From a virus (Duplodnaviria > Heunggongvirae > Uroviricota > Caudoviricetes): a stretch of DNA of 21,039 nucleotides. Below are positions 1-21,039 of this stretch, piece after piece. Below the pieces are notes generated by a model. It saw only the letters and a list, made by a program, of their open reading frames with translations, had not been told where the DNA came from and did not search any database. How positions within the stretch are numbered: position 1 is the stretch's first letter; the number at the start of each line of letters is the position of its first letter. The DNA lies in the IMG/VR virus record IMGVR_UViG_2718218398_000002. One strand, 5' to 3'. The translations under genes were made by a program, and so were the position numbers.

Positions 1-558
1 ATGAATACAGCTATAACTTTTTCTAACGAGTCACCAAAAGTCTTTTTCAAAGATGGTCGCCTGGTTACCACCTCTCAAGCTGTTGCCGACTACTTCGATA
101 AACAACATAAACACGTTTTAGCTAAGATTGACACACTCGACTGCTCTCCCGAATTTACATCAGCCAACTTTTCGGCCGATGTTCAGACTGTCGAAATTGG
201 CAACGGCGCAGAACGTGAATCACGATGCTACCTGATCACAAAAGACGGCTTCATGTTCCTCGTAATGGGATTTACTGGCAAAAAAGCAGCCAGACTAAAA
301 GAAGCTTACATTGAAAAATTTAACGCAATGGAAGAAGAACTCCACAAACGTCCTCCTGCAGCACAAAACTCCCCCGCCCCAAATAATGGATGCGCATTAC
401 TGATCCACTTCGATAAACACGGTCAGGTCGAGTTCACAGAAAAAGTCCCCGCCGATGCGATGGTATGCACGCTGGAACGGTTTAAATTTTATCTGGAGCA
501 ACATGGGTGGATCGTTGCCCGTAAAGAACAATTGGTGGAAAGGTTGATGCGGTTTTAA
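1..558 (+). CDS. Rha-family phage regulatory protein
   Basis: 185-aa ORF; the N-terminal half resembles phage Rha regulatory proteins as recalled from memory. Followed by a hairpin terminator at 568..597. The window begins exactly at its ATG. Confidence 0.6.
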   Translation: MNTAITFSNESPKVFFKDGRLVTTSQAVADYFDKQHKHVLAKIDTLDCSPEFTSANFSADVQTVEIGNGAERESRCYLITKDGFMFLVMGFTGKKAARLKEAYIEKFNAMEEELHKRPPAAQNSPAPNNGCALLIHFDKHGQVEFTEKVPADAMVCTLERFKFYLEQHGWIVARKEQLVERLMRF

Positions 559-567
559 TGAATGCAA

Positions 568-597
568 AACCCCGGATGATCACCGGGGTTAATTTTA
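568..597. terminator. bidirectional intrinsic terminator hairpin between rha and the minus-strand small ORF
   Basis: 8-bp perfect stem aaccccgg / ccggggtt around loop atgatca, followed by a U-rich tract on both strands. Confidence 0.5.
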
Positions 598-684
598 TCG
601 AGCGTGATTGCCGCTAATCGCCATCGCTCTGATTGAGCGTAAATCATTCAGGTTATTCAGTTCTTCCTTCTGCTCTCGCTGACG

Positions 685-831
685 TCAATAAATCCCATCA
701 TTGCGATCAACCTCATCCTTAACCATTGATGCGAGCAGTTCTTCCAGTTTCTGCGCTGACAGCTTTACCTGGTGATCTTCAGCATCTTCCCGGGCTATTG
801 TGGTTCGCGCAGTGGCTGATTTTGCTGACAT
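685..831 (-). CDS. hypothetical small charged protein (48 aa from the internal ATG)
   Basis: Listed in the ORF track as 685..966 (93 aa), but that form starts at a TTG lying inside the tfa-downstream hairpin. The internal-ATG product MSAKSATARTTIAREDAEDHQVKLSAQKLEELLASMVKDEVDRNDGIY has no clear SD and no recognisable family. Confidence 0.2.
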   Translation of the reverse strand: MSAKSATARTTIAREDAEDHQVKLSAQKLEELLASMVKDEVDRNDGIY

Positions 832-919
832 CACCACAGGGGGCAGACGGACCATTGAACCATGGCCTCCGGAACAAATAAGGGCAAAAATAACAACCAC
901 TATCGAAAGCTCACAAACT

Positions 920-1068
920 AACCGCAGCACGTTCCTGCATACGACGTGTCTGCGGCATAATCCCAATGATTACTCCCTGACAGGATTTGCAGGCCACTCA
1001 ATATCAGGTGCAGTTGATGTATCAACACGATTCAACAATACCCGATATTTATTCCATGCCTCCAGCAA
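920..1068. repeat. direct repeat copy A (tfa 3' end plus downstream hairpin)
   Basis: About 150 bp, roughly 85-90% identical to 1971..2118. Covers the last ~30 codons of the Tfa-like ORF and the hairpin ccgcagcacg...cgtgtctgcgg. Confidence 0.8.
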
Positions 1069-1239
1069 CGATCTTTCTTCCTCCGTTGCGATTTCCAGAT
1101 CTACAGCATCCTGCAGTGGCGCAATATACTCACTGAATTCCTGGATGTAGAACTGTGTGGTGACGGTCTTCCAGCCATTCGGCTCCTGCTGTATCGAAGC
1201 ATACCAGGCTATTTCAATATCGCTATGCTGCGGCAGCAT
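970..1239 (-). CDS. tail fiber assembly protein-like (Tfa C-terminal domain only)
   Basis: 89-aa ORF whose C-terminus ([44 protein letters not shown]) matches the conserved C-terminus of Tfa chaperones. It has an SD (AAGGGG) 4-5 nt before the ATG and an in-frame stop immediately upstream, so it is either a short standalone Tfa-like protein or a 5'-truncated remnant. Confidence 0.6.
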
Positions 1240-1266
1240 TTAACCCCTTGTAATTCATCGCCATAA

Positions 1267-1295
1267 TTGATTTAATTCACAAATAAAACTATAAC
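1267..1295 (+). promoter_or_regulatory. putative sigma70 promoter for the methyltransferase gene
   Basis: TTGATT (1267..1272), 17-bp spacer, TATAAC (1290..1295) in an AT-rich divergent intergenic region. The predicted transcription start falls at or after the first ATG, which favours the second ATG at 1308 as the real start. Confidence 0.35.
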
Positions 1296-1964
1296 ATGGT
1301 GAAATCAATGAAAAAAAACACAGATGATGGGGCTAAAATTTACACACCACTTACCCTAAAGCTTTATGACTGGTGGGTTTTGGGAGTATCAAATCGGCTT
1401 GCATGGGGATGTCCTACAAAGGAACACCTTCTTCCACACTTTCTGGAACATGTAGGTAACAACCATCTGGATATTGGTGTTGGAACTGGGTTTTACCTTA
1501 CTCACGTACCTGAGAGTAGTCTGATATCTTTAATGGATTTGAACGAAGCTAGCCTGAACGCGGCATCTACAAGGGCTGGGGAATCAAAAATTAAACATAA
1601 AATTAGCCATGATGTTTTTGAACCTTATCCCGCGGCGTTACATGGTCAATTTGATTCCATTTCCATGTTTTACCTTCTTCACTGCCTGCCTGGAAATATA
1701 TCTACAAAAAGCTGTGTAATACGCAATGCGGCGCAGGCCTTAACTGACGATGGAACTCTATACGGAGCCACAATTCTTGGCGATGGAGTTGTGCACAATA
1801 GCTTCGGTCAAAAACTGATGCGCATTTACAATCAGAAAGGCATCTTTTCAAACACAAAAGATTCCGAAGAAGGCTTAACACATATACTCTCAGAGCATTT
1901 CGAGAATGTTAAAACCAAGGTTCAAGGTACTGTAGTAATGTTTTCCGCTTCAGGGAAAAAATAG
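1296..1964 (+). CDS. class I SAM-dependent methyltransferase, substrate unknown (cargo gene)
   Basis: 222-aa ORF with Rossmann-fold methyltransferase motif I (HLDIGVGTGFY), an acidic residue after beta-2 (LISLMDLNEASL) and a later DDGTLYG motif. No DPPY/NPPY-type DNA-methyltransferase motif. Markedly more AT-rich than the tail genes. Alternative start at ATG 1308 (MKKNTDDG) has a better SD (GGTGA, 5-nt spacing). Confidence 0.6.
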   Translation: MVKSMKKNTDDGAKIYTPLTLKLYDWWVLGVSNRLAWGCPTKEHLLPHFLEHVGNNHLDIGVGTGFYLTHVPESSLISLMDLNEASLNAASTRAGESKIKHKISHDVFEPYPAALHGQFDSISMFYLLHCLPGNISTKSCVIRNAAQALTDDGTLYGATILGDGVVHNSFGQKLMRIYNQKGIFSNTKDSEEGLTHILSEHFENVKTKVQGTVVMFSASGKK

Positions 1965-1970
1965 CATCCA

Positions 1971-2118
1971 ACCGCAGCACGTTCTTGCTTAAGACGTGCT
2001 GCGGCATAATCCCAATGATTACTCCCTGACAGGGTTCGTAGGCCACTCAATATCAGGTGCAGTTGATGTATCAACACGGTTCAGTAACACCCGATACTTT
2101 TTCTAGGCTTCCACCACC
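1971..2118. repeat. direct repeat copy B (tfa 3' remnant plus hairpin)
   Basis: Partner of 920..1068. Contains the hairpin ccgcagcacgtcttaagcaagaacgtgctgcgg and encodes ...[27 protein letters not shown] on the minus strand. Confidence 0.8.
2019..2105 (-). pseudogene. tail fiber assembly gene 3' remnant fused downstream of the pin remnant
   Basis: Minus-strand translation [27 protein letters not shown] then stop, matching the last 27 residues of the Tfa-like ORF at 970..1239. No start codon; it is in frame with the pin remnant through stop codons. Confidence 0.65.
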
Positions 2119-2369
2119 AGCACGACAAGATGCCGCATACAGTGAACCAGTCAGTCCAGTTTTCAGACAACCAGTGCGTCACCTTTTTGAAGGCGCTTTA
2201 AAGCACGTTTTAATCCAGGTCGGCCTGTCCTTGTTCCGCTTAATTTATCTTCAAATATTTGTTCATATCCTGCACAAACAAGAGCGTTTCGTTGCAGATC
2301 TGTATTCTGGTCATTTGTTGATACCCTTACATAGCCAATCAGCACGCTGAATCTCCCGTCCAAAAGCAC
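2106..2369 (-). pseudogene. pin: DNA invertase (Pin/Gin/Hin/Cin serine recombinase family), N-terminal catalytic-domain remnant
   Basis: Translation VLIGYVRVSTNDQNTDLQRNALVCAGYEQIFEDKLSGTRTGRPGLKRALKRLQKGDALVV aligns with the Pin/Gin N-terminus including the catalytic Ser motif. Homology continues in frame through two nonsense substitutions (the W and R codons of the WKLDRLGR region both read TGA) and further missense changes, then is replaced by a tfa 3' end. The C-terminal HTH domain is absent. Confidence 0.8.
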
Positions 2370-2399
2370 AAATCATGCCATGCAGGCCAGAAACCGCCA

Positions 2400-2425
2400 T
2401 TATCTAAAACCTCGGTTTACAGGAA
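2400..2425. repeat. gix/pix-like 26-bp recombination site (left boundary of the invertible segment)
   Basis: TTATCTAAAACCTCGGTTTACAGGAA is a near match to the Gin/Pin crossover-site consensus as recalled. It sits just upstream of the pin remnant and is an inverted partner of 5482..5507. Confidence 0.7.
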
Positions 2426-2470
2426 ACGGTAAACAAGGCTGGTAACGCCGTTCAGCGTTCCGGCGATAAA

Positions 2471-3439
2471 ATGACCGGAGAACTGAAAATTGGCACGGTG
2501 AATGCGCTGCGAATTTTCAATGATGCCTTCGGTCTTATTTTCCGTCGTTCAGAAGATTTTCTTCATTTCATTCCGACGGCTGAAGGACAAGGCGAAAACG
2601 GTGATATCGGCCCATTAAGGCCATTCGCTATAAATCTGAGAACAGGTGCTATATCTGTCAGCCACGGGGCCAAAATTGATGGTGGGCTGGCGCTTGGTAC
2701 AGATAACGCACTGGGCGGTAATTCCATTACTCTCGGAGATAACGACACTGGTATTAAACAGGGCGGCGACGGTGTCCTTTTATTCTATTCAAATGGACAA
2801 CTGGCATTTGGGCTTCAACCCGCATCTGCTGATTTTTATAAGCGGGTTGCATATATTCATCAGGGAATAATTCCTGATGGAAGTGGCGCATTTGCAGACC
2901 AGTTGAATAATGCCACCGCGCCTTTTGTTCAGACGCAGTTTGCCTGGAATCCCACTCCTGGTGGTCTTTACGTGCCGATAGTTAAGGGCTTGTCCATTCG
3001 CAATGGACAGGGCTATCCCGGCGCGGTCAGCTTTGGGTATTTACTGACAGAACAGTATGGATTTCCGGTTCCATGTATTCATATGCGTGGCGATGGCGGT
3101 AATGATGCTTTATGGCAGTTTAACCCGAACGATAAATCCTTTATTTCACCGGGTGCTCTTATTGCGGGTGGCGTCCGTTATAACACCGATGGAAATATAT
3201 TTGGTGGGTGCTGGGGGTCAAACTTAAATGATTACCTGAATAGTTCTTTTATCAGAAATGTGCGTCTGGGAGGCAGACGTTCTGACACATTATATCGCGG
3301 AGGACTTTGCGAACCAGGTAATGGTCATGTGACAACAGGATTGCAAATTATTGGTGAGGTTGATGGAGATGACTGGATGGTGTCACGACCACTACAAAAA
3401 TACATTTCTGGTAACTGGTATAACGTTGAACAGGCATAG
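2471..3439 (+). CDS. alternative tail fiber C-terminal cassette (silent variable part, S'v-like)
   Basis: 322-aa ORF; the frame is open from 2408, directly after the gix-like site. Shares GGNSI(T/V)LGDNDTG and the C-terminal PxQKYIxGxWYNV motif with the C-terminus of the expressed fiber at 4549..7374 but differs elsewhere. No promoter or RBS of its own. Confidence 0.75.
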   Translation: MTGELKIGTVNALRIFNDAFGLIFRRSEDFLHFIPTAEGQGENGDIGPLRPFAINLRTGAISVSHGAKIDGGLALGTDNALGGNSITLGDNDTGIKQGGDGVLLFYSNGQLAFGLQPASADFYKRVAYIHQGIIPDGSGAFADQLNNATAPFVQTQFAWNPTPGGLYVPIVKGLSIRNGQGYPGAVSFGYLLTEQYGFPVPCIHMRGDGGNDALWQFNPNDKSFISPGALIAGGVRYNTDGNIFGGCWGSNLNDYLNSSFIRNVRLGGRRSDTLYRGGLCEPGNGHVTTGLQIIGEVDGDDWMVSRPLQKYISGNWYNVEQA

Positions 3440-3455
3440 CCATCAGGAGAATATA

Positions 3456-3982
3456 TGCAACATCTGAAAAATATTACCGCCGGAAACCCCAAAACCATTG
3501 AGCAGTATCAGCTTACGAAAAAAGCTGGCGTTATCTGGCTATATACAGAAGACGGTAAAAACTGGTATGACGAATTAAAAAAACTTTCAGGATGATACTT
3601 TAAAAATAGCTTATGACCAGAAGGGGATTATTCGTTGTATTGAGAAAGACGTATCAACACTTAACCCTGACGGGTTAAGTGTTGTTGAGTTACCGAATAT
3701 AACAGCCAACCGTCGCGCCGATATCTCGGGAAACTGGAAGTTTCTGGATGGTAAAGTAGTAAAGCGGGAATATACAAAACAGGAACTGCAACAGCAGGCA
3801 GAGTTACAAAAAGCCGCTTTGCTTTCCGAAGCGGAGTCTGTGATTCAACCGCTGGAACGTGCTGTCAGACTGAATATGGCAACTGATGAGGAACGCACAC
3901 GACTGGAATCATGGGAACGCTACAGCGTTATGGTCAGCCGTGTGGATACTGCAAAGCCTGAATGGCCACAGAAACCAGAATA
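3456..3982 (+). pseudogene. tail fiber assembly protein (alternative cassette tfa'), frameshifted
   Basis: SD AGGAG 6 nt before ATG 3456. N-terminus [41 protein letters not shown] parallels Tfa at 4014..4547. The frame breaks in an A7 run at 3577..3583 (one extra A relative to the in-frame reading) and homology continues in another frame to ...[13 protein letters not shown]. Confidence 0.75.
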
Positions 3983-3992
3983 ACAACAAATT

Positions 3993-4017
3993 AAGGCCCG
4001 TACGGGCCTTTTCTTAT
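3993..4017. terminator. hairpin between the convergent tfa' and tfa genes
   Basis: aaggcccg ta cgggcctt followed by TTTTCTT on the plus strand; it sits between the two convergent stop codons. Confidence 0.5.
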
Positions 4018-4547
4018 TCTGGTGGTTCCGGGAATGTTACAGGAAGAACCGAGGTATCAGTTGTCTCAACCTGTTGCACGTATCGCATCCAGTTCATCAG
4101 TTGCTGTCTGTCTGAATCAGTGATAATCCCCAAAGTAAGCTGTGTTTGCCAGAACTGCGTTTTTTCTCTGGCCTGCTGTAATAATATTTTTTTCTGGTTT
4201 TCCGTCTGTAGGCGCAACTCTTCTTCGGTATATACACGTTTAATGACTGCGCCATCTTTAAACATCCATTTACCTGAGTCGTCAGCACGCCGGTTGGCGG
4301 TAATATCAGGAATCTCAACGACGCTATAACCTTCAGGGTTAAGTGTGGAGGCATCTTTGGTTATGGCAACAATAATATTATTTTCATCGTAAACAATCTT
4401 TATGGTGTCTGGCTGAAAGTTTTTCACTTCCTCATACCAGTTTTTTCCGTCCTCAGAGTAAAGCCAGATAACTCCGTGTTTCTTTGTTAACTCATACTGT
4501 TCCAGTGTTTTAGCATTACCCGCTTTTATGTTCTTTAAGTGCATCAT
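4014..4547 (-). CDS. tfa: tail fiber assembly protein
   Basis: 177-aa intact ORF immediately downstream of the fiber gene, ending in the Tfa-type ...FPEPPE C-terminus and paralogous to the frameshifted tfa'. Confidence 0.85.
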
Positions 4548-4548
4548 A

Positions 4549-7374
4549 TTAAACGCTCGCTACATTATACCAGGTGCCATTTATATACTTTTGAACGGGT
4601 CTGTAATAAACGCCCGCTATATTATCGGCAGAGTTAGACCCTGTATCCTGAACATTAATACCAGACAATACATGACCTGAAGGGCACTGGAAATTCCATG
4701 TTTGCCAGTTGTTCACTCCATAATATTGCTGTGAACCAAGTCGAACATCTTTCACATAACGGGAATCAAAGTTACCGTAATCCGAGGGGTTAACACGCCC
4801 TGTAATATTTATGGTTTTATTACTTTGAATGCTTCCGGAGACAAAGCGCATAACATGGACGTTATTAGCATAAACATCCAGATTACCATCGCCATTTTGT
4901 TTAAAGCCCGTGTCATTATCACCCAATACAATCGAATTACCGCCAAGAGCACTGGATGTTCCGATACCCAGTGCACCATTCAGTTGACCACCAGATAACG
5001 GCAGTGCACCAACATCTCCTGCTGAAGGCTTTCTGGTGGTGGTGTAAAATTCGGACCAGTCGGCTTCAAAACCATAACCATCACGGGCTGAACGATAAAA
5101 AATACCGCCATTTTTATAATTAATCCGAAACTGAGCTGCAGGACAACTTCCTTCTCCCATATAAAAATGAATAATTAACGTTGATGCACCACTAATAGTT
5201 GCGTTATAGGCTCCGCTACTCCAGTTCCATCCAACTGCTTTATCATTCGCAACGGTGCTTCCTGTTTTCCCTAAGGCAAACGCACCAACATGACTTGCTT
5301 TTAATGTGATATCGGAGGAACCATCAAAAGCCACATTGCTTATTTTCCTGGCAGTTTTTAATTTTGCAGCTGTAGAAGCATTGCCGGATAGTTCACCAGA
5401 AAGGCCACCGCTGAATGTTTGTCGATTAGTCCAGGTATTCGCTGTACTGAGTAACGGTATTTTCTCCCCGCTTGTGCCGAGTTCTCGTAAACCGAGGTAT
5501 TCGATAACGGCGGCAACGGTCGATTTCGCAAGAATATCCCGCCCAACTTTTGTCAGGGTTGCCAGACTGGCAACATCATTCCCCGTAAAATACGGAAACC
5601 TGTCTGCCGCAGTAGCAAGCCCGGCCAGCGCCGTCAGGGTGGCATCTTTCGGTTGCTTACCCGCAAGCGCGCTAGTCATGGTGGTCGCAAAATTCGGGTC
5701 GTTGCCCAACGCCGCAGCCAGCTCGTTCAGCGTATTCAGTGCGTCAGGCGACGAGTCCACGAGGGCAGCGATCGCAGCCATAACATAAGCCGTGCTTGCG
5801 ATTTGGGTATTATTCGTTCCCTGTCGCGCAGTTGGTGTTGTTGGCGTTCCGGTCAGTGCAGGACTATTTAAGGGCGCTTTCTTGTTCGTTTCACCCATTA
5901 CCGCCTTAACCGCTTTTGGCGTTGCCGCCAGTGACTCGGAAGTGCTGTTGGTCGCACTGCTGAGCTGTACTATCCCCTTTTTCGTCGTGCTCGCATCCTC
6001 AAGCGCCACGGCGGATGCAATATCCTCTGCCCGTTTTGCCGCTGTCTCGGCGCGCGTTGCCGCGGATTCCGCCGTACTTTTGCTCTGAGCTGCCGCCGTC
6101 GCACTGCCAGCTGCCTCTGTCGCCTTCGTGGATGCCGTCGTGGCGCTGCCCTTTGCTGCTGACGCCTGTCTGGTCGCCTCATCTTTTGAAGCAGACGCAG
6201 ATGATGCCGATGACGCCGCTGAACTGGCTGACGATGCGGCTGCCGCCTTAGAGGAAGCAGCATTGTCTGCTGAAGTCTTTGCATTTGTTTCAGAGGTTTT
6301 TGCTGCAGAAGCAGACCTCGCTGCTGCAGTGGCTTGCTCAGTGGCTTTGCCAGCCTTCGTTGTGGCTGTTGAAGCGGATGATGCGGCGCTTTCTGCCGAT
6401 TTTCCGGCGGCGGTGGCACTGGCTGAGGCCTGCCCGGCACTTGTTGACGCGGCACTGGCAGATAATGCAGCCGCTGTTTTTGAACCTGCCGCAGCTGAGG
6501 CGCTCTGTCCCGCTGCTGTTTCAGAAGACTTAGCGTTCGTCTCGGACGTTTTTGCCGCCTTCGCGGAATTTCCTGCCGCCGTTGCCGAGGAAGCTGCACT
6601 ACTGGCACTTGATGATGCATTCGTTTCTGAAGATTTCGCTGCCTCTTTTGAGGCCGCCGCACCCCGTGCCGAGGTGGCAGCTTCTGACGCCTTCGTGGTC
6701 GCTGTGGATGCAGAAGTGGCTGCCGATTTTTGTGATGCTGCGGCATTCGTTTCTGACGTTTTCGCGGCACTGGCGCTGGTAGCTGCCGCGCTTTTTGATG
6801 ACTCTGCAGCAGCAGCACTTTTTGCTGCTTCACGGGCCTTTGTCGATGCCGTTCCTGCGCTGGAAGACGCTGACTGAGCCGACGACGCGGCCTGTCCGGC
6901 TGACGTGCTGGCGGCACGTGATGAGGCTGCAGCATCGGTTGCATGAGTTGCCGCCTCGCTGGCTGATGCACTGGCATCGCTGGCTGATTTTTTCGCGGCT
7001 GCCGTATTCTGTGCAACCGCGGAGGCGTTACGTGACACCTCTTCTACCATCTGCTCAAAGCGGCGCAGTGCCTCCGGTCGTACATCATCCTCCGTCATGG
7101 CACCGAGAAAATCATTCAGCGTACCTGGTCTGGAACCTTCATAGACGGTAATGGTCCCGGCATGTGAAGGCGGAAAACCTTCAACCAGCAGGGTGACGCT
7201 GTACTGACCATGCTCAACATCCATGCTGTAACGTCCGGCTTCATCCGGATTTTCAGAGGCCACCGTGTTCACCACCACCGTGCTGCTGGTTCGTCTGGCC
7301 TTCAGCACAATGGTGCAGTTCTGTACTGGTTTTCCTGTGCCATCTTTAAGCACGCCAGAAATTTTTACTGTCAT
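4549..7374 (-). CDS. stf: side tail fiber protein, lambda Stf-like N-terminus with an invertible-cassette C-terminus
   Basis: 941-aa intact ORF with RBS GGTGGA. N-terminus [26 protein letters not shown]... and the long Ala/Ser/Thr-rich repeat region resemble lambda Stf as recalled. The C-terminal ~316 aa lie inside the invertible segment and end in [18 protein letters not shown]. Confidence 0.9.
5482..5507. repeat. gix/pix-like 26-bp recombination site inside stf (right boundary of the invertible segment)
   Basis: TTCTCGTAAACCGAGGTATTCGATAA matches the reverse complement of the 2400..2425 site at 22 of 26 positions with an identical central AAACCGAGGT core. It encodes ...[11 protein letters not shown]... 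at the constant/variable junction of the fiber. Confidence 0.65.
5990..7010 (-). repeat. imperfect tandem repeats encoding the Ala/Ser/Thr-rich low-complexity region of the fiber
   Basis: Repeated peptide units such as [10 protein letters not shown] and [21 protein letters not shown]-rich and repetitive DNA that also produces long spurious ORFs in other frames (5970..7016 minus, 6128..6877 plus). Confidence 0.7.
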
Positions 7375-7388
7375 ACTTTTCCACCAAT

Positions 7389-7420
7389 AAAAAAAGCCCG
7401 CAGCAGTGACGCCACGGGCT
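7389..7420 (-). terminator. intrinsic terminator downstream of lom
   Basis: Stem agcccg...cgggct followed on the minus strand by a U7 tract; located between the lom stop and the stf RBS. Confidence 0.5.
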
Positions 7421-7520
7421 TCAGGACAGTGTAACTTTACGTTTCCTCAAACGCAGTTCACCCCATAAGGTGGATGAACCTGCGTATCATAACAATATTT
7501 ACAGAAGATAAATCGGCGTC

Positions 7521-7750
7521 TGTTGTCAGAAACGGTATCCGATACCAACAATAAATGCATCCGTTCGCCAGTCGCCACTACCGGAACCTTCATAAGCAAG
7601 GTCAATGGTCACGGATTCGGTCGGGTTAAACTGCACGCCAGCCCCCCACGCCAGAGACGTGTTGCTGTGGCGACCGTCATCACTTCCGGTCAGCACATCG
7701 TGCGTTTTCCCCTTGTTGTCAGTTACGCGGAGATAATCCCCGGAGAAAGT
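7521..7750 (-). pseudogene. lom: lom (Ail/Lom-family outer membrane protein) 3' fragment, separated by the IS insertion
   Basis: Minus-strand translation ...SGDYLRVTDNKGKTHDVLTGSDDGRHSNTSLAWGAGVQFNPTESVTIDLAYEGSGSGDWRTDAFIVGIGYRF then stop, matching the lambda Lom C-terminus. Confidence 0.85.
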
Positions 7751-7836
7751 TGCGTATTACCGTGAAGGAGATCGGTGAGTAACATCGATGGAGATCGGTT
7801 CGTGTCACTTTCACAGAACCGTTTTTTAAATTACCT

Positions 7837-8586
7837 TCACTGATCTCCTTCGGTCAACGGAGATTGTATTTTCCGCATTGATTCTCCTTTAAGTTCGATC
7901 TTGATACTGCCATGAACCAGTCGATCTAGGATGGCATCCGCATGTGTGGAGTCTCCGATCATTTTGTACCAGTTTTCCACCGGCAACTGGCTCACTACGA
8001 TGATTGAGCCTCGTTGGTACATCAGATCCACTATTTCCAGCAGGTCGCTACGCTGTTCTGATGAGAGAGGTTCCAGCCCCCAGTCATCCAGAAGCAGCAG
8101 ATCGCTATTATTCAGCCTGGTCAAAAGTTTGCTGTATCTTCCATCAGCATGCCCCTGATAGCACTGTTCCATCAGCGCTTTAAGGCGATAATAGTAGACC
8201 TTGTATCCCTGTCGGCAGGCATTATGACCAAGTGCACATGCCAGGAACGTTTTACCGCTGCCGGTGGCCCCGGTCAGTAAAATATTTTGTTTCAGGGTTA
8301 ACCAGTTTCCCTGACTGAGTGAACGGATGAGGGCCCTGTCCAGCCCTCTATTGTTACGATAATCCAGCTTTGATAACTCAGCATTAAGTCTGAACCGTGC
8401 ATGTTTGATCAGACGCTCTGCCTTCCTGTTTTCACGGCAGGTTAGTTCTTCTGCTGTCAGTAATGACAGGCGTTCTTCGAAGCCCAGCTCCTGGTATGTG
8501 CCCGGTTGAGCAAGTTGCTTTTTAAGCGCATCACGGAAGCCGGTGAGTTTAAGTGCGGTCAGTTGTTCGTAAAGATGATTCATCAT
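7837..8586 (-). CDS. istB: IS21-family transposition helper ATPase IstB
   Basis: 249-aa ORF with a Walker A motif (LTGATGSGKTFLACALG) and Walker B (LLLLDDWG), typical of IstB. Confidence 0.85.
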   Translation of the reverse strand: MMNHLYEQLTALKLTGFRDALKKQLAQPGTYQELGFEERLSLLTAEELTCRENRKAERLIKHARFRLNAELSKLDYRNNRGLDRALIRSLSQGNWLTLKQNILLTGATGSGKTFLACALGHNACRQGYKVYYYRLKALMEQCYQGHADGRYSKLLTRLNNSDLLLLDDWGLEPLSSEQRSDLLEIVDLMYQRGSIIVVSQLPVENWYKMIGDSTHADAILDRLVHGSIKIELKGESMRKIQSPLTEGDQ

Positions 8587-8597
8587 TGGATCCCGTA

Positions 8598-10139
8598 TCA
8601 GTGGTAATACTCACTGCCGCGTACGTTTTCGTGTTCCATCGTGGATAACAGATCTGGTTTTGGATCCTGAACAGGTTGTTTATCCAGACCTTTTTCCAGG
8701 ATCGATTTAATACCTGACAGACGCCATACCTTTGTTTTCAGAGCTCTTGCACATGCTGCATTAAGTCTGGCTTTACTGTATTTTTTATGAAGGTTCAGGA
8801 GTCCAAGGCAGAAGCGATAGCTTTGTTCCGGATGTGGACGAGAGTTCAGTATATGAAGCACATAACTATGAGTTTCACTGCCTATGTGCCCCGCCCATTC
8901 CAGAAGACGCTCTGGCGTCCAGGTGGCATGCTGTCGATGAGCTTCAGGCATGTGCTCGTTGCGGGTACTGTAGCCATAAGTACGCTTGCGCGGGTGCACA
9001 GCAACCTCCTGCCCCTGATTGAAGAGTCTTACCAGTTCTCCGGAGATCCATGCTTCCAGTTGCTGGCCTAACAGCGAACATGGAACCGAGTAGTAATGTT
9101 TGTCGATTTCCACGTGGTAATCGGCATGAACTCTGACTTTCTTCACCAGGGTGTAACTGTAACTGGCTTCAGGAAGAGGCTTCAGTGCGGGTTTATCAAG
9201 CTGGATGAAGAGTTCTGCACGTGAATAACCCAACTTCTGCATTATTTTGTTATTCAGTCTTTCCAGCAACTCCCGAATGCGCTGATTAAGCGATGCAAGG
9301 CTGTAGAAGATCTCATGCCTGATTCGGGCCATGATCCAGCGTTCAACAACCTGAACGCCAACTTCAGCTTTGGCTTTATCTTTCGGTTTACGTGGCCGCG
9401 CAGGCAAAACTGCGACATTATAATGCTCAAGCATCTGCTGGTAGGTAGGGTTAACGTCAGGATCATACTTACATGCCCTGGATGTGGCGCTTTTCAGATT
9501 GTCCGGAACAACAAGTTCAGGAACGCCACCCAACCACTGGAAGCAGCGAACATGACTCATCACCCAGTCTTCAAGCTGCTGAGACCAGGTGGCCTCTGCC
9601 CATGTGTAACTTGATGCCCCGAGAACAGCTACGATGACCTGAGCAGTTCTTATTTCTCCGGTCTCAGGGTCGGTAACGCCAACGGTAGGTCCACAGTAAT
9701 CAACGAAAAGTTTTTCGCCAGCTTTATGTACCTGACGCATTGATGGTGAAGTGGTTTTGAGCTATTCACGGTACATCCGGCAGTAATGGTTATAGCTGTA
9801 AAAACCGCCTGGATTACGCTCACAGTATTCTTCCCAGAGTAGCTGCAGCGTCACGCATTTATTACGCAGTTCCCGGTGTACTGTAGCCCAGTCAGGCAGA
9901 GAGTGCTTCTTCATCTTAACCTGGGTCTGAAGGAACGCATGTTTTAGTTTTGTATCATCCCATCCTGTAGGTAAGGGCCACTGCTTTATGCCAAGTTGAG
10001 CCGCCCGATTAGCATATCTGGATACAACGGAAGGGGAGATTGCAAGACTACGACCAATTTGTCGATGGCTGAGTCCAACACCGTATTTAAGCCTAAGAAT
10101 TTCTTTAAGTTTTCTCATAGAAATTGGAACTGTTGGCAT
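8598..10139 (-). pseudogene. istA: IS21-family transposase IstA, interrupted by an in-frame TAG
   Basis: The N-terminal HTH ORF (9762..10139, 125 aa) and the DDE-domain ORF (8598..9740, 380 aa) are in the same frame, separated only by an amber codon at 9762..9764 (...[19 protein letters not shown]...). Confidence 0.65.
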
Positions 10140-10332
10140 AGGTATCCTTTACCGGAATGGCAAAAGATACAGATCAACACACCTGTGAAGTTCCAATAAC
10201 ATTGATGGAGATCACTGAATAACAAAATGAGTCAAAAGTGATCTCCATCGATGTTATTCAGCGATCTGTTCAAATGTTATTACCCGATCTCGATGGAAGT
10301 TATTGAGTGATCTCCTTTCATGAAAATACGCA

Positions 10333-10712
10333 AAAGTCGACACACGGCTGTAAGCCACACCCGCCATCGCATACGCGCTGAACCATTCATTCACGCGTAC
10401 AGACGGCCCCGCCATCACGCTGAACCAGCGGTTACGCACGGAATCTTCATGCCAGCGGGTATCGCTGTAGCGCGTTTTTTGCTCATCCTCAGCATTGGCA
10501 TAACTGAAGGACGTAATCAGCCCCAGCGCGTCCGTAAACTCATAACGGTATTTCACGTTAATCCCGTTCAGATCATCACTACCGGGAACGTTCGTCGAGG
10601 CATGGAGATACCCCGCGCTCAGCGTGGACTGATGTTCTGCTGCACTCGCTGGCGTAGCAGCGGCGACCTGCCAGACTACTGCGGACAAAATAACAGCACA
10701 TAATTTACGCAT
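10333..10712 (-). pseudogene. lom: lom 5' fragment (signal peptide and N-terminal beta-barrel portion)
   Basis: MRKLCAVILSAVVWQVAAATPASAAEHQSTLSAGYLHASTN...AYSRVSTF matches the lambda Lom N-terminus up to the IS junction. SD GAGAGG precedes the ATG. Confidence 0.85.
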
Positions 10713-10737
10713 AATTACCTCTCGCTTTTCTGCAATA

Positions 10738-10761
10738 AAAAAGGCGCCATTTCTGGCGCCC
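10738..10761 (-). terminator. intrinsic terminator between J and lom
   Basis: Perfect stem ggcgcc / ggcgcc around a 6-nt loop, followed on the minus strand by UUUUUUAUU. Confidence 0.6.
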
Positions 10762-10779
10762 GTATCTGGGTTATAAAAT

Positions 10780-13700
10780 TCAGCTAATCGTGATGCCTGC
10801 AGTGGCTTTCTTCATCACCACAACCAGCAAATCGCTGATACTTGCTGTGGGATACCAGTTATTTACCAGCCATGCTGACACCGAAAACTCCAGTGTCATG
10901 TGACCGTGACCGGCAGGCATATCAATAACACCACTGTAAATCAGCGTATTATCCAGCGCGGTACGGTTATAAATTTCAGCACCGTTTTTCCGCACTATCA
11001 GACGGCATGAGGAGTAAATATCAGTATGCTCTTTCTCATGTTTAGCGCCGCTGAATGCCACCGCCGGAATAACAATCTGCCGGTCAAACGGCTGATCGTC
11101 ATAAACCCTGACGGTAATGGTTCCTGATGGCCACCGCTCCGGTGCACGGGAGTCCCGGGGGAAAGCTTTGCCCACTGTTTTAACGAGATCGCCTTCAATC
11201 TGGTTCGCGGACAATTTTCCCAGAACCCGACAGTTCTCGTTAATCGTGACGTTGTTGAGCGTCCCGGAGTTCGCATTCACGTTACCGCTGATATCGGCAT
11301 TTTTCGCCGTCAGCCGCCCGTCCGGTGTCAGGGAAAATGCCGGAGGATTACCGCCGCTGGTAATGGTGGGAGCCGTCAGATATTTCAGGAACACTTCATT
11401 CATAAATATCTGATCGCCCTGACCAACAAACATCGGCTTTGTGTTGCCATTCGCAGGATTAATCATCGCAATCCTGTCTGCCGCCAGCAGCACCTGACTC
11501 TGCATTCCTGCTGGCGTATTCTCAATACCGGCACCGATACCCGCAATATAAAGGCGTCCGTCCTGCATCTGCTGCAGTTTCACGGCCCACATGCTGTTCA
11601 GGTTATTATTTGTATCAACCTGAACTTTCTGTATCTGCTGGATTGCCGCACTCTGATTTTCCAGTTTTTTATTGACGGTCTGCGTGATTTCATTGCTGAC
11701 ATTCGTAATGGACGTCCTGATTTCAGCCAGGTCCGGCGCAAGCTGACCGTTATCAATCTGCGTCCACAGCTCCTGGGCCAGATGTGTTTTCCCGATTTCT
11801 CCTTTGAAAAAATCCAGGTAACCTTCCGCATCATCGCTCGCCCGACCGACAGCCTCCACGAATGCCGATTTGCCAACAGTATTCACACTGCGGATATAAA
11901 AATAATAATCATGGCCCGGTTTGATATTGATACTGGCAGCTATCCAGTACAGCGCCGAGCCAAGATAGCGGGCTGCGGTTTCAACCTGCCTGATATCCGC
12001 AATCCGCTTTTCCGAGAACCAGAACTCAAACTGTACCGTCGGGTCATAAACGGCAAGATGTGGCGTTGCGGTTATCTGAAAATAGCCCGGCGTCAGCTCA
12101 ATCCGCGACGGTGCTGCCGGTGCGGCAATCCGGAAGGTGGTGGTGGCAGGTTCACCCTGCTGGCCATAGCTGTTTATCGCCCGCACCGTCAGGGTGTATT
12201 CCCCGAGCGGCAGGCCGCTGAAACGGTGCTCCGTGTCTGCGGTGATGGCGGTGGTCACCAGTCTGGCATCCGTTCCCTTACCACTGGTCAGGCGCAGACT
12301 GAAGCGCACACCCTTCACCACCCGCGGCGTGTCCATTTCGCCTGCGCCAGATACTGGCCGTCAGCTGCGCTCACCTCCACCGTCAGGTGCTGCACTGCCG
12401 GTGGGATGACGCTGTTCAGGGAACCTGACTGCGGCTCAAAGCGGGCACCGTTATCCACGATGGCTTCTTTTTCCGGTACGTGCTGCACCGCCGTGATGGC
12501 AAAGGTGCCGTCCGTGTTTTCCCGGATGGAGACACAGCGGAACAGGCGACGGCGCAGTGACGGCAGGGAGAGTCCCCCACACCCCGTATGTCTCCACACC
12601 ATCAGGCAGGGTACTGACCTGTATCCGGTCCGGCGCGGGGTGTGCGGTGATGTCCACACTCACCGGCTTACCGCTGCCGTTAATCAGGTTCACCGCCGAT
12701 GTACCTGTCTCCGGCAGGGTAACCTCACGGTCCAGCGTCAGGGTGCGGGTGGCAGCATCAATGGACAGGACACGTCCGCCGGTCAGGGTCCCGGCATAGT
12801 CATTATCACAGATTTCAATAATGTCACCGGGTGTGTGCCGCAGCCCCTGAGACCCGAGCGTGAAATCCACCGTCTGCGTTTCCAGCAGTTCGGTCTTTAT
12901 CACCCACAGTCCGGCACGGTGGGCCTGACCGCGGCTGGTACAGCCGAACGCGTCCATCTTCAGCAGGTTGCGTCCGTAGCGCAGTATGGCTTCCGGGTCT
13001 TCCACCAGTTCCGTGGAGGTCTGCCAGCCGTTCTGCGGGTCGGTGTAATTCACCTCCACCGCCGTGTGCCGGTCCTTCAGGGCACTGAAGCTGTAGCGGA
13101 ATCCCACGCCGTTATCATCCACCACCACATCGCTGTTGGTGTACGGCCACACCACATCCGACGGGCGGTCCTGAACGAACGTCAGCGTCTGACCGTTCCA
13201 TACCGGGCATACAGCGCATCGCAGAGCAGAAATCACTGAGAACGTCCCACGCCTTACGCTGTTGTGCCAGGTACGCATTAAAGGTCATCCGCGGCTCGGT
13301 CCCCCCGAAACCATCCGGGACCGTCTGGTCGCAGTACTGCCCGATGGCATACAGCGCCCACTTGTCCACATCCGCCGCCCCCAGACGTTTTTCCCATGCC
13401 GTAGCGCGGGTGAGTCAGCATGTCCCACAGACACCAGGCCGGGTTGTTGCTGTATGCCGGTTTCAGACTGCCGTCCCAGATACCACTATACGTGCGTTTT
13501 TCCGGGTCATAGTTTGACGGCACCTGGATGATGCGACCGCGGATATGGTAGTTCACCGTCATCTGCTGGCCGCCGAACTGCTCCGCATCCACCTGCAGCC
13601 CCACAATGGCCGTGTTCGGGTAGCACTGTTTCACATCGATGATTTCGGTGTATGACGACCACAGCGTCTTATTCTGCAGCTGGTCCGTGGTGCTGTCCGC

Positions 13701-14255
13701 CGTCTCCCTGACCATCCGGATGTTAAAGGGCCGGGGAGGCAGATTATCCAGAATCACCGAGGCCAGGAACTGTGAGGTGGTCTTGCCGTTAATGGTGACG
13801 TCCTTTTCTGTCACCCAGTTACCGTTACGCTGTAACTGAATCAGCAGGCGGACGGATGCCGGGTTACGGTCACCCTTTGAGGTGGTCTCCACCAGTGACT
13901 GCACCCCGAAGGTAACCCGCAGGCGGTCAATGTTCGCGGACGTAATGGTGCGCGTCACCGGTTTTGCCTTCGTCACTTCCACGCCCAGTCCGGTTTCAGC
14001 TCCGGAGGACTCAAAGCCTTCCGGTGGTGTCTGCTCCTGCTCCCCGGCGCGCCAGACCGCCGTCACACCGTGTATCACGGGATTGCCGTCCGTGTCCGTC
14101 AGTGGGGTTTTGTTCACCAGAATACTCTGCAGTCCCTTCACCGGACCTTCTATCGGTCCCTCACCAATCGCATCAATCACGCTCATCATCTGCGTGGATT
14201 TGAGATTATCCTTCGCCTCACGAGGCGTGTGTGCCTTACCGCCACCTTTTCCCAT
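10780..14255 (-). pseudogene. J: tail tip / host specificity protein J, broken by four single-base frameshifts
   Basis: Five consecutive minus-strand ORFs (13278..14255, 13115..13369, 12451..13278, 12315..12659, 10780..12336) are collinear with lambda J from its MGKG... N-terminus onward. Each junction is a 1-bp indel in a homopolymer (near 13387..13391, 13205..13207, 12573..12577 and 12337..12338). Confidence 0.85.
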
Positions 14256-14359
14256 ACAGCCTTCCCCTGAATAAATTAACCGCCACTTGCCATTCCGTAC
14301 AGAAGTCGGATATCCTTCGCCCGAAAAGCATGAAACACATTTCTGCCATGCTAAAGAGA

Positions 14360-14393
14360 AACCCCGGTATCAGCAGATACCGGGGTTTTCTTT
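14360..14393. terminator. strong hairpin inside the I-J intergenic insert
   Basis: Perfect 11-12-bp stem accccggtatc / gataccggggt with loop agca, followed by TTTTCTTTC on the plus strand and UUUCUCUUU on the minus strand. Confidence 0.45.
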
Positions 14394-14462
14394 CATGCCC
14401 ACCGATAATCCTGTTGGTTAAAACCGGGTAATGGCATAAAAATTTCTGAATATCTTCACATT

Positions 14463-14490
14463 TTCACACACTGACTGTGGCGCTTATAAT
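14463..14490 (+). promoter_or_regulatory. near-consensus sigma70 promoter, plus strand, antisense to the tail operon
   Basis: TTCACA (14463..14468), 16-bp spacer, TATAAT (14485..14490), with an AT-rich UP-like tract just upstream (14433..14460). Confidence 0.4.
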
Positions 14491-14496
14491 TTCGCT

Positions 14497-14594
14497 GCGT
14501 TAGTGTTTTTTTGCCCGAGTAACAAAAACAACTCCTTAACATTGATCTTCATTTGTCTGTCCCCGCAGCTCCGCGATCACTGCGGGATTTTTTT
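14497..14594 (+). ncRNA. candidate ~100-nt small RNA (promoter to terminator, no ORF)
   Basis: Lies between the predicted transcription start after the TATAAT box and the intrinsic terminator at 14562..14594. Contains no ATG with an SD. Confidence 0.25.
14562..14594 (+). terminator. intrinsic terminator, plus-strand orientation, abutting the I stop codon
   Basis: Stem cccgcag...ctgcggg followed by T7 (14588..14594). On the minus strand an A-run precedes the stem, so it is not a canonical terminator for gene I. Confidence 0.5.
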
Positions 14595-14599
14595 ATGTT

Positions 14600-15282
14600 T
14601 TATCCCTGTCGCCCGATAACCACGACCGTTCCGCCCCCGCCTTCATCACGGGTGCTGATGTCCTGGGATATACGGCGGGAGCCAACCAGCATTTCCCCGT
14701 AAGGCACCGGCATCGGGTTCCCCTGGGCAATCATGTTATCCAGCGAGGAAAAGTACGTGTTCTGTCTGCCGTTATCCGTTGCGCGGTAATCCGGTGTTTT
14801 TGCCTTCGGGGCCAGCATCTGGGCCACACCGCCCAGAATCATGCTGGCTCCAAGTGAAAACAGCATCGTGGTGGCAGAAAAACCACCGGGCTGCCAGGGC
14901 TGAACCCCATAACGCCATTGATGCCCCGGCAGTGAAGAAAGAGCCCACGATGGCTGCCGCCCCCAGGCACAATCTGCAGTCCACCCTTTCCGGCCCCGGC
15001 CAGTCGCGGCACAATATGGATGACCGTTCCCTCACCCAGCTGTTCGTGAAGACGGGCGTACACCGCCTCCGGTGCCGTGTCATAACCGGCAATACGTATC
15101 TGGTACCAGCCTTCGTTCATCTGACGGCGAAAGCCCGGCACCTGTAACGACAGCGCCCGGATGGCTTCCGCTGCCGTGTTCACATACAGGCTGAGGCGGC
15201 GGCCAAATCGTTGTAAATCCCCGTGAAGGCAGATGCGTGCCAGTGGCGGTGACGCCAGACAGAATGCGTTCGTCGTTGCCAT
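14600..15282 (-). pseudogene. I: tail assembly protein I, two frameshifts
   Basis: Three overlapping minus-strand ORFs (14839..15282, 14772..15092, 14600..14866) are collinear with lambda I (ARICLxGDLQRFGRR ... AAAIxGSFFTAGA ... LFSLGASMxLGGVAQMLAPKA ... NTYFSSLDNM). Confidence 0.8.
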
Positions 15283-15922
15283 TTTTCGGAATACCTCTCC
15301 CGTTTACTCAGTTGTTCAGGCAGATGGTGAAGCAGCTCACCGTTGCCGCAGTAAATGGCGGCATGGTTCGGTACCGAAGCACCAAAGCAGCACAGCAGAA
15401 TATCGCCCGCCTGTGCAGAGGACAGGGGCACCCGGTAAAAGCCGGTGACCGCCATATTGTCCAGGTAAAGGTTCTGACCGTTGCGCCACCAGTCATCCTC
15501 GCGATGAAATCCGGCATTTCAGTCCCCGCCAGATGATAAGCATCCCGGAACAGCGTGTAACAGTCCGTCACCCCGTGCTCAAAGCGCCGTCCTGTCAGAT
15601 GTGGCACACAGCGGAATTTGTGAATGTCACCCCGGCAGACCAGCCACCAGGGCAGTGCGCTTTTTATCTGCAGCCGCCGGTCAGCCTCGCTCAGCCAGGG
15701 CAGCCCACCGGGATGACTGTGGACCAGTGCCACAATCTCCCCCTGCATCTCTGCCCGCAGCCAGTCTTCCGGTGCGATACGAAAATACGCCTCCGGCTCT
15801 GCAGAAATATTCACACAAGGGATATACCACTCCCCCTCCGACGTGCTTATCACGAAGCCGCACGACTCCGCAGGCGCACACCGCCGGGCATGCGCCAGAA
15901 TCGCTGATTCAGTCTGTGTCAT
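15180..15922 (-). pseudogene. K: tail assembly protein K (MPN/JAMM plus NlpC/P60-like), one frameshift
   Basis: MTQTESAILAHARRCAPAESCGFVIS...HSHPGG...DCYTLFRDAYHLAG then a frame break (a single-base deletion near 15505, changing TTCC to TTC in the coding sense), continuing as ...VTGFYRVPLSSAQAGD...PNHAAIYCG... in the ORF 15180..15455. Overlaps the start of I by about 100 nt. Confidence 0.8.
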
Positions 15923-15932
15923 AAACCGGGAT

Positions 15933-16631
15933 TTACTGCGAAAGTTTATTAATGGAAAGGAAACCGCCAAAATTGCCGACATTCCTGCGCAGTTCACACC
16001 CGCGCATGCACTTGCTGCATCTGTCCTTACGGATATCCGTGGTGGGGTTGTCGAACTCATCCGCCACCGCAGGACCGTTATACCCGCATTCATCTCCCCG
16101 GTAATCCCACATACAGGTGTTCGCCAGCATGATGCGACCGGGAAACAGCGCCCCATCCGTCTCGGTCGGTGTAGCCAGCACAAACGAGGCCGTCATGGCT
16201 GTCAGCTGCGACATCTGCTCCACCACCCAGCGGTCACTCAGCTCCTGCTCCGGGTCCGCCTCCGGATTGCCCGCAACGAAATTCACCGCATCCAGAAAAC
16301 GGGCATACACCCGGCGGCGGACCACCGTGGCCCCCACCAGACTCTGCAGGTCTTCCGCCATCCCGGTGACCAGACCGAACAGATTGGACACCGTCAGCGA
16401 CGGTCTGGCACTGCTGCCCTTCCCGCTCATCTCAAAACCGCTGCCGTCAATCGGGTATGCCTGATATTGCCGCCCCTGCCAGGTGACCGGCTCCCCTTTT
16501 TCATTCAGCTCATTACAGAAAAAATACCGCTCACCGCCCTGTACCGTCAGGTCGATTTCCCAGAGTACCACCCGCGGTGACTGCTCTGACTTAACCGACT
16601 CGTTCAGACTTTCTTCGCGAATATCCTGCAT
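15933..16631 (-). CDS. L: tail tip assembly protein L
   Basis: 232-aa intact ORF; MQDIREESLNE...GNFGGFLSINKLSQ is collinear with lambda L throughout. Confidence 0.9.
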   Translation of the reverse strand: MQDIREESLNESVKSEQSPRVVLWEIDLTVQGGERYFFCNELNEKGEPVTWQGRQYQAYPIDGSGFEMSGKGSSARPSLTVSNLFGLVTGMAEDLQSLVGATVVRRRVYARFLDAVNFVAGNPEADPEQELSDRWVVEQMSQLTAMTASFVLATPTETDGALFPGRIMLANTCMWDYRGDECGYNGPAVADEFDNPTTDIRKDRCSKCMRGCELRRNVGNFGGFLSINKLSQ

Positions 16632-16972
16632 CAGTTCACCACCTGCTCAATCGTACAACTGAAATCACTGTGCCTGGCGTTATCTGTGACGCTCCACTCC
16701 CGGCACACCACCCTCACCGTCAGGTTATGTTTCGGCGGTCGCCACAAAAAGGCACGGTAACCACCATGCCACGATAAAAATTCATCCAGCCAGCGCCGGG
16801 TTGGTTCATCCGTCACCCGGAACACCGCCTGAAACGTCTTCAGTCTGGCATTAAGTCCCGTCGGTCGGCGCTGTTCATAACCGTCACCAAACCGAACCCT
16901 CACCACCGACGGTTTCTCACTCACCTGCATCCCTTCACGCGGGACCAGATGCAGCGTTTTTATCTCAGCCAC
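16631..16972 (-). CDS. M: minor tail protein M
   Basis: 113-aa intact ORF with the lambda M-like core VRFGDGYEQR and C-terminus IEQVVN; its stop overlaps the L start. Confidence 0.85.
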   Translation of the reverse strand: MAEIKTLHLVPREGMQVSEKPSVVRVRFGDGYEQRRPTGLNARLKTFQAVFRVTDEPTRRWLDEFLSWHGGYRAFLWRPPKHNLTVRVVCREWSVTDNARHSDFSCTIEQVVN

Positions 16973-19900
16973 TCAGCATTCCTCCGTCACGTCGCATGGA
17001 CAGCATCACCGCCTGCACCCGCTGGTCAATCAGCTGCACAAGACTGCCTGCCGCCTCCGCCCCTATCTGTCCGTTAGCCCCGTCATTCTGAATGGCGATG
17101 TGGTAGACCGGGGAATACACCAGACCGGCACTGCCGTTCATACTGCCCACCGCGCGTACGCCCAGCGAGCCATCCGCCGCCCGGGTCAGGGGCATAATGG
17201 CTTCAGGTCCGGCTTCCCCCATCAGCCCGGCCCCTTTTGCAAACGCAAAGTACGTGGGCGTGTCCACAATGCTGTTGCTGTACGCACTCAGGTTTGCCGA
17301 GGTATACACGCCGCCTTTTGCATTGGCCACCGCACCGCCCAGCCAGTCACCAATGCTGCCAATAAATCCTCCCGCACCGGACATACCGTTTGCCGCCGTC
17401 TTAATTCCGTTGACAATCGCAGCATTCATAAGAAACTTTTGAGATTTCCTGCAGTACGGATGAGGCCCAGTTGCGCCATTCCACTTTGTTTCCGTTCAGC
17501 ATCTCCGTGATGTTATTCACCATCCCTGAGATACCCTCCGTCGCAAGCTGTGCTGCCTGTGAGGCGTAATCGGATGCATTGTCCACCCAGTTACTGAGCC
17601 CCTCCTGCAAGCCTTTCTGCCAGTCCGCACGCTGCGCATCCGATTCGGCATAAAAGGCTGCCTGGTCCTTAAGGCGTTCGCTCAGATACTGCGCGTTCTG
17701 TGCCCGTGCCTGTCTGTAAAAATCCTCACTGATATCCCCGGTCTGATACTGAGACTGAAGGTCCGCATCCTTCTGGCGGAAGCTGTCACGGATCTGCTGC
17801 AACTCCCGCATGCGTTCCCTGGCTCGTTCTCCCTGCCCGTATCCCAGCAGTTCGGCTTCATTTGATGCACGCGCAGCCACATTATCATTCTTCAGGGTCT
17901 CTTCCCGGGATCGCAACTGTTCCCGGATTTTTTGCTGGTCAATCAGGGCCGCGTTACGCAGCAGTTCCTGCTTCTGCATCTCCGTCAGGGTTTTCAGTTC
18001 GCCCTGCGCAGTCTGGTACTTCAGCTTCGCCAGCTCTGTATTCTGACCCGCCAGTGCCAGTTGCTCTTTCTGCTGCTTCAGTAGCCGGGAAAAACTGTCT
18101 TCCGCTTTTTCCGTCTCTGATTTTCCACCCCGGGATTTAGGTTTGTTCGCCTCGTTATTACGCCAGGCTTCCAGAGCATTACTGATATAACGCTGTCTCG
18201 CCTCCTGATACGAATCCCCCACAAAACCAAGGTCATCCGCCGCATACCCCAGCCGGGCACGCTCTTTTTCCTCCCCTTCAGTCGGGACAGGGCCAGCTCA
18301 CGTTCTGTTTTTGTCAGGGCGCTCTGCTGTTTATCATCCAGGGTGGCCTGCGGCAGCCGTAACGGTACATTCACCAGTCCCTGACGCTGCTGAAGCAGTT
18401 CATTCCCCAGCCCCAGCAGACGGTTGAATTCCGTATGCTGACCGTTCATAACCAGCATGGACTGGTACACCTATTCTGCTCTGCCGCCTGCTGACGAATT
18501 AACGCCACACGACGGTCTTCCAGCCCGGCAAGCACATCCTGAATGGACTGCGCTTTTTCCTGCATCTGTGCCAGACGGGACTGCTCAACGGCAAGCTGCT
18601 CTGTTGCCTGAGAAAGCCCTTCCGTCACGGTCTTCACCGATGTCAGATGGTTTATCATGAATCCGTCACCGGTTGTCCAGCCAGGGTTAGCCAGAACATA
18701 CTGATATCCAGCGATTTTTTCCTGCAGGGATTTCACCCGGCTGGCCTGTTCATCAATCAGCCGGTTCTGCTCTGCCAGCGCCGCCCGTGTTCGTCCTTCA
18801 TTATCTGAGGCTTCAGGCAAAGACATTGACGGCGTTTTATGCGCGATTTCATCTATCGTCAGCATAAGTGCATACTGGCGCGCTGACTCCCTGGCCTGCT
18901 CCTGATTCTGGTACAGCGTATACCATGCTGCTGCCCCAGCATCACCAGTCCGGGTACGCCACCAACCAGTCCCAACGCACCAGTCATCAGACGTGAGCCC
19001 ACCGCCGTTGTACTGTTCAGCTCATTCTGGGCTGCGGTTCTGGCAGCAATATTTCTGTTCAGGCGTTCCTGTGTGGCCGCCAGACGGGCTTCTGCAGCAA
19101 TCTGCATCTCCGTCCCGCGGCTGCCGCCACAGCCTGCTGTGCACGGTACACGGCTGCCCTTGCCCGCGCCGTGGCAATCTGCGTCCCCCTGAGCTGTGCT
19201 TCCGCCAGTGCCACTTCATTACGTGCTGCCGTCACAAGTCCTGCCGTGGCAGCAGACACCCGCTCCGGAGGCCATATTGCCAAAGTACCGGGCAACCCCG
19301 ACGGCAACCAGCGCCCCCGCGGCTGTTGCCACATTATCAATATTACCGGCAACACCGTTCAGCACGCCGGAGAGCGTTTTCGTCGCTCCGCTGGCTTCAT
19401 TCGCGCCACCCACCCAGGCCATAAAGGCGTTTTCCACCTTTGTGATCCCGTCAGAGACCGTTTCCGGCATGGCGGCATATTCATCACGCAATACCCCCAG
19501 CTGGCTGATTAACGCAGGAACGACTTTATCCGCCGTCAGTTTGCCGTCGTCCGCCATCGCCTTAAGGTCTTTACGGGCCACGCCCATACCCGCAGCCAGT
19601 GCACGTACGATCCGGTCTCCGCTTTCATTGACCGAATTAAATTCCTCACCGCGTAACACACCCTGTGCCAGCGCCTGGCTGAACTGGGTGATCACCGAGC
19701 CCGCCTCTGCCGTACTGGCACCGGAGATTTTCAGCCCCGTGGAAATGGCCTCCGTCACCTTCAGCACATCATCAGCACTGTAACCATATTCACGCATTGA
19801 GGCTGCCGAGCGGGCAAACAGGGCCGCATTATCTGAAAATGCCGTGCCCGTCCGCTGGCTGATATCCATCAGCACTTTCTGTGATGACGAAAATTCATCG

Positions 19901-20216
19901 GATGACTGCGACGCGCCTGTTTCAGTCGGGCATTCACGGAACTCCATTCATCGGCCAGAGAAATCAGGTGTCCGGTGGCAAAGGCACCTGCAAATGCCCC
20001 CGCCGTTCCGGCAGCTGAAGCGCGGATTTCCGTCAACTGGCTGTTCAGCTCAGCCAGGGCGCGTCGCTGCACCCGGGCGACTGCGGCAGCCTGACGCCCG
20101 CCATTCTGCAGGGTCCGGTAATATTCACTGCCCATGCGGGAAGCCCGCTGGATCTCCGACTGGAATGACTGCGAATTTGCCGAAATTTTGATAATCAGTT
20201 CACGTAACGTCGCCAT
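16965..20216 (-). pseudogene. H: tail tape measure protein H, at least seven frameshifts
   Basis: Chain of eight overlapping minus-strand ORFs from 19869..20216 (N-terminus MATLRELIIKISANSQSFQSEIQRA) to 16965..17429 (C-terminal Gly-rich region resembling the lambda H C-terminus). Total span about 3.25 kb. Confidence 0.8.
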
Positions 20217-20263
20217 TCACCTTTCTCCGGGCGTAAAAAAACCGCCTCAGCGGTTCTCATCAT

Positions 20264-20766
20264 TCATGACTGTGCTGCGAAGCTCAGCGCGTCTTCCAGC
20301 GCCGCAAACGGATCCACCTCCGGCTTATCCTCATCCTCGCCCCAGCAGAGCATGGCGTCCTTCAGTGCAACATTCATCCCCTGTGCCCCAAAAACCGCTT
20401 TCACGATCTGTGCATTACGGATATCCCCGCGCTCATCACCCAGCGGGGATACCCTGTCGAACTCCATCCACATCATCGCCTCGCTCACACTCAGGCTGTG
20501 CCGCAGTTCGGATAAGGTGCGCCCCAGACGGAGCGCAAGTCGCATCAGAAAGCGAATTTCCGGGCGGGCTACTTTTTTCTGGCCGACTCTGCATCAGCGA
20601 TCAGTTCCAGTGCCTGACGCAGCAACCGGGCATGTACCGGACCATAGACGGCCAGCACCTGCTCACGGTCGTCCGGAGCGAACACCCGCTGCAGATCCGT
20701 ATCACACAGGACATCGCAGAACAGCGTCACATCCGCTTCTAGGTTACGGCGGGTTTTCGCCACCAC
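20264..20766 (-). CDS. tail assembly chaperone G with -1 frameshift extension (G/GT pair)
   Basis: The zero-frame ORF 20569..20766 ends ...ESARKK then TAG. The -1 frame continues as VARPEIRFLMRLALRLGRTLSELRHSL...AAQS to the stop at 20264, just upstream of the tape measure start. The junction is a canonical slippery heptamer. The zero-frame ORF may extend upstream through the TGA at 20794. Confidence 0.6.
20572..20578 (-). promoter_or_regulatory. programmed -1 ribosomal frameshift slippery heptamer A_AAA_AAG
   Basis: The mRNA reads aga AAA AAG TAG; the X_XXY_YYZ heptamer is in the correct phase and immediately precedes the zero-frame stop. Confidence 0.55.
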
Positions 20767-20793
20767 CGACAGGGTATCGTCATCCTCTCTCCA

Positions 20794-21039
20794 TCACCAT
20801 TGAGCACTTCCTGCCACAGATACCAGGCCTCTGCCGAAGGCTGATTCGCCTTCATACGACGACCGGTCTTTTTCTACAGCGACTTTAGAGCTGGTTTCTG
20901 GCGGTAGTTCCACCAGTTCGCGCAGATAGTTAGTCTGGGCGAGGTCCAGCTCCGTCCAGCCACCGCGTGGCAGACCTTTTGGCAGTGGGATATCACCGTA
21001 ACGAACGCGAATCAGGCGGCTCACCTGCACACCAACCGC
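20794..21039 (-). CDS. partial phage tail gene running off the window end (5' part of G interrupted by TGA, or 3' end of the preceding tail gene)
   Basis: The frame is open to the window edge (...[33 protein letters not shown]...GSAQW then stop). Its TGA stop is in the same frame as the G ORF start 9 codons downstream. Confidence 0.35.

Follow-up and report, generated by a model that had tools for sequence, protein, structure and literature searches.

Organization of the locus

The window, i.e., the whole stretch of 21,039 nucleotides that was analyzed, is, judging from its sequence, a lambdoid prophage located at the ompW site of an ST131-like Escherichia coli. The segment 600–2500 occurs at 100% identity in JJ1886 and other ST131 strains; in JJ1886 this locus forms the end of a lambdoid prophage that adjoins trpA and lies beside a truncated ompW. 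Over the 19.1 kb that can be aligned, the window is ~99.8% identical to the JJ1886 prophage, with ~20 single-base indels, and it is free of the ISEcp1-blaCTX-M-15 insertion carried by the tape-measure gene of JJ1886. The features of the region described here are as follows:

1–558: Rha-family gene
Between the Rha gene and the left hairpin, minus strand: DUF4376 pseudogene remnant
920–1067, minus strand: left direct repeat, comprising the hairpin located 3' of tfa and the last ~32 codons of the tfa remnant
922–954, minus strand: left hairpin, stem of ~12 bp with one bulge (-22.6 kcal/mol, z -3.3)
970–1146, minus strand: left tfa remnant (equivalent of K-12 tfaX), last 58 codons and the stop codon
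1147–1307, plus strand: upstream region of the methyltransferase gene, starting at the junction 1146|1147, with candidate promoters and a possible Shine-Dalgarno sequence GGTGA (1298–1302)
1308–1964, plus strand: ybcY-type class I SAM-dependent methyltransferase, 218 aa
1970–2116, minus strand: right direct repeat, comprising a hairpin and 32 terminal codons from a second tfa allele, ending at 2116/2117
1972–2004, minus strand: right hairpin (-28.5 kcal/mol, z -5.2)
2117–2369, minus strand: junction segment and truncated Pin-type invertase gene, the right-hand limit of the repeat in the window
2163–2369, minus strand: truncated Pin-type invertase, N-terminal 68 codons (Resolvase N-terminal domain, E 4.6e-15)

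Going from left to right, the tail-fibre genes lie beyond the invertase remnant. The methyltransferase gene is read from the plus strand and the tfa remnants from the minus strand, in agreement with the opposite orientation noted originally. The presence of two direct repeats, predicted to be ~85–90% identical, is confirmed by BLAST, which aligns 920–1067 with 1970–2116 at 88.5% identity over 148 columns (E 2e-48), within 1–2 nucleotides of the limits first given (920–1068 and 1971–2118). The copies mismatch at 17 of these 148 positions (11.5%), and a repeat search splits them into the pairs 920–948/1970–1998 (90%) and 950–1067/1999–2116 (89%), separated by a 1-nt indel. Each repeat consists of a stable hairpin followed by the final codons of a minus-strand tfa frame, a composition that had been proposed earlier and is borne out by RNA folding as well as by the tfa frames themselves. 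When folded in the tfa sense and compared with 200 shuffles each, neither the left nor the right hairpin was matched in stability by any shuffled sequence. Both hairpins share the same stem, with mismatches at three positions of the loop and one additional bulged base in the left one. A terminator-like site was listed by a scan on the minus strand at 939–923, within the left hairpin, which is probably the 3' stem-loop or a weak terminator of the tfa transcript. On the methyltransferase strand the hairpin has no canonical U-tract, and its role as a terminator of the methyltransferase gene is therefore uncertain. In its untruncated form the repeat comprises 227 bp (the hairpin and the last 177 nt of tfa, 920–1146 in the window); since the right copy ends at 2116/2117, just 148 bp are repeated here.

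The left tfa remnant is the 3' part of an 89-aa open reading frame (970–1239), the first ~31 codons of which are not Tfa-like. The remnant matches positions 75–130 of the 131 positions of Pfam Caudo_TAP (E 6e-25), the entire 89-aa frame matches phrog_2341, and the equivalent coordinates in JJ1886 are annotated by PGAP as a pseudogene. On the same strand, 1013–1216 scores 112.5 bits with Rfam IS009, slightly below the gathering score of 117. The right copy, of ~32 codons, has its stop codon at 2019–2021 and another in-frame stop further up, after which its translation yields a stretch of 27 residues. Neither the left nor the right remnant provides a full-length match to the 131 positions of Caudo_TAP, whereas the intact tfa located at 4014–4547 matches positions 2–131. 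The junction between the right-hand tfa remnant and the pin remnant (2041–2440) is found, at 96% identity, in the Rac prophage of XH993, where the methyltransferase gene is absent at that spot; this junction is, as read from the sequences, older and independent.

Upstream of the methyltransferase gene, a simple scan locates a candidate sigma-70 promoter, TTAACC-16-CATAAT, at 1240–1267, in a region where the number of sites found by the promoter scan is no higher than in shuffles. A second candidate, TTGATT-17-TATAAC, is present at 1267–1295, and the same hexamers are listed for ybcY by genomic SELEX with the RNA polymerase holoenzyme of K-12, in which the ybcY/tfaX spacer is both RNA polymerase-bound and H-NS-bound (PMC3946193). 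An independent promoter for the methyltransferase gene of the window is plausible on the basis of these motifs. In one strain PGAP annotates a DinI remnant upstream of the gene, with an unconvincing translation of 27 codons.

The GC content of the methyltransferase gene is 41.1%, and that of the 56-bp spacer upstream (1240–1295) is 26.8%, compared with 52.4% for the whole window and 52.8% for stf. The adjacent tfa genes (41.6–43.7%) and the pin remnant (43.5%) are almost as AT-rich as the gene itself, and the repeats fall at 47–49%. The description of the gene as much more AT-rich than its flanks thus holds with respect to the window and stf, but is overstated for its immediate neighbours.

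Distribution of the module and origin of the arrangement

The original prediction likened the locus to the tfaD-ybcY-tfaX arrangement of the DLP12 prophage of E. coli K-12 with its decayed methyltransferase gene, and this resemblance proved to be close. The segment 993–2116 of the window is 97% identical to the DLP12 locus; the order and orientation of the elements (tfa remnant, divergent methyltransferase, hairpin, convergent tfa) are the same in both, as are the promoter hexamers TTGATT-17-TATAAC. With the methyltransferase query, K-12 strains show 98.8–98.9% DNA identity over 722 bp. Two indels are present in ybcY of K-12, which carries a frameshift annotation, whereas the gene in the window is intact, and from the alignment it is the intact form of this pseudogene. 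The right-hand tfa (tfaD) retains 438 nt in K-12 but ~98 nt in the window, where it is fused to the truncated invertase gene. The left flank is occupied by appY in K-12, and by the DUF4376 remnant followed by rha in the window, and the 3' part of the left remnant (993–1060) is represented by a K-12 allele that differs from that of the window at 19 sites. The arrangement as such is already known: the pseudogene cluster of K-12 has long been annotated and the phage protein family is recurrent. Being annotated in thousands of genomes, the arrangement is an ordinary one.

Of 5426 complete E. coli genomes, 3835 contain a match of ≥95% identity to a 722-bp query made up of the methyltransferase gene and short flanking stretches. 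The gene also occurs in 14 records of phages, among them ev243, 2G7b, PhiR26_1, Kati, and Turner. In PhiR26_1 the genes follow the order J, lom, stf, full-length tfa, methyltransferase (convergent with tfa), tfa remnant, hydrolase, and ompT, and the arrangement in phage ev243 is similar. In turn, all that is left of DLP12 in many strains is remnants of an integrase gene and of tfa, followed by the methyltransferase gene and ompT, which helps to explain the high prevalence of the gene. Altogether, the core is found in at least four left contexts (DUF4376 remnant, appY, hydrolase-ompT, and ompT), as well as in several right contexts.

Presence and absence of the gene can be compared directly in strains BKQ37E (empty) and 5444 (filled), whose prophages at the ompW site are the same and adjoin the same chromosomal sequence. 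BKQ37E lacks the methyltransferase gene, and its DUF4376 remnant and hairpin lead directly into a full tfa and then stf. In 5444, the DUF4376 remnant and the first hairpin are separated from the full tfa and stf by a 177-nt tfa remnant, an 823-bp insert with the methyltransferase gene, and another hairpin. The two alleles differ by the insert and a second tfa 3' end, and the cassette-like presence/absence pattern that the original prediction proposed to look for is therefore found. In the BLAST comparison of a filled allele (L016) with an empty one (L013), positions 4–5446 of L016 match at 99.4%, and 6270–7108 of L016 match 5221–6060 of L013 at 94.5%. From the overlap of these matches it follows that 227 bp that are single in the empty allele are double in the filled one, around the 823-bp insert, and a base-by-base alignment agrees with this pattern. 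The tfa of the empty allele represents a third variant, with just 94.5% identity to the right-hand tfa of the filled allele, so its prophage may either have lacked the insert from the outset or have lost one. As to frequency, filled alleles with the left flank of the window are found in 845 genomes covering at least 80% of 700–2450. A search with the empty junction returned 381 genomes, which is an upper bound on empty alleles, since the search joins both pieces of a filled allele into one place and the number thus mixes empty and filled alleles; in an evenly spaced sample of these results, only the top-ranked record is a single-piece, truly empty match.

The limits of the shared sequence were surveyed in 60 records sampled at even spacing. 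On the left, homology ends at window position 920, 993, 1015, or 1210, and on the right at 1988, 2004/2010, 2092, or 2113–2119. Differences from the window are also distributed unevenly along individual copies. The empty allele has one difference in 622–1029 and then 20 in 1030–1146; K-12 and Kati have 19 differences in 993–1060 and few afterwards; PhiR26_1 is 99.4% identical from 1015 on. These sharp switches delimit the part common to all copies to ~1061–2004. Within it, the methyltransferase core differs by ~0.5–3% between contexts, and the junction 1146|1147, at which tfa homology gives way to the region upstream of the methyltransferase gene, is common to all examined copies that retain the left remnant. 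The left remnant is an internal piece of tfa in the majority of contexts, and in some the right repeat is reduced to the hairpin. Since the repeats are 11.5% diverged and the core at most 3%, the flanking copies go back to distinct tfa alleles that recombination brought together rather than to a duplication created at insertion.

We consider it likely that this region is a ybcY-type accessory (moron) module of lambdoid prophages, spread by homologous recombination in tfa. Such a module would consist of a stand-alone methyltransferase gene, read in the direction of tfa and located just past it, where the late operon ends. Its travelling part (~1061–2004) would comprise the internal tfa remnant, the 823-bp segment with the promoter and the methyltransferase gene, and the hairpin. 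In the simplest history, of two steps, the inner junction 1146|1147 would have been made once, by an old illegitimate recombination that put the tfa remnant, methyltransferase gene, hairpin, and tfa into one unit, after which the module could be gained or lost by ordinary homologous recombination, with the tfa remnant serving as the left arm and either the conserved hairpin with the tfa 3' end, or tfa/stf beyond it, serving as the right arm. Landing beside a resident tfa, the module would leave the tfa 3' end in two directly repeated copies that belong to different alleles. The right copy in the window would have been shortened further by joining the older junction of the tfa remnant with the truncated invertase gene. 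The earlier proposal of cargo captured through repeats of the tail-fibre module agrees with this scheme as far as recombination through tfa homology is concerned, but the repeats are the 3' ends of two tfa alleles rather than special cassette ends.

A possible, if somewhat doubtful, alternative is that the filled state is ancestral and the module was not actively transplanted, empty alleles having arisen by RecA-dependent deletion between the tfa 3' ends. The empty allele is of the left type up to ~1029 and nearer to the right type beyond, as a product of such a crossover would be, and the filled alleles with this left flank are as common, and truly empty matches as scarce in the sample, as given above. 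Past the crossover, however, the tfa of the empty allele is just 94.5% identical to the sampled filled alleles, and the occurrence of the same core in several left and right contexts requires transfer between prophages. Site-specific recombination by the neighbouring invertase was also considered and rejected; the sole gix-like core near the module (1912–1923, one mismatch) is located inside coding sequence, is unpaired, and was taken as a chance match. Finally, the notion that the methyltransferase segment is a mobile cassette inserted in tfa, with the repeats as its target-site duplication, accommodates the 227-bp segment found once in the empty allele and twice around the 823-bp insert, but it is largely refuted and extremely improbable, as 1147–1969 contains no transposase, integrase, or terminal inverted repeat, 227 bp greatly exceeds the usual length of target-site duplications of transposable elements, which are far shorter, the flanking copies (148–227 bp) are much more diverged than the insert, and the left copy is mostly an internal piece of tfa without the hairpin.

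On the preferred reading of a module exchanged by homologous recombination, the arrangement is a textbook-style case of cargo moved from prophage to prophage through conserved tail-fibre gene ends used as recombination handles, with breakpoints mapped here to within a few tens of bases.

Family, fold, and possible role of the methyltransferase

The methyltransferase open reading frame on the plus strand (1296–1964) encodes 222 residues, and its start at 1296 is used by PGAP as well as in the original prediction of an intact 222-aa methyltransferase. All 26 of the aligned homologues begin at residue 5 of this frame, and the 218 positions of phrog_2132 are matched from end to end (1–218, E 3.9e-157), from which the start is likely to be the ATG at 1308. 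The frame is thus intact as predicted, with a likely length of 218 residues rather than 222.

The assignment to class I methyltransferases with a Rossmann fold is substantiated by profiles, motifs, and the predicted structure. Four Pfam families score above their gathering cut-offs, i.e., Methyltransf_12 (37.5 bits, cut-off 30), Methyltransf_23 (29, cut-off 27), Methyltransf_25 (27.7, cut-off 27), and Methyltransf_11 (24.6, cut-off 21.2), and the Pfam matches are confined to the generic Methyltransf_* families and MTS. The confident structural model has an alternating β/α fold with a seven-stranded sheet. An alignment of 27 homologues from Escherichia, Citrobacter, Salmonella, Enterobacter, Klebsiella, Yersinia, Erwinia, Aeromonas, Shewanella, and one genus of Pasteurellaceae shows invariance of motif I (D59-I-G61-V-G63-T64-G65, with Asp59, Gly61, Gly63, Thr64, and Gly65 invariant), of the acidic Asp81 at the end of strand 2, and of His105-Asp106; the listed residues of motif I and Asp81 occupy SAM-binding motif positions. 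Other invariant residues are specific to the family, namely Tyr24-Asp25-Trp26-Trp27 (within YDWWV near the N terminus), His129-Cys130 after strand 4, Asp189, and the motif YNxKGIFSNxxD.

In both Foldseek and profile searches, the closest structures and profiles are those of small-molecule or lipid methyltransferases, with a phospholipid head-group enzyme as the top Foldseek match. Juvenile hormone acid methyltransferase, UbiG, bacterial phosphatidylethanolamine N-methyltransferase, BelI/CysG, and NodS share 12–21% identity with the YbcY-type protein, which differs from them in having its own invariants YDWWV, HC, and YNxKGIFSN. Because the ranking is flat and the identity this low, orthology with any of these enzymes is not claimed. 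As modelled, the protein is a generic class I methyltransferase of the small-molecule type, with no DNA-methylase motif. We infer that the enzyme would methylate a small molecule or a lipid, not a nucleic acid.

Homologues at 56–65% identity are single chromosomal genes located outside prophages in Enterobacter, Salmonella, Yersinia, and Erwinia, and the homologue in Enterobacter is likewise AT-rich (39% GC, with 50.5% in its surroundings). A conserved neighbour gene, sought as a guide to the substrate, was not found in common among the contexts in Enterobacter, Salmonella, Yersinia, Aeromonas, and Erwinia. The recurring α/β hydrolase neighbours were considered as a partner and dismissed, since they are not mutually homologous (BLASTP E 0.87) and belong to different Pfam families. 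No functional study of ybcY or tfaX was found in the literature.

It appears unlikely that the gene is a silent, functionless relic hitch-hiking in prophage remnants. Its status as a pseudogene in K-12, the H-NS bound at the K-12 spacer, and its location in decayed prophage ends, among pseudogenes, all agree with such a reading. However, eight of the nine contexts examined, phages propagated in laboratory hosts among them, have an intact reading frame with at most three amino-acid changes, and the frame is broken in K-12 alone; moreover, the protein cluster at 100% identity has 6589 member sequences, and the catalytic motifs are invariant across genera. Within E. coli, pN/pS is ~0.2–0.3, a value that derives from no more than seven substitutions, too few to be informative.

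A role as a nucleic-acid methyltransferase, which would either protect phage DNA from restriction or modify host RNA, is very improbable. Phages often carry DNA methylases, which gives this idea its initial appeal, and the Dam/N4C-type DNA methyltransferases of phages resemble the YbcY-type enzyme in being phage-borne and SAM-dependent. The latter differs from them by the absence of a DPPY-type motif, a target-recognition domain, and a match to a DNA-methylase family: a pattern search finds no [DNS]PP[YFW] motif in the protein, no DNA methylase is present among the Pfam matches or the fold matches listed, and the single domain of 218 residues includes no target-recognition domain. The original argument against an N6-adenine or N4-cytosine DNA methylase is upheld by these results. 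The Foldseek and profile matches to small-molecule enzymes, as well as the ordinary chromosomal location of the homologues outside prophages, also speak against such an activity, and the sole match to a defence system in PADLOC, mad2, is non-significant (E 0.0096, 12.8 bits).

The gene would presumably be expressed in the lysogen from its own H-NS-repressed sigma-70 promoter, and its product may benefit the host rather than the phage particle. We can speculate, with low confidence, that the YbcY-type enzyme is an active lysogenic-conversion methyltransferase present in ~70% of E. coli, acting on a small-molecule or membrane-lipid substrate, and unstudied because the K-12 allele is a pseudogene. 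If that were so, the methylated group could be, for example, a carboxylate, as for juvenile hormone acid methyltransferase, or a phospholipid head group, as for the top Foldseek match, and the physiology or surface chemistry of the host would be altered in pathogenic lineages such as ST131 and O157. The role of the methyltransferase is the sole substantial question posed by this locus. Most E. coli, clinical lineages among them, carry the gene in intact form, and it is broken in K-12, the laboratory strain behind most work on gene function in E. coli.

Comparison with known systems

Two further known systems resemble the module proposed here. Morons, a concept of Hendrix and colleagues, are accessory genes with their own promoter and terminator that are located between conserved phage genes. 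With the morons of lambdoid phages the module shares a single, oppositely oriented gene at the end of the late region, a predicted promoter, a flanking hairpin, a GC content below the phage average, and presence or absence among close relatives. It differs from a typical moron in its small GC contrast with the immediate neighbours; expression in the lysogen with an effect on the host, another mark of morons, is presumptive for the module.

The second system is the exchange of tail-fibre modules through conserved stf/tfa segments, reportedly described by Haggard-Ljungquist in 1992 and by Sandmeier in 1992 and 1994 for lambda, Mu, P1, P2, and e14. Common to that exchange and to the ybcY-type module are breakpoints located inside the conserved 3' end of tfa and alleles that are patched together from different sources. 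The module stands apart in that it carries a cargo gene unrelated to the tail, and in that a direct repeat of the tfa 3' end, instead of a simple replacement of one allele by another, is found.

Reading frames and small-RNA matches around the methyltransferase gene

Two short reading frames lie beside or across the ybcY-type methyltransferase gene:

970-1239 (-), 89-aa ORF containing the left tfa remnant; end-to-end match to phrog_2341 (E 4e-61)
1909-2046 (-), 45-aa "hypothetical protein" called by PGAP; "nucleocapsid protein" in K-12-type records

The first ~35 residues of the 89-aa ORF also match a second family, phrog_3893, of unknown function. In other contexts this ORF ends in different C-termini, or is broken by a frameshift or an in-frame stop codon, so it is probably in decay, though it could alternatively encode a short Tfa-C-like protein. 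On the strand opposite to the methyltransferase gene, the 45-aa ORF runs across that gene's 3' end and the hairpin; it is most likely an annotation artifact.

Both tfa remnants are matched by IS009 (RF02111), an Rfam family representing a candidate small RNA, with 112.5 bits for the left remnant (1013-1216, minus strand) and 43.5 bits for the right one (2062-2141, minus strand), compared to a gathering score of 117. The IS009 model seems to correspond to sense-strand tfa coding sequence, and thus these matches may only flag the tfa remnants. A second Rfam family, CssrB (RF02799), is matched weakly and in part across the right hairpin.

Gene neighborhoods in related prophages and other genomes

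Esterase/lipase genes are found near the methyltransferase gene in phages and in several genera (L002 2971-4455, L022 2281-3813, L007 7584-8414, and L018 6170-8173). These genes belong to separate, mutually non-homologous families, so their recurrence is probably a coincidence. In E. coli O157:H7 FRIK2533, a four-gene cluster (L004 7218-9431), encoding a general stress protein, two ferritin-like proteins, and a manganese catalase, lies between the methyltransferase unit and a functional tfa. Its genes are similar to chromosomal yciG-yciF-yciE, which flank the ompW site, and the cluster looks like host genes acquired by the prophage.

Compared to the prophage of the ST131 genome JJ1886, the window carries ~20 single-base indels (at 3577, 7707-7822, 12333-15507, and 17433), which fragment the alternative tfa (3455..3983), the IS21-family transposase gene, and the J gene, and which look like either long-read assembly error or recent decay. 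The tape-measure gene of the JJ1886 prophage is interrupted by ISEcp1-blaCTX-M-15 (L001 37726-40966); this insertion is absent from the window, where the sequence runs unbroken through the corresponding site at ~18183.

The truncated invertase gene and the tail-fiber segment

The junction of the ~96-nt tfa 3' remnant with truncated pin (window 2041-2440) has a 96% identical counterpart in the Rac prophage of XH993 (L014 5001-5400), where it adjoins an intact pinR and is found without the methyltransferase gene. The junction is an older rearrangement, common to different prophages. Two gix/pix-like crossover sites are also present:

2400-2425, TTATCTAAAACCTCGGTTTACAGGAA, immediately upstream of the truncated invertase gene
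5482-5507, within stf, inverted relative to the first site, with 22 of the 26 positions matching

The ~3.1-kb segment that they delimit contains two alternative tail-fiber C-termini, as well as two tfa genes in opposite orientation, and looks like an invertible tail-fiber region of the Mu G-segment type. Its own invertase is cut down to 68 codons, and flipping would therefore be possible only with an enzyme from another prophage.

Follow-up and report, generated by a model that had tools for sequence, protein, structure and literature searches.

A tail-fibre cassette beside a dead invertase gene occurs in both orientations in prophage Phi4 of Escherichia coli ST131

Introduction

Does a phage tail-fibre switch stop when the invertase gene beside it dies? 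The question is raised by a 21,039-nucleotide stretch of viral DNA (IMGVR_UViG_2718218398_000002; the whole stretch is called the window here), in which a fragment of a Gin/Pin-family invertase gene lies next to a two-sided fibre cassette. The original prediction for this locus was that the dead invertase leaves the switch probably locked, in the orientation that expresses a 941-aa fibre, unless an invertase is supplied in trans.

By sequence comparison, we assign the window to Phi4, a defective lambdoid prophage of E. coli ST131 that is inserted at ompW beside trpA; the window covers its tail end. Bases 600–2480 are found at 100% identity in hundreds of E. coli ST131 chromosomes, those of JJ1886 and strain 4/0 among them, and in JJ1886 the matching region adjoins trpA and a truncated ompW. 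Window 1–2420 and 5487–7651 are 100% identical to EC958. The PGAP annotation of JJ1886 gives, in order, a Rha-family regulator, a DUF4376 pseudogene, a tfa pseudogene, a class I SAM-dependent methyltransferase, a second tfa pseudogene ('missing N-terminus'), a 'recombinase family protein' pseudogene ('missing C-terminus'), two mirror-image fibre-tip/tfa pairs and a 941-aa 'prophage tail fiber N-terminal domain-containing protein'.

This locus was described by Forde et al. (2014; PMC4134206) as prophage Phi4 of EC958, with a 'truncated' invertase, EC958_1582, that is without the helix-turn-helix (HTH) domain PF02796, and an invertible tail-fibre segment of 3106 bp. An alternative-orientation Phi4 contig was assembled from the same PacBio culture, placing both alleles in one EC958 culture, and in prophage Phi1 the sister segment was flipped in about 50% of reads. 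The authors proposed that inversion of Phi4 must be driven in trans, with the Phi1 invertase the probable driver. The broken invertase gene is real, ordinary, already annotated (as a PGAP pseudogene) and already published (as EC958_1582); the tfa fusion, the internal stop codons and the retained enhancer zone analysed below are not described in that paper. Here, we set out the anatomy of the remnant, the orientations in which the cassette occurs and the readings that these allow.

Results

An invertase remnant joined in frame to the end of a tfa gene

The remnant and its fusion partner comprise the following features.

2114–2345, minus strand: what is left of a Gin/Pin-family serine DNA invertase gene, its first 77 codons with Ser9 kept (alignment, Pfam PF00239, PDB Gin)
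2166–2345: recombinase pseudogene missing its C-terminus, as delimited by PGAP
2019–2113, minus strand: 3′ end of a tail-fibre-assembly (tfa) gene, 31 codons including TAA, in frame with the stub (Pfam Caudo_TAP)

The family start falls at GTG 2345–2343, in the frame that runs from 2345 to 2114, when the sequence is aligned with Mu gin, the invertase of EC958 Phi1, another P2-type invertase and K-12 pinE. The comparison set consisted of Gin, PinE, the two P2-type invertases and PDB Gin and resolvase chains. From this start, the whole fused frame spans 109 codons and terminates with TAA at 2019–2021. The Ser9 nucleophile is present in VLIGYVRVSTNDQ, within the N-terminal GYVRVS-type motif of the Gin/Pin/Cin/Hin invertases. 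The Pfam Resolvase N-terminal domain (PF00239) covers residues 3–83, corresponding to profile positions 2–92 of 145 (E=6e-19), and the PDB Gin chains 4M6F and 3UJ3 give matches with E~1e-38.

Three stop codons interrupt the frame. Codon 61 is TGA (2163–2165), where all intact relatives have Trp (TGG); codon 65 is TGA (2151–2153), where relatives have Arg; and codon 81, in the tfa-derived part, is TAG (2103–2105), where strain C2 has the Trp codon TGG. The stub is identical to Gin at 66 of 77 residues and to the Phi1 invertase at 65 of 77. Three of the 11 differences from Gin (K71R, I74V and S75V) are the residues of K-12 PinE and thus reflect allelic mosaicism rather than decay. The remaining changes, eight in number, are C27Y, D41G, T57A, W61 to stop, R65 to stop, G67V, R68H and S69C. 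As a result, the segment WKLDRLGRS now reads stop-KLD-stop-LVHC, with DRLGRS degraded to D-stop-LVHC, and the stub has neither an uninterrupted frame nor the catalytic arginines. We take the DRLGR arginines to be the equivalents of R68 and R71 of gamma-delta resolvase. The 3′ end of the stub (MRHLVVLV) is PinE-like; by BLAST, homology to Phi1/Mu-type genes stops at 2155, and the last 40 nt (2154–2114) resemble K-12 pinE.

Beyond codon 77, homology to intact invertases ends, and the fused frame gave no match to PF02796 by Pfam. A tblastn search of the whole 21-kb window with Gin, PinE and the Phi1 invertase as queries found no C-terminal half of an invertase anywhere. The remnant, which ends in tfa sequence and lacks the HTH, the oligomerisation helix and the catalytic Arg motif, is non-functional.

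The tfa-derived part is 95 nt long and matches the last 26 of 131 Caudo_TAP profile positions (E=2e-10), not the full-length domain; PGAP annotates this fragment as a pseudogene. Homology to pinE reaches down to 2114, and homology to tfa, as judged from the neighbouring copy at 950–1067 and from thousands of E. coli tfa genes, reaches up to only ~2116–2119, so the junction lies between 2114 and 2113, with a microhomology of 0–3 bp at most. We considered whether invertase sequence extends further, to residue ~95–99 (window 2058), and rejected this: the protein alignment runs past the junction by a chance likeness of Tfa to RSLTDSIDTSS of Pin, and the stretch past the junction is 89–97% identical to tfa genes at the DNA level. 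More generally, the Tfa C-terminus at window 2058–2100 resembles Pin/Gin residues 87–98 (FRSLTDSIDTSS) by chance, so that protein alignments of invertases overrun the true junction by ~20 residues.

The anatomy first proposed for this locus largely holds. The catalytic-serine N-terminus is indeed kept and the C-terminal HTH is indeed gone. Two nonsense substitutions do lie in the Pin part, and a third stop belongs to the tfa part; of the missense changes counted as decay, six (C27Y, D41G, T57A, G67V, R68H and S69C) stand as such, and the three PinE residues do not. The proposed lengths need correction. The Pin part is not about 85 codons but 77 (2345–2114), the larger figure having counted eight upstream non-coding codons from a GTG at 2369, and the tfa part is not 27 codons but 31 including the stop, 27 being those that follow the TAG.

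The lesions are genuine and partly ancestral

The fusion junction is present in 537 of 5426 complete E. coli genomes, scored with a 151-nt query at a coverage of at least 80%, with 395 records at an identity of at least 99%. A 96%-diverged copy of the stub occurs in a different lambdoid prophage, at the bioA-ybhB locus of strains C2 and TUM2820. This copy shares the junction and the stop at codon 65, whereas codons 61 and 81 still encode Trp and codon 27 Cys. The fusion and one stop are thus ancestral, and decay of the ST131 copy went further afterwards. In C2 (locus sequence 5102–5296) and TUM2820 (6096–6290), PGAP treats the 64-codon stub as intact and names it a 'recombinase family protein', WP_001378636.1, which constitutes an annotation trap; a diguanylate cyclase gene comes next.

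One could suppose that the stops and the fusion are errors of sequencing or assembly and that an intact invertase is really present. The window assembly is noisy, with ~25 short indels relative to strain 4/0, mostly in homopolymer runs. However, all of these lie at 3577 or beyond, and window 1–2420 is base-for-base that of EC958 and identical to polished ST131 genomes, so the lesions are not attributable to sequencing artefact, as had been anticipated from their being substitutions and a fusion. The junction recurs, moreover, in the 537 complete genomes, which come from many laboratories and platforms, and the diverged C2 copy shares it along with the codon-65 stop. We give the error reading practically no weight; the window is best regarded as a noisy assembly in which the fusion region is clean and its stops and junction are genuine.

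Two crossover sites bound an intact fibre cassette

Next to the stub lies an invertible cassette with the following parts.

2400–2425: invertase-proximal 26-bp gix-like crossover site, TTATCTAAAACC TC GGTTTACAGGAA, central dinucleotide at 2412–2413 (inverted repeat, pattern enrichment)
5482–5507: second 26-bp crossover site, TTCTCGTAAACC GA GGTATTCGATAA, within the fibre gene and in inverted orientation
2412–5495: invertible segment, ~3.1 kb, a mirror arrangement of two alternative C-terminal fibre exons, each paired with a tfa of its own
4549–7374, minus strand: tail fibre gene in its current orientation, 941 aa, the first 629 constant (PGAP WP_023363168.1)
4014–4547, minus strand: tfa cognate to the expressed fibre tip (full-length Pfam Caudo_TAP; PGAP)
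2471–3439, plus strand: alternative C-terminal exon of the fibre gene, silent as read; after inversion it encodes the tip of a 968-aa fibre
3455–3983, plus strand: silent alternative tfa gene, frameshifted in the window and intact in JJ1886, EC958 and 4/0

The two sites form an inverted 26-bp pair with matching central dinucleotides (TC/GA), as is characteristic of the Gin family, and agree with the consensus table of PMC4134206. The site at 5482–5507 is identical at 26 of 26 positions to the fibre-side site of EC958 Phi1, and the Phi1 invertase-proximal site differs at three positions. In a search of the window for gix-like sequences, only these two known sites stood out. A weak palindromic match to the gix core at 15922–15935 (TAAATCCCGGTTTA, 2–3 mismatches), among the tail genes, is probably due to chance.

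Inversion of the segment in silico produced an open 968-aa fibre that shares its 629 N-terminal residues with the 941-aa fibre. Thus, both states are coding, each exon being paired with its cognate tfa in mirror arrangement. A run of seven A residues at 3571–3577, which is A6 in JJ1886, EC958 and 4/0, frameshifts the silent tfa in the window only, and further short indels relative to 4/0 (~25, at 7822–20786) break J, the tape-measure gene and other tail genes; both are probably long-read assembly noise.

The segment is found in both orientations beside the same stub

Orientation was scored in complete E. coli genomes with junction queries. The flipped query joined 2050–2411, which contains the stub with its tfa fusion, to the reverse complement of 5257–5495, with the exchange placed at the central TC. 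Since the flipped and native queries share only 60% of their length, the threshold for presence, a coverage of at least 80%, is orientation-specific. The flipped junction was found in 301 genomes and the native junction, that of the window, in 152, beside the same dead stub. The flipped-junction matches listed (the best 30 of 301) were all 100% identical and included EC958, 4/1-1, 4/4, U13A, U14A and U15A. The last three of these have a close relative, U12A, that carries the window orientation; U12A to U15A were isolated serially from the urine of one patient and are separated by 26 core SNPs (PMC6692316). In ST131 wound isolates, a preprint reports PCR-confirmed, reversible inversion in a prophage labelled Entero_BP_4795, with invertase genes only in two other prophages (bioRxiv 10.1101/2022.05.07.487787). 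We infer that the prophage so labelled is Phi4.

These observations bear directly on the idea that a dead invertase has frozen the cassette in the 941-aa-fibre orientation. The cis invertase, judged by what is left of it, is certainly non-functional, and the segment would be expected to stay put in a host without any Gin-family invertase. Against this stand the 301 and 152 genomes with opposite orientations beside an identical stub, the two orientations within one patient lineage and within one culture, and the intact invertases in all three carrier genomes inspected (EC958, JJ1886 and U13A). A frozen cassette is, in our estimation, very improbable. For ST131, the prediction of a lock is contradicted, and we conclude that the Phi4 fibre switch is not locked in this lineage; what applies is the proviso attached to that prediction, namely that an invertase might be supplied in trans.

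Comparison of the window with EC958 locates the exchange. EC958 holds window 2394–5513 inverted, and the differences amount to one homopolymer base and three outer half-site bases per end, at 2399, 2405 and 2408 on one side and 5499, 5502 and 5508 on the other. An inner-half difference, AG/GA at 2421–2422, moves with the segment. As the outer bases differ and 2421–2422 travels with the segment, the exchange took place between 2408 and 2421, around the central dinucleotide, which maps it to the 12-bp gix core.

This precision also bears on whether the two orientations could have arisen through RecA-dependent homologous recombination at the inverted repeats, with no site-specific invertase involved. 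The sites do sit in an imperfect inverted repeat of 32–36 bp (PMC4134206, Table 3). Yet the repeat is very short and broken by mismatches, and the exchange is confined to the 12 bp between the mismatches at 2408 and 2421, centred on the canonical dinucleotide. The roughly half of Phi1 reads that were flipped, together with the separate alternative contig for Phi4 from one culture (PMC4134206), point the same way: they imply a frequency far above that of RecA acting on ~12 bp of identity. We regard recombination of this kind as a shade less probable even than a frozen cassette.

An intact invertase elsewhere in the chromosome probably drives inversion

Candidate enzymes are at hand. Both EC958 and JJ1886 carry an intact 199-aa invertase, WP_000905061.1, in the P2-like prophage Phi1, and U13A has another P2-like prophage at the same place, with an intact PinE-like invertase that is 82.5% identical in amino acids to PinE and 88% to the Phi1 enzyme. 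A Pin enzyme has been shown experimentally to act on another prophage: PinQ of Qin inverts the P segment of e14 (PMC12529663).

In the mechanism that we favour, the Phi4 fibre gene ends in an invertible cassette of the Mu-G/P2 type whose own invertase gene is dead, while the parts that act in cis survive, namely both 26-bp crossover sites and the 5′ part of the invertase gene, in which members of this family have their Fis-dependent enhancer. The segment still inverts, and the enzyme that drives it would be an intact Gin-family invertase acting in trans from another chromosomal locus. For EC958 and JJ1886, the Phi1 invertase, with crossover sites nearly the same as those of the window, is the best candidate. 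The invertase content of the source strain is deduced from these relatives. We put the probability of this explanation as a whole (a dead cis invertase, surviving cis sites and trans-driven inversion) at about 85%.

Inversion by wild-type enzymes of the Gin/Hin family depends on an enhancer in cis that is bound by Fis. That of Hin measures 65 bp and lies ~100 bp from hixL (PMC3798978), and in Mu the Fis sites fall within the gin coding region (PMC3378877). The corresponding zone of the window is as follows.

2243–2323: putative Fis-dependent enhancer zone of the family, 90–170 bp from the gix centre and inside the stub (position and homology only)

Over this zone, Mu gin and Phi1 pin agree with each other at 80/80 positions, and the window agrees with each of them at 78 of 80. 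Of its two departures from them, one, a GAC to GAT change relative to Mu in a candidate Fis site, is shared with the functional K-12 pinE. A degenerate Fis-motif scan of the zone returned many candidates and no clean pair spaced by 48 bp, which is why the enhancer is defined by position and homology. A scan for promoters and terminators across 850–2500 found nothing above shuffled expectation. Taken together, conservation and placement suggest that the stub may supply the enhancer for inversion.

It is a further step to propose that the stub, present in ~10% of complete E. coli genomes, has been kept because it acts as a cis Fis-enhancer. The switch would then be a 'satellite' of the invertase of a co-resident P2-like prophage, and its flipping might serve the host, for example through receptor masking or defence, as shown for PinQ and e14. 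We hold this to be speculative, and rather unlikely. If it were true, the stub would be a neat example of a pseudogene retained as a cis-acting DNA element.

The fusion as a possible scar of cassette capture

Homology to P2-like prophages, as traced by BLAST, begins at about window 6000, inside the fibre gene, and continues through the cassette into the stub, with lambdoid sequence on both sides. Within this block, window 4228–5511, which comprises the expressed fibre tip and part of its tfa, is 96.4% identical to the silent half of the Phi1 cassette (Phi1 locus sequence 4319–5602). This similarity suggests an exchange of cassettes between co-resident prophages.

One reading of the fusion is that it is the right-hand scar of the capture of a P2-type cassette into a lambdoid stf-tfa region, in which case the lineage would never have had a working invertase of its own. 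This concerns the origin of the locus and is compatible with inversion by an invertase acting in trans. The P2-like block flanked by lambdoid sequence and the allele shared with Phi1 are what a capture would leave. In addition, MRSN346638 has the tfa 3′ end, the same downstream hairpin and the methyltransferase gene without any invertase, and the event must be old, since the bioA-ybhB prophage of C2 and TUM2820 has the junction too. The same end product would, however, result if a full-length invertase gene had simply been truncated by deletion at a later date, and the 0–3 bp of junction microhomology do not discriminate between the two. We give capture somewhat less than even odds.

The hairpin and methyltransferase gene belong to a repeat arrangement beside the fusion.

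920–1067, minus strand: another copy of the 3′ end of tfa and of the hairpin downstream of it, a direct repeat with 1970–2116

The direct repeat (920–1067 and 1970–2116) is ~148 bp long at 89% identity (89% over 145 nt by BLAST) and brackets a class I SAM-dependent methyltransferase gene at 1296–1964. In MRSN346638, a near-identical methyltransferase gene is likewise flanked by tfa 3′ fragments, with an IS3 element between the gene and one fragment. The methyltransferase gene looks like a moron exchanged by recombination at tfa ends. The hairpin itself, at 1970–2005 (and again at 920–960), stands between the convergent methyltransferase gene and tfa fragment and is predicted at -27.9 kcal/mol (z = -5.2). 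A consensus scan of the hairpin at 1970–2005 showed no U-tract; it may be a bidirectional terminator or a REP-like element.

Other parts of the window are also in disrepair. A DUF4376 pseudogene fragment with an internal stop occupies 596–874, between the Rha regulator and the first tfa fragment, and beside the other remnants it makes the left end of the prophage look like a pile-up of pseudogene fragments. An IS21-family element, ISEc12 (istA/istB), at 7835–10137 splits a lom-like gene into fragments at ~7525–7752 and 10273–10710, which fits a defective prophage. The last ~200 bases of the window (20843–21039) do not align to ST131 references that match the remainder at 99.9%, and may reflect a structural difference or a contig-end artefact.

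Discussion

A cassette whose neighbouring invertase is dead cannot be called locked from the locus alone, because enzymes of the Gin family work in trans across prophages and a gene can be outlived by what is needed in cis (the crossover sites, and probably the enhancer). In ST131 genomics, the Phi4 fibre region may legitimately differ between assemblies; in the complete genomes searched, the two orientations stand at roughly 2:1. Beyond such annotation hygiene, the significance of the locus is slight.

Several characterised systems offer points of comparison. The closest is Phi4 of EC958 itself (PMC4134206), which is the identical locus, with 100% flanks and a segment that is the same save for orientation and one homopolymer base. 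The crossover sites published in Table 3 of that paper are those of the window with their half-sites exchanged, as expected for opposite orientation. The window segment lies opposite to the EC958 reference and in the same orientation as in JJ1886.

The G segment of Mu, with its invertase Gin, shows the same overall plan: a constant fibre part, a gix site, S/U and U′/S′ in mirror arrangement, a second gix site and an invertase gene that reads away from the segment. Mu differs in having a complete 193-aa Gin, whereas the window keeps only 77 codons with stops, and the element that hosts the window cassette is a defective lambdoid prophage, not a Mu-like phage.

In the P segment of e14 and PinQ, as proposed here for Phi4, the Gin-family invertase of one prophage inverts the fibre segment of another, defective prophage. 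Unlike Phi4, e14 retains an intact pinE, and the Phi4 switch is without a known host-level phenotype.

Lastly, the P2-like prophage Phi1 of ST131 shares near-identical crossover sites and one fibre allele, at 96.4% nucleotide identity, with the window. It differs in being a P2-type myovirus prophage at another chromosomal site, and in possessing an intact 199-aa invertase, complete with the C-terminal domain that the Phi4 remnant lacks.

Follow-up and report, generated by a model that had tools for sequence, protein, structure and literature searches.

A Mu G-segment-type tail-fibre cassette at the end of a lambda-like stf gene in the defective lambdoid prophage Phi4 of Escherichia coli ST131, probably inverted in trans

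Invertible tail-fibre segments are a textbook route of host-range alternation in temperate phages. The locus considered here pairs such a segment with a truncated invertase gene, and the question it raises is whether the segment can still switch, and by what enzyme. The window, meaning the whole stretch of DNA analysed, comprises 21,039 nucleotides of the IMG/VR virus record IMGVR_UViG_2718218398_000002. Very probably, its cassette is of the Mu G-segment type, ends a lambda-like stf gene in the defective lambdoid prophage Phi4 of E. coli ST131, and is flipped in trans. The exact locus is already known, being the same as the Phi4 segment of strain EC958 (Forde et al., 2014, PLoS One 9:e104400; PMC4134206). 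That study described a 3106-bp segment, its sites and its truncated invertase (EC958_1582), and proposed in-trans inversion by the invertase of prophage Phi1.

The features of the locus are collected in Table 1. Inside the segment, which measures 3108 bp in the window and 3107 bp in the reference genomes, two pairs of fibre tip and assembly chaperone are arranged as mirror images, with tip A and tfa on the minus strand and tip B and tfa′ on the plus strand, and both chaperones belong to the Caudo_TAP family. The hairpin between the two pairs may act as a terminator. The initial annotation had placed a silent tip and its tfa′ on the plus strand; both are there, but tfa′ is split into ORFs at 3455-3595 and 3819-3983. 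A list of indels against the JJ1886 genome shows an extra A at 3577, within a run of seven rather than six, which is probably a homopolymer sequencing error. Were the frameshift genuine, the chaperone would be missing from the flipped state. Tip A, which had been called the expressed copy, is so only in the sense of being assembled in frame, and lom, just upstream, is split by the IS element ISEc12.

Table 1. Features of the invertible tail-fibre locus (positions in the window).
Feature	Position	Strand	Remarks
Gin-type serine invertase remnant, codons 1-60, then TGG>TGA	2166..2345	-	Pfam Resolvase N-terminus only
Left crossover site, gix-like	2400..2425	+	Central dinucleotide 2412-2413; adjoins the invertase remnant
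Tip B, silent C-terminal 342 aa, TAA stop before it	2408..3439	+	968-aa Stf after inversion
Invertible segment, core to core	2412..5495	.	Inverted form collinear with EC958 Phi4
tfa′, for tip B	3455..3983	+	Split in the window; intact (175 aa) in reference genomes
Terminator-like hairpin	3993..4010	Readable on both strands	Consensus scan; between the converging tfa genes
tfa, tail fibre assembly chaperone for tip A, 177 aa	4014..4547	-	Pfam PF02413, E=6e-32
Tip A, variable C-terminal ~315 aa, now fused in frame (941-aa Stf)	4549..5495	-	
stf-internal crossover site	5482..5507	-	Central dinucleotide 5494-5495; encodes V-I-E-Y-L-G-L-R-E
Constant part of stf, Stf residues 1-626	5496..7374	-	Pfam PF08400, E=5e-70

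The two 26-bp sites that bound the segment are inverted relative to each other. The left site reads TTATCTAAAACCTCGGTTTACAGGAA (halves TTATCTAAAACC-TC-GGTTTACAGGAA), and the stf-internal site, taken as its reverse complement, reads TTATCGAATACCTCGGTTTACGAGAA (halves TTATCGAATACC-TC-GGTTTACGAGAA). They are identical at 22 of 26 positions, including an unbroken block of 12 bases (positions 10-21) that contains the central TC/GA, and in the output of a repeat finder the inverted repeat is 32 nt long (2394-2425 vs 5482-5513), with 84% complementarity. When compared with Mu gix, read directly from AF083977, the left site matches at 25 and the internal site at 22 of 26 positions, so that the gix-like inverted pair with an identical core, as first annotated, is borne out. 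A pattern derived from Mu gix and allowing up to three mismatches finds these two sites and no others in the 21-kb window, and gives 0 matches in 100 shuffles of the window, with 0 expected by chance. In Table 3 of Forde et al. (2014), the left site corresponds to the half-sites of EC958 Phi4_3prime/5prime, and the internal site is identical at 26/26 to the printed Phi1_5prime site of EC958; exchanging half-sites between the two sites of the window gives precisely the published Phi4 sites. The initial annotation had classed the cassette as "Mu G-segment / e14 P-segment-type", and here only the first half stands, as the e14 pix site matches the left site at 17/26 and has the core TT/AA, not TC/GA. 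By their sequence, the crossover sites of the window are of the gix type and not of the pix type. Near 4039-4064, within the 3′ end of the tfa coding sequence, there is a partial third site that has 14 nt in common with the left site; aligned by hand to the 26-mer, its halves match at 4/12 and 7/12, and it was treated as a chance resemblance.

Inverting 2412..5495 in silico replaces the 941-aa Stf by an in-frame Stf of 968 aa that bears the other tip. The residues at the junction are VIEYLGLRE in the assembled copy and, directly after a stop codon, NLGLQE in the silent copy. The claim that roughly 3.1 kb is bracketed by a crossover lying in frame within the fibre therefore holds, and the in-frame fusion on in-silico inversion, by which the initial annotation was to be judged, was obtained.

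Both orientations are found in nature. Once inverted at 2412..5495, the window is collinear with EC958 Phi4 (1480500-1490289) at 99.97% over 9792 nt; relative to that reference it lies in the opposite orientation and carries the one extra A in tfa′. The inverted junction occurs in many ST131 genomes at 812/812 identity with full coverage. This 812-nt query returned 373 genomes, a count that was not used and is inflated because the near-identical invertase 5′ end of Phi1, together with tip A, could cover ~80% of the query. A more specific junction query of 1212 nt, which includes 912 nt of Phi4-specific flank with the dead invertase, identified 237 complete genomes in the flipped and 143 in the window orientation. 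Among four isolates of one patient, 26 core SNPs apart (PMC6692316), U12A has the window orientation and U13A, U14A, and U15A are flipped. These comparisons place the breakpoint among the 12 central bases that both sites share (26-mer positions 10-21) and resolve it no further. The invertibility claimed from the window sequence is thus seen in database genomes, where the breakpoint coincides with the core of the sites. Forde et al. (2014; PMC4134206) had also found both orientations in PacBio reads of one EC958 culture, and on examining the reads ruled out adapter and hairpin artefacts.

What remains of the invertase gene at the locus cannot account for this inversion. The remnant, on whose status as the cognate invertase the initial annotation is silent, has 60 codons and no helix-turn-helix domain, decays further down to about position 2110, and is fused to a 3′ fragment of tfa. 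A complete serine invertase does not adjoin the segment, and no intact invertase is encoded anywhere in the window. Inversion must therefore be catalysed in trans. An intact invertase (WP_000905061.1) is encoded in the P2-like prophage of EC958, which is in the flipped state, and in that of JJ1886, which has the window orientation. In Phi1 of EC958 this enzyme has 199 aa, its residues 1-60 are 92% identical to the remnant, and the 26-bp crossover sites of Phi1 are near-identical to those of the window. With an intact homologue elsewhere in the genomes of the lineage, the system is able to work in trans, although the locus is not self-sufficient. Judging by these similarities, the acting enzyme is most likely the intact invertase of the co-resident P2-like prophage (Phi1 in EC958).

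The truncated gene may nevertheless retain a role in cis. The Fis sites of Mu are located within the gin coding region (PMC3378877; also the title of Kahmann, 1985, as given in another, citing paper). The remnant differs from Mu gin by few changes across the first ~185 nt of coding sequence, window positions 2155-2440 match Mu at 92% by BLAST, and a three-way DNA alignment of the remnant with the 5′ parts of Mu gixR-gin and of the Phi1 invertase gene has a mean column identity of 92%. The remnant probably still carries the recombinational enhancer, which may still work. Under the proposed mechanism, a Gin/Pin-family serine invertase would bind both inverted 26-bp sites and, together with Fis and the enhancer, would cut at the central TC/GA, rotate the strands and religate them, thereby flipping 3.1 kb. 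The 626 constant residues of Stf would then be joined either to tip A with tfa (941 aa) or to tip B with tfa′ (968 aa), and the enzyme supplied in trans would be the 199-aa Phi1 invertase with its near-identical crossover sites. Whichever tip is joined, a fibre may then be made.

Other explanations of the two orientations have to be weighed against site-specific inversion in trans. The inverted repeats might recombine through RecA-dependent homologous exchange, and the placing of the breakpoint only to within 12 identical bases would fit such exchange as well. The length of the identity, however, 12 bases (or 32 nt at 84%), is far short of that needed for efficient RecA recombination, and the segment contains a longer inverted repeat (130 nt, 71%, 3453-3582 vs 4420-4549) that is not used. 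The sites also match a characterised invertase site at 25/26 and 22/26 with agreeing core dinucleotides, and the same genomes encode an intact, closely related invertase whose own sites are near-identical, all of which makes RecA a very unlikely agent. More doubtful still is a fossil origin, in which sites and cassettes are relics and inversion ceased when the invertase was truncated. The reduction of that gene to 60 codons, its nonsense codon, its fusion to a tfa fragment and the decay of the rest of the prophage are what such a history would leave behind, yet both orientations occur at 100% identity among near-clonal genomes (237 vs 143), orientation differs among the isolates of one patient, and the presence of both within a single EC958 culture (Forde et al., 2014) already contradicts it.

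The alternative orientation could also be the product of misassembly of a repeat-bounded region. Assembly quality does vary, and the window itself has numerous indels in homopolymers and an unusual terminal junction, but hundreds of independent complete long-read assemblies show just two configurations with exact breakpoints, and EC958 reads spanning both junctions in both orientations were already reported with the read check of Forde et al. (2014). An artefact on this scale has next to no probability. A last reading extends inversion in trans rather than replacing it, in that one invertase of a P2-like prophage would flip the cassettes of two unrelated prophages in one cell, and the orphan lambda-type cassette would be a maintained reservoir of tips. 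Instead of decaying as a relic, the cassette would be a source of tips for helper or co-resident phages. Forde et al. (2014) had already proposed action across prophages, and only the selected, maintained reservoir is new; intact ORFs are no evidence of selection because the ST131 clone is too young, and we consider this extension unlikely.

With inversion in trans as the preferred reading, the locus can be set beside known systems. The constant part of Stf is 77% identical to lambda Orf-401 over the N-terminal 352 aa and 71% identical to lambda Orf-314 over the first 66 aa of the latter, and the resemblance to lambda extends as far as YLG, the crossover point, and no further. This agrees with the annotation of a lambda Stf-like constant N-terminus, and the PF08400 N-terminal domain, the homology to lambda Stf and the position after J-lom and before tfa place the protein in the lambda Stf family. 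Lambda Stf (orf-401/orf-314) and Tfa share the gene order J-lom-stf-tfa with the window, but lambda has a single fixed tip without crossover sites and without an invertase. In the fibre of the window, no Pfam match to Tail Collar (PF07484) or Phage_fibre_2 (PF03406) was obtained at E<=0.01, and for that reason the generic domain description in the figure legend of Forde et al. (2014) does not fit Phi4 literally.

The Mu G segment (gix, Gin, S/U, S′/U′) has the same core dinucleotide and mirror-image layout as the window, its invertase gene lies just outside the segment where the window has the remnant, and the window tips match in part the sequences of the solved structures of Mu S (5YVQ) and S′ (8JU3). 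It differs in that the constant part in the window is that of lambda Stf, a siphovirus side fibre, and not the N-terminus of Mu S, that the invertase of the window is dead, and that the tips are mosaic and not Mu's own. The e14 P segment of E. coli K-12 (pix, PinE) has the same architecture and is likewise found in a defective prophage, and PinE is 77% identical to the 60 residues of the remnant; its constant part, however, sits in a P2/Mu-like baseplate module (jayE, ymfQ), whereas that of the window follows lambda J-lom. Phi1 of EC958 and JJ1886 is a myovirus with a P2-type constant part, unlike the window, and the partner tip in its segment, which spans 2.8 kb, is a different one. The Mu-like Yersinia phage vB_YpM_3, an intact Muvirus, has an invertase of its own, again unlike the window, and the form corresponding to tip B is the assembled fibre there but silent here; the second tip in the G segments of vB_YpM_3 and vB_YpM_23 has only 40% local identity to tip A.

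The locus is a clear example of a cassette that has lost its own invertase and kept its switching. For the scanning of genomes, a dead invertase in cis does not equal a dead switch, and the two orientations can split assemblies and confuse comparisons. Current understanding is unchanged, since both the locus and this reading of it have been in print since 2014. The JJ1886 annotation gives the K-like C40 peptidase gene as partial, with its N-terminus missing, and ISEcp1-blaCTX-M-15 interrupts the tape-measure gene there. With lom split in the window as well, the prophage looks defective, so that switching may be without effect on the phenotype.

Comparison shows the two tips to be divergent, as had been annotated, but they share more than the two motifs first noted: one block of 50 aa has 60% identity, and the last ~98 aa at the C-terminus have 31%. 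Tip A shares 98% identity with the tip that is silent in the EC958 P2-like prophage Phi1 and ~82% with the fibre tips of P2-like phages, and a 93-aa block within it matches Mu S′ and PDB 8JU3 at 85% identity. Its chaperone is 69% identical to Mu U′ and 94% identical to U′ of vB_YpM_3. Tip B, which RefSeq labels "hypothetical protein", matches the assembled S tip of vB_YpM_3 and vB_YpM_23 along its entire length at 99.7% identity and shows a weak, mosaic resemblance to Mu S (PDB 5YVQ), and the intact tfa′ of JJ1886 is 99% identical to U of vB_YpM_3. The closest relatives of the tips thus differ, P2-like for tip A and a Mu-like Yersinia phage for tip B, which provides leads to receptors and no more; we infer that the two tips bind different receptors. 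Infection by vB_YpM_3 requires the rough LPS core of Y. pestis (PMC10434027), and by analogy this requirement may serve as a lead to the target of tip B.

The invertible tail-fibre switch that the initial annotation recognized at 2400-5507 is genuine and was interpreted correctly, and its mechanism is clear. It belongs to a classic family, and the exact locus has already been published. Switches of this kind have been on record since the 1980s, examples being the G segment of Mu, the C segment of P1 and the P segment of e14 (Sandmeier, 1994, as cited in PMC4134206), and the same locus was described as prophage Phi4 of E. coli EC958 (Forde et al., 2014; PMC4134206). That study reported an invertible segment of 3106 bp, with crossover sites TTATCGAATACCTC/GGTTTACAGGAA and TTATCTAAAACCTC/GGTTTACGAGAA, as well as alternative-orientation contigs from PacBio reads of one culture (PMC4134206). 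The published sites are recombinant combinations of the half-sites in the window. The present analysis adds only a tally of orientations in complete genomes, direct comparisons with gix and pix, the mosaic origin of the cassette, and the contrast between a dead cis invertase and a retained presumed enhancer region.

The two 26-mers (2400-2425 and 5482-5507) form the inverted pair originally claimed, matching at 22 of 26 positions with positions 10-21, including the central TC/GA, identical; in the output of a repeat finder, the inverted repeat spans 32 nt (84%). With up to three mismatches allowed, a search pattern based on Mu gix found only these two sites in the 21-kb window and none in shuffled sequences. 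Both Mu sites, read directly from AF083977, are TTATCCAAAACCTCGGTTTACAGGAA. The window sites are gix-type as judged by alignment, since the left matches Mu gix at 25/26 positions and the right at 22/26 with the same core, whereas the K-12 e14 pix sites match at only 17/26 and have a TT/AA core; similarity to characterized invertase sites is thus present. Four positions (6, 9, 22, and 23) distinguish the window sites from each other, and since the recombinant junctions show no mismatch, the aligned sequences indicate that exchange must fall between site positions 9 and 22, which fits cleavage at the central dinucleotide.

Four coding units lie between the sites, as two fibre tips each with a chaperone gene (table). 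Inverting 2412..5495 in silico yields an uninterrupted, in-frame protein of 968 aa with the junction ...VIEYLGLQETVNKAGN..., as the proposed tip swap had predicted. The constant part of Stf bears PF08400 and shares 77% identity with lambda Orf-401 over 352 aa, and 71% with residues 1-66 of Orf-314. This lambda similarity ends at ...EYLG, which is the crossover point. The original description, in which a G-type cassette is grafted onto a side fibre of lambda type, is accurate. Calling tip A "expressed" would mean that it is assembled in frame, and no more than that.

Features of the tail-fibre region and neighbouring genes (window coordinates)
Feature	Position	Strand	Remark
DUF4376 tail-fibre fragment	about 595-873		
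Direct repeats, 148 bp	920-1067; 1970-2116		
Class I SAM-dependent methyltransferase gene	1296-1964	+	PHROG 2132, unknown function
ORF with Resolvase domain	2163-2369	-	N-terminal part only
Tip A	between sites	-	last ~315 codons of 941-aa fibre gene
tfa	between sites	-	Caudo_TAP chaperone gene, 177 aa
Terminator-like hairpin	between the converging chaperone genes		readable on both strands
tfa'	between sites	+	second chaperone gene
Tip B	between sites	+	342-codon open frame directly after TAA stop
Strong terminator-like hairpin	7393-7422	-	13 pairs + T-run; between lom remnant and stf start codon at 7374
lom fragments flanking ISEc12	about 7526-7747; 10254-10712		
ISEc12 (IS21 family), in lom	~7750-10250		istB 7837-8586, istA 8598-10139
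J, three ORFs	10780-12336; 12451-13278; 13278-14255		
Homopolymer indels vs JJ1886, e.g.	3577, 7822, 12332, 12574, 13205, 13388, 14426, 14443, 14888, 14966, 15506		

Both orientations occur in nature. The unmodified window aligns to the EC958 chromosome in three pieces, with the middle piece reversed, and the window inverted in silico (1-9792) is collinear with it at 99.97%. Many ST131 genomes match an 812-nt inverted junction over its full length at 100% identity. Since a similar P2-like prophage could cover ~80% of this query, the search was repeated with a query of 1212 nt that included 912 nt of locus-specific flank; the flipped state was present in 237 complete genomes and that of the window in 143. 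Among serial isolates from one patient, 26 core SNPs apart (PMC6692316), U12A has the orientation of the window and U13A, U14A, and U15A are flipped. One 5.45-Mb genome (SCAID WND1-2021, NZ_CP082831.1) carries the window's orientation at 2.24 Mb and the 812-nt inverted junction at 4.77 Mb; either the prophage region may be present twice, once in each state, or the assembly may contain a duplication such as Forde et al. caution against.

By its sequence, the locus is incapable of inverting itself, because its invertase is reduced to 60 real codons (2166-2345), followed by TGG to TGA at codon 61 and a few decayed codons before the frame enters the 3' end of a tfa gene. The encoded residues share 92% identity with the first 60 of an intact invertase of 199 aa, and 77% with PinE. 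The truncated gene was previously reported as EC958_1582, and the invertase of Phi1, a P2-like prophage found in this lineage, was proposed to act in trans (Forde et al., 2014; PMC4134206). The intact homologue, WP_000905061.1, is encoded in the P2-like prophage of both EC958 (flipped) and JJ1886 (window orientation), and is the best candidate for the trans-acting enzyme, since this prophage has crossover sites nearly identical to the pair in the window. The remnant and adjoining site are 92% identical at the DNA level to the gixR-gin 5' region of Mu, and a three-way alignment with Mu and Phi1 has few changes over the first ~185 nt of the remnant coding sequence. The Fis-binding enhancer of Mu is located within the gin coding region (PMC3378877; Kahmann et al., 1985, as cited in PMC10434027), and the cis-acting enhancer is probably still present in the remnant.

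Sequence relationships mark the cassette as a mosaic. Tip B, tfa', and tfa have counterparts in the G segment of vB_YpM_3, a Mu-like Yersinia phage, at 99.7, 99, and 94% identity, respectively. Tip A instead resembles the silent tip of Phi1 (98% identity) and the fibre tips of P2-like phages (about 82%), and one block of 93 aa within it shares 85% identity with Mu S'. Common to both tips are a block of 50 aa (60% identity) and the last ~100 aa, which are weakly similar; it is this C-terminal stretch that matches the C-terminus of Mu S bound to its chaperone in 5YVQ. The phage vB_YpM_3, in which tip B is the assembled form, requires the rough LPS core of Y. pestis (PMC10434027), a hint as to what tip B may recognize. 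Given the 98% match between tip A and the Phi1 silent tip, the two prophages could exchange tips by homologous recombination. The P2-like prophage (EC958 953000-965000; JJ1886 950000-970000) has its own 2.8-kb invertible segment, and one tfa in the JJ1886 copy is annotated as frameshifted.

In the window, an extra A in the A-run at 3577 splits tfa', which is annotated as intact (175 aa) in the two RefSeq genomes inspected (JJ1886 and EC958). Over 15.8 kb (1-15789), about 14 single-base homopolymer indels separate the window from JJ1886 and cut J into three ORFs; this pattern, typical of sequencing error, suggests an error-prone long-read assembly and not real decay. The last 199 bases (20841-21039) are an rluB fragment, 99.5% identical to JJ1886, fused directly to a phage tail assembly chaperone gene, a junction absent from all 5,426 complete E. 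coli genomes searched. The rluB gene of JJ1886 is located past the trp operon, at the opposite flank of the prophage. The window junction may have arisen by misassembly or at a chimeric contig end, or else mark a tandem duplication or a rearrangement specific to the strain.

Window 900-7500 is identical but for one base to many ST131 chromosomes, e.g., JJ1886, JJ1887, and 4/0. In JJ1886, trpA and a truncated ompW adjoin the region, and the right end of the lambdoid prophage reads ...H-M-L-K-I-J-lom-stf-tfa, then a jumble of fragments, the methyltransferase gene and a Rha regulator gene. Further tail genes of this JJ1886 prophage are damaged; the ISEcp1-blaCTX-M-15 element interrupting its tape-measure gene is absent from the window at ~18185. 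ISEc12 splits lom just upstream of stf, and the hairpin following the lom remnant would, if functional, restrict read-through into stf. The window istA carries a C>T at 9763 that creates a stop codon, and the lom/IS boundary (7707-7747) holds a 40-bp patch with ~19 substitutions and a 7-nt gap relative to JJ1886, between identical flanks. The two direct repeats flanking the methyltransferase gene are 88.5% identical and correspond to tfa 3' ends, an arrangement that suggests that this gene is cargo taken up via recombination between tail-fibre-assembly genes.

Follow-up and report, generated by a model that had tools for sequence, protein, structure and literature searches.

The stretch of DNA analysed here, hereafter called the window (21,039 nucleotides), contains at positions 7751..10332 a complete, 2,582-bp copy of the IS21-family element ISEc12 on the minus strand, which interrupts the lom gene of a lambdoid prophage. 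The element and its surroundings are composed as follows:

7526..7750, minus strand: 3′ part of lom, including its stop codon
7746..7750: target-site duplication AAAGT, istB-proximal side
7751..7766, plus strand: right (istB-proximal) terminal inverted repeat, 5′-TGCGTATTACCGTGAA read inward
7764..7855: right-end subterminal repeats, with 7764-7783 and 7787-7806 as direct repeats 23 bp apart and 7839-7855 inverted
7837..8583, minus strand: istB, intact, encoding the AAA+ helper ATPase (Pfam IstB_IS21, PF01695)
8598..10139, minus strand: istA frame of 513 codons plus stop, with one in-frame TAG
10204..10318: left-end subterminal repeat cluster, units of about 20 bp with a GGAGATC/GAGATC core (10299-10318, minus; 10276-10295, minus; core at 10240-10246, minus; 10204-10223, plus)
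10317..10332, minus strand: left (istA-proximal) terminal inverted repeat, 5′-TGCGTATTTTCATGAA on the IS sense strand
10333..10337: target-site duplication AAAGT, istA-proximal side
10333..10712, minus strand: 5′ part of lom (approximately codons 1-127), whose reading frame continues into the IS to give a 152-aa chimera (10254-10712)

Over its full length, the element is 99.9% identical at the DNA level to copies that RefSeq/PGAP names "IS21-like element ISEc12", and it is on these annotated copies, not on an ISfinder entry, that the name rests. Copies so annotated, at 99.9% identity, are found in 1,907 of 5,426 complete E. coli genomes. The reference copies measure 2,581 bp, and the additional base of the window, one T in a non-coding T-run at about position 7822, is probably a consensus error.

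Between the duplications, the element starts with TGCGTATT and ends with AATACGCA (7751-10332), and it displays the 5′-TG...CA-3′ end pattern and the repeated subterminal sites of the IS21 family. The terminal inverted repeats are imperfect (17 nt, 82% complementary; arms at 7750-7766 and 10317-10333, repeat I11). Further repeat families (D1, D2 and I1-I7) lie at the IS ends; GGAGATC occurs eight times in the window as compared to 2.15 expected, with six of the eight within the IS ends, and the 20-mer repeat pattern matches the window four times where none is expected. By analogy with IS5376 (PMC10122671), the left-end repeats are presumed to be IstA binding sites (L1, L2 and so on), and those of the right end are taken as putative R1/R2 binding sites. 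The gene layout is the two-gene arrangement of IS21 elements: istA (10139 to 8598) is followed by istB (8583 to 7837) 12 nt further on, both on the minus strand. IstB scores 227.5 bits with Pfam PF01695 and 270 bits with NCBIfam NF038214 (cut-off 200), and the istB range shows no difference from the reference ISEc12 copy. IstA, once Trp126 is restored, reaches 310.5 bits with NCBIfam NF033546, "IS21 family transposase" (cut-off 160). With termini that fit the family and both proteins above the IS21 equivalog cut-offs, the original prediction of an IS21-family element holds.

The disruption of lom

Removal of the element together with one AAAGT restores a lom reading frame of 600 nt and 199 aa. 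It is identical at 600 of 600 nt to intact, annotated lom in other E. coli, and its product matches Pfam Ail_Lom (PF06316) across residues 1-199 of 199 with 414 bits. A 5-bp match would arise by chance with a probability of about 1e-3, and the doubt that this leaves about the target duplication is removed by the perfect reconstitution of lom. Furthermore, 5-bp duplications were also seen at five other ISEc12 insertions; an ISEc12 copy in tssM is flanked by the 5-bp duplication ACTGC (PMC10711316), and many IS21 members generate 5-bp target repeats (PMC11208146). RefSeq labels at equivalent loci are in line with the split, the 5′ piece being called "Ail/Lom family ... missing C-terminus" and the 3′ piece "missing N-terminus". 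Given AAAGT on both sides and a lom frame that is continuous after removal, the predicted clean interruption of lom with a 5-bp duplication is confirmed.

Whether this matters to the lysogen is a separate question. The split Lom would be non-functional in this prophage, and the original suggestion that Lom is lost thus stands for this copy. The proposed phenotypic consequence is weakened by the presence of other lom-like genes, of which E. coli genomes have a median of two, and some ST131 genomes (THO-003) carry, besides the disrupted lom, an intact one that is 100% identical.

The original prediction also spoke of a recent single insertion. Read as an event private to this genome, this does not hold, because the lom::ISEc12 junction (70-mer) is present in approximately 343 complete E. 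coli genomes, among them the ST131 genomes EC958 and JJ1887, and also CD306. Judged from this identical junction, the insertion is old and would serve as a marker across the ST131 clade. The host prophage corresponds to Phi4 of EC958 (sequence comparison; PMC4134206). ISEc12 is a well-known E. coli element, and both the insertion and the stop codon in istA are ordinary; a literature search found no specific description of the lom disruption in ST131.

The interrupted istA frame

The reading frame of istA and its parts are arranged as follows:

9765..10139, minus strand: terminated product, IstA residues 1-125, with N-terminal HTH-1 and HTH-2 and without the catalytic domain
9762..9764, minus strand: amber TAG replacing Trp126 (TGG), read as CTA on the plus strand
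8598..9740, minus strand: downstream remainder, with the rve/DDE core and a Mu-transposase-like beta-barrel and without a DNA-binding domain

The TAG, at codon 126 of 514, is the sole internal stop of a frame that is otherwise open, as had been predicted. It reflects a G>A change on the sense strand, i.e., T for C at plus-strand position 9763. The reference protein, WP_001298859.1, is an intact IstA of 513 aa with TGG at this codon, and it is encoded at the same locus in EC958, 4/0 and 4/1-1. A 61-mer spanning the TAG was compared with RefSeq complete genomes, where none of 4,217 places on chromosomes or plasmids matched it at 100%, and with PLSDB, where none of 679 places did; plasmids of the same strain were looked for there, and no TAG copy was seen on any. 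TGA at codon 126 was likewise absent from these approximately 4,900 copies. Since the reference IstA is one continuous 513-aa protein and the stop is missing from all these copies, the TAG is a nonsense mutation and marks neither two naturally separate ORFs nor a site made for readthrough. Comparison with reference copies, which the original prediction had named as the check, therefore speaks for a broken frame, and the suggestion of a dependence on amber readthrough is not supported, given the absence of the stop from the 4,217 and 679 copies and, as detailed below, the occurrence of stops at every Trp codon tested.

What the interrupted gene can still produce follows from where the stop falls. 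IstA matches the Pfam families rve and Mu-transpos_C_2, finds IS5376 IstA in the PDB (E = 3e-13), and has weak Sigma70_r4 HTH matches at its N-terminus (residues 10-46, Pfam). In a full-length alignment, Trp126 corresponds to residue 104 of IS5376 IstA, whose HTH-2 spans residues 55-104 (PMC10122671). The domain boundary of the 125-aa product is drawn from this full-length alignment, since a phmmer search of the fragment alone against the PDB returned only non-significant HTH-like matches; a single-sequence AlphaFold model of the fragment had a mean pLDDT of 41, too low to be of use. With the stop placed after the two HTH domains and before the DDE catalytic core, the copy would be unable to make transposase, in agreement with the original suggestion that the element may be non-autonomous, its transposase frame being broken by a single TAG. 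Low-level natural readthrough of UAG may occur at codon 126. The downstream part has a possible restart at Met134 that would yield 380 aa, and direct reading found no Shine-Dalgarno-like sequence upstream of this ATG. Any disruption in the 5′ part of istA gives the same called 380-aa protein.

At best, the TAG copy could be mobilised in trans by other copies of ISEc12. A supply of intact IstA in the source genome is suggested by its relatives, as related ST131 genomes carry ISEc12 at 3-8 places each. Many transposases act preferentially in cis.

Reality and origin of the amber codon

The DNA of the window derives from a poor-quality, redundant contig of 32,764 bp in a long-read assembly, such that the window alone cannot prove any single base correct. 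As compared to EC958 and strain 4/0, between which there is no difference, it contains approximately 21 indels over 13.5 kb, mostly in homopolymers, and these break gpJ and the tape-measure gene. In such a redundant, error-rich contig, the apparent gpJ and tape-measure pseudogenes are artefacts. One might therefore suppose that the TAG, too, is an error of base calling or of the consensus, introduced in an extra contig of low coverage, and that istA is really intact. Besides the indels, the frameshifted fragments, which are unique to this one GenBank contig, and its odd internal join to rluB would be in keeping with this. However, the errors of the window are all indels, whereas the TAG is due to a substitution, and 20.8 kb contain no other; within ISEc12, position 9763 and the extra T are all that separates the copy of EC958 and strain 4/0 from that of the window. 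Furthermore, the source assembly encodes the exact 125-aa product on its 5.29-Mb chromosome as well, and GCA_001030365.1, an independent assembly free of the indels and with gpJ and the tape-measure gene intact, carries lom::ISEc12 with the same TAG as its sole difference from the reference. On the basis of these two records a sequencing error was ruled out, and we consider it highly improbable. With a clean, independent assembly that agrees on the TAG in this lom insertion, the stop is genuine.

A genuine stop could still be a functional one, with IstA made by programmed or suppressor-dependent readthrough that keeps transposition very low. In E. coli, a stop followed by C tends toward weak termination. 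The codon after the TAG does begin with C, and the frame beyond it is perfectly open. However, a recoding signal would be expected to be conserved among functional copies, and here the approximately 4,900 other copies have no stop at this position and the reference codon is TGG. Where codon 126 is a stop in other genomes, TAG and TGA appear interchangeably and on dead haplotypes, at a frequency no higher than at nine other Trp codons. An Rfam scan of the window gave no matches, and no other recoding signal was found in it. We therefore regard such a function as extremely improbable.

Stops at codon 126 recur in other ISEc12 copies. Eight loci encoding the 125-aa product could be fully read, and they represent at least six independent events, with TAG or TGA, on different haplotypes and at different sites; in one case two different stops occur in the same insertion (L008 and L013). 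The fragment moreover ends exactly at the HTH-2 boundary (alignment; PMC10122671). This could indicate a mutational hotspot, or selection for the stop, e.g., because a free HTH-1/HTH-2 fragment represses ISEc12 in trans. Yet the loci were ascertained by their exact product, so that only codon 126 was visible, and in several of the carriers istB is already broken as well, as is usual when a copy decays neutrally. An exact-sequence control on ten Trp codons found truncation products for all of them, on 6-41 contigs each, with 28 contigs for W126* and comparable counts for W84, W102, W180, W185, W192, W202, W268, W364 and W407. A hotspot or selection at codon 126 was rejected on this ground, and we hold it to be very unlikely. 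One can go a step further and imagine that the 125-aa fragment binds all ISEc12 ends and damps transposition in trans, while stop-bearing copies remain mobile through IstA provided in trans. That such copies can move is suggested by the haplotype TGA126 + 802T, which occupies two sites (L007, with a clean GATGG duplication, and L011). This, too, seems unlikely to us. Such an inhibitor would be trans-dominant, like truncated transposases of other systems.

Since nine other Trp codons are turned into stops just as often, the TAG is background decay by mutation in one of the many copies of this element, neither conserved nor regulatory.

Proposed course of events and relation to known systems

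We propose the following course of events, which we regard as very probable as a whole. The sequences themselves show which element this is, where it inserted, its duplication, the ancestry of the insertion, and the nature, rarity and reality of the stop, whereas the order of events, the loss of function and a possible mobilisation in trans are inferred. ISEc12 would have transposed into lom of Phi4, a lambdoid prophage, in a strain from which much of E. coli ST131 descends. If the element works as other members of the IS21 family do, a tetramer of IstA on the subterminal repeats would join it to target DNA that the IstB ATPase has bent, with strand transfers 5 bp apart and subsequent repair producing the AAAGT duplication. 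The 199-aa Lom beta-barrel would thereby be split after approximately residue 127, such that the prophage makes no Lom. A single G>A transition would have followed much later, in a small sublineage to which the source genome belongs. It would have converted Trp126 from TGG to TAG, so that translation stops past the two N-terminal HTH domains and before the DDE core, and transposase is no longer made. With its ends and istB intact, the copy would be non-autonomous and mobile only with IstA from other ISEc12 copies of ST131, a case of ordinary decay.

The significance of this history goes little beyond bookkeeping. The lom::ISEc12 junction provides a ready lineage marker for prophage Phi4 of ST131, and the stop at codon 126 could mark a small sublineage. 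There is also a word of caution, in that a redundant, error-rich contig contains apparent pseudogenes that are artefacts, yet also a lone substitution that is genuine. The control on ten Trp codons further shows that, in collections as large as these, any particular stop in a widespread IS will turn up repeatedly through separate events, and recurrence alone is no evidence of function.

The closest known relative is the lom copy of EC958 (NZ_HG941718.1, 1480017..1482540), which shares the element, site, orientation and 5-bp duplication, agrees at 2,580 of 2,581 aligned bases and has an identical istB. It differs in that codon 126 of istA is TGG there and TAG in the window (G>A), and in that the window has one extra T in the non-coding T-run. 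The insertion of ISEc12 into tssM in ST131 clade C (PMC10711316) involves the same element with a 5-bp duplication and is likewise one ancestral, gene-inactivating event inherited clade-wide, but its target is a type VI secretion gene and not a prophage lom. As in phage lambda, lom has the tail-tip gene J on one side and the side tail-fibre gene on the other, is flanked by terminator-like hairpins and, after reconstitution, matches Pfam Ail_Lom over its full length, whereas in this prophage the gene is split. With the IstA-IstB machinery of IS5376/IS21 (PDB 8q4d, 8b4h; PMC10122671, PMC11208146), ISEc12 has in common the two-gene layout, an IstA composed of an N-terminal HTH region, DDE core and beta-barrel, the AAA+ helper IstB, repeated subterminal sites (whose binding is predicted in ISEc12) and 5-bp target repeats. 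The similarity to IS5376 IstA is distant, however, with its E value of 3e-13 extending over residues 107-389, and IS5376 IstA has about 400 aa as compared to the 513 aa of the ISEc12 protein, which is known from sequence.

ISEc12 in lom and the spread of the insertion

The element that interrupts lom in the window is a copy of ISEc12. It is 99.9% identical over 2,582 bp to copies annotated 'IS21-like element ISEc12', which are present in 1,907 of 5,426 complete E. coli genomes, with a median of three places per genome.

7751-10332: ISEc12 copy, 2,582 bp, two genes, both on the minus strand
10139->8598, minus strand: istA (transposase) frame, 514 codons, sole internal stop TAG at codon 126 (9762-9764)
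8583/8586->7837, minus strand: istB (helper ATPase), 248/249 codons

IstA with the Trp restored reaches 310 bits against NCBIfam 'IS21 family transposase' (cut-off 160), and IstB reaches 270 bits against 'IS21-like element helper ATPase IstB' (cut-off 200). Pfam places rve and the Mu-transposase beta-barrel in the IstA part downstream of the stop, and the second gene matches IstB_IS21. The element starts with TGCGTATT and ends with AATACGCA; its terminal inverted repeats are imperfect, and each end carries several 20-bp repeats that share a GGAGATC core and are spaced by 23 bp. These repeats correspond to the multiple IstA binding sites of IS21-family ends (PMC10122671), and the architecture of the ends is as expected for the family.

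The insertion into lom is clean. AAAGT stands on either side of the element (7746-7750 and 10333-10337), and removal of the element and one AAAGT leaves a 600-nt ORF whose 199-aa product matches Pfam Ail_Lom from end to end and which is identical (600/600) to intact lom genes of other E. coli. Thus, the original prediction of an IS21-family element in an otherwise continuous lom, with a 5-bp duplication, was as an observation right in every detail. A 5-bp duplication is the rule for ISEc12, being found at five further insertions that we fetched (TGTGT, GATGG, CTAAT, ACGTA and ACTTT) and at tssM::ISEc12 of ST131 (ACTGC; PMC10711316), and many IS21 members make 5-bp repeats (PMC11208146).

The insertion had also been taken for a recent single event, of which only the second half holds. 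A 70-mer spanning the lom/IS junction occurs in 343 complete genomes, the ST131 references EC958 and JJ1887 among them, and these genomes match the whole window at 99.9% identity over 20.8 kb. The insertion is thus one event that a large clade has inherited; judged by this distribution, it is neither private nor very recent. The region corresponds to EC958 prophage Phi4, which is integrated beside ompW and the trp operon (PMC4134206). Its 3.1-kb invertible tail-fibre segment (2394-5513) lies in the orientation opposite to EC958, with recombined 26-bp crossover sites at 2414 (+) and 5493 (-) and a complete tail-fibre ORF (4549-7374, 941 aa). This switch has been described before (Forde et al. 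2014); with the local invertase gene truncated, it is driven in trans.

Window quality and the amber codon

EC958 and strain 4/0 are mutually identical over 13,526 bp, and the window differs from both by one substitution, the TAG, and by about 21 indel events. The indels lie at 12332-20842, plus 3577 and 7822, mostly in homopolymers or short repeats, and include one 6-nt, one 4-nt and two 2-nt insertions. They fragment gpJ (10780-12336, 12451-13278, 13278-14255) and leave the tape-measure gene in several pieces. Among publicly recorded proteins, these fragments are confined to one 32,764-bp GenBank contig, 'Escherichia coli O25b:H4' (ANK07186-ANK07204), a companion to a 5,289,898-bp chromosome. 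The 21:1 ratio of indels to substitutions, together with fragments unique to one contig, argues for consensus errors rather than real pseudogenes. The T-run at 7817-7822 in the right end of the IS has one T more (at 7822) than all reference ISEc12 copies; this T, in non-coding sequence that separates the R2 repeat from the stop codon of istB, is most likely another such error.

The last 197 bases of the window (20842/20843 to 21039) come from within the chromosomal gene rluB and meet the interior of the Phi4 tail-assembly gene T at a 2-bp microhomology (CT). In reference genomes, rluB lies 11.7 kb past the opposite end of the window, and its distance to gene T is 32.7 kb, equal to the whole source contig. 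Either the assembly produced a chimera or a permuted contig here, or the join marks a tandem duplication or circle. Long-read assemblers put out additional contigs of low coverage in this kind of situation (PMC4134206), and the best reading of the indels is that they are consensus errors in such a redundant contig.

With the window of such poor quality, the reality of the TAG base needed checking. A base-calling artefact is ruled out, since the assembly's own 5.29-Mb chromosome also has a record of the exact 125-aa product, and since an independent assembly, GCA_001030365.1, has lom::ISEc12 with the same TAG as its sole difference from the reference, beside intact gpJ and tape-measure genes. 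On these two records, the TAG is genuine.

In EC958, 4/0 and 4/1-1, istA at this locus is a single uninterrupted 513-aa gene (WP_001298859.1) rather than two natural ORFs, with TGG at codon 126, from which the window copy departs by a single G>A change. A 61-mer probe with the TAG at its centre had no perfect match in 4,217 places of 1,478 complete genomes or among 679 PLSDB plasmid places, and a second probe found TGA at this codon to be absent there as well. The proposed dependence on amber readthrough is thus without support, and the TAG is a nonsense mutation in one ISEc12 copy.

Stops at codon 126 in other copies

The exact 125-aa product occurs in 61 blocks of a large assembly collection, in many genomic contexts, though such exact-product counts are inflated by two short-read contigs (L009, L012) that end exactly at codon 126 (IS position 569/570) and mimic the product, probably through an assembly-graph break at a base polymorphic between IS copies. 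Eight complete loci, with several ISEc12 haplotypes and five insertion sites, have TAG (three) or TGA (five), with at least six independent events overall. Loci L008 and L013 share one and the same insertion, with a CTAAT duplication, and carry TAG126 and TGA126, respectively. Their ISEc12 haplotype (2119T, 2148A; L008 9808-12388, L013 1000-3580, L014 2-2582) has istB split into 123 + 111 aa, and the two are independent stops at one codon of an already defective copy.

Since this look-up is able to find truncations at codon 126 only, a control covered the truncated products that stops at nine further istA Trp codons should give, and all nine exist.

Contigs with the exact product of a stop at each istA Trp codon
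W84: 11
W102: 23
W126: 28
W180: 41
W185: 24
W192: 15
W202: 6
W268: 18
W364: 15
W407: 31

A hotspot or selection at codon 126 was dropped as an explanation, because these counts make the codon unremarkable. In several carriers of the stop istB is broken also. The codon-126 stops are the background decay expected of a multi-copy element sampled very many times.

Consequences for the element and the host

W126 aligns with residue 104 of the solved IS5376 IstA, the end of the second HTH domain, where the linker to the DDE core is about to begin (PMC10122671); the truncated protein is therefore just the DNA-binding module. The remaining 380 codons encode the catalytic core and the beta-barrel, which contacts IstB (PMC11208146), without the DNA-binding domains, and no Shine-Dalgarno sequence precedes Met134. 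We infer that this copy cannot make transposase, in line with the suggestion that it may be non-autonomous. With its ends and istB intact, and with three to eight ISEc12 places in related ST131 genomes, its mobilisation in trans is conceivable. ISEc12 at different sites in L007 (6087-8667, with a clean GATGG duplication) and L011 (4781-7361) has both TGA126 and variant 802T, which is absent from 4,232 RefSeq places. This is one hint, suggestive only, that stop-bearing copies move, a transposase-dead element having perhaps been mobilised in trans.

As predicted, this prophage has lost its Lom, and the 5′ piece of lom continues into the IS as a 152-aa chimera. A phenotype for the lysogen is doubtful, because lom-like genes occupy a median of two places per genome, and some ST131 genomes, such as THO-003, have a 100% identical intact lom in another prophage beside the disrupted copy. 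Terminator-like minus-strand hairpins with T-runs flank lom (10742-10761, after gpJ; 7393-7422, after lom and before the tail-fibre gene), so that lom appears to form a small transcription unit by itself, as a gene expressed in the lysogen is expected to.

RefSeq annotation of the junction-bearing genomes already has both lom pieces and the IS. The original prediction was a correct observation: element and site are both known, the clone is well studied, and the inactivating point mutation is rare but ordinary. Nothing in it departs from IS21-family biology.

Follow-up and report, generated by a model that had tools for sequence, protein, structure and literature searches.

Are the broken tail genes of the prophage in IMGVR_UViG_2718218398_000002 the marks of a decaying prophage, or are they errors in the sequence itself? 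In the window (the whole stretch of DNA analysed here, 21,039 nucleotides), small indels split the tail genes H, J, I and K and the tail fibre assembly gene tfa'. The broken tail genes are not a real biological feature. The frameshifts are almost certainly consensus errors in a poor-quality record, probably a contig that carries the alternative allele of an invertible segment, and not mutations.

The window corresponds to the right arm of the lambdoid prophage that is integrated in ompW in Escherichia coli ST131 (Phi4 in strain EC958, PPompW type), and its positions 1-2420 are 100% identical to the ST131 reference. Coordinates are collected in the table. According to the reference annotation and the intact homologues, the gene order is lambda-like (G-T-H-M-L-K-I-J) with matching Pfam domains, and in the ST131 lineage the tail genes H-M-L-K-I-J are intact. 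The same succession of genes is found in the tail module of phage lambda (G-T-H-M-L-K-I-J-lom-stf-tfa), whose K, L, J and I products share 67-87% identity with those of the prophage. The original prediction had claimed high identity to lambda for the protein fragments; this applies to K at 87%, L at 78%, J at 69% and I at 67%, but not to M (45%) or H (25%, over the C-terminal third only). Unlike in lambda, H is of HK97 type, the head genes are HK97-like, and stf has an invertible C-terminal cassette. The DNA is 96% identical to records of PPompW prophages of E. coli. As in the Gin/G switch of Mu, the Cin/C switch of P1 and the Pin/P switch of e14, inverted 26-bp crossover sites flank alternative cassettes of an stf C-terminus plus tfa; unlike in these Din-family switches, the local invertase is truncated. 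Neither an Rfam scan of the window nor a search for ORFs in the I-J spacer (343 nt) gave anything of note.

Table. Features of the window, with positions counted from its first letter.
Feature	Position	Strand	Remarks
Rha-family regulator gene	1-558	+	near right end of ompW-integrated prophage
pin-like serine invertase remnant, truncated	2163-2369	-	Resolvase profile positions 2-69 of 145
Invertible tail-fibre segment, 3.1 kb	2394-5513		EC958 prophage Phi4 type
tfa' A7 run	3577-3583	+	silent-orientation tfa', frameshifted
tfa, 177 aa	4014-4547	-	intact, expressed orientation
stf, 941 aa	4549-7374	-	intact, expressed orientation
T6 run, non-coding	7822-7827		3' of istB stop codon
ISEc12 (IS21 family) within lom	7837-10139	-	istB intact, istA split
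J, tail tip/host specificity	10780-14255	-	intact form 1157 aa; 4 single-base indels
I-J spacer, non-coding	14426-14445		two +1 insertions
I	14600-15183	-	intact form 193 aa; 2 indels
K	15180-15922	-	intact form 247 aa; 1 indel
L	15933-16631	-	intact
M	16631-16972	-	intact
H, tape measure protein, HK97-type	16965-20216	-	intact form 1080 aa; 7 frame breaks and in-frame insertion
T, tail assembly protein, 93 aa	20264-20545	-	intact
G, tail assembly chaperone	20569-20842	-	first ~33 codons missing; +CT at 20785
Join of phage gene G interior and rluB interior	20841-20844
rluB (core gene), internal fragment	20843-21039	-	frameshifted by private +C

Frame breaks were mapped base by base against the closest complete genome, NZ_CP023844.1, and by tracking of reading frames with tblastn. 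The events in J lie at 12333 (-C), 12574 (+C), 13205 (+G) and 13388 (+T), those in I at 14888 (+G) and 14966 (+G), and the one in K at 15507 (-A). In H, five of the frame-breaking events are of a single base, at 17433 (+A), 18273 (-C), 18472 (-T), 18934 (-C) and 19119 (-G), and the others are of several bases, at 19253-19259 (+CAG and +C) and 19912 (+CG); an extra 6-bp insertion at 18861 (AGCATA) leaves the frame as it is. In tfa', a run that is A6 in all relatives has become A7, an allele present in none of 370 genomes. These results reproduce the original counts of frame breaks (seven in H, four in J, two in I, one in K and one in tfa'), and the original coordinates were right within 1-5 nt. 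In addition to the listed breaks, all of which stand, six events had been missed. These are a +T at 7822 (T5 in relatives), 3' of the istB stop and within the IS or at its margin; two insertions in the I-J spacer (GG to GGG at 14426 and TT to TTT at 14443); a frameshifting +CT at 20785 in G; a private +C that frameshifts rluB (CC at 20863-20864); and the in-frame insertion in H. The neighbouring genes had been described as intact, and this holds for stf, tfa, L, M, istB and the methyltransferase gene, as well as for T, with L and M occupying an error-free stretch of 1.9 kb. It does not hold for G, which is frameshifted and lacks its first codons because its sequence ends at 20842, nor for istA with its TAG codon. 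Comparison with the reference confirms for H to J that there are no substitution-type stops; this region has no substitutions at all and no deletions longer than 1 bp.

The comparison with relatives shows that the indels are private to this record. Between 5487 and 20842 the window differs from strain 4/1-1 by 21 indel events and one substitution, and the reference CDSs there are all intact. The sole substitution is a real shared allele within the IS (istA TAG). The same allele is present in the genome L021 (GCA_001030365.1), which is identical to the window at 14,272 of 14,272 aligned positions and has none of the 19 window indel events in the aligned 14.3 kb. Mixing of paralogues in a collapsed repeat was also considered as a source of the indels, but this would bring substitutions with it, and it was rejected because these are absent in the comparison with L021. 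Among 5,426 complete E. coli genomes, 42-mers with the reference alleles match 4,602, whereas those with the window alleles match 11, at three sites only and with at most two per genome; these three window-type alleles are found singly in a few other genomes. At the rluB site, 5,422 genomes give a match, and none of them has the additional C. In the DNA of eleven relatives, the H-to-J and G sites show either the reference allele or a local variant that matches neither allele, and the window allele was read in none of the eleven.

The protein databases give the same picture. Ten ORF products were looked up (nine frameshift fragments and the truncated IstA), and all are on record. Eight of the nine fragments are confined to a single contig of 32,764 bp from E. 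coli O25b:H4, the GenBank record with proteins ANK07189-ANK07205 from which the window comes; the remaining one, the C-terminal ORF of H (154 aa), is found on four contigs. NA114, an ST131 genome with a documented misassembly, was considered as the source and rejected, since the fragments have ANK accessions of E. coli O25b:H4. A candidate for the matching assembly is CP015085 with CP015086, which papers describe as an ST131 'O25b:H4' strain from Saudi Arabia (2014). The products of J, H, K, I, G and tfa are found in intact form on 996 to at least 1,000 contigs each, and among the matches listed for the identical L protein, all ten places have intact genes beside it. The H region is recurrently miscalled: in MNCRE44, another ST131 long-read assembly, H has seven single-base deletions and no substitutions, and RefSeq flags it as 'frameshifted'.

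The only lesions that the window has in common with its relatives are the insertion of ISEc12 in lom, the truncation of pin and the TAG nonsense codon in istA (9762-9764), which is the one substitution relative to strain 4/1-1. The pin remnant holds just the N-terminal half of the Resolvase domain. It had been taken for a case of substitution-type decay; instead it is what a truncation has left, and since it is identical in the reference, this truncation is real and lineage-wide.

The distribution of the events is also informative. Twenty of the 22 lie to the right of 12333, i.e. in the last 8.7 kb (binomial p = 2e-6), leaving two outside this dense zone (3583 and 7822). Counted away from the inversion in five bins of 2.5 kb and a last one of 2.8 kb, there are 1, 0, 2, 7, 1 and 9 events, so that the rise in density with distance is not monotonic. 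The events ignore gene boundaries: they are found between I and J, at the margin of the IS, in G and also in rluB, a housekeeping gene. Most single-base events duplicate or remove a base that adjoins an identical base. It had been claimed that every junction is a change in a mononucleotide run, and in the dense zone 14 of the 15 single-base events do fall in runs of at least 2 nt (p = 1e-4); this is not so for the AGCATA and CT insertions or for the CAG and CG events, which are duplications. The per-base rate climbs from 0.0002 in singletons to ~0.003 in runs of 2-3 and ~0.01 in runs of 4-5.

In these respects (a gain or loss of one base at identical bases, an effect of run length, an absence of substitutions, and restriction to one assembly) the indels are like those in consensus sequences from 454, Ion Torrent, PacBio or nanopore reads, where homopolymer-associated errors give rise to false 'frameshifted' pseudogenes. 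Unlike typical homopolymer indels of these platforms, half of the single-base events are in runs of 1-2 nt (8 of 15 in the dense zone, by run length in the true sequence), the longest runs are untouched, and five events are multi-base (+6, +3, +2, +2 and the complex CAG+C event) and are not homopolymer changes. All eight runs of at least 6 nt in the dense zone are unaltered, where less than one altered run was expected; such untouched longest runs are atypical for an error that is driven by homopolymers alone. The pattern looks more like the noise of a low-depth consensus than like a pure miscall of homopolymer length. The change of ACCGG to ACCGGG occurs at three sites and might suggest a context-specific error, but only three of 23 ACCGG sites are altered, so this is suggestive only. 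No sequencing platform for the record was found in the literature, and the original attribution to a specific platform type (454, Ion Torrent or nanopore) is not supported.

What kind of record would have such errors? The invertible segment gives an indication. The crossover sites at 2394-2425 and 5482-5513 have the hybrid forms expected after inversion, and compared with EC958 and strain 4/1-1 the 3.1-kb segment is inverted; both orientations occur among near-identical isolates. With arm sizes derived indirectly, by combining reference coordinates with the 32,764 bp of the record, the record consists of a left arm of 14.3 kb, the segment of 3.1 kb and a right arm of 15.3 kb; the inversion is central because arms of these sizes flank it, and the segment lies within ~0.5 kb of the record centre. 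At 20842 the sequence jumps from G into the interior of rluB, with a microhomology of 2 nt (CT). In the reference, the two sides of this join are 32,709 bp apart, which agrees with the record length if net insertions are taken into account. By this arithmetic, the remaining ~11.9 kb of the record (trp operon, yciO, yciQ) would hold ~38 net inserted bases and thus frameshifts in housekeeping genes. In our interpretation, the two ends of the 32,764-bp record meet at this join. The junction was found in none of the 5,426 genomes, and none of the plasmid records searched spans it.

A very similar case has been described. Forde et al. (2014, PLoS One 9:e104400, PMC4134206) found that PacBio HGAP assembly gave separate spurious contigs for the Phi4 inversion; such contigs came from Phi1, Phi2 and Phi4 of EC958, and one of ~7.5 kb was obtained for K-12 MG1655. 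The Phi4 contig shares with the present one the prophage, which lies beside the trp operon, the 26-bp crossover sites, a flipped segment, a truncated local invertase, and the nature of a small extra contig that duplicates the chromosome around the inversion (for the present record, this redundancy is our inference). Unlike the contig of Forde et al., which has 12.7 kb, the present one has 32.8 kb, was submitted to the database with annotation as a genuine record, has ends that read as joined, and is dense with indels in its outer parts. From the truncation of the local invertase, the same authors inferred that the inversion is catalysed in trans, and by the same reasoning the inversion in the present prophage would have to be catalysed in trans as well.

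Taken together, this points to the following course of events. A long-read assembler would have built a redundant contig from reads with the 3.1-kb segment in flipped orientation. Reads would support such a contig well only near the inversion that sets it apart, and its consensus would keep errors of the raw-read type, such as single-base indels and small duplications, because few reads support the contig ends. The fusion of G and rluB would then be nothing but the two record ends joined. That the record is an alternative-allele contig, and that low read support caused the errors, are probable readings of its geometry and error pattern.

The indels could also be artefacts in a record that did not arise through the inversion. 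In this case the G|rluB join might stem from a chimeric read, or from a real tandem duplication or circle, 32.7 kb long, which the assembler turned into a separate circular contig of low coverage, or the whole assembly may simply be unpolished. Several observations fit: the join connects points on the same strand 32.7 kb apart, as a duplication junction would, and it has the CT microhomology; the events at 3583 and 7822 outside the dense zone suggest a raised baseline error of ~0.16 per kb; and the assembly is absent from the RefSeq complete-genome set. We nevertheless consider such an origin rather unlikely. No complete genome has the junction, the segment lies near the record centre and is flipped relative to EC958 just as in the documented artefact of the same prophage, and with a record length that equals the end-to-end distance, a plain linear contig suffices without any junction-forming event. 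The specific possibility that the join was real in the culture, as a tandem duplication or circular amplified unit of 32.7 kb, is very improbable, and the indels would still be errors. If it were true, the amplified unit would carry the trp operon, the tail fibre switch and the tail module, and the assembler would have split this unit off.

Biological explanations of the indels fare worse still. Broken tail genes are common among cryptic lambdoid prophages of E. coli, and the real, lineage-wide lesions nearby (lom::ISEc12, the pin truncation and the istA nonsense codon) could make natural decay, with frameshifts in a pseudogenised remnant under relaxed selection, look plausible. Like Rac, DLP12, Qin and e14, the cryptic prophages of K-12, the present one has a lambdoid tail and tail fibre region in the chromosome, with an IS in lom and a truncated invertase. 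Unlike the shared deletions, IS insertions and substitutions of cryptic prophages, the H-to-J frameshifts are private and come without substitutions; they are not common to clonal relatives, and H to J does not show a mixed mutation spectrum. Spontaneous indels in mutation-accumulation lines of E. coli are reportedly roughly ten-fold rarer than base substitutions, whereas here 19 indel events stand against no substitution in the comparison with the otherwise identical L021. The indels of one record also stand against ~1,000 or more intact copies, they are found outside coding sequence, in spacers, as well as in rluB, a conserved core gene, and they cluster towards the record end. Natural decay is therefore strongly disfavoured. 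The original prediction had offered a decaying prophage as one alternative and sequencing error as an equally good or better one; with H-to-J frameshifts that no relative shares, the former is not supported, and the latter is borne out by the private indels, the identity of L021 and the test on 5,426 genomes.

Slipped-strand mutation in a mutator strain deficient in mismatch repair, or tail genes with phase-variable contingency tracts, would account for single-base events that mostly copy or drop a base beside an identical one, at a rate that climbs with run length. Runs of 1-5 nt are, however, far too short for contingency loci. Transitions dominate mutator spectra, and H to J contains none. 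The events are confined to 8.7 kb and not spread over the window, and the non-repeat 6-bp insertion and the complex CAG+C event would be left unexplained. Either of these processes is extremely improbable here.

The finding is chiefly of use as a warning about data quality. Those frameshift fragments that were looked up (among ANK07189-ANK07205) are recorded as separate proteins, most of them also as UniProt entries; they are pieces of intact genes. Pseudogene counts, estimates of prophage completeness or calls of a 'decaying prophage' that draw on this record would be wrong. It would also be a further example of how invertible tail fibre segments can seed redundant, low-quality long-read contigs that reach public databases. 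As for the biology, the original prediction had reasoned that artefactual indels would leave a tail module that may be largely functional, and the intact proteins found on ~1,000 or more contigs each bear this out: the Phi4/PPompW prophage of ST131 retains a whole tail module and an active tail fibre switch.

The window carries a lambda-like tail module (G', T, H, M, L, K, I and J), then, after J, a lom gene interrupted by the IS21-family element ISEc12, followed by stf and tfa; all of these are on the minus strand. Beyond tfa lie an invertible tail-fibre cassette, a truncated invertase, a methyltransferase and Rha. The window is most similar to hundreds of E. coli ST131 chromosomes (99.7% identity) and to PPompW prophages (96%). 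In ST131 strain 4/1-1 (NZ_CP023844.1), used here as the reference, the prophage is integrated in ompW, beside the trp operon. The H gene encodes a tape measure protein of the HK97 type (1080 aa, Pfam Phage_HK97_TLTM) that shares 25% identity with lambda H, and this in the C-terminal third only. The head genes are HK97-like too (21165-30434 in L001, one of the compared sequences), while K, L, I and J resemble those of lambda, making the phage a mosaic. The spacer between J and I is 343 nt long, against about 60 nt in lambda, and holds no called gene, no Rfam match and no convincing ORF.

Positions in the window of the features and sequence events discussed in the text
Feature	Position	Event or content
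Truncated invertase (pin)	2163-2369	Resolvase profile positions 2-69 of 145
Invertible tail-fibre segment	2394-5513	inverted relative to strain 4/1-1
ORF of 322 aa	2471-3439	silent alternative stf C-terminal cassette
tfa'	3583	additional A
Single-base event	7822	+T
istA of ISEc12	9762-9764	TAG (reference TGG)
ACCGG sites	13205, 14426, 14888	+G
J-I spacer	14256-14599	insertions at 14426 and 14443
H	16965-20216	in-frame AGCATA insertion at 18861; GGG run at 19119
G	20785	+CT
G to rluB switch	20841-20844	mid-G to mid-rluB at 20842/20843
rluB	20863-20864	+C

The window was aligned base by base to strain 4/1-1. Positions 1-2420 are identical, the invertible segment differs by its orientation and one additional A, and positions 5487-20842 show 21 indel events and a single substitution. 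The original prediction, which had attributed the broken reading frames to single-base indels, is largely right: its tally of frame breaks (four in J, two in I, one in K, seven in H and one in tfa') was reproduced, and tblastn confirms the frame hops. It did, however, miss several events, namely the T at 7822, both insertions in the spacer, the in-frame insertion in H, and the CT in G. Its statement on homopolymers is only partly correct as applied to all events: five are multi-base, and eight are single-base events in runs of 1-2 nt. The per-base rate does increase with run length. The last 8.7 kb, from 12333 rightwards, holds 20 of the 22 events (p = 2e-6). Three insertions of G in this zone share the context ACCGG to ACCGGG, which may be a context-dependent miscall, affecting only 3 of the 23 ACCGG sites there. 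Another overlooked event is an extra, private C at a distance of 21 nt from the join with G. It breaks the frame of rluB, a conserved gene for an rRNA pseudouridine synthase, so the error-dense regime extends into core-genome sequence.

Four independent tests show that the indels are not real alleles. The assembly GCA_001030365.1 has no mismatch to the window in 14,272 aligned bases, which take in the istA TAG, and lacks every one of the 19 indel events of the aligned span. The population was screened with 42-mers, each with one event at its centre, joined into a chimeric query, where megablast is seeded only by carriers of a given allele: window alleles matched in 11 of 5,426 complete genomes, at three sites only and at most two per genome, whereas the matched control with reference alleles found 4,602 genomes. 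The A7 run of tfa' occurred in 0 of 370 genomes and the rluB insertion in 0 of 5,422. In the DNA of eleven relatives, none carried the window allele at the H-to-J and G sites; each site had either the reference allele or a local variant that differs from both. Likewise, at all ten places shown for the identical L protein, the neighbouring H, K, I and J have their full length. At the protein level, intact J, H, K, I, G and tfa are each found in about 1,000 or more contigs. All nine frameshift fragments looked up are present in the protein collection, eight of them in one record only, a 32,764-bp sequence named 'E. coli O25b:H4' (ANK07189-ANK07205); the ninth, a 154-aa C-terminal ORF of H, is on four contigs. 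Judging by the organism name, these accessions may belong to the CP015085 assembly.

The indels are thus very probably an artefact and not a biological feature, and the sequencing error favoured by the original prediction is supported. About 20 indels without any substitution are the wrong spectrum both for natural decay and for a mutator strain. Spacers and a housekeeping gene are affected alike, and the events are clustered in one stretch. A similar case is MNCRE44 (NZ_CP010876.1, 1468161-1473202), a 'complete' long-read ST131 chromosome whose same H gene has no substitutions and seven single-base deletions, all within C/G runs of 2-4 and one at the same GGG run as window position 19119; RefSeq labels its H and L 'frameshifted'. 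These deletions are probably errors too, and the GC-rich H gene is repeatedly miscalled. Other lesions nearby are real. The lom::ISEc12 insertion and the truncated pin are common to the lineage. The TAG codon splits istA into products of 125 and 380 aa, and the 380-aa one is annotated in other IS settings as well (35 contigs). Unlike the indels, this codon is a genuine allele, shared with GCA_001030365.1, where the element is inserted in lom at the identical position.

The original prediction described substitution-type decay in pin, but the gene is truncated instead, and the reference is identical. In the Phi4 prophage of EC958, a 3,106-bp invertible tail-fibre segment with a truncated invertase has been described (Forde et al. 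2014, PMC4134206). The 3.1-kb cassette of the window is the same segment in the opposite orientation, and its hybrid 26-bp crossover sites are exactly those expected for a flipped Phi4 segment. Both orientations occur among sister isolates (4/1-1 and 4/4 are opposite to 2/0 and 4/0) and other genomes, one of which (L019) has the orientation of the window; the switch is therefore active in spite of the truncated local invertase. The 322-aa ORF within the segment has no Pfam match; according to Forde et al. (2014, PMC4134206), annotations often wrongly present such cassette fragments as complete tail-fibre proteins.

At the join with rluB, G is left without its first ~33 codons, and this junction was found in 0 of 5,426 complete genomes. 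The reference has both join points on the same strand, separated by 32,709 bp that include the window, with rluB on the other side of it. This distance is the length of the 32,764-bp record after allowing for net insertions, so the simplest reading of the 'junction' is that the record's two ends have been set end to end. The invertible segment lies mid-record, flanked by arms 14.3 and 15.3 kb long, and Forde et al. (2014, PMC4134206) found that PacBio HGAP assembly gave separate spurious contigs for flipped alleles, including one of 12.7 kb for Phi4. Together with the hybrid crossover sites, this makes it fairly likely that the record is an alternative-allele contig, which would have been built around the flipped segment and whose consensus quality would fall with distance from the inversion. 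The length arithmetic predicts roughly 38 more net inserted bases in the other 11.9 kb of the record, from the trp operon to rluB.

Follow-up and report, generated by a model that had tools for sequence, protein, structure and literature searches.

Rediscovery of the prophage small RNA PasB in the I–J spacer of a lambdoid prophage, and the cassette family to which it belongs

The spacer between tail genes I and J

The window analysed here, meaning the whole 21,039-nucleotide stretch of IMG/VR record IMGVR_UViG_2718218398_000002, comes from a lambdoid prophage integrated beside ompW. Its tail genes G, T, H, M, L, K, I, and J lie on the minus strand and run leftwards; downstream of J is lom, into which an IS21-family element is inserted, followed by the tail fibre genes. 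Alignment with a 99.85%-identical reference requires 22 indel openings (30 gapped bases) and one substitution, the indels being mostly of single bases in homopolymer runs, and it is because of these that J, I, and H are broken as open reading frames in the window, with J (tail tip) split into three ORFs and I (tail assembly) into two. Since the J-type ORF starts at 14255 (start codon 14253–14255) and the I-type ORF ends with a stop codon at 14600–14602, both on the minus strand, the intergenic spacer corresponds to 14256–14599, and its length of 344 bp is as originally predicted. The spacer is 342 bp in the closest complete genomes and other error-free relatives, the difference being due to extra homopolymer bases in the window, a G at 14426 and a T at 14443. 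In lambda itself the I–J spacer is 60 bp, in agreement with the figure of some tens of base pairs given in the prediction. The RefSeq records carry no annotation in this spacer.

The original prediction described a single 344-bp insert, but comparison with other prophages shows that it is not conserved as a unit and that it consists instead of two modules that assort independently, the whole 344 bp being covered in only 13 of 147 phage matches. The left module (14256–14435) is a 180 bp 'long form' that is at least 95% identical wherever it is found, at 1692 places in 1445 genomes, although these make up only about one-third of the family loci; elsewhere, including in E2348/69 and Sakai, there is an alternative and unrelated left module of 83–93 bp. 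The long left form pairs with both the 99% and the 80% variants of the RNA encoded to its right. The right module (14436–14599, plus strand) is a 164 bp cassette, conserved at 71–100% identity, that comprises an upstream tract, a dyad box, a −10 hexamer, the RNA, and a terminator; with the I and J ORFs on the minus strand it is antisense to the tail operon, as had been proposed.

The left module contains a hairpin at 14357–14396 (core 14360–14393) in which 13 G/C-rich pairs are extended by A/U pairs and which has an A-tract and a T-tract at its flanks. It had been noted earlier as a second strong hairpin, and folding z-scores of −6.2 on the plus strand and −4.6 on the minus strand confirm this, with none of 200 shuffled sequences folding as well. 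The stem is followed by TTTTCTTT on the plus strand and by TTTCTCTTT on the tail-gene strand, and to judge by these features it looks like a bidirectional intrinsic terminator; among relatives it is deleted in one and carries a G-U-compatible change in one. The short left forms have a tail-strand terminator hairpin of their own (CAGGCACC...GGTGCCTG, then TTGTTTTTG), which is called by the scan in both Sakai and E2348/69 and shows one compensatory change of C-G to T-A. In both forms the tail-strand terminator is positioned between the small RNA promoter and the J ribosome site, and one possibility is that a terminator before J lets only Q-modified polymerase through.

The right module begins with an A/T-rich tract (ATAAAAAT, 14436–14443) that is largely invariant and UP element-like, as the prediction had it, followed by the dyad box TTCTGAA-nn-TCTTCACATT (14444–14462; also written TcTGAA-N4-TTCACA), which is an invariant sequence and a candidate activator site. 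The promoter that had been proposed, TTCACA-N16-TATAAT (14463–14490), is present and matches 11 of 12 consensus positions; no other site on either strand of the 21-kb window matches at 11 or more, and first-order Markov resamples of the window contain a mean of 0.2 such matches, with at least one in 19 of 100 resamples. The two halves of this promoter fare differently among relatives, however, since the −35 hexamer (TTCACA, 14463–14468) is good in this variant but differs in the family copies, and it is the dyad box that is invariant instead. We have therefore rejected the −35 as a conserved element, its positions varying freely among variants, and retain the −10 hexamer (TATAAT, 14485–14490) and a predicted start region, GCGTTA (14497–14502), the start being inferred from the position of the −10.

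Identity of the transcription unit with PasB

The unit in the right module is already known: it is a rediscovery of the validated prophage small RNA PasB. This RNA (pathogenicity-associated sRNA B) was described in EPEC O127:H6 E2348/69 as an 83 nt transcript from the minus strand of prophage PP6 (NC_011601, 1466343..1466261), flanked by E2348C_1436 (I) and E2348C_1437 (J) (Pearl Mizrahi 2021, PMC8550237), the products of which are tail assembly protein I and gpJ. Window positions 14512–14594 are identical to the 83-nt PasB at 82 of 83 nucleotides, and reverse-complementing the PasB Northern probe (AATCCCGCAGTGATCGCGGAGCT) gives window 14567–14589 exactly. Aligned with NC_011601, the locus differs at a single base between the upstream A/T tract and the I stop codon, this being an A at 14538 (PasB position 27) where E2348/69 has a C; a variant named 'PasB-2', reported in a recent preprint, also differs from PasB at position 27 (Zhu, Shabalina and Storz 2026, bioRxiv 10.64898/2026.05.13.724894). 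The two copies share their location in the I–J spacer, their antisense orientation to the tail genes, and the same promoter and terminator, and differ in that E2348/69 has a short left module of 84 bp, giving a 240-bp spacer, where the window has the 180-bp long module.

The self-contained plus-strand unit read from the sequence is thus real, and the discrete transcript expected of it is on record, by Northern blot and RNA-seq, for the near-identical E2348/69 copy. In EPEC the size of PasB was corroborated by Northern blot, and its stability depends on Hfq, with log2 fold changes in an hfq mutant of −6.8 and −2.4 (PMC8550237). Its level is higher in overnight static LB (non-activating) than in DMEM (activating), the opposite of Spf; the RNA-seq baseMean for pasB is 482 under activating and 1082 under non-activating conditions, as against values of 4.8 for I and 15 for J (PMC8550237). 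As pasB lies so far above the flanking I and J genes, it must be regarded as an independent transcription unit within a silent late operon. By RIL-seq PasB has 37 interactions and ranks 15th; in chimeras it nearly always occupies the second position, with the chimeric reads lying at 1466260–1466305 (PMC8550237), which corresponds to window 14550–14595. We consider it very probable that window 14436–14599 is a copy of pasB in the full sense, giving rise in the lysogen to a trans-acting, Hfq-dependent, base-pairing small RNA.

The length of this RNA agrees only in part with the transcript of roughly 100 nt first proposed. Initiation as predicted from the −10 would give about 98 nt, and a primary 5′ end near 14497 is suggested by the invariance of GC.TTA at exactly this point; the length given in the literature, 83 nt, derives from RNA-seq read coverage and an approximate Northern size (PMC8550237). 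The published 5′ end, at window position 14512, lies 22 nt past the −10, and because this exceeds the distance of a primary start from its −10, the end placed by coverage must be inexact, unless the RNA undergoes processing.

At its 3′ end the RNA has a rho-independent terminator (14562–14594) made up of CCCGCAG (14562–14568), an 11-nt loop, CTGCGGG (14580–14586), an A, and U7 (T7 at 14588–14594); the GC stem and T-run originally noted are thus confirmed, ending 5 nt short of the I stop codon, and the U-tract is longer than the minimum of four used in the RIL-seq study. Upstream of it the RNA contains four A-R-N triplets, AAC AAA AAC AAC (14521–14532), which are a candidate contact for the distal face of Hfq, the relatives retaining an A-rich A-R-N run. 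There follows a single-stranded candidate seed at 14530–14552 that includes the anti-Shine-Dalgarno-like AACUCCUUAAC together with UUGAUCUUCAU, the latter just 5′ of the terminator; this agrees with a PasB seed proposed to lie just upstream of the terminator (Zhu 2026, bioRxiv 10.64898/2026.05.13.724894). The folding energy of the RNA is unremarkable (z about −0.9), with the body predicted to be mostly unstructured save for the terminator, and in an RNAalifold consensus of 22 distinct transcripts the terminator hairpin alone is supported. Covariation cannot confirm this structure, as the stem is near-invariant; one relative (a single contig) has a compensatory stem, CCCACAG/CTGTGGG. The original prediction also stated that the unit contains no ORF; several of 20–49 aa do overlap it, but none is conserved, since they read through the terminator and the variants have indels that are not multiples of three.

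A family of cassettes with an invariant box

Of 5426 complete E. coli genomes, 1822 carry the 164-bp cassette, at 5522 places in all and in up to 11 copies per genome; it also occurs in 147 phage records, mostly those of Stx1- and Stx2-converting phages at 74–80% identity. The published survey of PasB gives 1158 bacterial and 24 phage hits with a word size of 28 for bacterial genomes (Zhu 2026, bioRxiv 10.64898/2026.05.13.724894), counts that derive from a different database and search settings and are not directly comparable with our 5522 and 147. A search of one genome per species for the exact box-to-terminator pattern identified it in Escherichia albertii and in two short contigs only, the contigs being from non-enteric assemblies and 81–97% identical to this prophage; this range fits the literature, in which the RNA is confined to Escherichia and Shigella, with the proviso that diverged relatives would escape the exact pattern. 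Among the matches listed, nearly all of the places in E. coli have no annotated feature beneath them. Scanning the whole window against Rfam 15 at the gathering threshold gave no hits, AgvB, AsxR, Esr41, STnc100, and IsrG included, and the best score in a permissive scan of 14100–14800 was 26.3 bits against a cut-off of 48, the weak matches being to generic terminator hairpins. The spacer is unannotated in RefSeq, and Rfam lacks a family for it.

Relatives of PasB are already known from the prophages of EHEC O157:H7 Sakai, where EcOnc22 (Sp15), EcOnc23 (Sp14), and EcOnc24 (Sp11) were identified, on the strand antisense to the tail genes, as Hfq-crosslinked RNAs of about 85 nt on Northern blots that are destabilised without Hfq (Tree et al. 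2014, PMC4104026). We find that the I–J spacers of Sakai Sp15 and Sp14 are copies of the cassette, lying between the J and I genes, and that the cassette is 74.5% identical to VT1-Sakai over 161 of its 164 bp. Because the published peaks were placed on an earlier version of the Sakai record (they imply an end of stx2B at about 1268212, which is 1268347 in the current one), we placed EcOnc22 by its Northern probe sequence. The probe (GGGAGAGAACGATGAAGATTAACTGATGAGTTA) is complementary to ...GTTAATCTTCATCGTTCTCTCCC, 23 nt of the Sp15 RNA body just 5′ of the terminator, and since it falls in the homologous RNA body, EcOnc22–24 and PasB are variants of one family. The same probe has no match on the window, which has TTGATCTTCATTTGTCTGTCCCC where Sp15 has GTTAATCTTCATCGTTCTCTCCC, and the window RNA is thus a different variant of the family and not EcOnc22 itself. 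The EcOnc RNAs share with it the I–J position and strand, the dyad box, the position of the −10, ATCTTC, and the CCCGCAG/CTGCGGG terminator, and differ in that the cassettes are about 75% identical, the Sakai 5′ body has another sequence (GAUGCCUGAAAAAUAACUCCAUAAC...), the −10 reads AATAAT, and a −35 cannot be recognised. We note that no EcOnc homologue is given in the PasB row of table S6 of PMC8550237, whereas the PasA and PasD rows have them, and that a keyword search of the main text of Zhu 2026 (bioRxiv 10.64898/2026.05.13.724894) does not find 'EcOnc'.

Comparison of the spacers of 80 IMG/VR contigs, eight phage records, E2348/69, and Sakai yielded 32 distinct variants of the right module, and a box scan of further contigs brought the total to 68 distinct cassettes. 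Alignment of the 32 variants reveals those positions that are invariant: AAAA (14439–14442), TTCTGAA (14444–14450), and TCTTCACATT (14453–14462) upstream of the promoter, the AT.A of the −10 (14486–14489), GC.TTA (14497–14502), and, in the RNA, a T-run, ATCTT (14545–14549), CCCGCAG (14562–14568), and CTGCGGGATTTTTT (14580–14593). ATCTT is constant among the PasB/EcOnc22-type variants, and a motif of the AAYUCCNU type is present in most cassettes, including a second cassette type with a different terminator, with a minority varying in the AAYUCC. By contrast with the terminator stem, the loop is variable in both length and sequence, and in the box the half-sites are constant with only the two central positions variable. 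The 68 cassettes were chosen by the box itself and so show what accompanies the box, not its invariance; in them a −10-like hexamer occurs at a fixed spacing from it, this being TATAAT in 35, AATAAT in 17, TATCAT in seven, and GATAAT in two. The position of the cassette between I and J and its antisense orientation are fixed in every relative examined, and in some prophages the cassette is doubled or tripled in tandem. There is also a second, 'X', cassette type. The original prediction had allowed for the case that the insert might be the ordinary I–J spacer of many related phages with poorly conserved promoter and terminator elements; a large number of lambdoid and Stx prophages do have it as their ordinary spacer, but the elements are not poorly conserved, since the position of the −10 and the terminator are well maintained.

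These patterns draw attention to the box. At the Sakai EcOnc22 locus a promoter scan finds no sigma-70 promoter and no recognisable −35, and yet the RNA is visible on Northern blots; from the alignments it seems that the promoter depends on the invariant dyad box and not on a −35 element. Phages that differ in immunity type have an identical box, which favours a host factor over a phage repressor. It matches the CRP core TGTGA-N6-TCACA at nine of ten bases (TCTGA-N6-TCACA, 14445–14460, with one mismatch), and the window contains no second match of this quality, but 0.8 are expected by chance in 21 kb and a lone match is not significant by itself, so that CRP is put forward as a hypothesis. The midpoint of the box, 14452.5, lies 32.5 bp upstream of the point at which the −10 hexamer begins, and relative to the predicted start it falls at about −44.5. 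At class II CRP promoters the canonical site is centred near −41.5, so that the box is some 3 bp farther upstream than canonical class II spacing. To our knowledge none of FNR, Cra, ArgR, TyrR, or IHF suits the box better than CRP. The higher level of PasB in static LB than in DMEM is compatible with control by cAMP-CRP, and equally with stationary-phase or low-oxygen control.

Tentatively, and with more doubt than confidence, we suggest that the I–J spacer of lambdoid and Stx prophages is a dedicated docking site for small RNA cassettes that share the invariant 19-bp box and with it a single host regulator, for which cAMP-CRP is the best guess. If so, the prophage copies in a genome, of which there may be up to 11, would constitute one co-regulated family, in which PasB, EcOnc22–24, the 'X' type, and the tandem arrays would all answer to the carbon or growth status of the host with diversified targeting regions, and the conserved tail-strand terminator would keep J strictly reliant on antiterminated late transcription.

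Proposed action, alternatives, and known systems

We propose that in the lysogen the host sigma-70 RNA polymerase would start a few bases past the TATAAT at 14485–14490, probably aided by the A/T tract and by a host factor on the dyad box (14444–14462), and would transcribe antisense to the silent late operon as far as the intrinsic terminator (14594). The resulting 83–98-nt RNA would then be bound and stabilised by Hfq, and its unstructured middle (AACUCCUUAAC ... UUGAUCUUCAU) would pair in trans with mRNAs of host and accessory genes. In this scheme we infer the exact start, the role of the box, the contact of the A-R-N triplets with Hfq, the use of the anti-Shine-Dalgarno-like seed, and the outcome for the targets.

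A different role for the same RNA is conceivable in cis, with the RNA pairing with the late I–J transcript, or its convergent transcription colliding with that of the late strand, so that in lytic growth the expression of J or the processing of the mRNA would be adjusted; targets in trans would then be secondary, and the two roles could coexist. Across the I–J junction the complementarity between the RNA and the late tail transcript is perfect, but as this is given by construction for any RNA antisense to its own locus it is not evidence of function in cis. In favour of such a role are the fixed I–J position and constant antisense orientation in all of the relatives, and the tail-strand terminator that always lies between the small RNA promoter and the J ribosome site, its constant placement suggesting that the spacer also shapes transcription of the late strand. 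However, lysogens contain the RNA in abundance while I and J are nearly silent in them, the RNA body has diverged to about 60–70% between prophages, and the 37 partners recovered by RIL-seq are other RNAs, with no entry for I or J in the interaction table of PMC8550237 so far as that table is available; we therefore regard a primary role in cis as unlikely. The left module (14256–14435) could for its part encode a second plus-strand small RNA of about 77 nt, starting near 14323 from the promoter-like site TTGCCA-N18-TATCCT (14287–14316) and ending at the 14360–14393 hairpin with its U-rich tail (TTTTCTTT). The site matches at nine of 12 positions, the hairpin is a stable one, and identity is 95% or above at all 1692 places where the module occurs, but nine-of-12 matches are at chance level (three were found in 1.2 kb against 0.8 expected), near-clonal identity gives no test of selection, and the hairpin is deleted in one relative and is equally well explained as a tail-strand terminator like that of the short-form spacers. 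There is no match in Rfam (the best is 19.4 bits against a cut-off of 40), and we looked for a published transcript and found none; a second RNA is somewhat less likely again than the role in cis.

Two further readings can hardly be entertained. A/T-rich spacers often contain promoter- and terminator-like matches, and the fold energy of this RNA is ordinary, so that both elements could in principle have arisen by chance or be vestiges in a spacer without function; this is contradicted by the published expression data, since Northern detection, Hfq dependence, and recovery by RIL-seq or CRAC have been reported in two pathotypes, and by the invariance of the box, the −10 position, and the terminator while the RNA bodies diverged, and we reject it. 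Nor is it credible that the unit encodes a small protein: several ORFs of 20–49 aa overlap it, for example a 38-aa GTG ORF at 14503–14619, but that ORF has no plausible ribosome site and crosses the terminator into gene I, and variant indels in the would-be coding part are not multiples of three. This reading, too, is rejected, on the read-through of the terminator and the frame-breaking indels. The trans-acting, Hfq-dependent small RNA thus remains the preferred reading of the right module.

The unit read here from raw sequence is therefore a validated prophage small RNA that RefSeq and Rfam omit. What we add is incremental, namely the link between PasB and EcOnc22, the invariant box, the tandem cassettes, and the conserved tail-strand terminator, and regulation of the family is now directly testable through these points.

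Several known small RNAs provide points of comparison. The class II Hfq small RNAs, such as ChiX, MgrR, and CyaR, have an A-R-N repeat, a U-rich 3′ end, and an unstructured seed, as would be expected of RNAs in contact with Hfq at its distal and its proximal face alike. The predicted layout of PasB is similar, although it has no sequence relationship to those three RNAs. A further comparison is with AgvB and AsxR (RF02702, RF02703), anti-sRNAs of O157 prophages that act as sponges of GcvB and FnrS. They differ from PasB in being encoded at the moron site downstream of PR′ and in having another sequence and a length of 51–60 nt; but like PasB they are short, Hfq-bound, prophage-borne, and antisense to their neighbouring genes, and they too form a family in which a conserved 3′ part is joined to a variable 5′ part.

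Sequence quality and foreign matches

Alignment of the window with a 99.85%-identical reference reveals 22 indel openings, amounting to 30 gapped bases, and one substitution. The differences occur along the whole length of the window (examples are at 12332, 13205, 14426, 14443, 14888 and 14966). The gapped bases are mostly single and lie in homopolymers, together with a few short multi-base insertions; this pattern is typical of long-read assembly without correction. These indels leave J as three open reading frames and I as two, and they also split the tape-measure gene into several. Two matches come from non-enteric assemblies, a 3408 bp Streptomyces flavalbus contig with 97.5% identity to 12311–15729, and a 460 bp Parendozoicomonas haliclonae contig with 81.5% identity to 14439–14877; the most likely explanation for both is that the assemblies are contaminated with E. 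coli prophage DNA.

The flanks of the tail region

The final 197 bases of the window (20843–21039) belong to the core gene rluB, which here directly abuts the gene for the tail assembly chaperone. The position of rluB in the closest genomes is approximately 12 kb past the opposite end of the window, with its relative orientation unchanged, so the junction has the appearance of a joint, either in a tandem duplication or in a circle of about 32.7 kb, or else of an assembly chimera.

Downstream of J, at approximately 7520–10710, the lom gene (Ail/Lom family) is split by the IS21-family element ISEc12 (istA/istB), an interruption that is likewise present in the reference genomes. At the tail-fibre end (approximately 590–4550) tail fibre assembly genes in opposite orientations lie alongside several truncated fragments of tail fibre genes and an incomplete recombinase gene, and the tail fibre gene varies in length among related genomes; this region resembles what is left of an invertible host-range segment.

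Variation of the small RNA cassette in other prophages

In some prophages (comparison loci L102, L157, L177, L143 and L117) two or three small RNA cassettes are arranged in tandem within a single I-J spacer, and every cassette carries a separate copy of the 19-bp dyad, or box, that lies at 14444–14462 in the window. L143 has three cassettes in one spacer, and in L102 (IMG/VR 2531839666_000033), L157 and L177 a second cassette type, which we call X, is followed by one resembling PasB, the published Hfq-dependent RNA whose gene the window carries (14512–14594, plus strand), and its O157 Sakai relative EcOnc22. The type X cassette has a CTCCCG..CGGGAG terminator stem with a run of six U residues and a body containing AACUCCUUAAGG; it is present in 110 of 5426 complete E. 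coli genomes, and many of the matches listed are STEC-labelled strains.

A divergent cassette with an unchanged box is found in L107 (IMG/VR 2711768049_000008), where the −10 is poor and the terminator stem is CCCACAG..CTGTGGG in place of the CCCGCAG..CTGCGGG that is invariant elsewhere; this G:C to A:U change is a compensatory one. In L148 (IMG/VR 2534681940_000025), unrelated sequence with an apparent open reading frame start follows about 10 bp after the box, and this cassette may have been disrupted by insertion.

A predicted terminator ahead of J

In all forms of the I-J spacer, the strand of the tail genes has an intrinsic terminator closely upstream of the J ribosome site, and it is predicted at 14357–14396 in the window, at 742–765 in comparison locus L092 and at 2431–2454 in L002. 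Any non-antiterminated transcript that stops at this terminator, before J, would contain a full antisense copy of PasB.

What the first reader, a model, noticed from the sequence alone, without database searches (positions are those of the whole stretch)
20264..20796. Canonical A_AAA_AAG -1 frameshift site joining the tail chaperone ORFs, plus an in-frame TGA just upstream
The zero-frame ORF ends ...AGA AAA AAG TAG. A -1 slip on A_AAA_AAG continues into a ~100-aa extension that stops 48 nt before the tape measure start. This is the conserved G/GT arrangement of long-tailed phages, but the heptamer is the dnaX-type A_AAA_AAG, not the G_GGA_AAG I recall for lambda. The ORF running off the window (20794..21039) is also in the same frame as the G ORF and separated from it only by a TGA, with 9 sense codons before the GTG start. 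Either G is about 150+ aa with a nonsense change, or this is a coincidental phase match with the preceding tail gene.
Basis: partly seen in the sequence, partly recalled or inferred. Interest (0 to 1): 0.45.

Follow-up and report, generated by a model that had tools for sequence, protein, structure and literature searches.

The report
Known phage tail-chaperone frameshift site, truncated copy
The A_AAA_AAG slip site is the already catalogued -1 frameshift signal of HK97-type E. coli prophage tail chaperones, while the "in-frame TGA" comes from a break-point with the host gene rluB plus small insertions that are probably sequencing errors.

Summary
The heptamer A_AAA_AAG lies at 20578..20572 and TAG abuts it at 20571..20569. 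A -1 ORF of 102 codons ends at 20264, 47 nt before the tape-measure ATG (20216).

The frameshift reading is right but not new. The upstream ORF belongs to PF06222 (HK97 gp13 type, not lambda G's PF06894). The extension belongs to PF06223 (T). The same site is in E. coli O157 Sakai ECs1801, listed as a "true" -1 PRF case by Sharma et al. 2014. Antonov et al. 2013 measured 6-7% frameshifting for two genes of an HK97-like chaperone cluster. The site is present in 97 of 99 related viral contigs. No conserved stimulatory structure was found.

The TGA reading is wrong. Intact G is 124 aa, and only codons 36-124 are present here. The ORF running off the window is chromosomal rluB, joined to mid-G at about 20842. 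A +1 nt insertion in rluB and a +2 nt insertion in G restore the phase, and the TGA is an out-of-frame GGT GAT. The window carries 21 indel events against one substitution relative to ST131 genomes, so these are probably assembly errors. The junction was found nowhere else.

Ordinary and already known.

The parts
20843..21039 (-). 3' fragment of the chromosomal gene rluB (codons about 202-267 of 291), with one extra G at about 20864 that shifts its frame
   Evidence: 99.5% identity to annotated rluB in 5422 of 5426 complete E. coli genomes. The reference CDS is shown. The insertion was located (btop 175G-23).
20841..20842 (-). Break-point rluB|G. The dinucleotide AG is shared by both parents. 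It joins reference positions 1502177 and 1469468 of NZ_CP023844.1, a tandem-duplication or circle type of junction with a 32,710-bp unit
   Evidence: The rluB match ends at query base 199 and the phage match starts at 198. The junction is absent from complete E. coli genomes, GTDB representatives, metagenomes, phages and plasmids.
20569..20842 (-). Truncated tail assembly chaperone gene G (codons 36-124 plus stop; HK97 gp13 type, PF06222), broken by a private 2-nt GA insertion at 20791-20790
   Evidence: Alignment to intact 375-nt G genes of ST131 and Sakai Sp9. Pfam PF06222 with E 1.7e-61 for intact G; the 65-aa ORF covers profile positions 61-124 only. The insertion variant has 0 hits against 105 viral contigs for the wild-type pattern.
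20794..20796 (-). The 'in-frame TGA'. It is out-of-frame in true G (part of GGT GAT) and comes into phase only because of the 2-nt insertion just downstream
20572..20578 (-). Slippery heptamer A_AAA_AAG in X_XXY_YYZ phase, formed by the last two sense codons of G
   Evidence: It is identical in ST131 and in Sakai ECs1801. It is present at the same offset in 97 of 99 related viral contigs. Divergent homologs carry A_AAA_AAG or G_GGA_AAG at the same place.
20569..20571 (-). Zero-frame TAG stop directly abutting the heptamer
20264..20575 (-). T segment in the -1 frame: 102 codons after the slip, PF06223 Phage_tail_T. RefSeq annotates only its last 93 codons, from the ATG at 20545
   Evidence: Translation. 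Pfam E 1.6e-18. phrog_14766 spans G and T as one protein. Reference annotation.
20233..20258 (-). Hairpin plus U-run between T and the tape-measure gene (terminator-like)
   Evidence: Fold. Both arms change together in Sakai Sp9. HK544 has a terminator annotated at the equivalent place. The consensus scan did not flag it.
16965..20216 (-). Tape-measure gene (1080 aa in the reference), fragmented in the window by 11 small indel events

Best explanation
The heptamer is the programmed -1 ribosomal frameshift signal of an HK97-type tail assembly chaperone pair (gp13/gp14, the analogue of lambda G/GT). The pair belongs to the lambdoid prophage that sits at ompW in ST131-like E. coli and is the positional counterpart of O157 Sakai Sp9. 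In an intact copy most ribosomes stop at the TAG and make the 124-aa chaperone. A few percent slip back one base on A_AAA_AAG, where the P-site and A-site tRNA-Lys re-pair to AAA AAA. These ribosomes read GTA GCC... and add the 102-aa T domain, giving a G-T fusion of about 226 aa. By analogy with lambda, the G part binds the tape measure and the T part recruits the major tail protein, so the fixed G:GT ratio is set by slip efficiency. The heptamer itself is the main determinant. There is no SD-like element and no conserved downstream structure. The abutting stop codon may contribute, but it is not conserved family-wide. In this window the upstream half of the gene is missing. The sequence jumps from rluB codon 267 into G codon 36, and small indels (+1 in rluB, +2 in G, many in the tape-measure gene) litter the region. 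The phase match and the TGA follow from an in-frame break-point plus 3 inserted bases. They are not biology of G. The indels are most likely long-read assembly errors, and the junction is either a misassembly or a private structural variant. Shown here: the sequence, the homology, the conservation and the origin of the TGA. Taken from literature and analogy: the slip efficiency and the chaperone role.
For: Anatomy. Family: intact G matches PF06222 over its full length (E 1.7e-61) and the extension matches PF06223 (E 1.6e-18). phrog_14766, with 224 positions, aligns G to positions 2-122 and T to 124-224, so databases hold the fused product. Gene order in intact relatives is major tail, G, T, tape measure. 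Conservation: the DNA around the site is identical in ST131 and Sakai Sp9 ECs1801/1802. AAAAAAGTAG lies at the expected offset in 97 of 99 viral contigs, and 95 of them have a 102-codon extension. Homologs at 33-68% amino-acid identity (606R7, Pm34, phiE125, OS31 with A_AAA_AAG; mEp390 with G_GGA_AAG) all keep an in-phase heptamer at the end of G, a -1 extension of 97-105 aa and the motif F(L/M)MxLALR(L/M)G(R/K)TL. Coding conservation therefore runs upstream of the ATG that RefSeq uses for T. The HK544 record annotates a 'programmed frameshift' join. Literature: Sharma et al. 2014 (PMC4066793) Table S4 lists cluster A_AAA_AAG_25, ECs1801 'tail assembly chaperone; [true]', with 53 genes and no SD. 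Their Table S8 gives a hairpin no better than background, ddG 0.020. They measured the bare heptamer at 0.29%, 4.3% with IS911 stimulators and 39% with the IS3 pseudoknot. Antonov et al. 2013 (PMC3711429) measured 6-7% for two genes of the HK97-like tail chaperone cluster. The lambda mechanism and the 30:1 ratio are from Atkins et al. 2016. Structure: the downstream 109 nt fold with z = -0.78, and the alignment fold finds only a 7-bp hairpin about 41 nt away with no compensatory change. TGA and junction. Removing the private +G and +GA gives the continuous reading ...KDRRRMKANQ|[10 protein letters not shown]...ARKK*. Of the 22 differences from the ST131 reference in the collinear stretch, 21 are indel events and one is a substitution. 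Most are homopolymer or dinucleotide length changes.
Against: No protein or ribosome data exist for this exact sequence. The 6-7% figure is for unnamed members of the cluster. I link that cluster to this gene only through Sharma's cross-reference of A_AAA_AAG_25 to GeneTack cluster #10 and through the HK97 similarity. RefSeq annotates T as a separate 93-aa CDS. In the window as written, no ORF with a credible start reaches the heptamer in the zero frame, so the signal cannot work here unless the indels are errors. The error interpretation does not explain why indels stop abruptly at window 7827, inside ISEc12, while 1..7826 is clean. I could not find the source assembly.
Confidence: 0.9

Rival explanations
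1. T is an independent gene translated from its own ATG at 20545 (MRLALRLG..., 93 aa), as RefSeq annotates it. On this view the heptamer is incidental.
For: PGAP and several phage records list 'tail assembly protein T' as a separate CDS. The bare heptamer occurs at chance frequency in the window.
Against: No SD-like sequence precedes that ATG; the upstream sequence is ...GGAAATTCGCTTTCTGATG. In homologs the Met is an internal residue of a conserved F-L/M-M motif, and the -1 frame stays open back to the heptamer in every family member examined. An in-phase slippery heptamer is kept at the same spot across 33-68% identical homologs even when its sequence changes. A PHROG family and the HK544 record hold the fused product. 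Reporter assays on two genes of an HK97-like chaperone cluster gave 6-7%.
Confidence: 0.04
2. The frame change is made by RNA polymerase slippage on the A6 run, or by a genuine DNA-level A6/A7 polymorphism, rather than by the ribosome.
For: Poly-A runs can support transcriptional realignment. One of 99 viral contigs has A5 instead of A6.
Against: Productive transcriptional slippage is reported for runs of more than 7 A (text quoted from Antonov et al.), and this run has six. The motif is phased exactly as X_XXY_YYZ. In relatives it is replaced by G_GGA_AAG, which has no long homopolymer. 97 of 99 contigs have exactly A6G.
Confidence: 0.03
3. The rluB|G junction and the indels are real. On this view the copy is a decaying prophage remnant, or the novel joint of a 32.7-kb tandem duplication or circle, so the TGA and frame breaks reflect true pseudogenisation.
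For: The junction has a 2-nt microhomology typical of illegitimate recombination and is in-frame once the two insertions are removed. Another assembly, CP054249.1 'pBone4_2', presents a circular contig of about 33 kb from the same locus.
Against: 21 indel events against 1 substitution, mostly homopolymer or dinucleotide length changes, is the signature of long-read consensus error and not of natural decay. The junction and the +GA variant were found in no other sequence searched. pBone4_2 is itself about 1% indel-ridden and has a different joint.
Confidence: 0.2

Closest known systems
E. coli O157:H7 Sakai prophage Sp9 ECs1801/ECs1802 (cluster A_AAA_AAG_25 of Sharma et al. 2014, cross-referenced there to GeneTack cluster #10)
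   Same: About 97% identical DNA. The heptamer, the abutting TAG and about 100 nt of flank are identical. The gene order and the chromosomal site next to ompW/trp are the same.
   Different: Sp9 has the complete 124-aa G preceded by the major tail gene. The window copy starts at codon 36, fused to rluB, and carries a 2-nt insertion.
Phage HK97 gp13/gp14 and HK97-like phages (HK544, mEp234, HK633; Hendrixvirinae)
   Same: Same Pfam families (PF06222 + PF06223). G is 63% identical. There is a -1 frameshift near the end of G, and the HK544 record annotates it as a programmed frameshift.
   Different: HK544 shifts on ...CGG GAA AAG... (G_GAA_AAG / A_AAG) 15 nt before its stop, not on A_AAA_AAG abutting the stop. 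It also has an extra small ORF between T and the tape-measure gene.
Phage lambda G/GT
   Same: Same position between the major tail and tape-measure genes. Same -1 slip a few codons before the end of G. The T domain is in the same Pfam family, PF06223. The chaperone mechanism is presumed the same.
   Different: The heptamer is G_GGA_AAG, 15 nt before the stop. G is in PF06894, not PF06222. BLASTP detects no similarity for G or T. The lambda extension is 144 aa against 102 aa here.
E. coli dnaX frameshift signal
   Same: Same heptamer, A_AAA_AAG, read by tRNA-Lys.
   Different: dnaX has an upstream SD-like element and a downstream stem-loop and shifts at about 50% to a shorter product. This site has neither stimulator, the expected efficiency is a few percent, and the product is longer.

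Membership tests
G/GT-type tail assembly chaperone with conserved -1 PRF (long-tailed dsDNA phages) | Two overlapping ORFs lying between the major tail gene and the tape-measure gene | tested here: inconclusive
   The tape-measure gene follows directly (ATG at 20216). In the window the upstream neighbour is rluB, not a major tail gene. In intact relatives 99.6% identical over the shared part, the order is major tail, G, T, tape measure.
G/GT-type tail assembly chaperone with conserved -1 PRF (long-tailed dsDNA phages) | [quoted passage not shown] | tested here: met
   A_AAA_AAG at 20578..20572, 0 nt before the TAG. It is conserved in 97 of 99 viral contigs and positionally conserved in divergent homologs.
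G/GT-type tail assembly chaperone with conserved -1 PRF (long-tailed dsDNA phages) | Downstream ORF in the -1 frame, open from the slip site, with coding conservation upstream of any start codon | tested here: met
   A 102-codon -1 ORF runs from the heptamer. The F(L/M)M motif spans the annotated ATG in all homologs.
G/GT-type tail assembly chaperone with conserved -1 PRF (long-tailed dsDNA phages) | Fusion protein actually made at a low fixed ratio and required for tail assembly | not testable with these tools
   Literature only. Reporter assays on two genes of an HK97-like chaperone cluster gave 6-7%. The lambda 30:1 ratio is.
Pfam PF06222 Phage_TAC_1 / PF06223 Phage_tail_T | Score above the gathering threshold | tested here: met
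   Intact G scores 206 bits (cut-off 25). The window fragment scores 97.9 bits but covers profile positions 61-124 only. The T extension scores 67.4 bits (cut-off 25.9).
Lambda G family (Pfam PF06894 Phage_TAC_2) | Sequence similarity to lambda G | tested here: not met
   No PF06894 hit. BLASTP against lambda G gives E = 6.5. Lambda G itself hits PF06894 only.
dnaX-type tripartite frameshift signal | Upstream SD-like element 6-17 nt before the heptamer | tested here: not met
   The upstream sequence GATGCAGAGTCGGCCAG has no GGAG/GAGG/AGGA. Sharma Table S4 scores SD = N for this cluster.
dnaX-type tripartite frameshift signal | Stable, conserved stem-loop 5-9 nt downstream | tested here: not met
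   Fold z = -0.78. The only shared hairpin starts about 41 nt downstream, has 0 compensatory pairs and is broken in 2 of 7 homologs. Sharma Table S8 gives ddG 0.020.
rluB (23S rRNA pseudouridine 2605 synthase) for the ORF running off the window | Identity to annotated rluB | tested here: met
   199 nt at 99.5% with one extra base, under the rluB CDS in 5422 genomes. After removing the extra G the translation equals RluB residues 202-267.

The most novel reading that the evidence does not exclude
The rluB|G joint is real. It would be the novel junction of a 32.7-kb tandem duplication or excised circle spanning the prophage tail genes, the trp operon and rluB. Without the two probable sequencing-error insertions, it encodes an in-frame RluB(1-267)-G(36-124) chimera, expressed from the rluB promoter and still followed by a live A_AAA_AAG slip site. 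A second assembly (pBone4_2) shows a circle-type contig of similar size, about 33 kb, from the same locus. That could hint at recurrent amplification next to this prophage.
Probability: 0.15. Interest if true: 0.3.

Novelty: already known. Interest (0 to 1): 0.08.

Why it matters
It matters little beyond annotation hygiene. RefSeq still lists G and T of this very common E. coli prophage family as two separate genes, although the fusion is well supported. About 1240 of 5426 complete genomes carry this G-T-tape-measure stretch. For the scan itself, the useful lesson is that the odd feature, the in-phase TGA, marks a break-point with a host gene and an indel-ridden stretch of assembly. It does not mark recoding or a nonsense allele.

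Tried and rejected
1. BLASTP found nothing, and the relationship shows only at profile level, for T.

2. A stimulatory RNA structure. The single-sequence fold was not better than shuffles and the alignment fold showed no covariation. Rejected.

3. Finding the source contig by exact-protein look-up of two frameshifted tape-measure fragments. Neither is on record.

4. Looking for the junction elsewhere. There were no hits in complete E. coli genomes, GTDB representative genomes, JGI metagenomes, phage records or PLSDB.

5. Testing whether PLSDB record CP054249.1 (33.4 kb, 'circular', same locus) is the source or shares the joint. It does not. It spans topA to tail gene K/I with its own indel errors.

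6. The consensus terminator scan did not flag the T-H hairpin, although folding supports it.

7. I considered the TGA as a selenocysteine or readthrough codon, or as a nonsense allele. I rejected this because it is out-of-frame in every intact G and comes into phase only through a private 2-nt insertion.

Full report
**Observation**

The genes in this part of the window run on the minus strand. The 65-codon ORF 20766..20569 ends ...GCC AGA AAA AAG TAG. The heptamer A_AAA_AAG occupies 20578..20572 in the X_XXY_YYZ phase, and the TAG (20571..20569) abuts it. After a -1 slip the reading continues GTA GCC CGC... for 102 codons to the TGA at 20266..20264. That stop lies 47 nt before the tape-measure ATG at 20216.

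The ORF running off the window (21039..20794) is in the same frame as the 65-codon ORF. A TGA (20796..20794) and nine sense codons separate it from the GTG start. The heptamer alone is not unusual, with 5 copies in the window against 4.0 expected. Context has to carry the argument.

**What the two ORFs are**

Window 1..20842 is 99.9% identical to the tail region of a lambdoid prophage found in many ST131-type E. coli genomes. That prophage sits next to ompW and trp, as prophage Sp9 does in O157 Sakai. In intact copies the order is major tail subunit, a 124-aa 'phage tail assembly chaperone', 'tail assembly protein T', then the tape measure.

- The intact chaperone matches Pfam PF06222 end to end (E 1.7e-61).
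- The -1 extension matches PF06223, 'Minor tail protein T' (E 1.6e-18).
- PHROG 14766, a 224-position family, aligns with G over positions 2-122 and with T over 124-224, so the fused protein is already represented in phage databases.
- BLASTP finds no similarity to lambda G or T.
- Lambda G is in PF06894, while lambda T shares PF06223.

The family is therefore that of HK97 gp13/gp14. HK544 G is 63% identical, belongs to PF06222, and its record annotates a 'programmed frameshift' join.

**Evidence that the slip is programmed**

- The DNA around the site is identical in ST131 and in Sakai Sp9 ECs1801/1802.
- Of 99 IMG/VR contigs carrying this G gene with enough flank, 97 have AAAAAAGTAG at the expected offset and 95 have a 102-codon -1 ORF.
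- Homologs at only 33-68% amino-acid identity keep an in-phase slippery heptamer at the end of G. It is A_AAA_AAG in 606R7, Pm34, phiE125 and OS31, and G_GGA_AAG in mEp390 and in lambda.
- These homologs also keep a -1 ORF of 97-105 codons, and the conserved motif F(L/M)MxLALR(L/M)G(R/K)TL spans the ATG that RefSeq uses as the start of T. That argues against independent initiation, and no SD precedes that ATG.

**Stimulators**

- Stimulatory structure: the 109 nt from the heptamer fold no better than shuffles (z = -0.78).
- Alignment fold: seven homologs share only a 7-bp hairpin about 41 nt downstream. It lies in the codons for ALRLGR, has no compensatory change and is broken in two sequences.
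- SD-like element: none lies upstream.
- Abutting stop: the TAG directly after the heptamer is shared by four of the homologs but lies 24-30 nt further on in phiE125 and OS31. It may help but does not define the signal.

**Prior knowledge**

- Sharma et al. 2014 (PMC4066793), Table S4, list cluster A_AAA_AAG_25, 'ECs1801, tail assembly chaperone; [true]', with 53 genes, no SD and a longer frameshift product. Their footnote says -1 PRF 'can be safely inferred'.
- Their Table S8 gives a hairpin no better than flanking sequence (ddG 0.020), and a companion table maps the cluster to GeneTack cluster #10.
- They measured A_AAA_AAG at 0.29% without stimulators, 4.3% with the IS911 stimulators and 39% with the IS3 pseudoknot. 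They note that the 3' context can raise the bare motif about 12-fold, to about 3.7%.
- Antonov et al. 2013 (PMC3711429) tested two genes of the HK97-like 'phage tail assembly chaperone' cluster in a reporter and found 6% and 7%.
- Atkins et al. 2016 summarise the lambda mechanism and its conservation among long-tailed phages.

The site is thus a documented case.

**The TGA and the 'same-frame' upstream ORF**

The first 197-199 nt of the minus-strand window (21039..20841) are not phage. They are 99.5% identical to rluB, the 23S rRNA pseudouridine synthase gene, in 5422 of 5426 complete E. coli genomes. Phage homology starts at 20842, inside G at codon 36, and the two parents share the dinucleotide AG. 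The window's 'G' therefore lacks its first 35 codons, its start and the major tail gene.

Relative to intact sequences the window has one extra G in rluB (about 20864) and an extra GA in G (20791-20790). The underlying joint is in-frame. With the three extra bases removed, the translation reads ...VEKDRRRMKANQ|[29 protein letters not shown]...ARKK*. The stretch between the insertions is read out of frame, and there the Gly-Asp codons GGT GAT supply a TGA. It is neither a nonsense mutation in a longer G nor a phase match with a tail gene.

**Real or artefact**

Over the collinear stretch the window differs from strain 4/1-1 by 21 indel events and a single substitution.

- Most indels are homopolymer or dinucleotide length changes.
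- They break the tape-measure gene into at least 8 ORFs and also hit K/I and J.
- That ratio is characteristic of long-read consensus error, not of natural decay.
- The +GA variant is found in no viral or metagenome contig, whereas the wild-type pattern occurs in 105 viral contigs.

The junction joins reference positions 1502177 and 1469468 in direct order. This is a tandem-duplication or circle type of joint with a 32,710-bp unit. It is absent from every collection searched.

Unexplained points remain:

- The indels stop abruptly at window 7827, inside ISEc12.
- A PLSDB record, CP054249.1 (pBone4_2, 33.4 kb, 'circular'), is another indel-ridden contig from the same locus with a different joint.

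I could not identify the source assembly. I rate the indels as errors at about 0.8. For the junction, misassembly is more likely than a real structural variant, but the evidence is weaker.

**Verdict**

The frameshift interpretation is correct, but the site is a previously catalogued member of the HK97-type G/GT family, and two genes of an HK97-like cluster have been assayed. In this particular window the signal sits in a truncated, frame-broken copy, so as written it cannot function. The TGA puzzle dissolves into a break-point with rluB plus small insertions. Interest is low.

Noticed in passing
window 20233..20258 (-): A hairpin plus U-run, GAGAACCGC-UGAG-GCGGUUUUUUU, lies between the T stop and the tape-measure start (54-nt fold -15.2 kcal/mol, z = -2.08). 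Sakai Sp9 has CCUGC/GCAGG in place of CCGC/GCGG, so both arms change together. The HK544 record annotates a rho-independent terminator at the equivalent place. It may be a partial terminator setting the chaperone to tape-measure transcript ratio. The consensus scan missed it.
   Followed up: partly
window 7827..20864: 21 small indel events against 1 substitution relative to ST131 strain 4/1-1, mostly homopolymer or dinucleotide length changes. They fragment the tape-measure, K/I and J genes. There are none in window 1..7826, and the boundary falls inside ISEc12. This is probably unpolished long-read consensus.
   Followed up: partly
window 20841..20842: The rluB|G junction is of tandem-duplication or circle type (32,710-bp unit containing the tail genes, the trp operon, yciO/yciQ and rluB) with 2-nt microhomology. 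It is in-frame once the private insertions are removed. It was not found in any collection searched.
   Followed up: partly
L014 (CP054249.1, pBone4_2, 1..33406): A PLSDB 'circular plasmid' of 33.4 kb is really chromosomal DNA from topA through rluB and trp to the prophage tail genes, with about 1% indels. It is a second circle-type contig of about 33 kb from the same locus, offset by about 6 kb from the window's unit.
   Followed up: partly
window 9762..9764 (-): The only substitution relative to the reference (window 9763, A for G) creates a premature stop in istA of the IS21-family element ISEc12 inserted in lom. It splits istA into ORFs 9762..10139 and 8598..9740.
   Followed up: no
window ~2394..5513: The tail-fibre segment is inverted relative to strain 4/1-1, with 27-nt overlaps at both ends, next to a truncated recombinase gene in the reference. 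It looks like a Gin/Pin-type invertible host-range segment caught in the other orientation.
   Followed up: no
L006 (HK544) 940..990; L008; L012: Some PF06222 family members lack a perfect X_XXY_YYZ heptamer. HK544 and ENT39118 have G_GAA_AAG, and Kp4885-3 has only A_AAG directly before TAA. In these phages the shift may rest on the A_AAG tetramer alone.
   Followed up: no
lambda L003 versus window G/T: The G parts of lambda and of this phage are in different Pfam families (PF06894 against PF06222), while the T parts share PF06223. The two halves of the fusion therefore have different evolutionary histories.
   Followed up: partly
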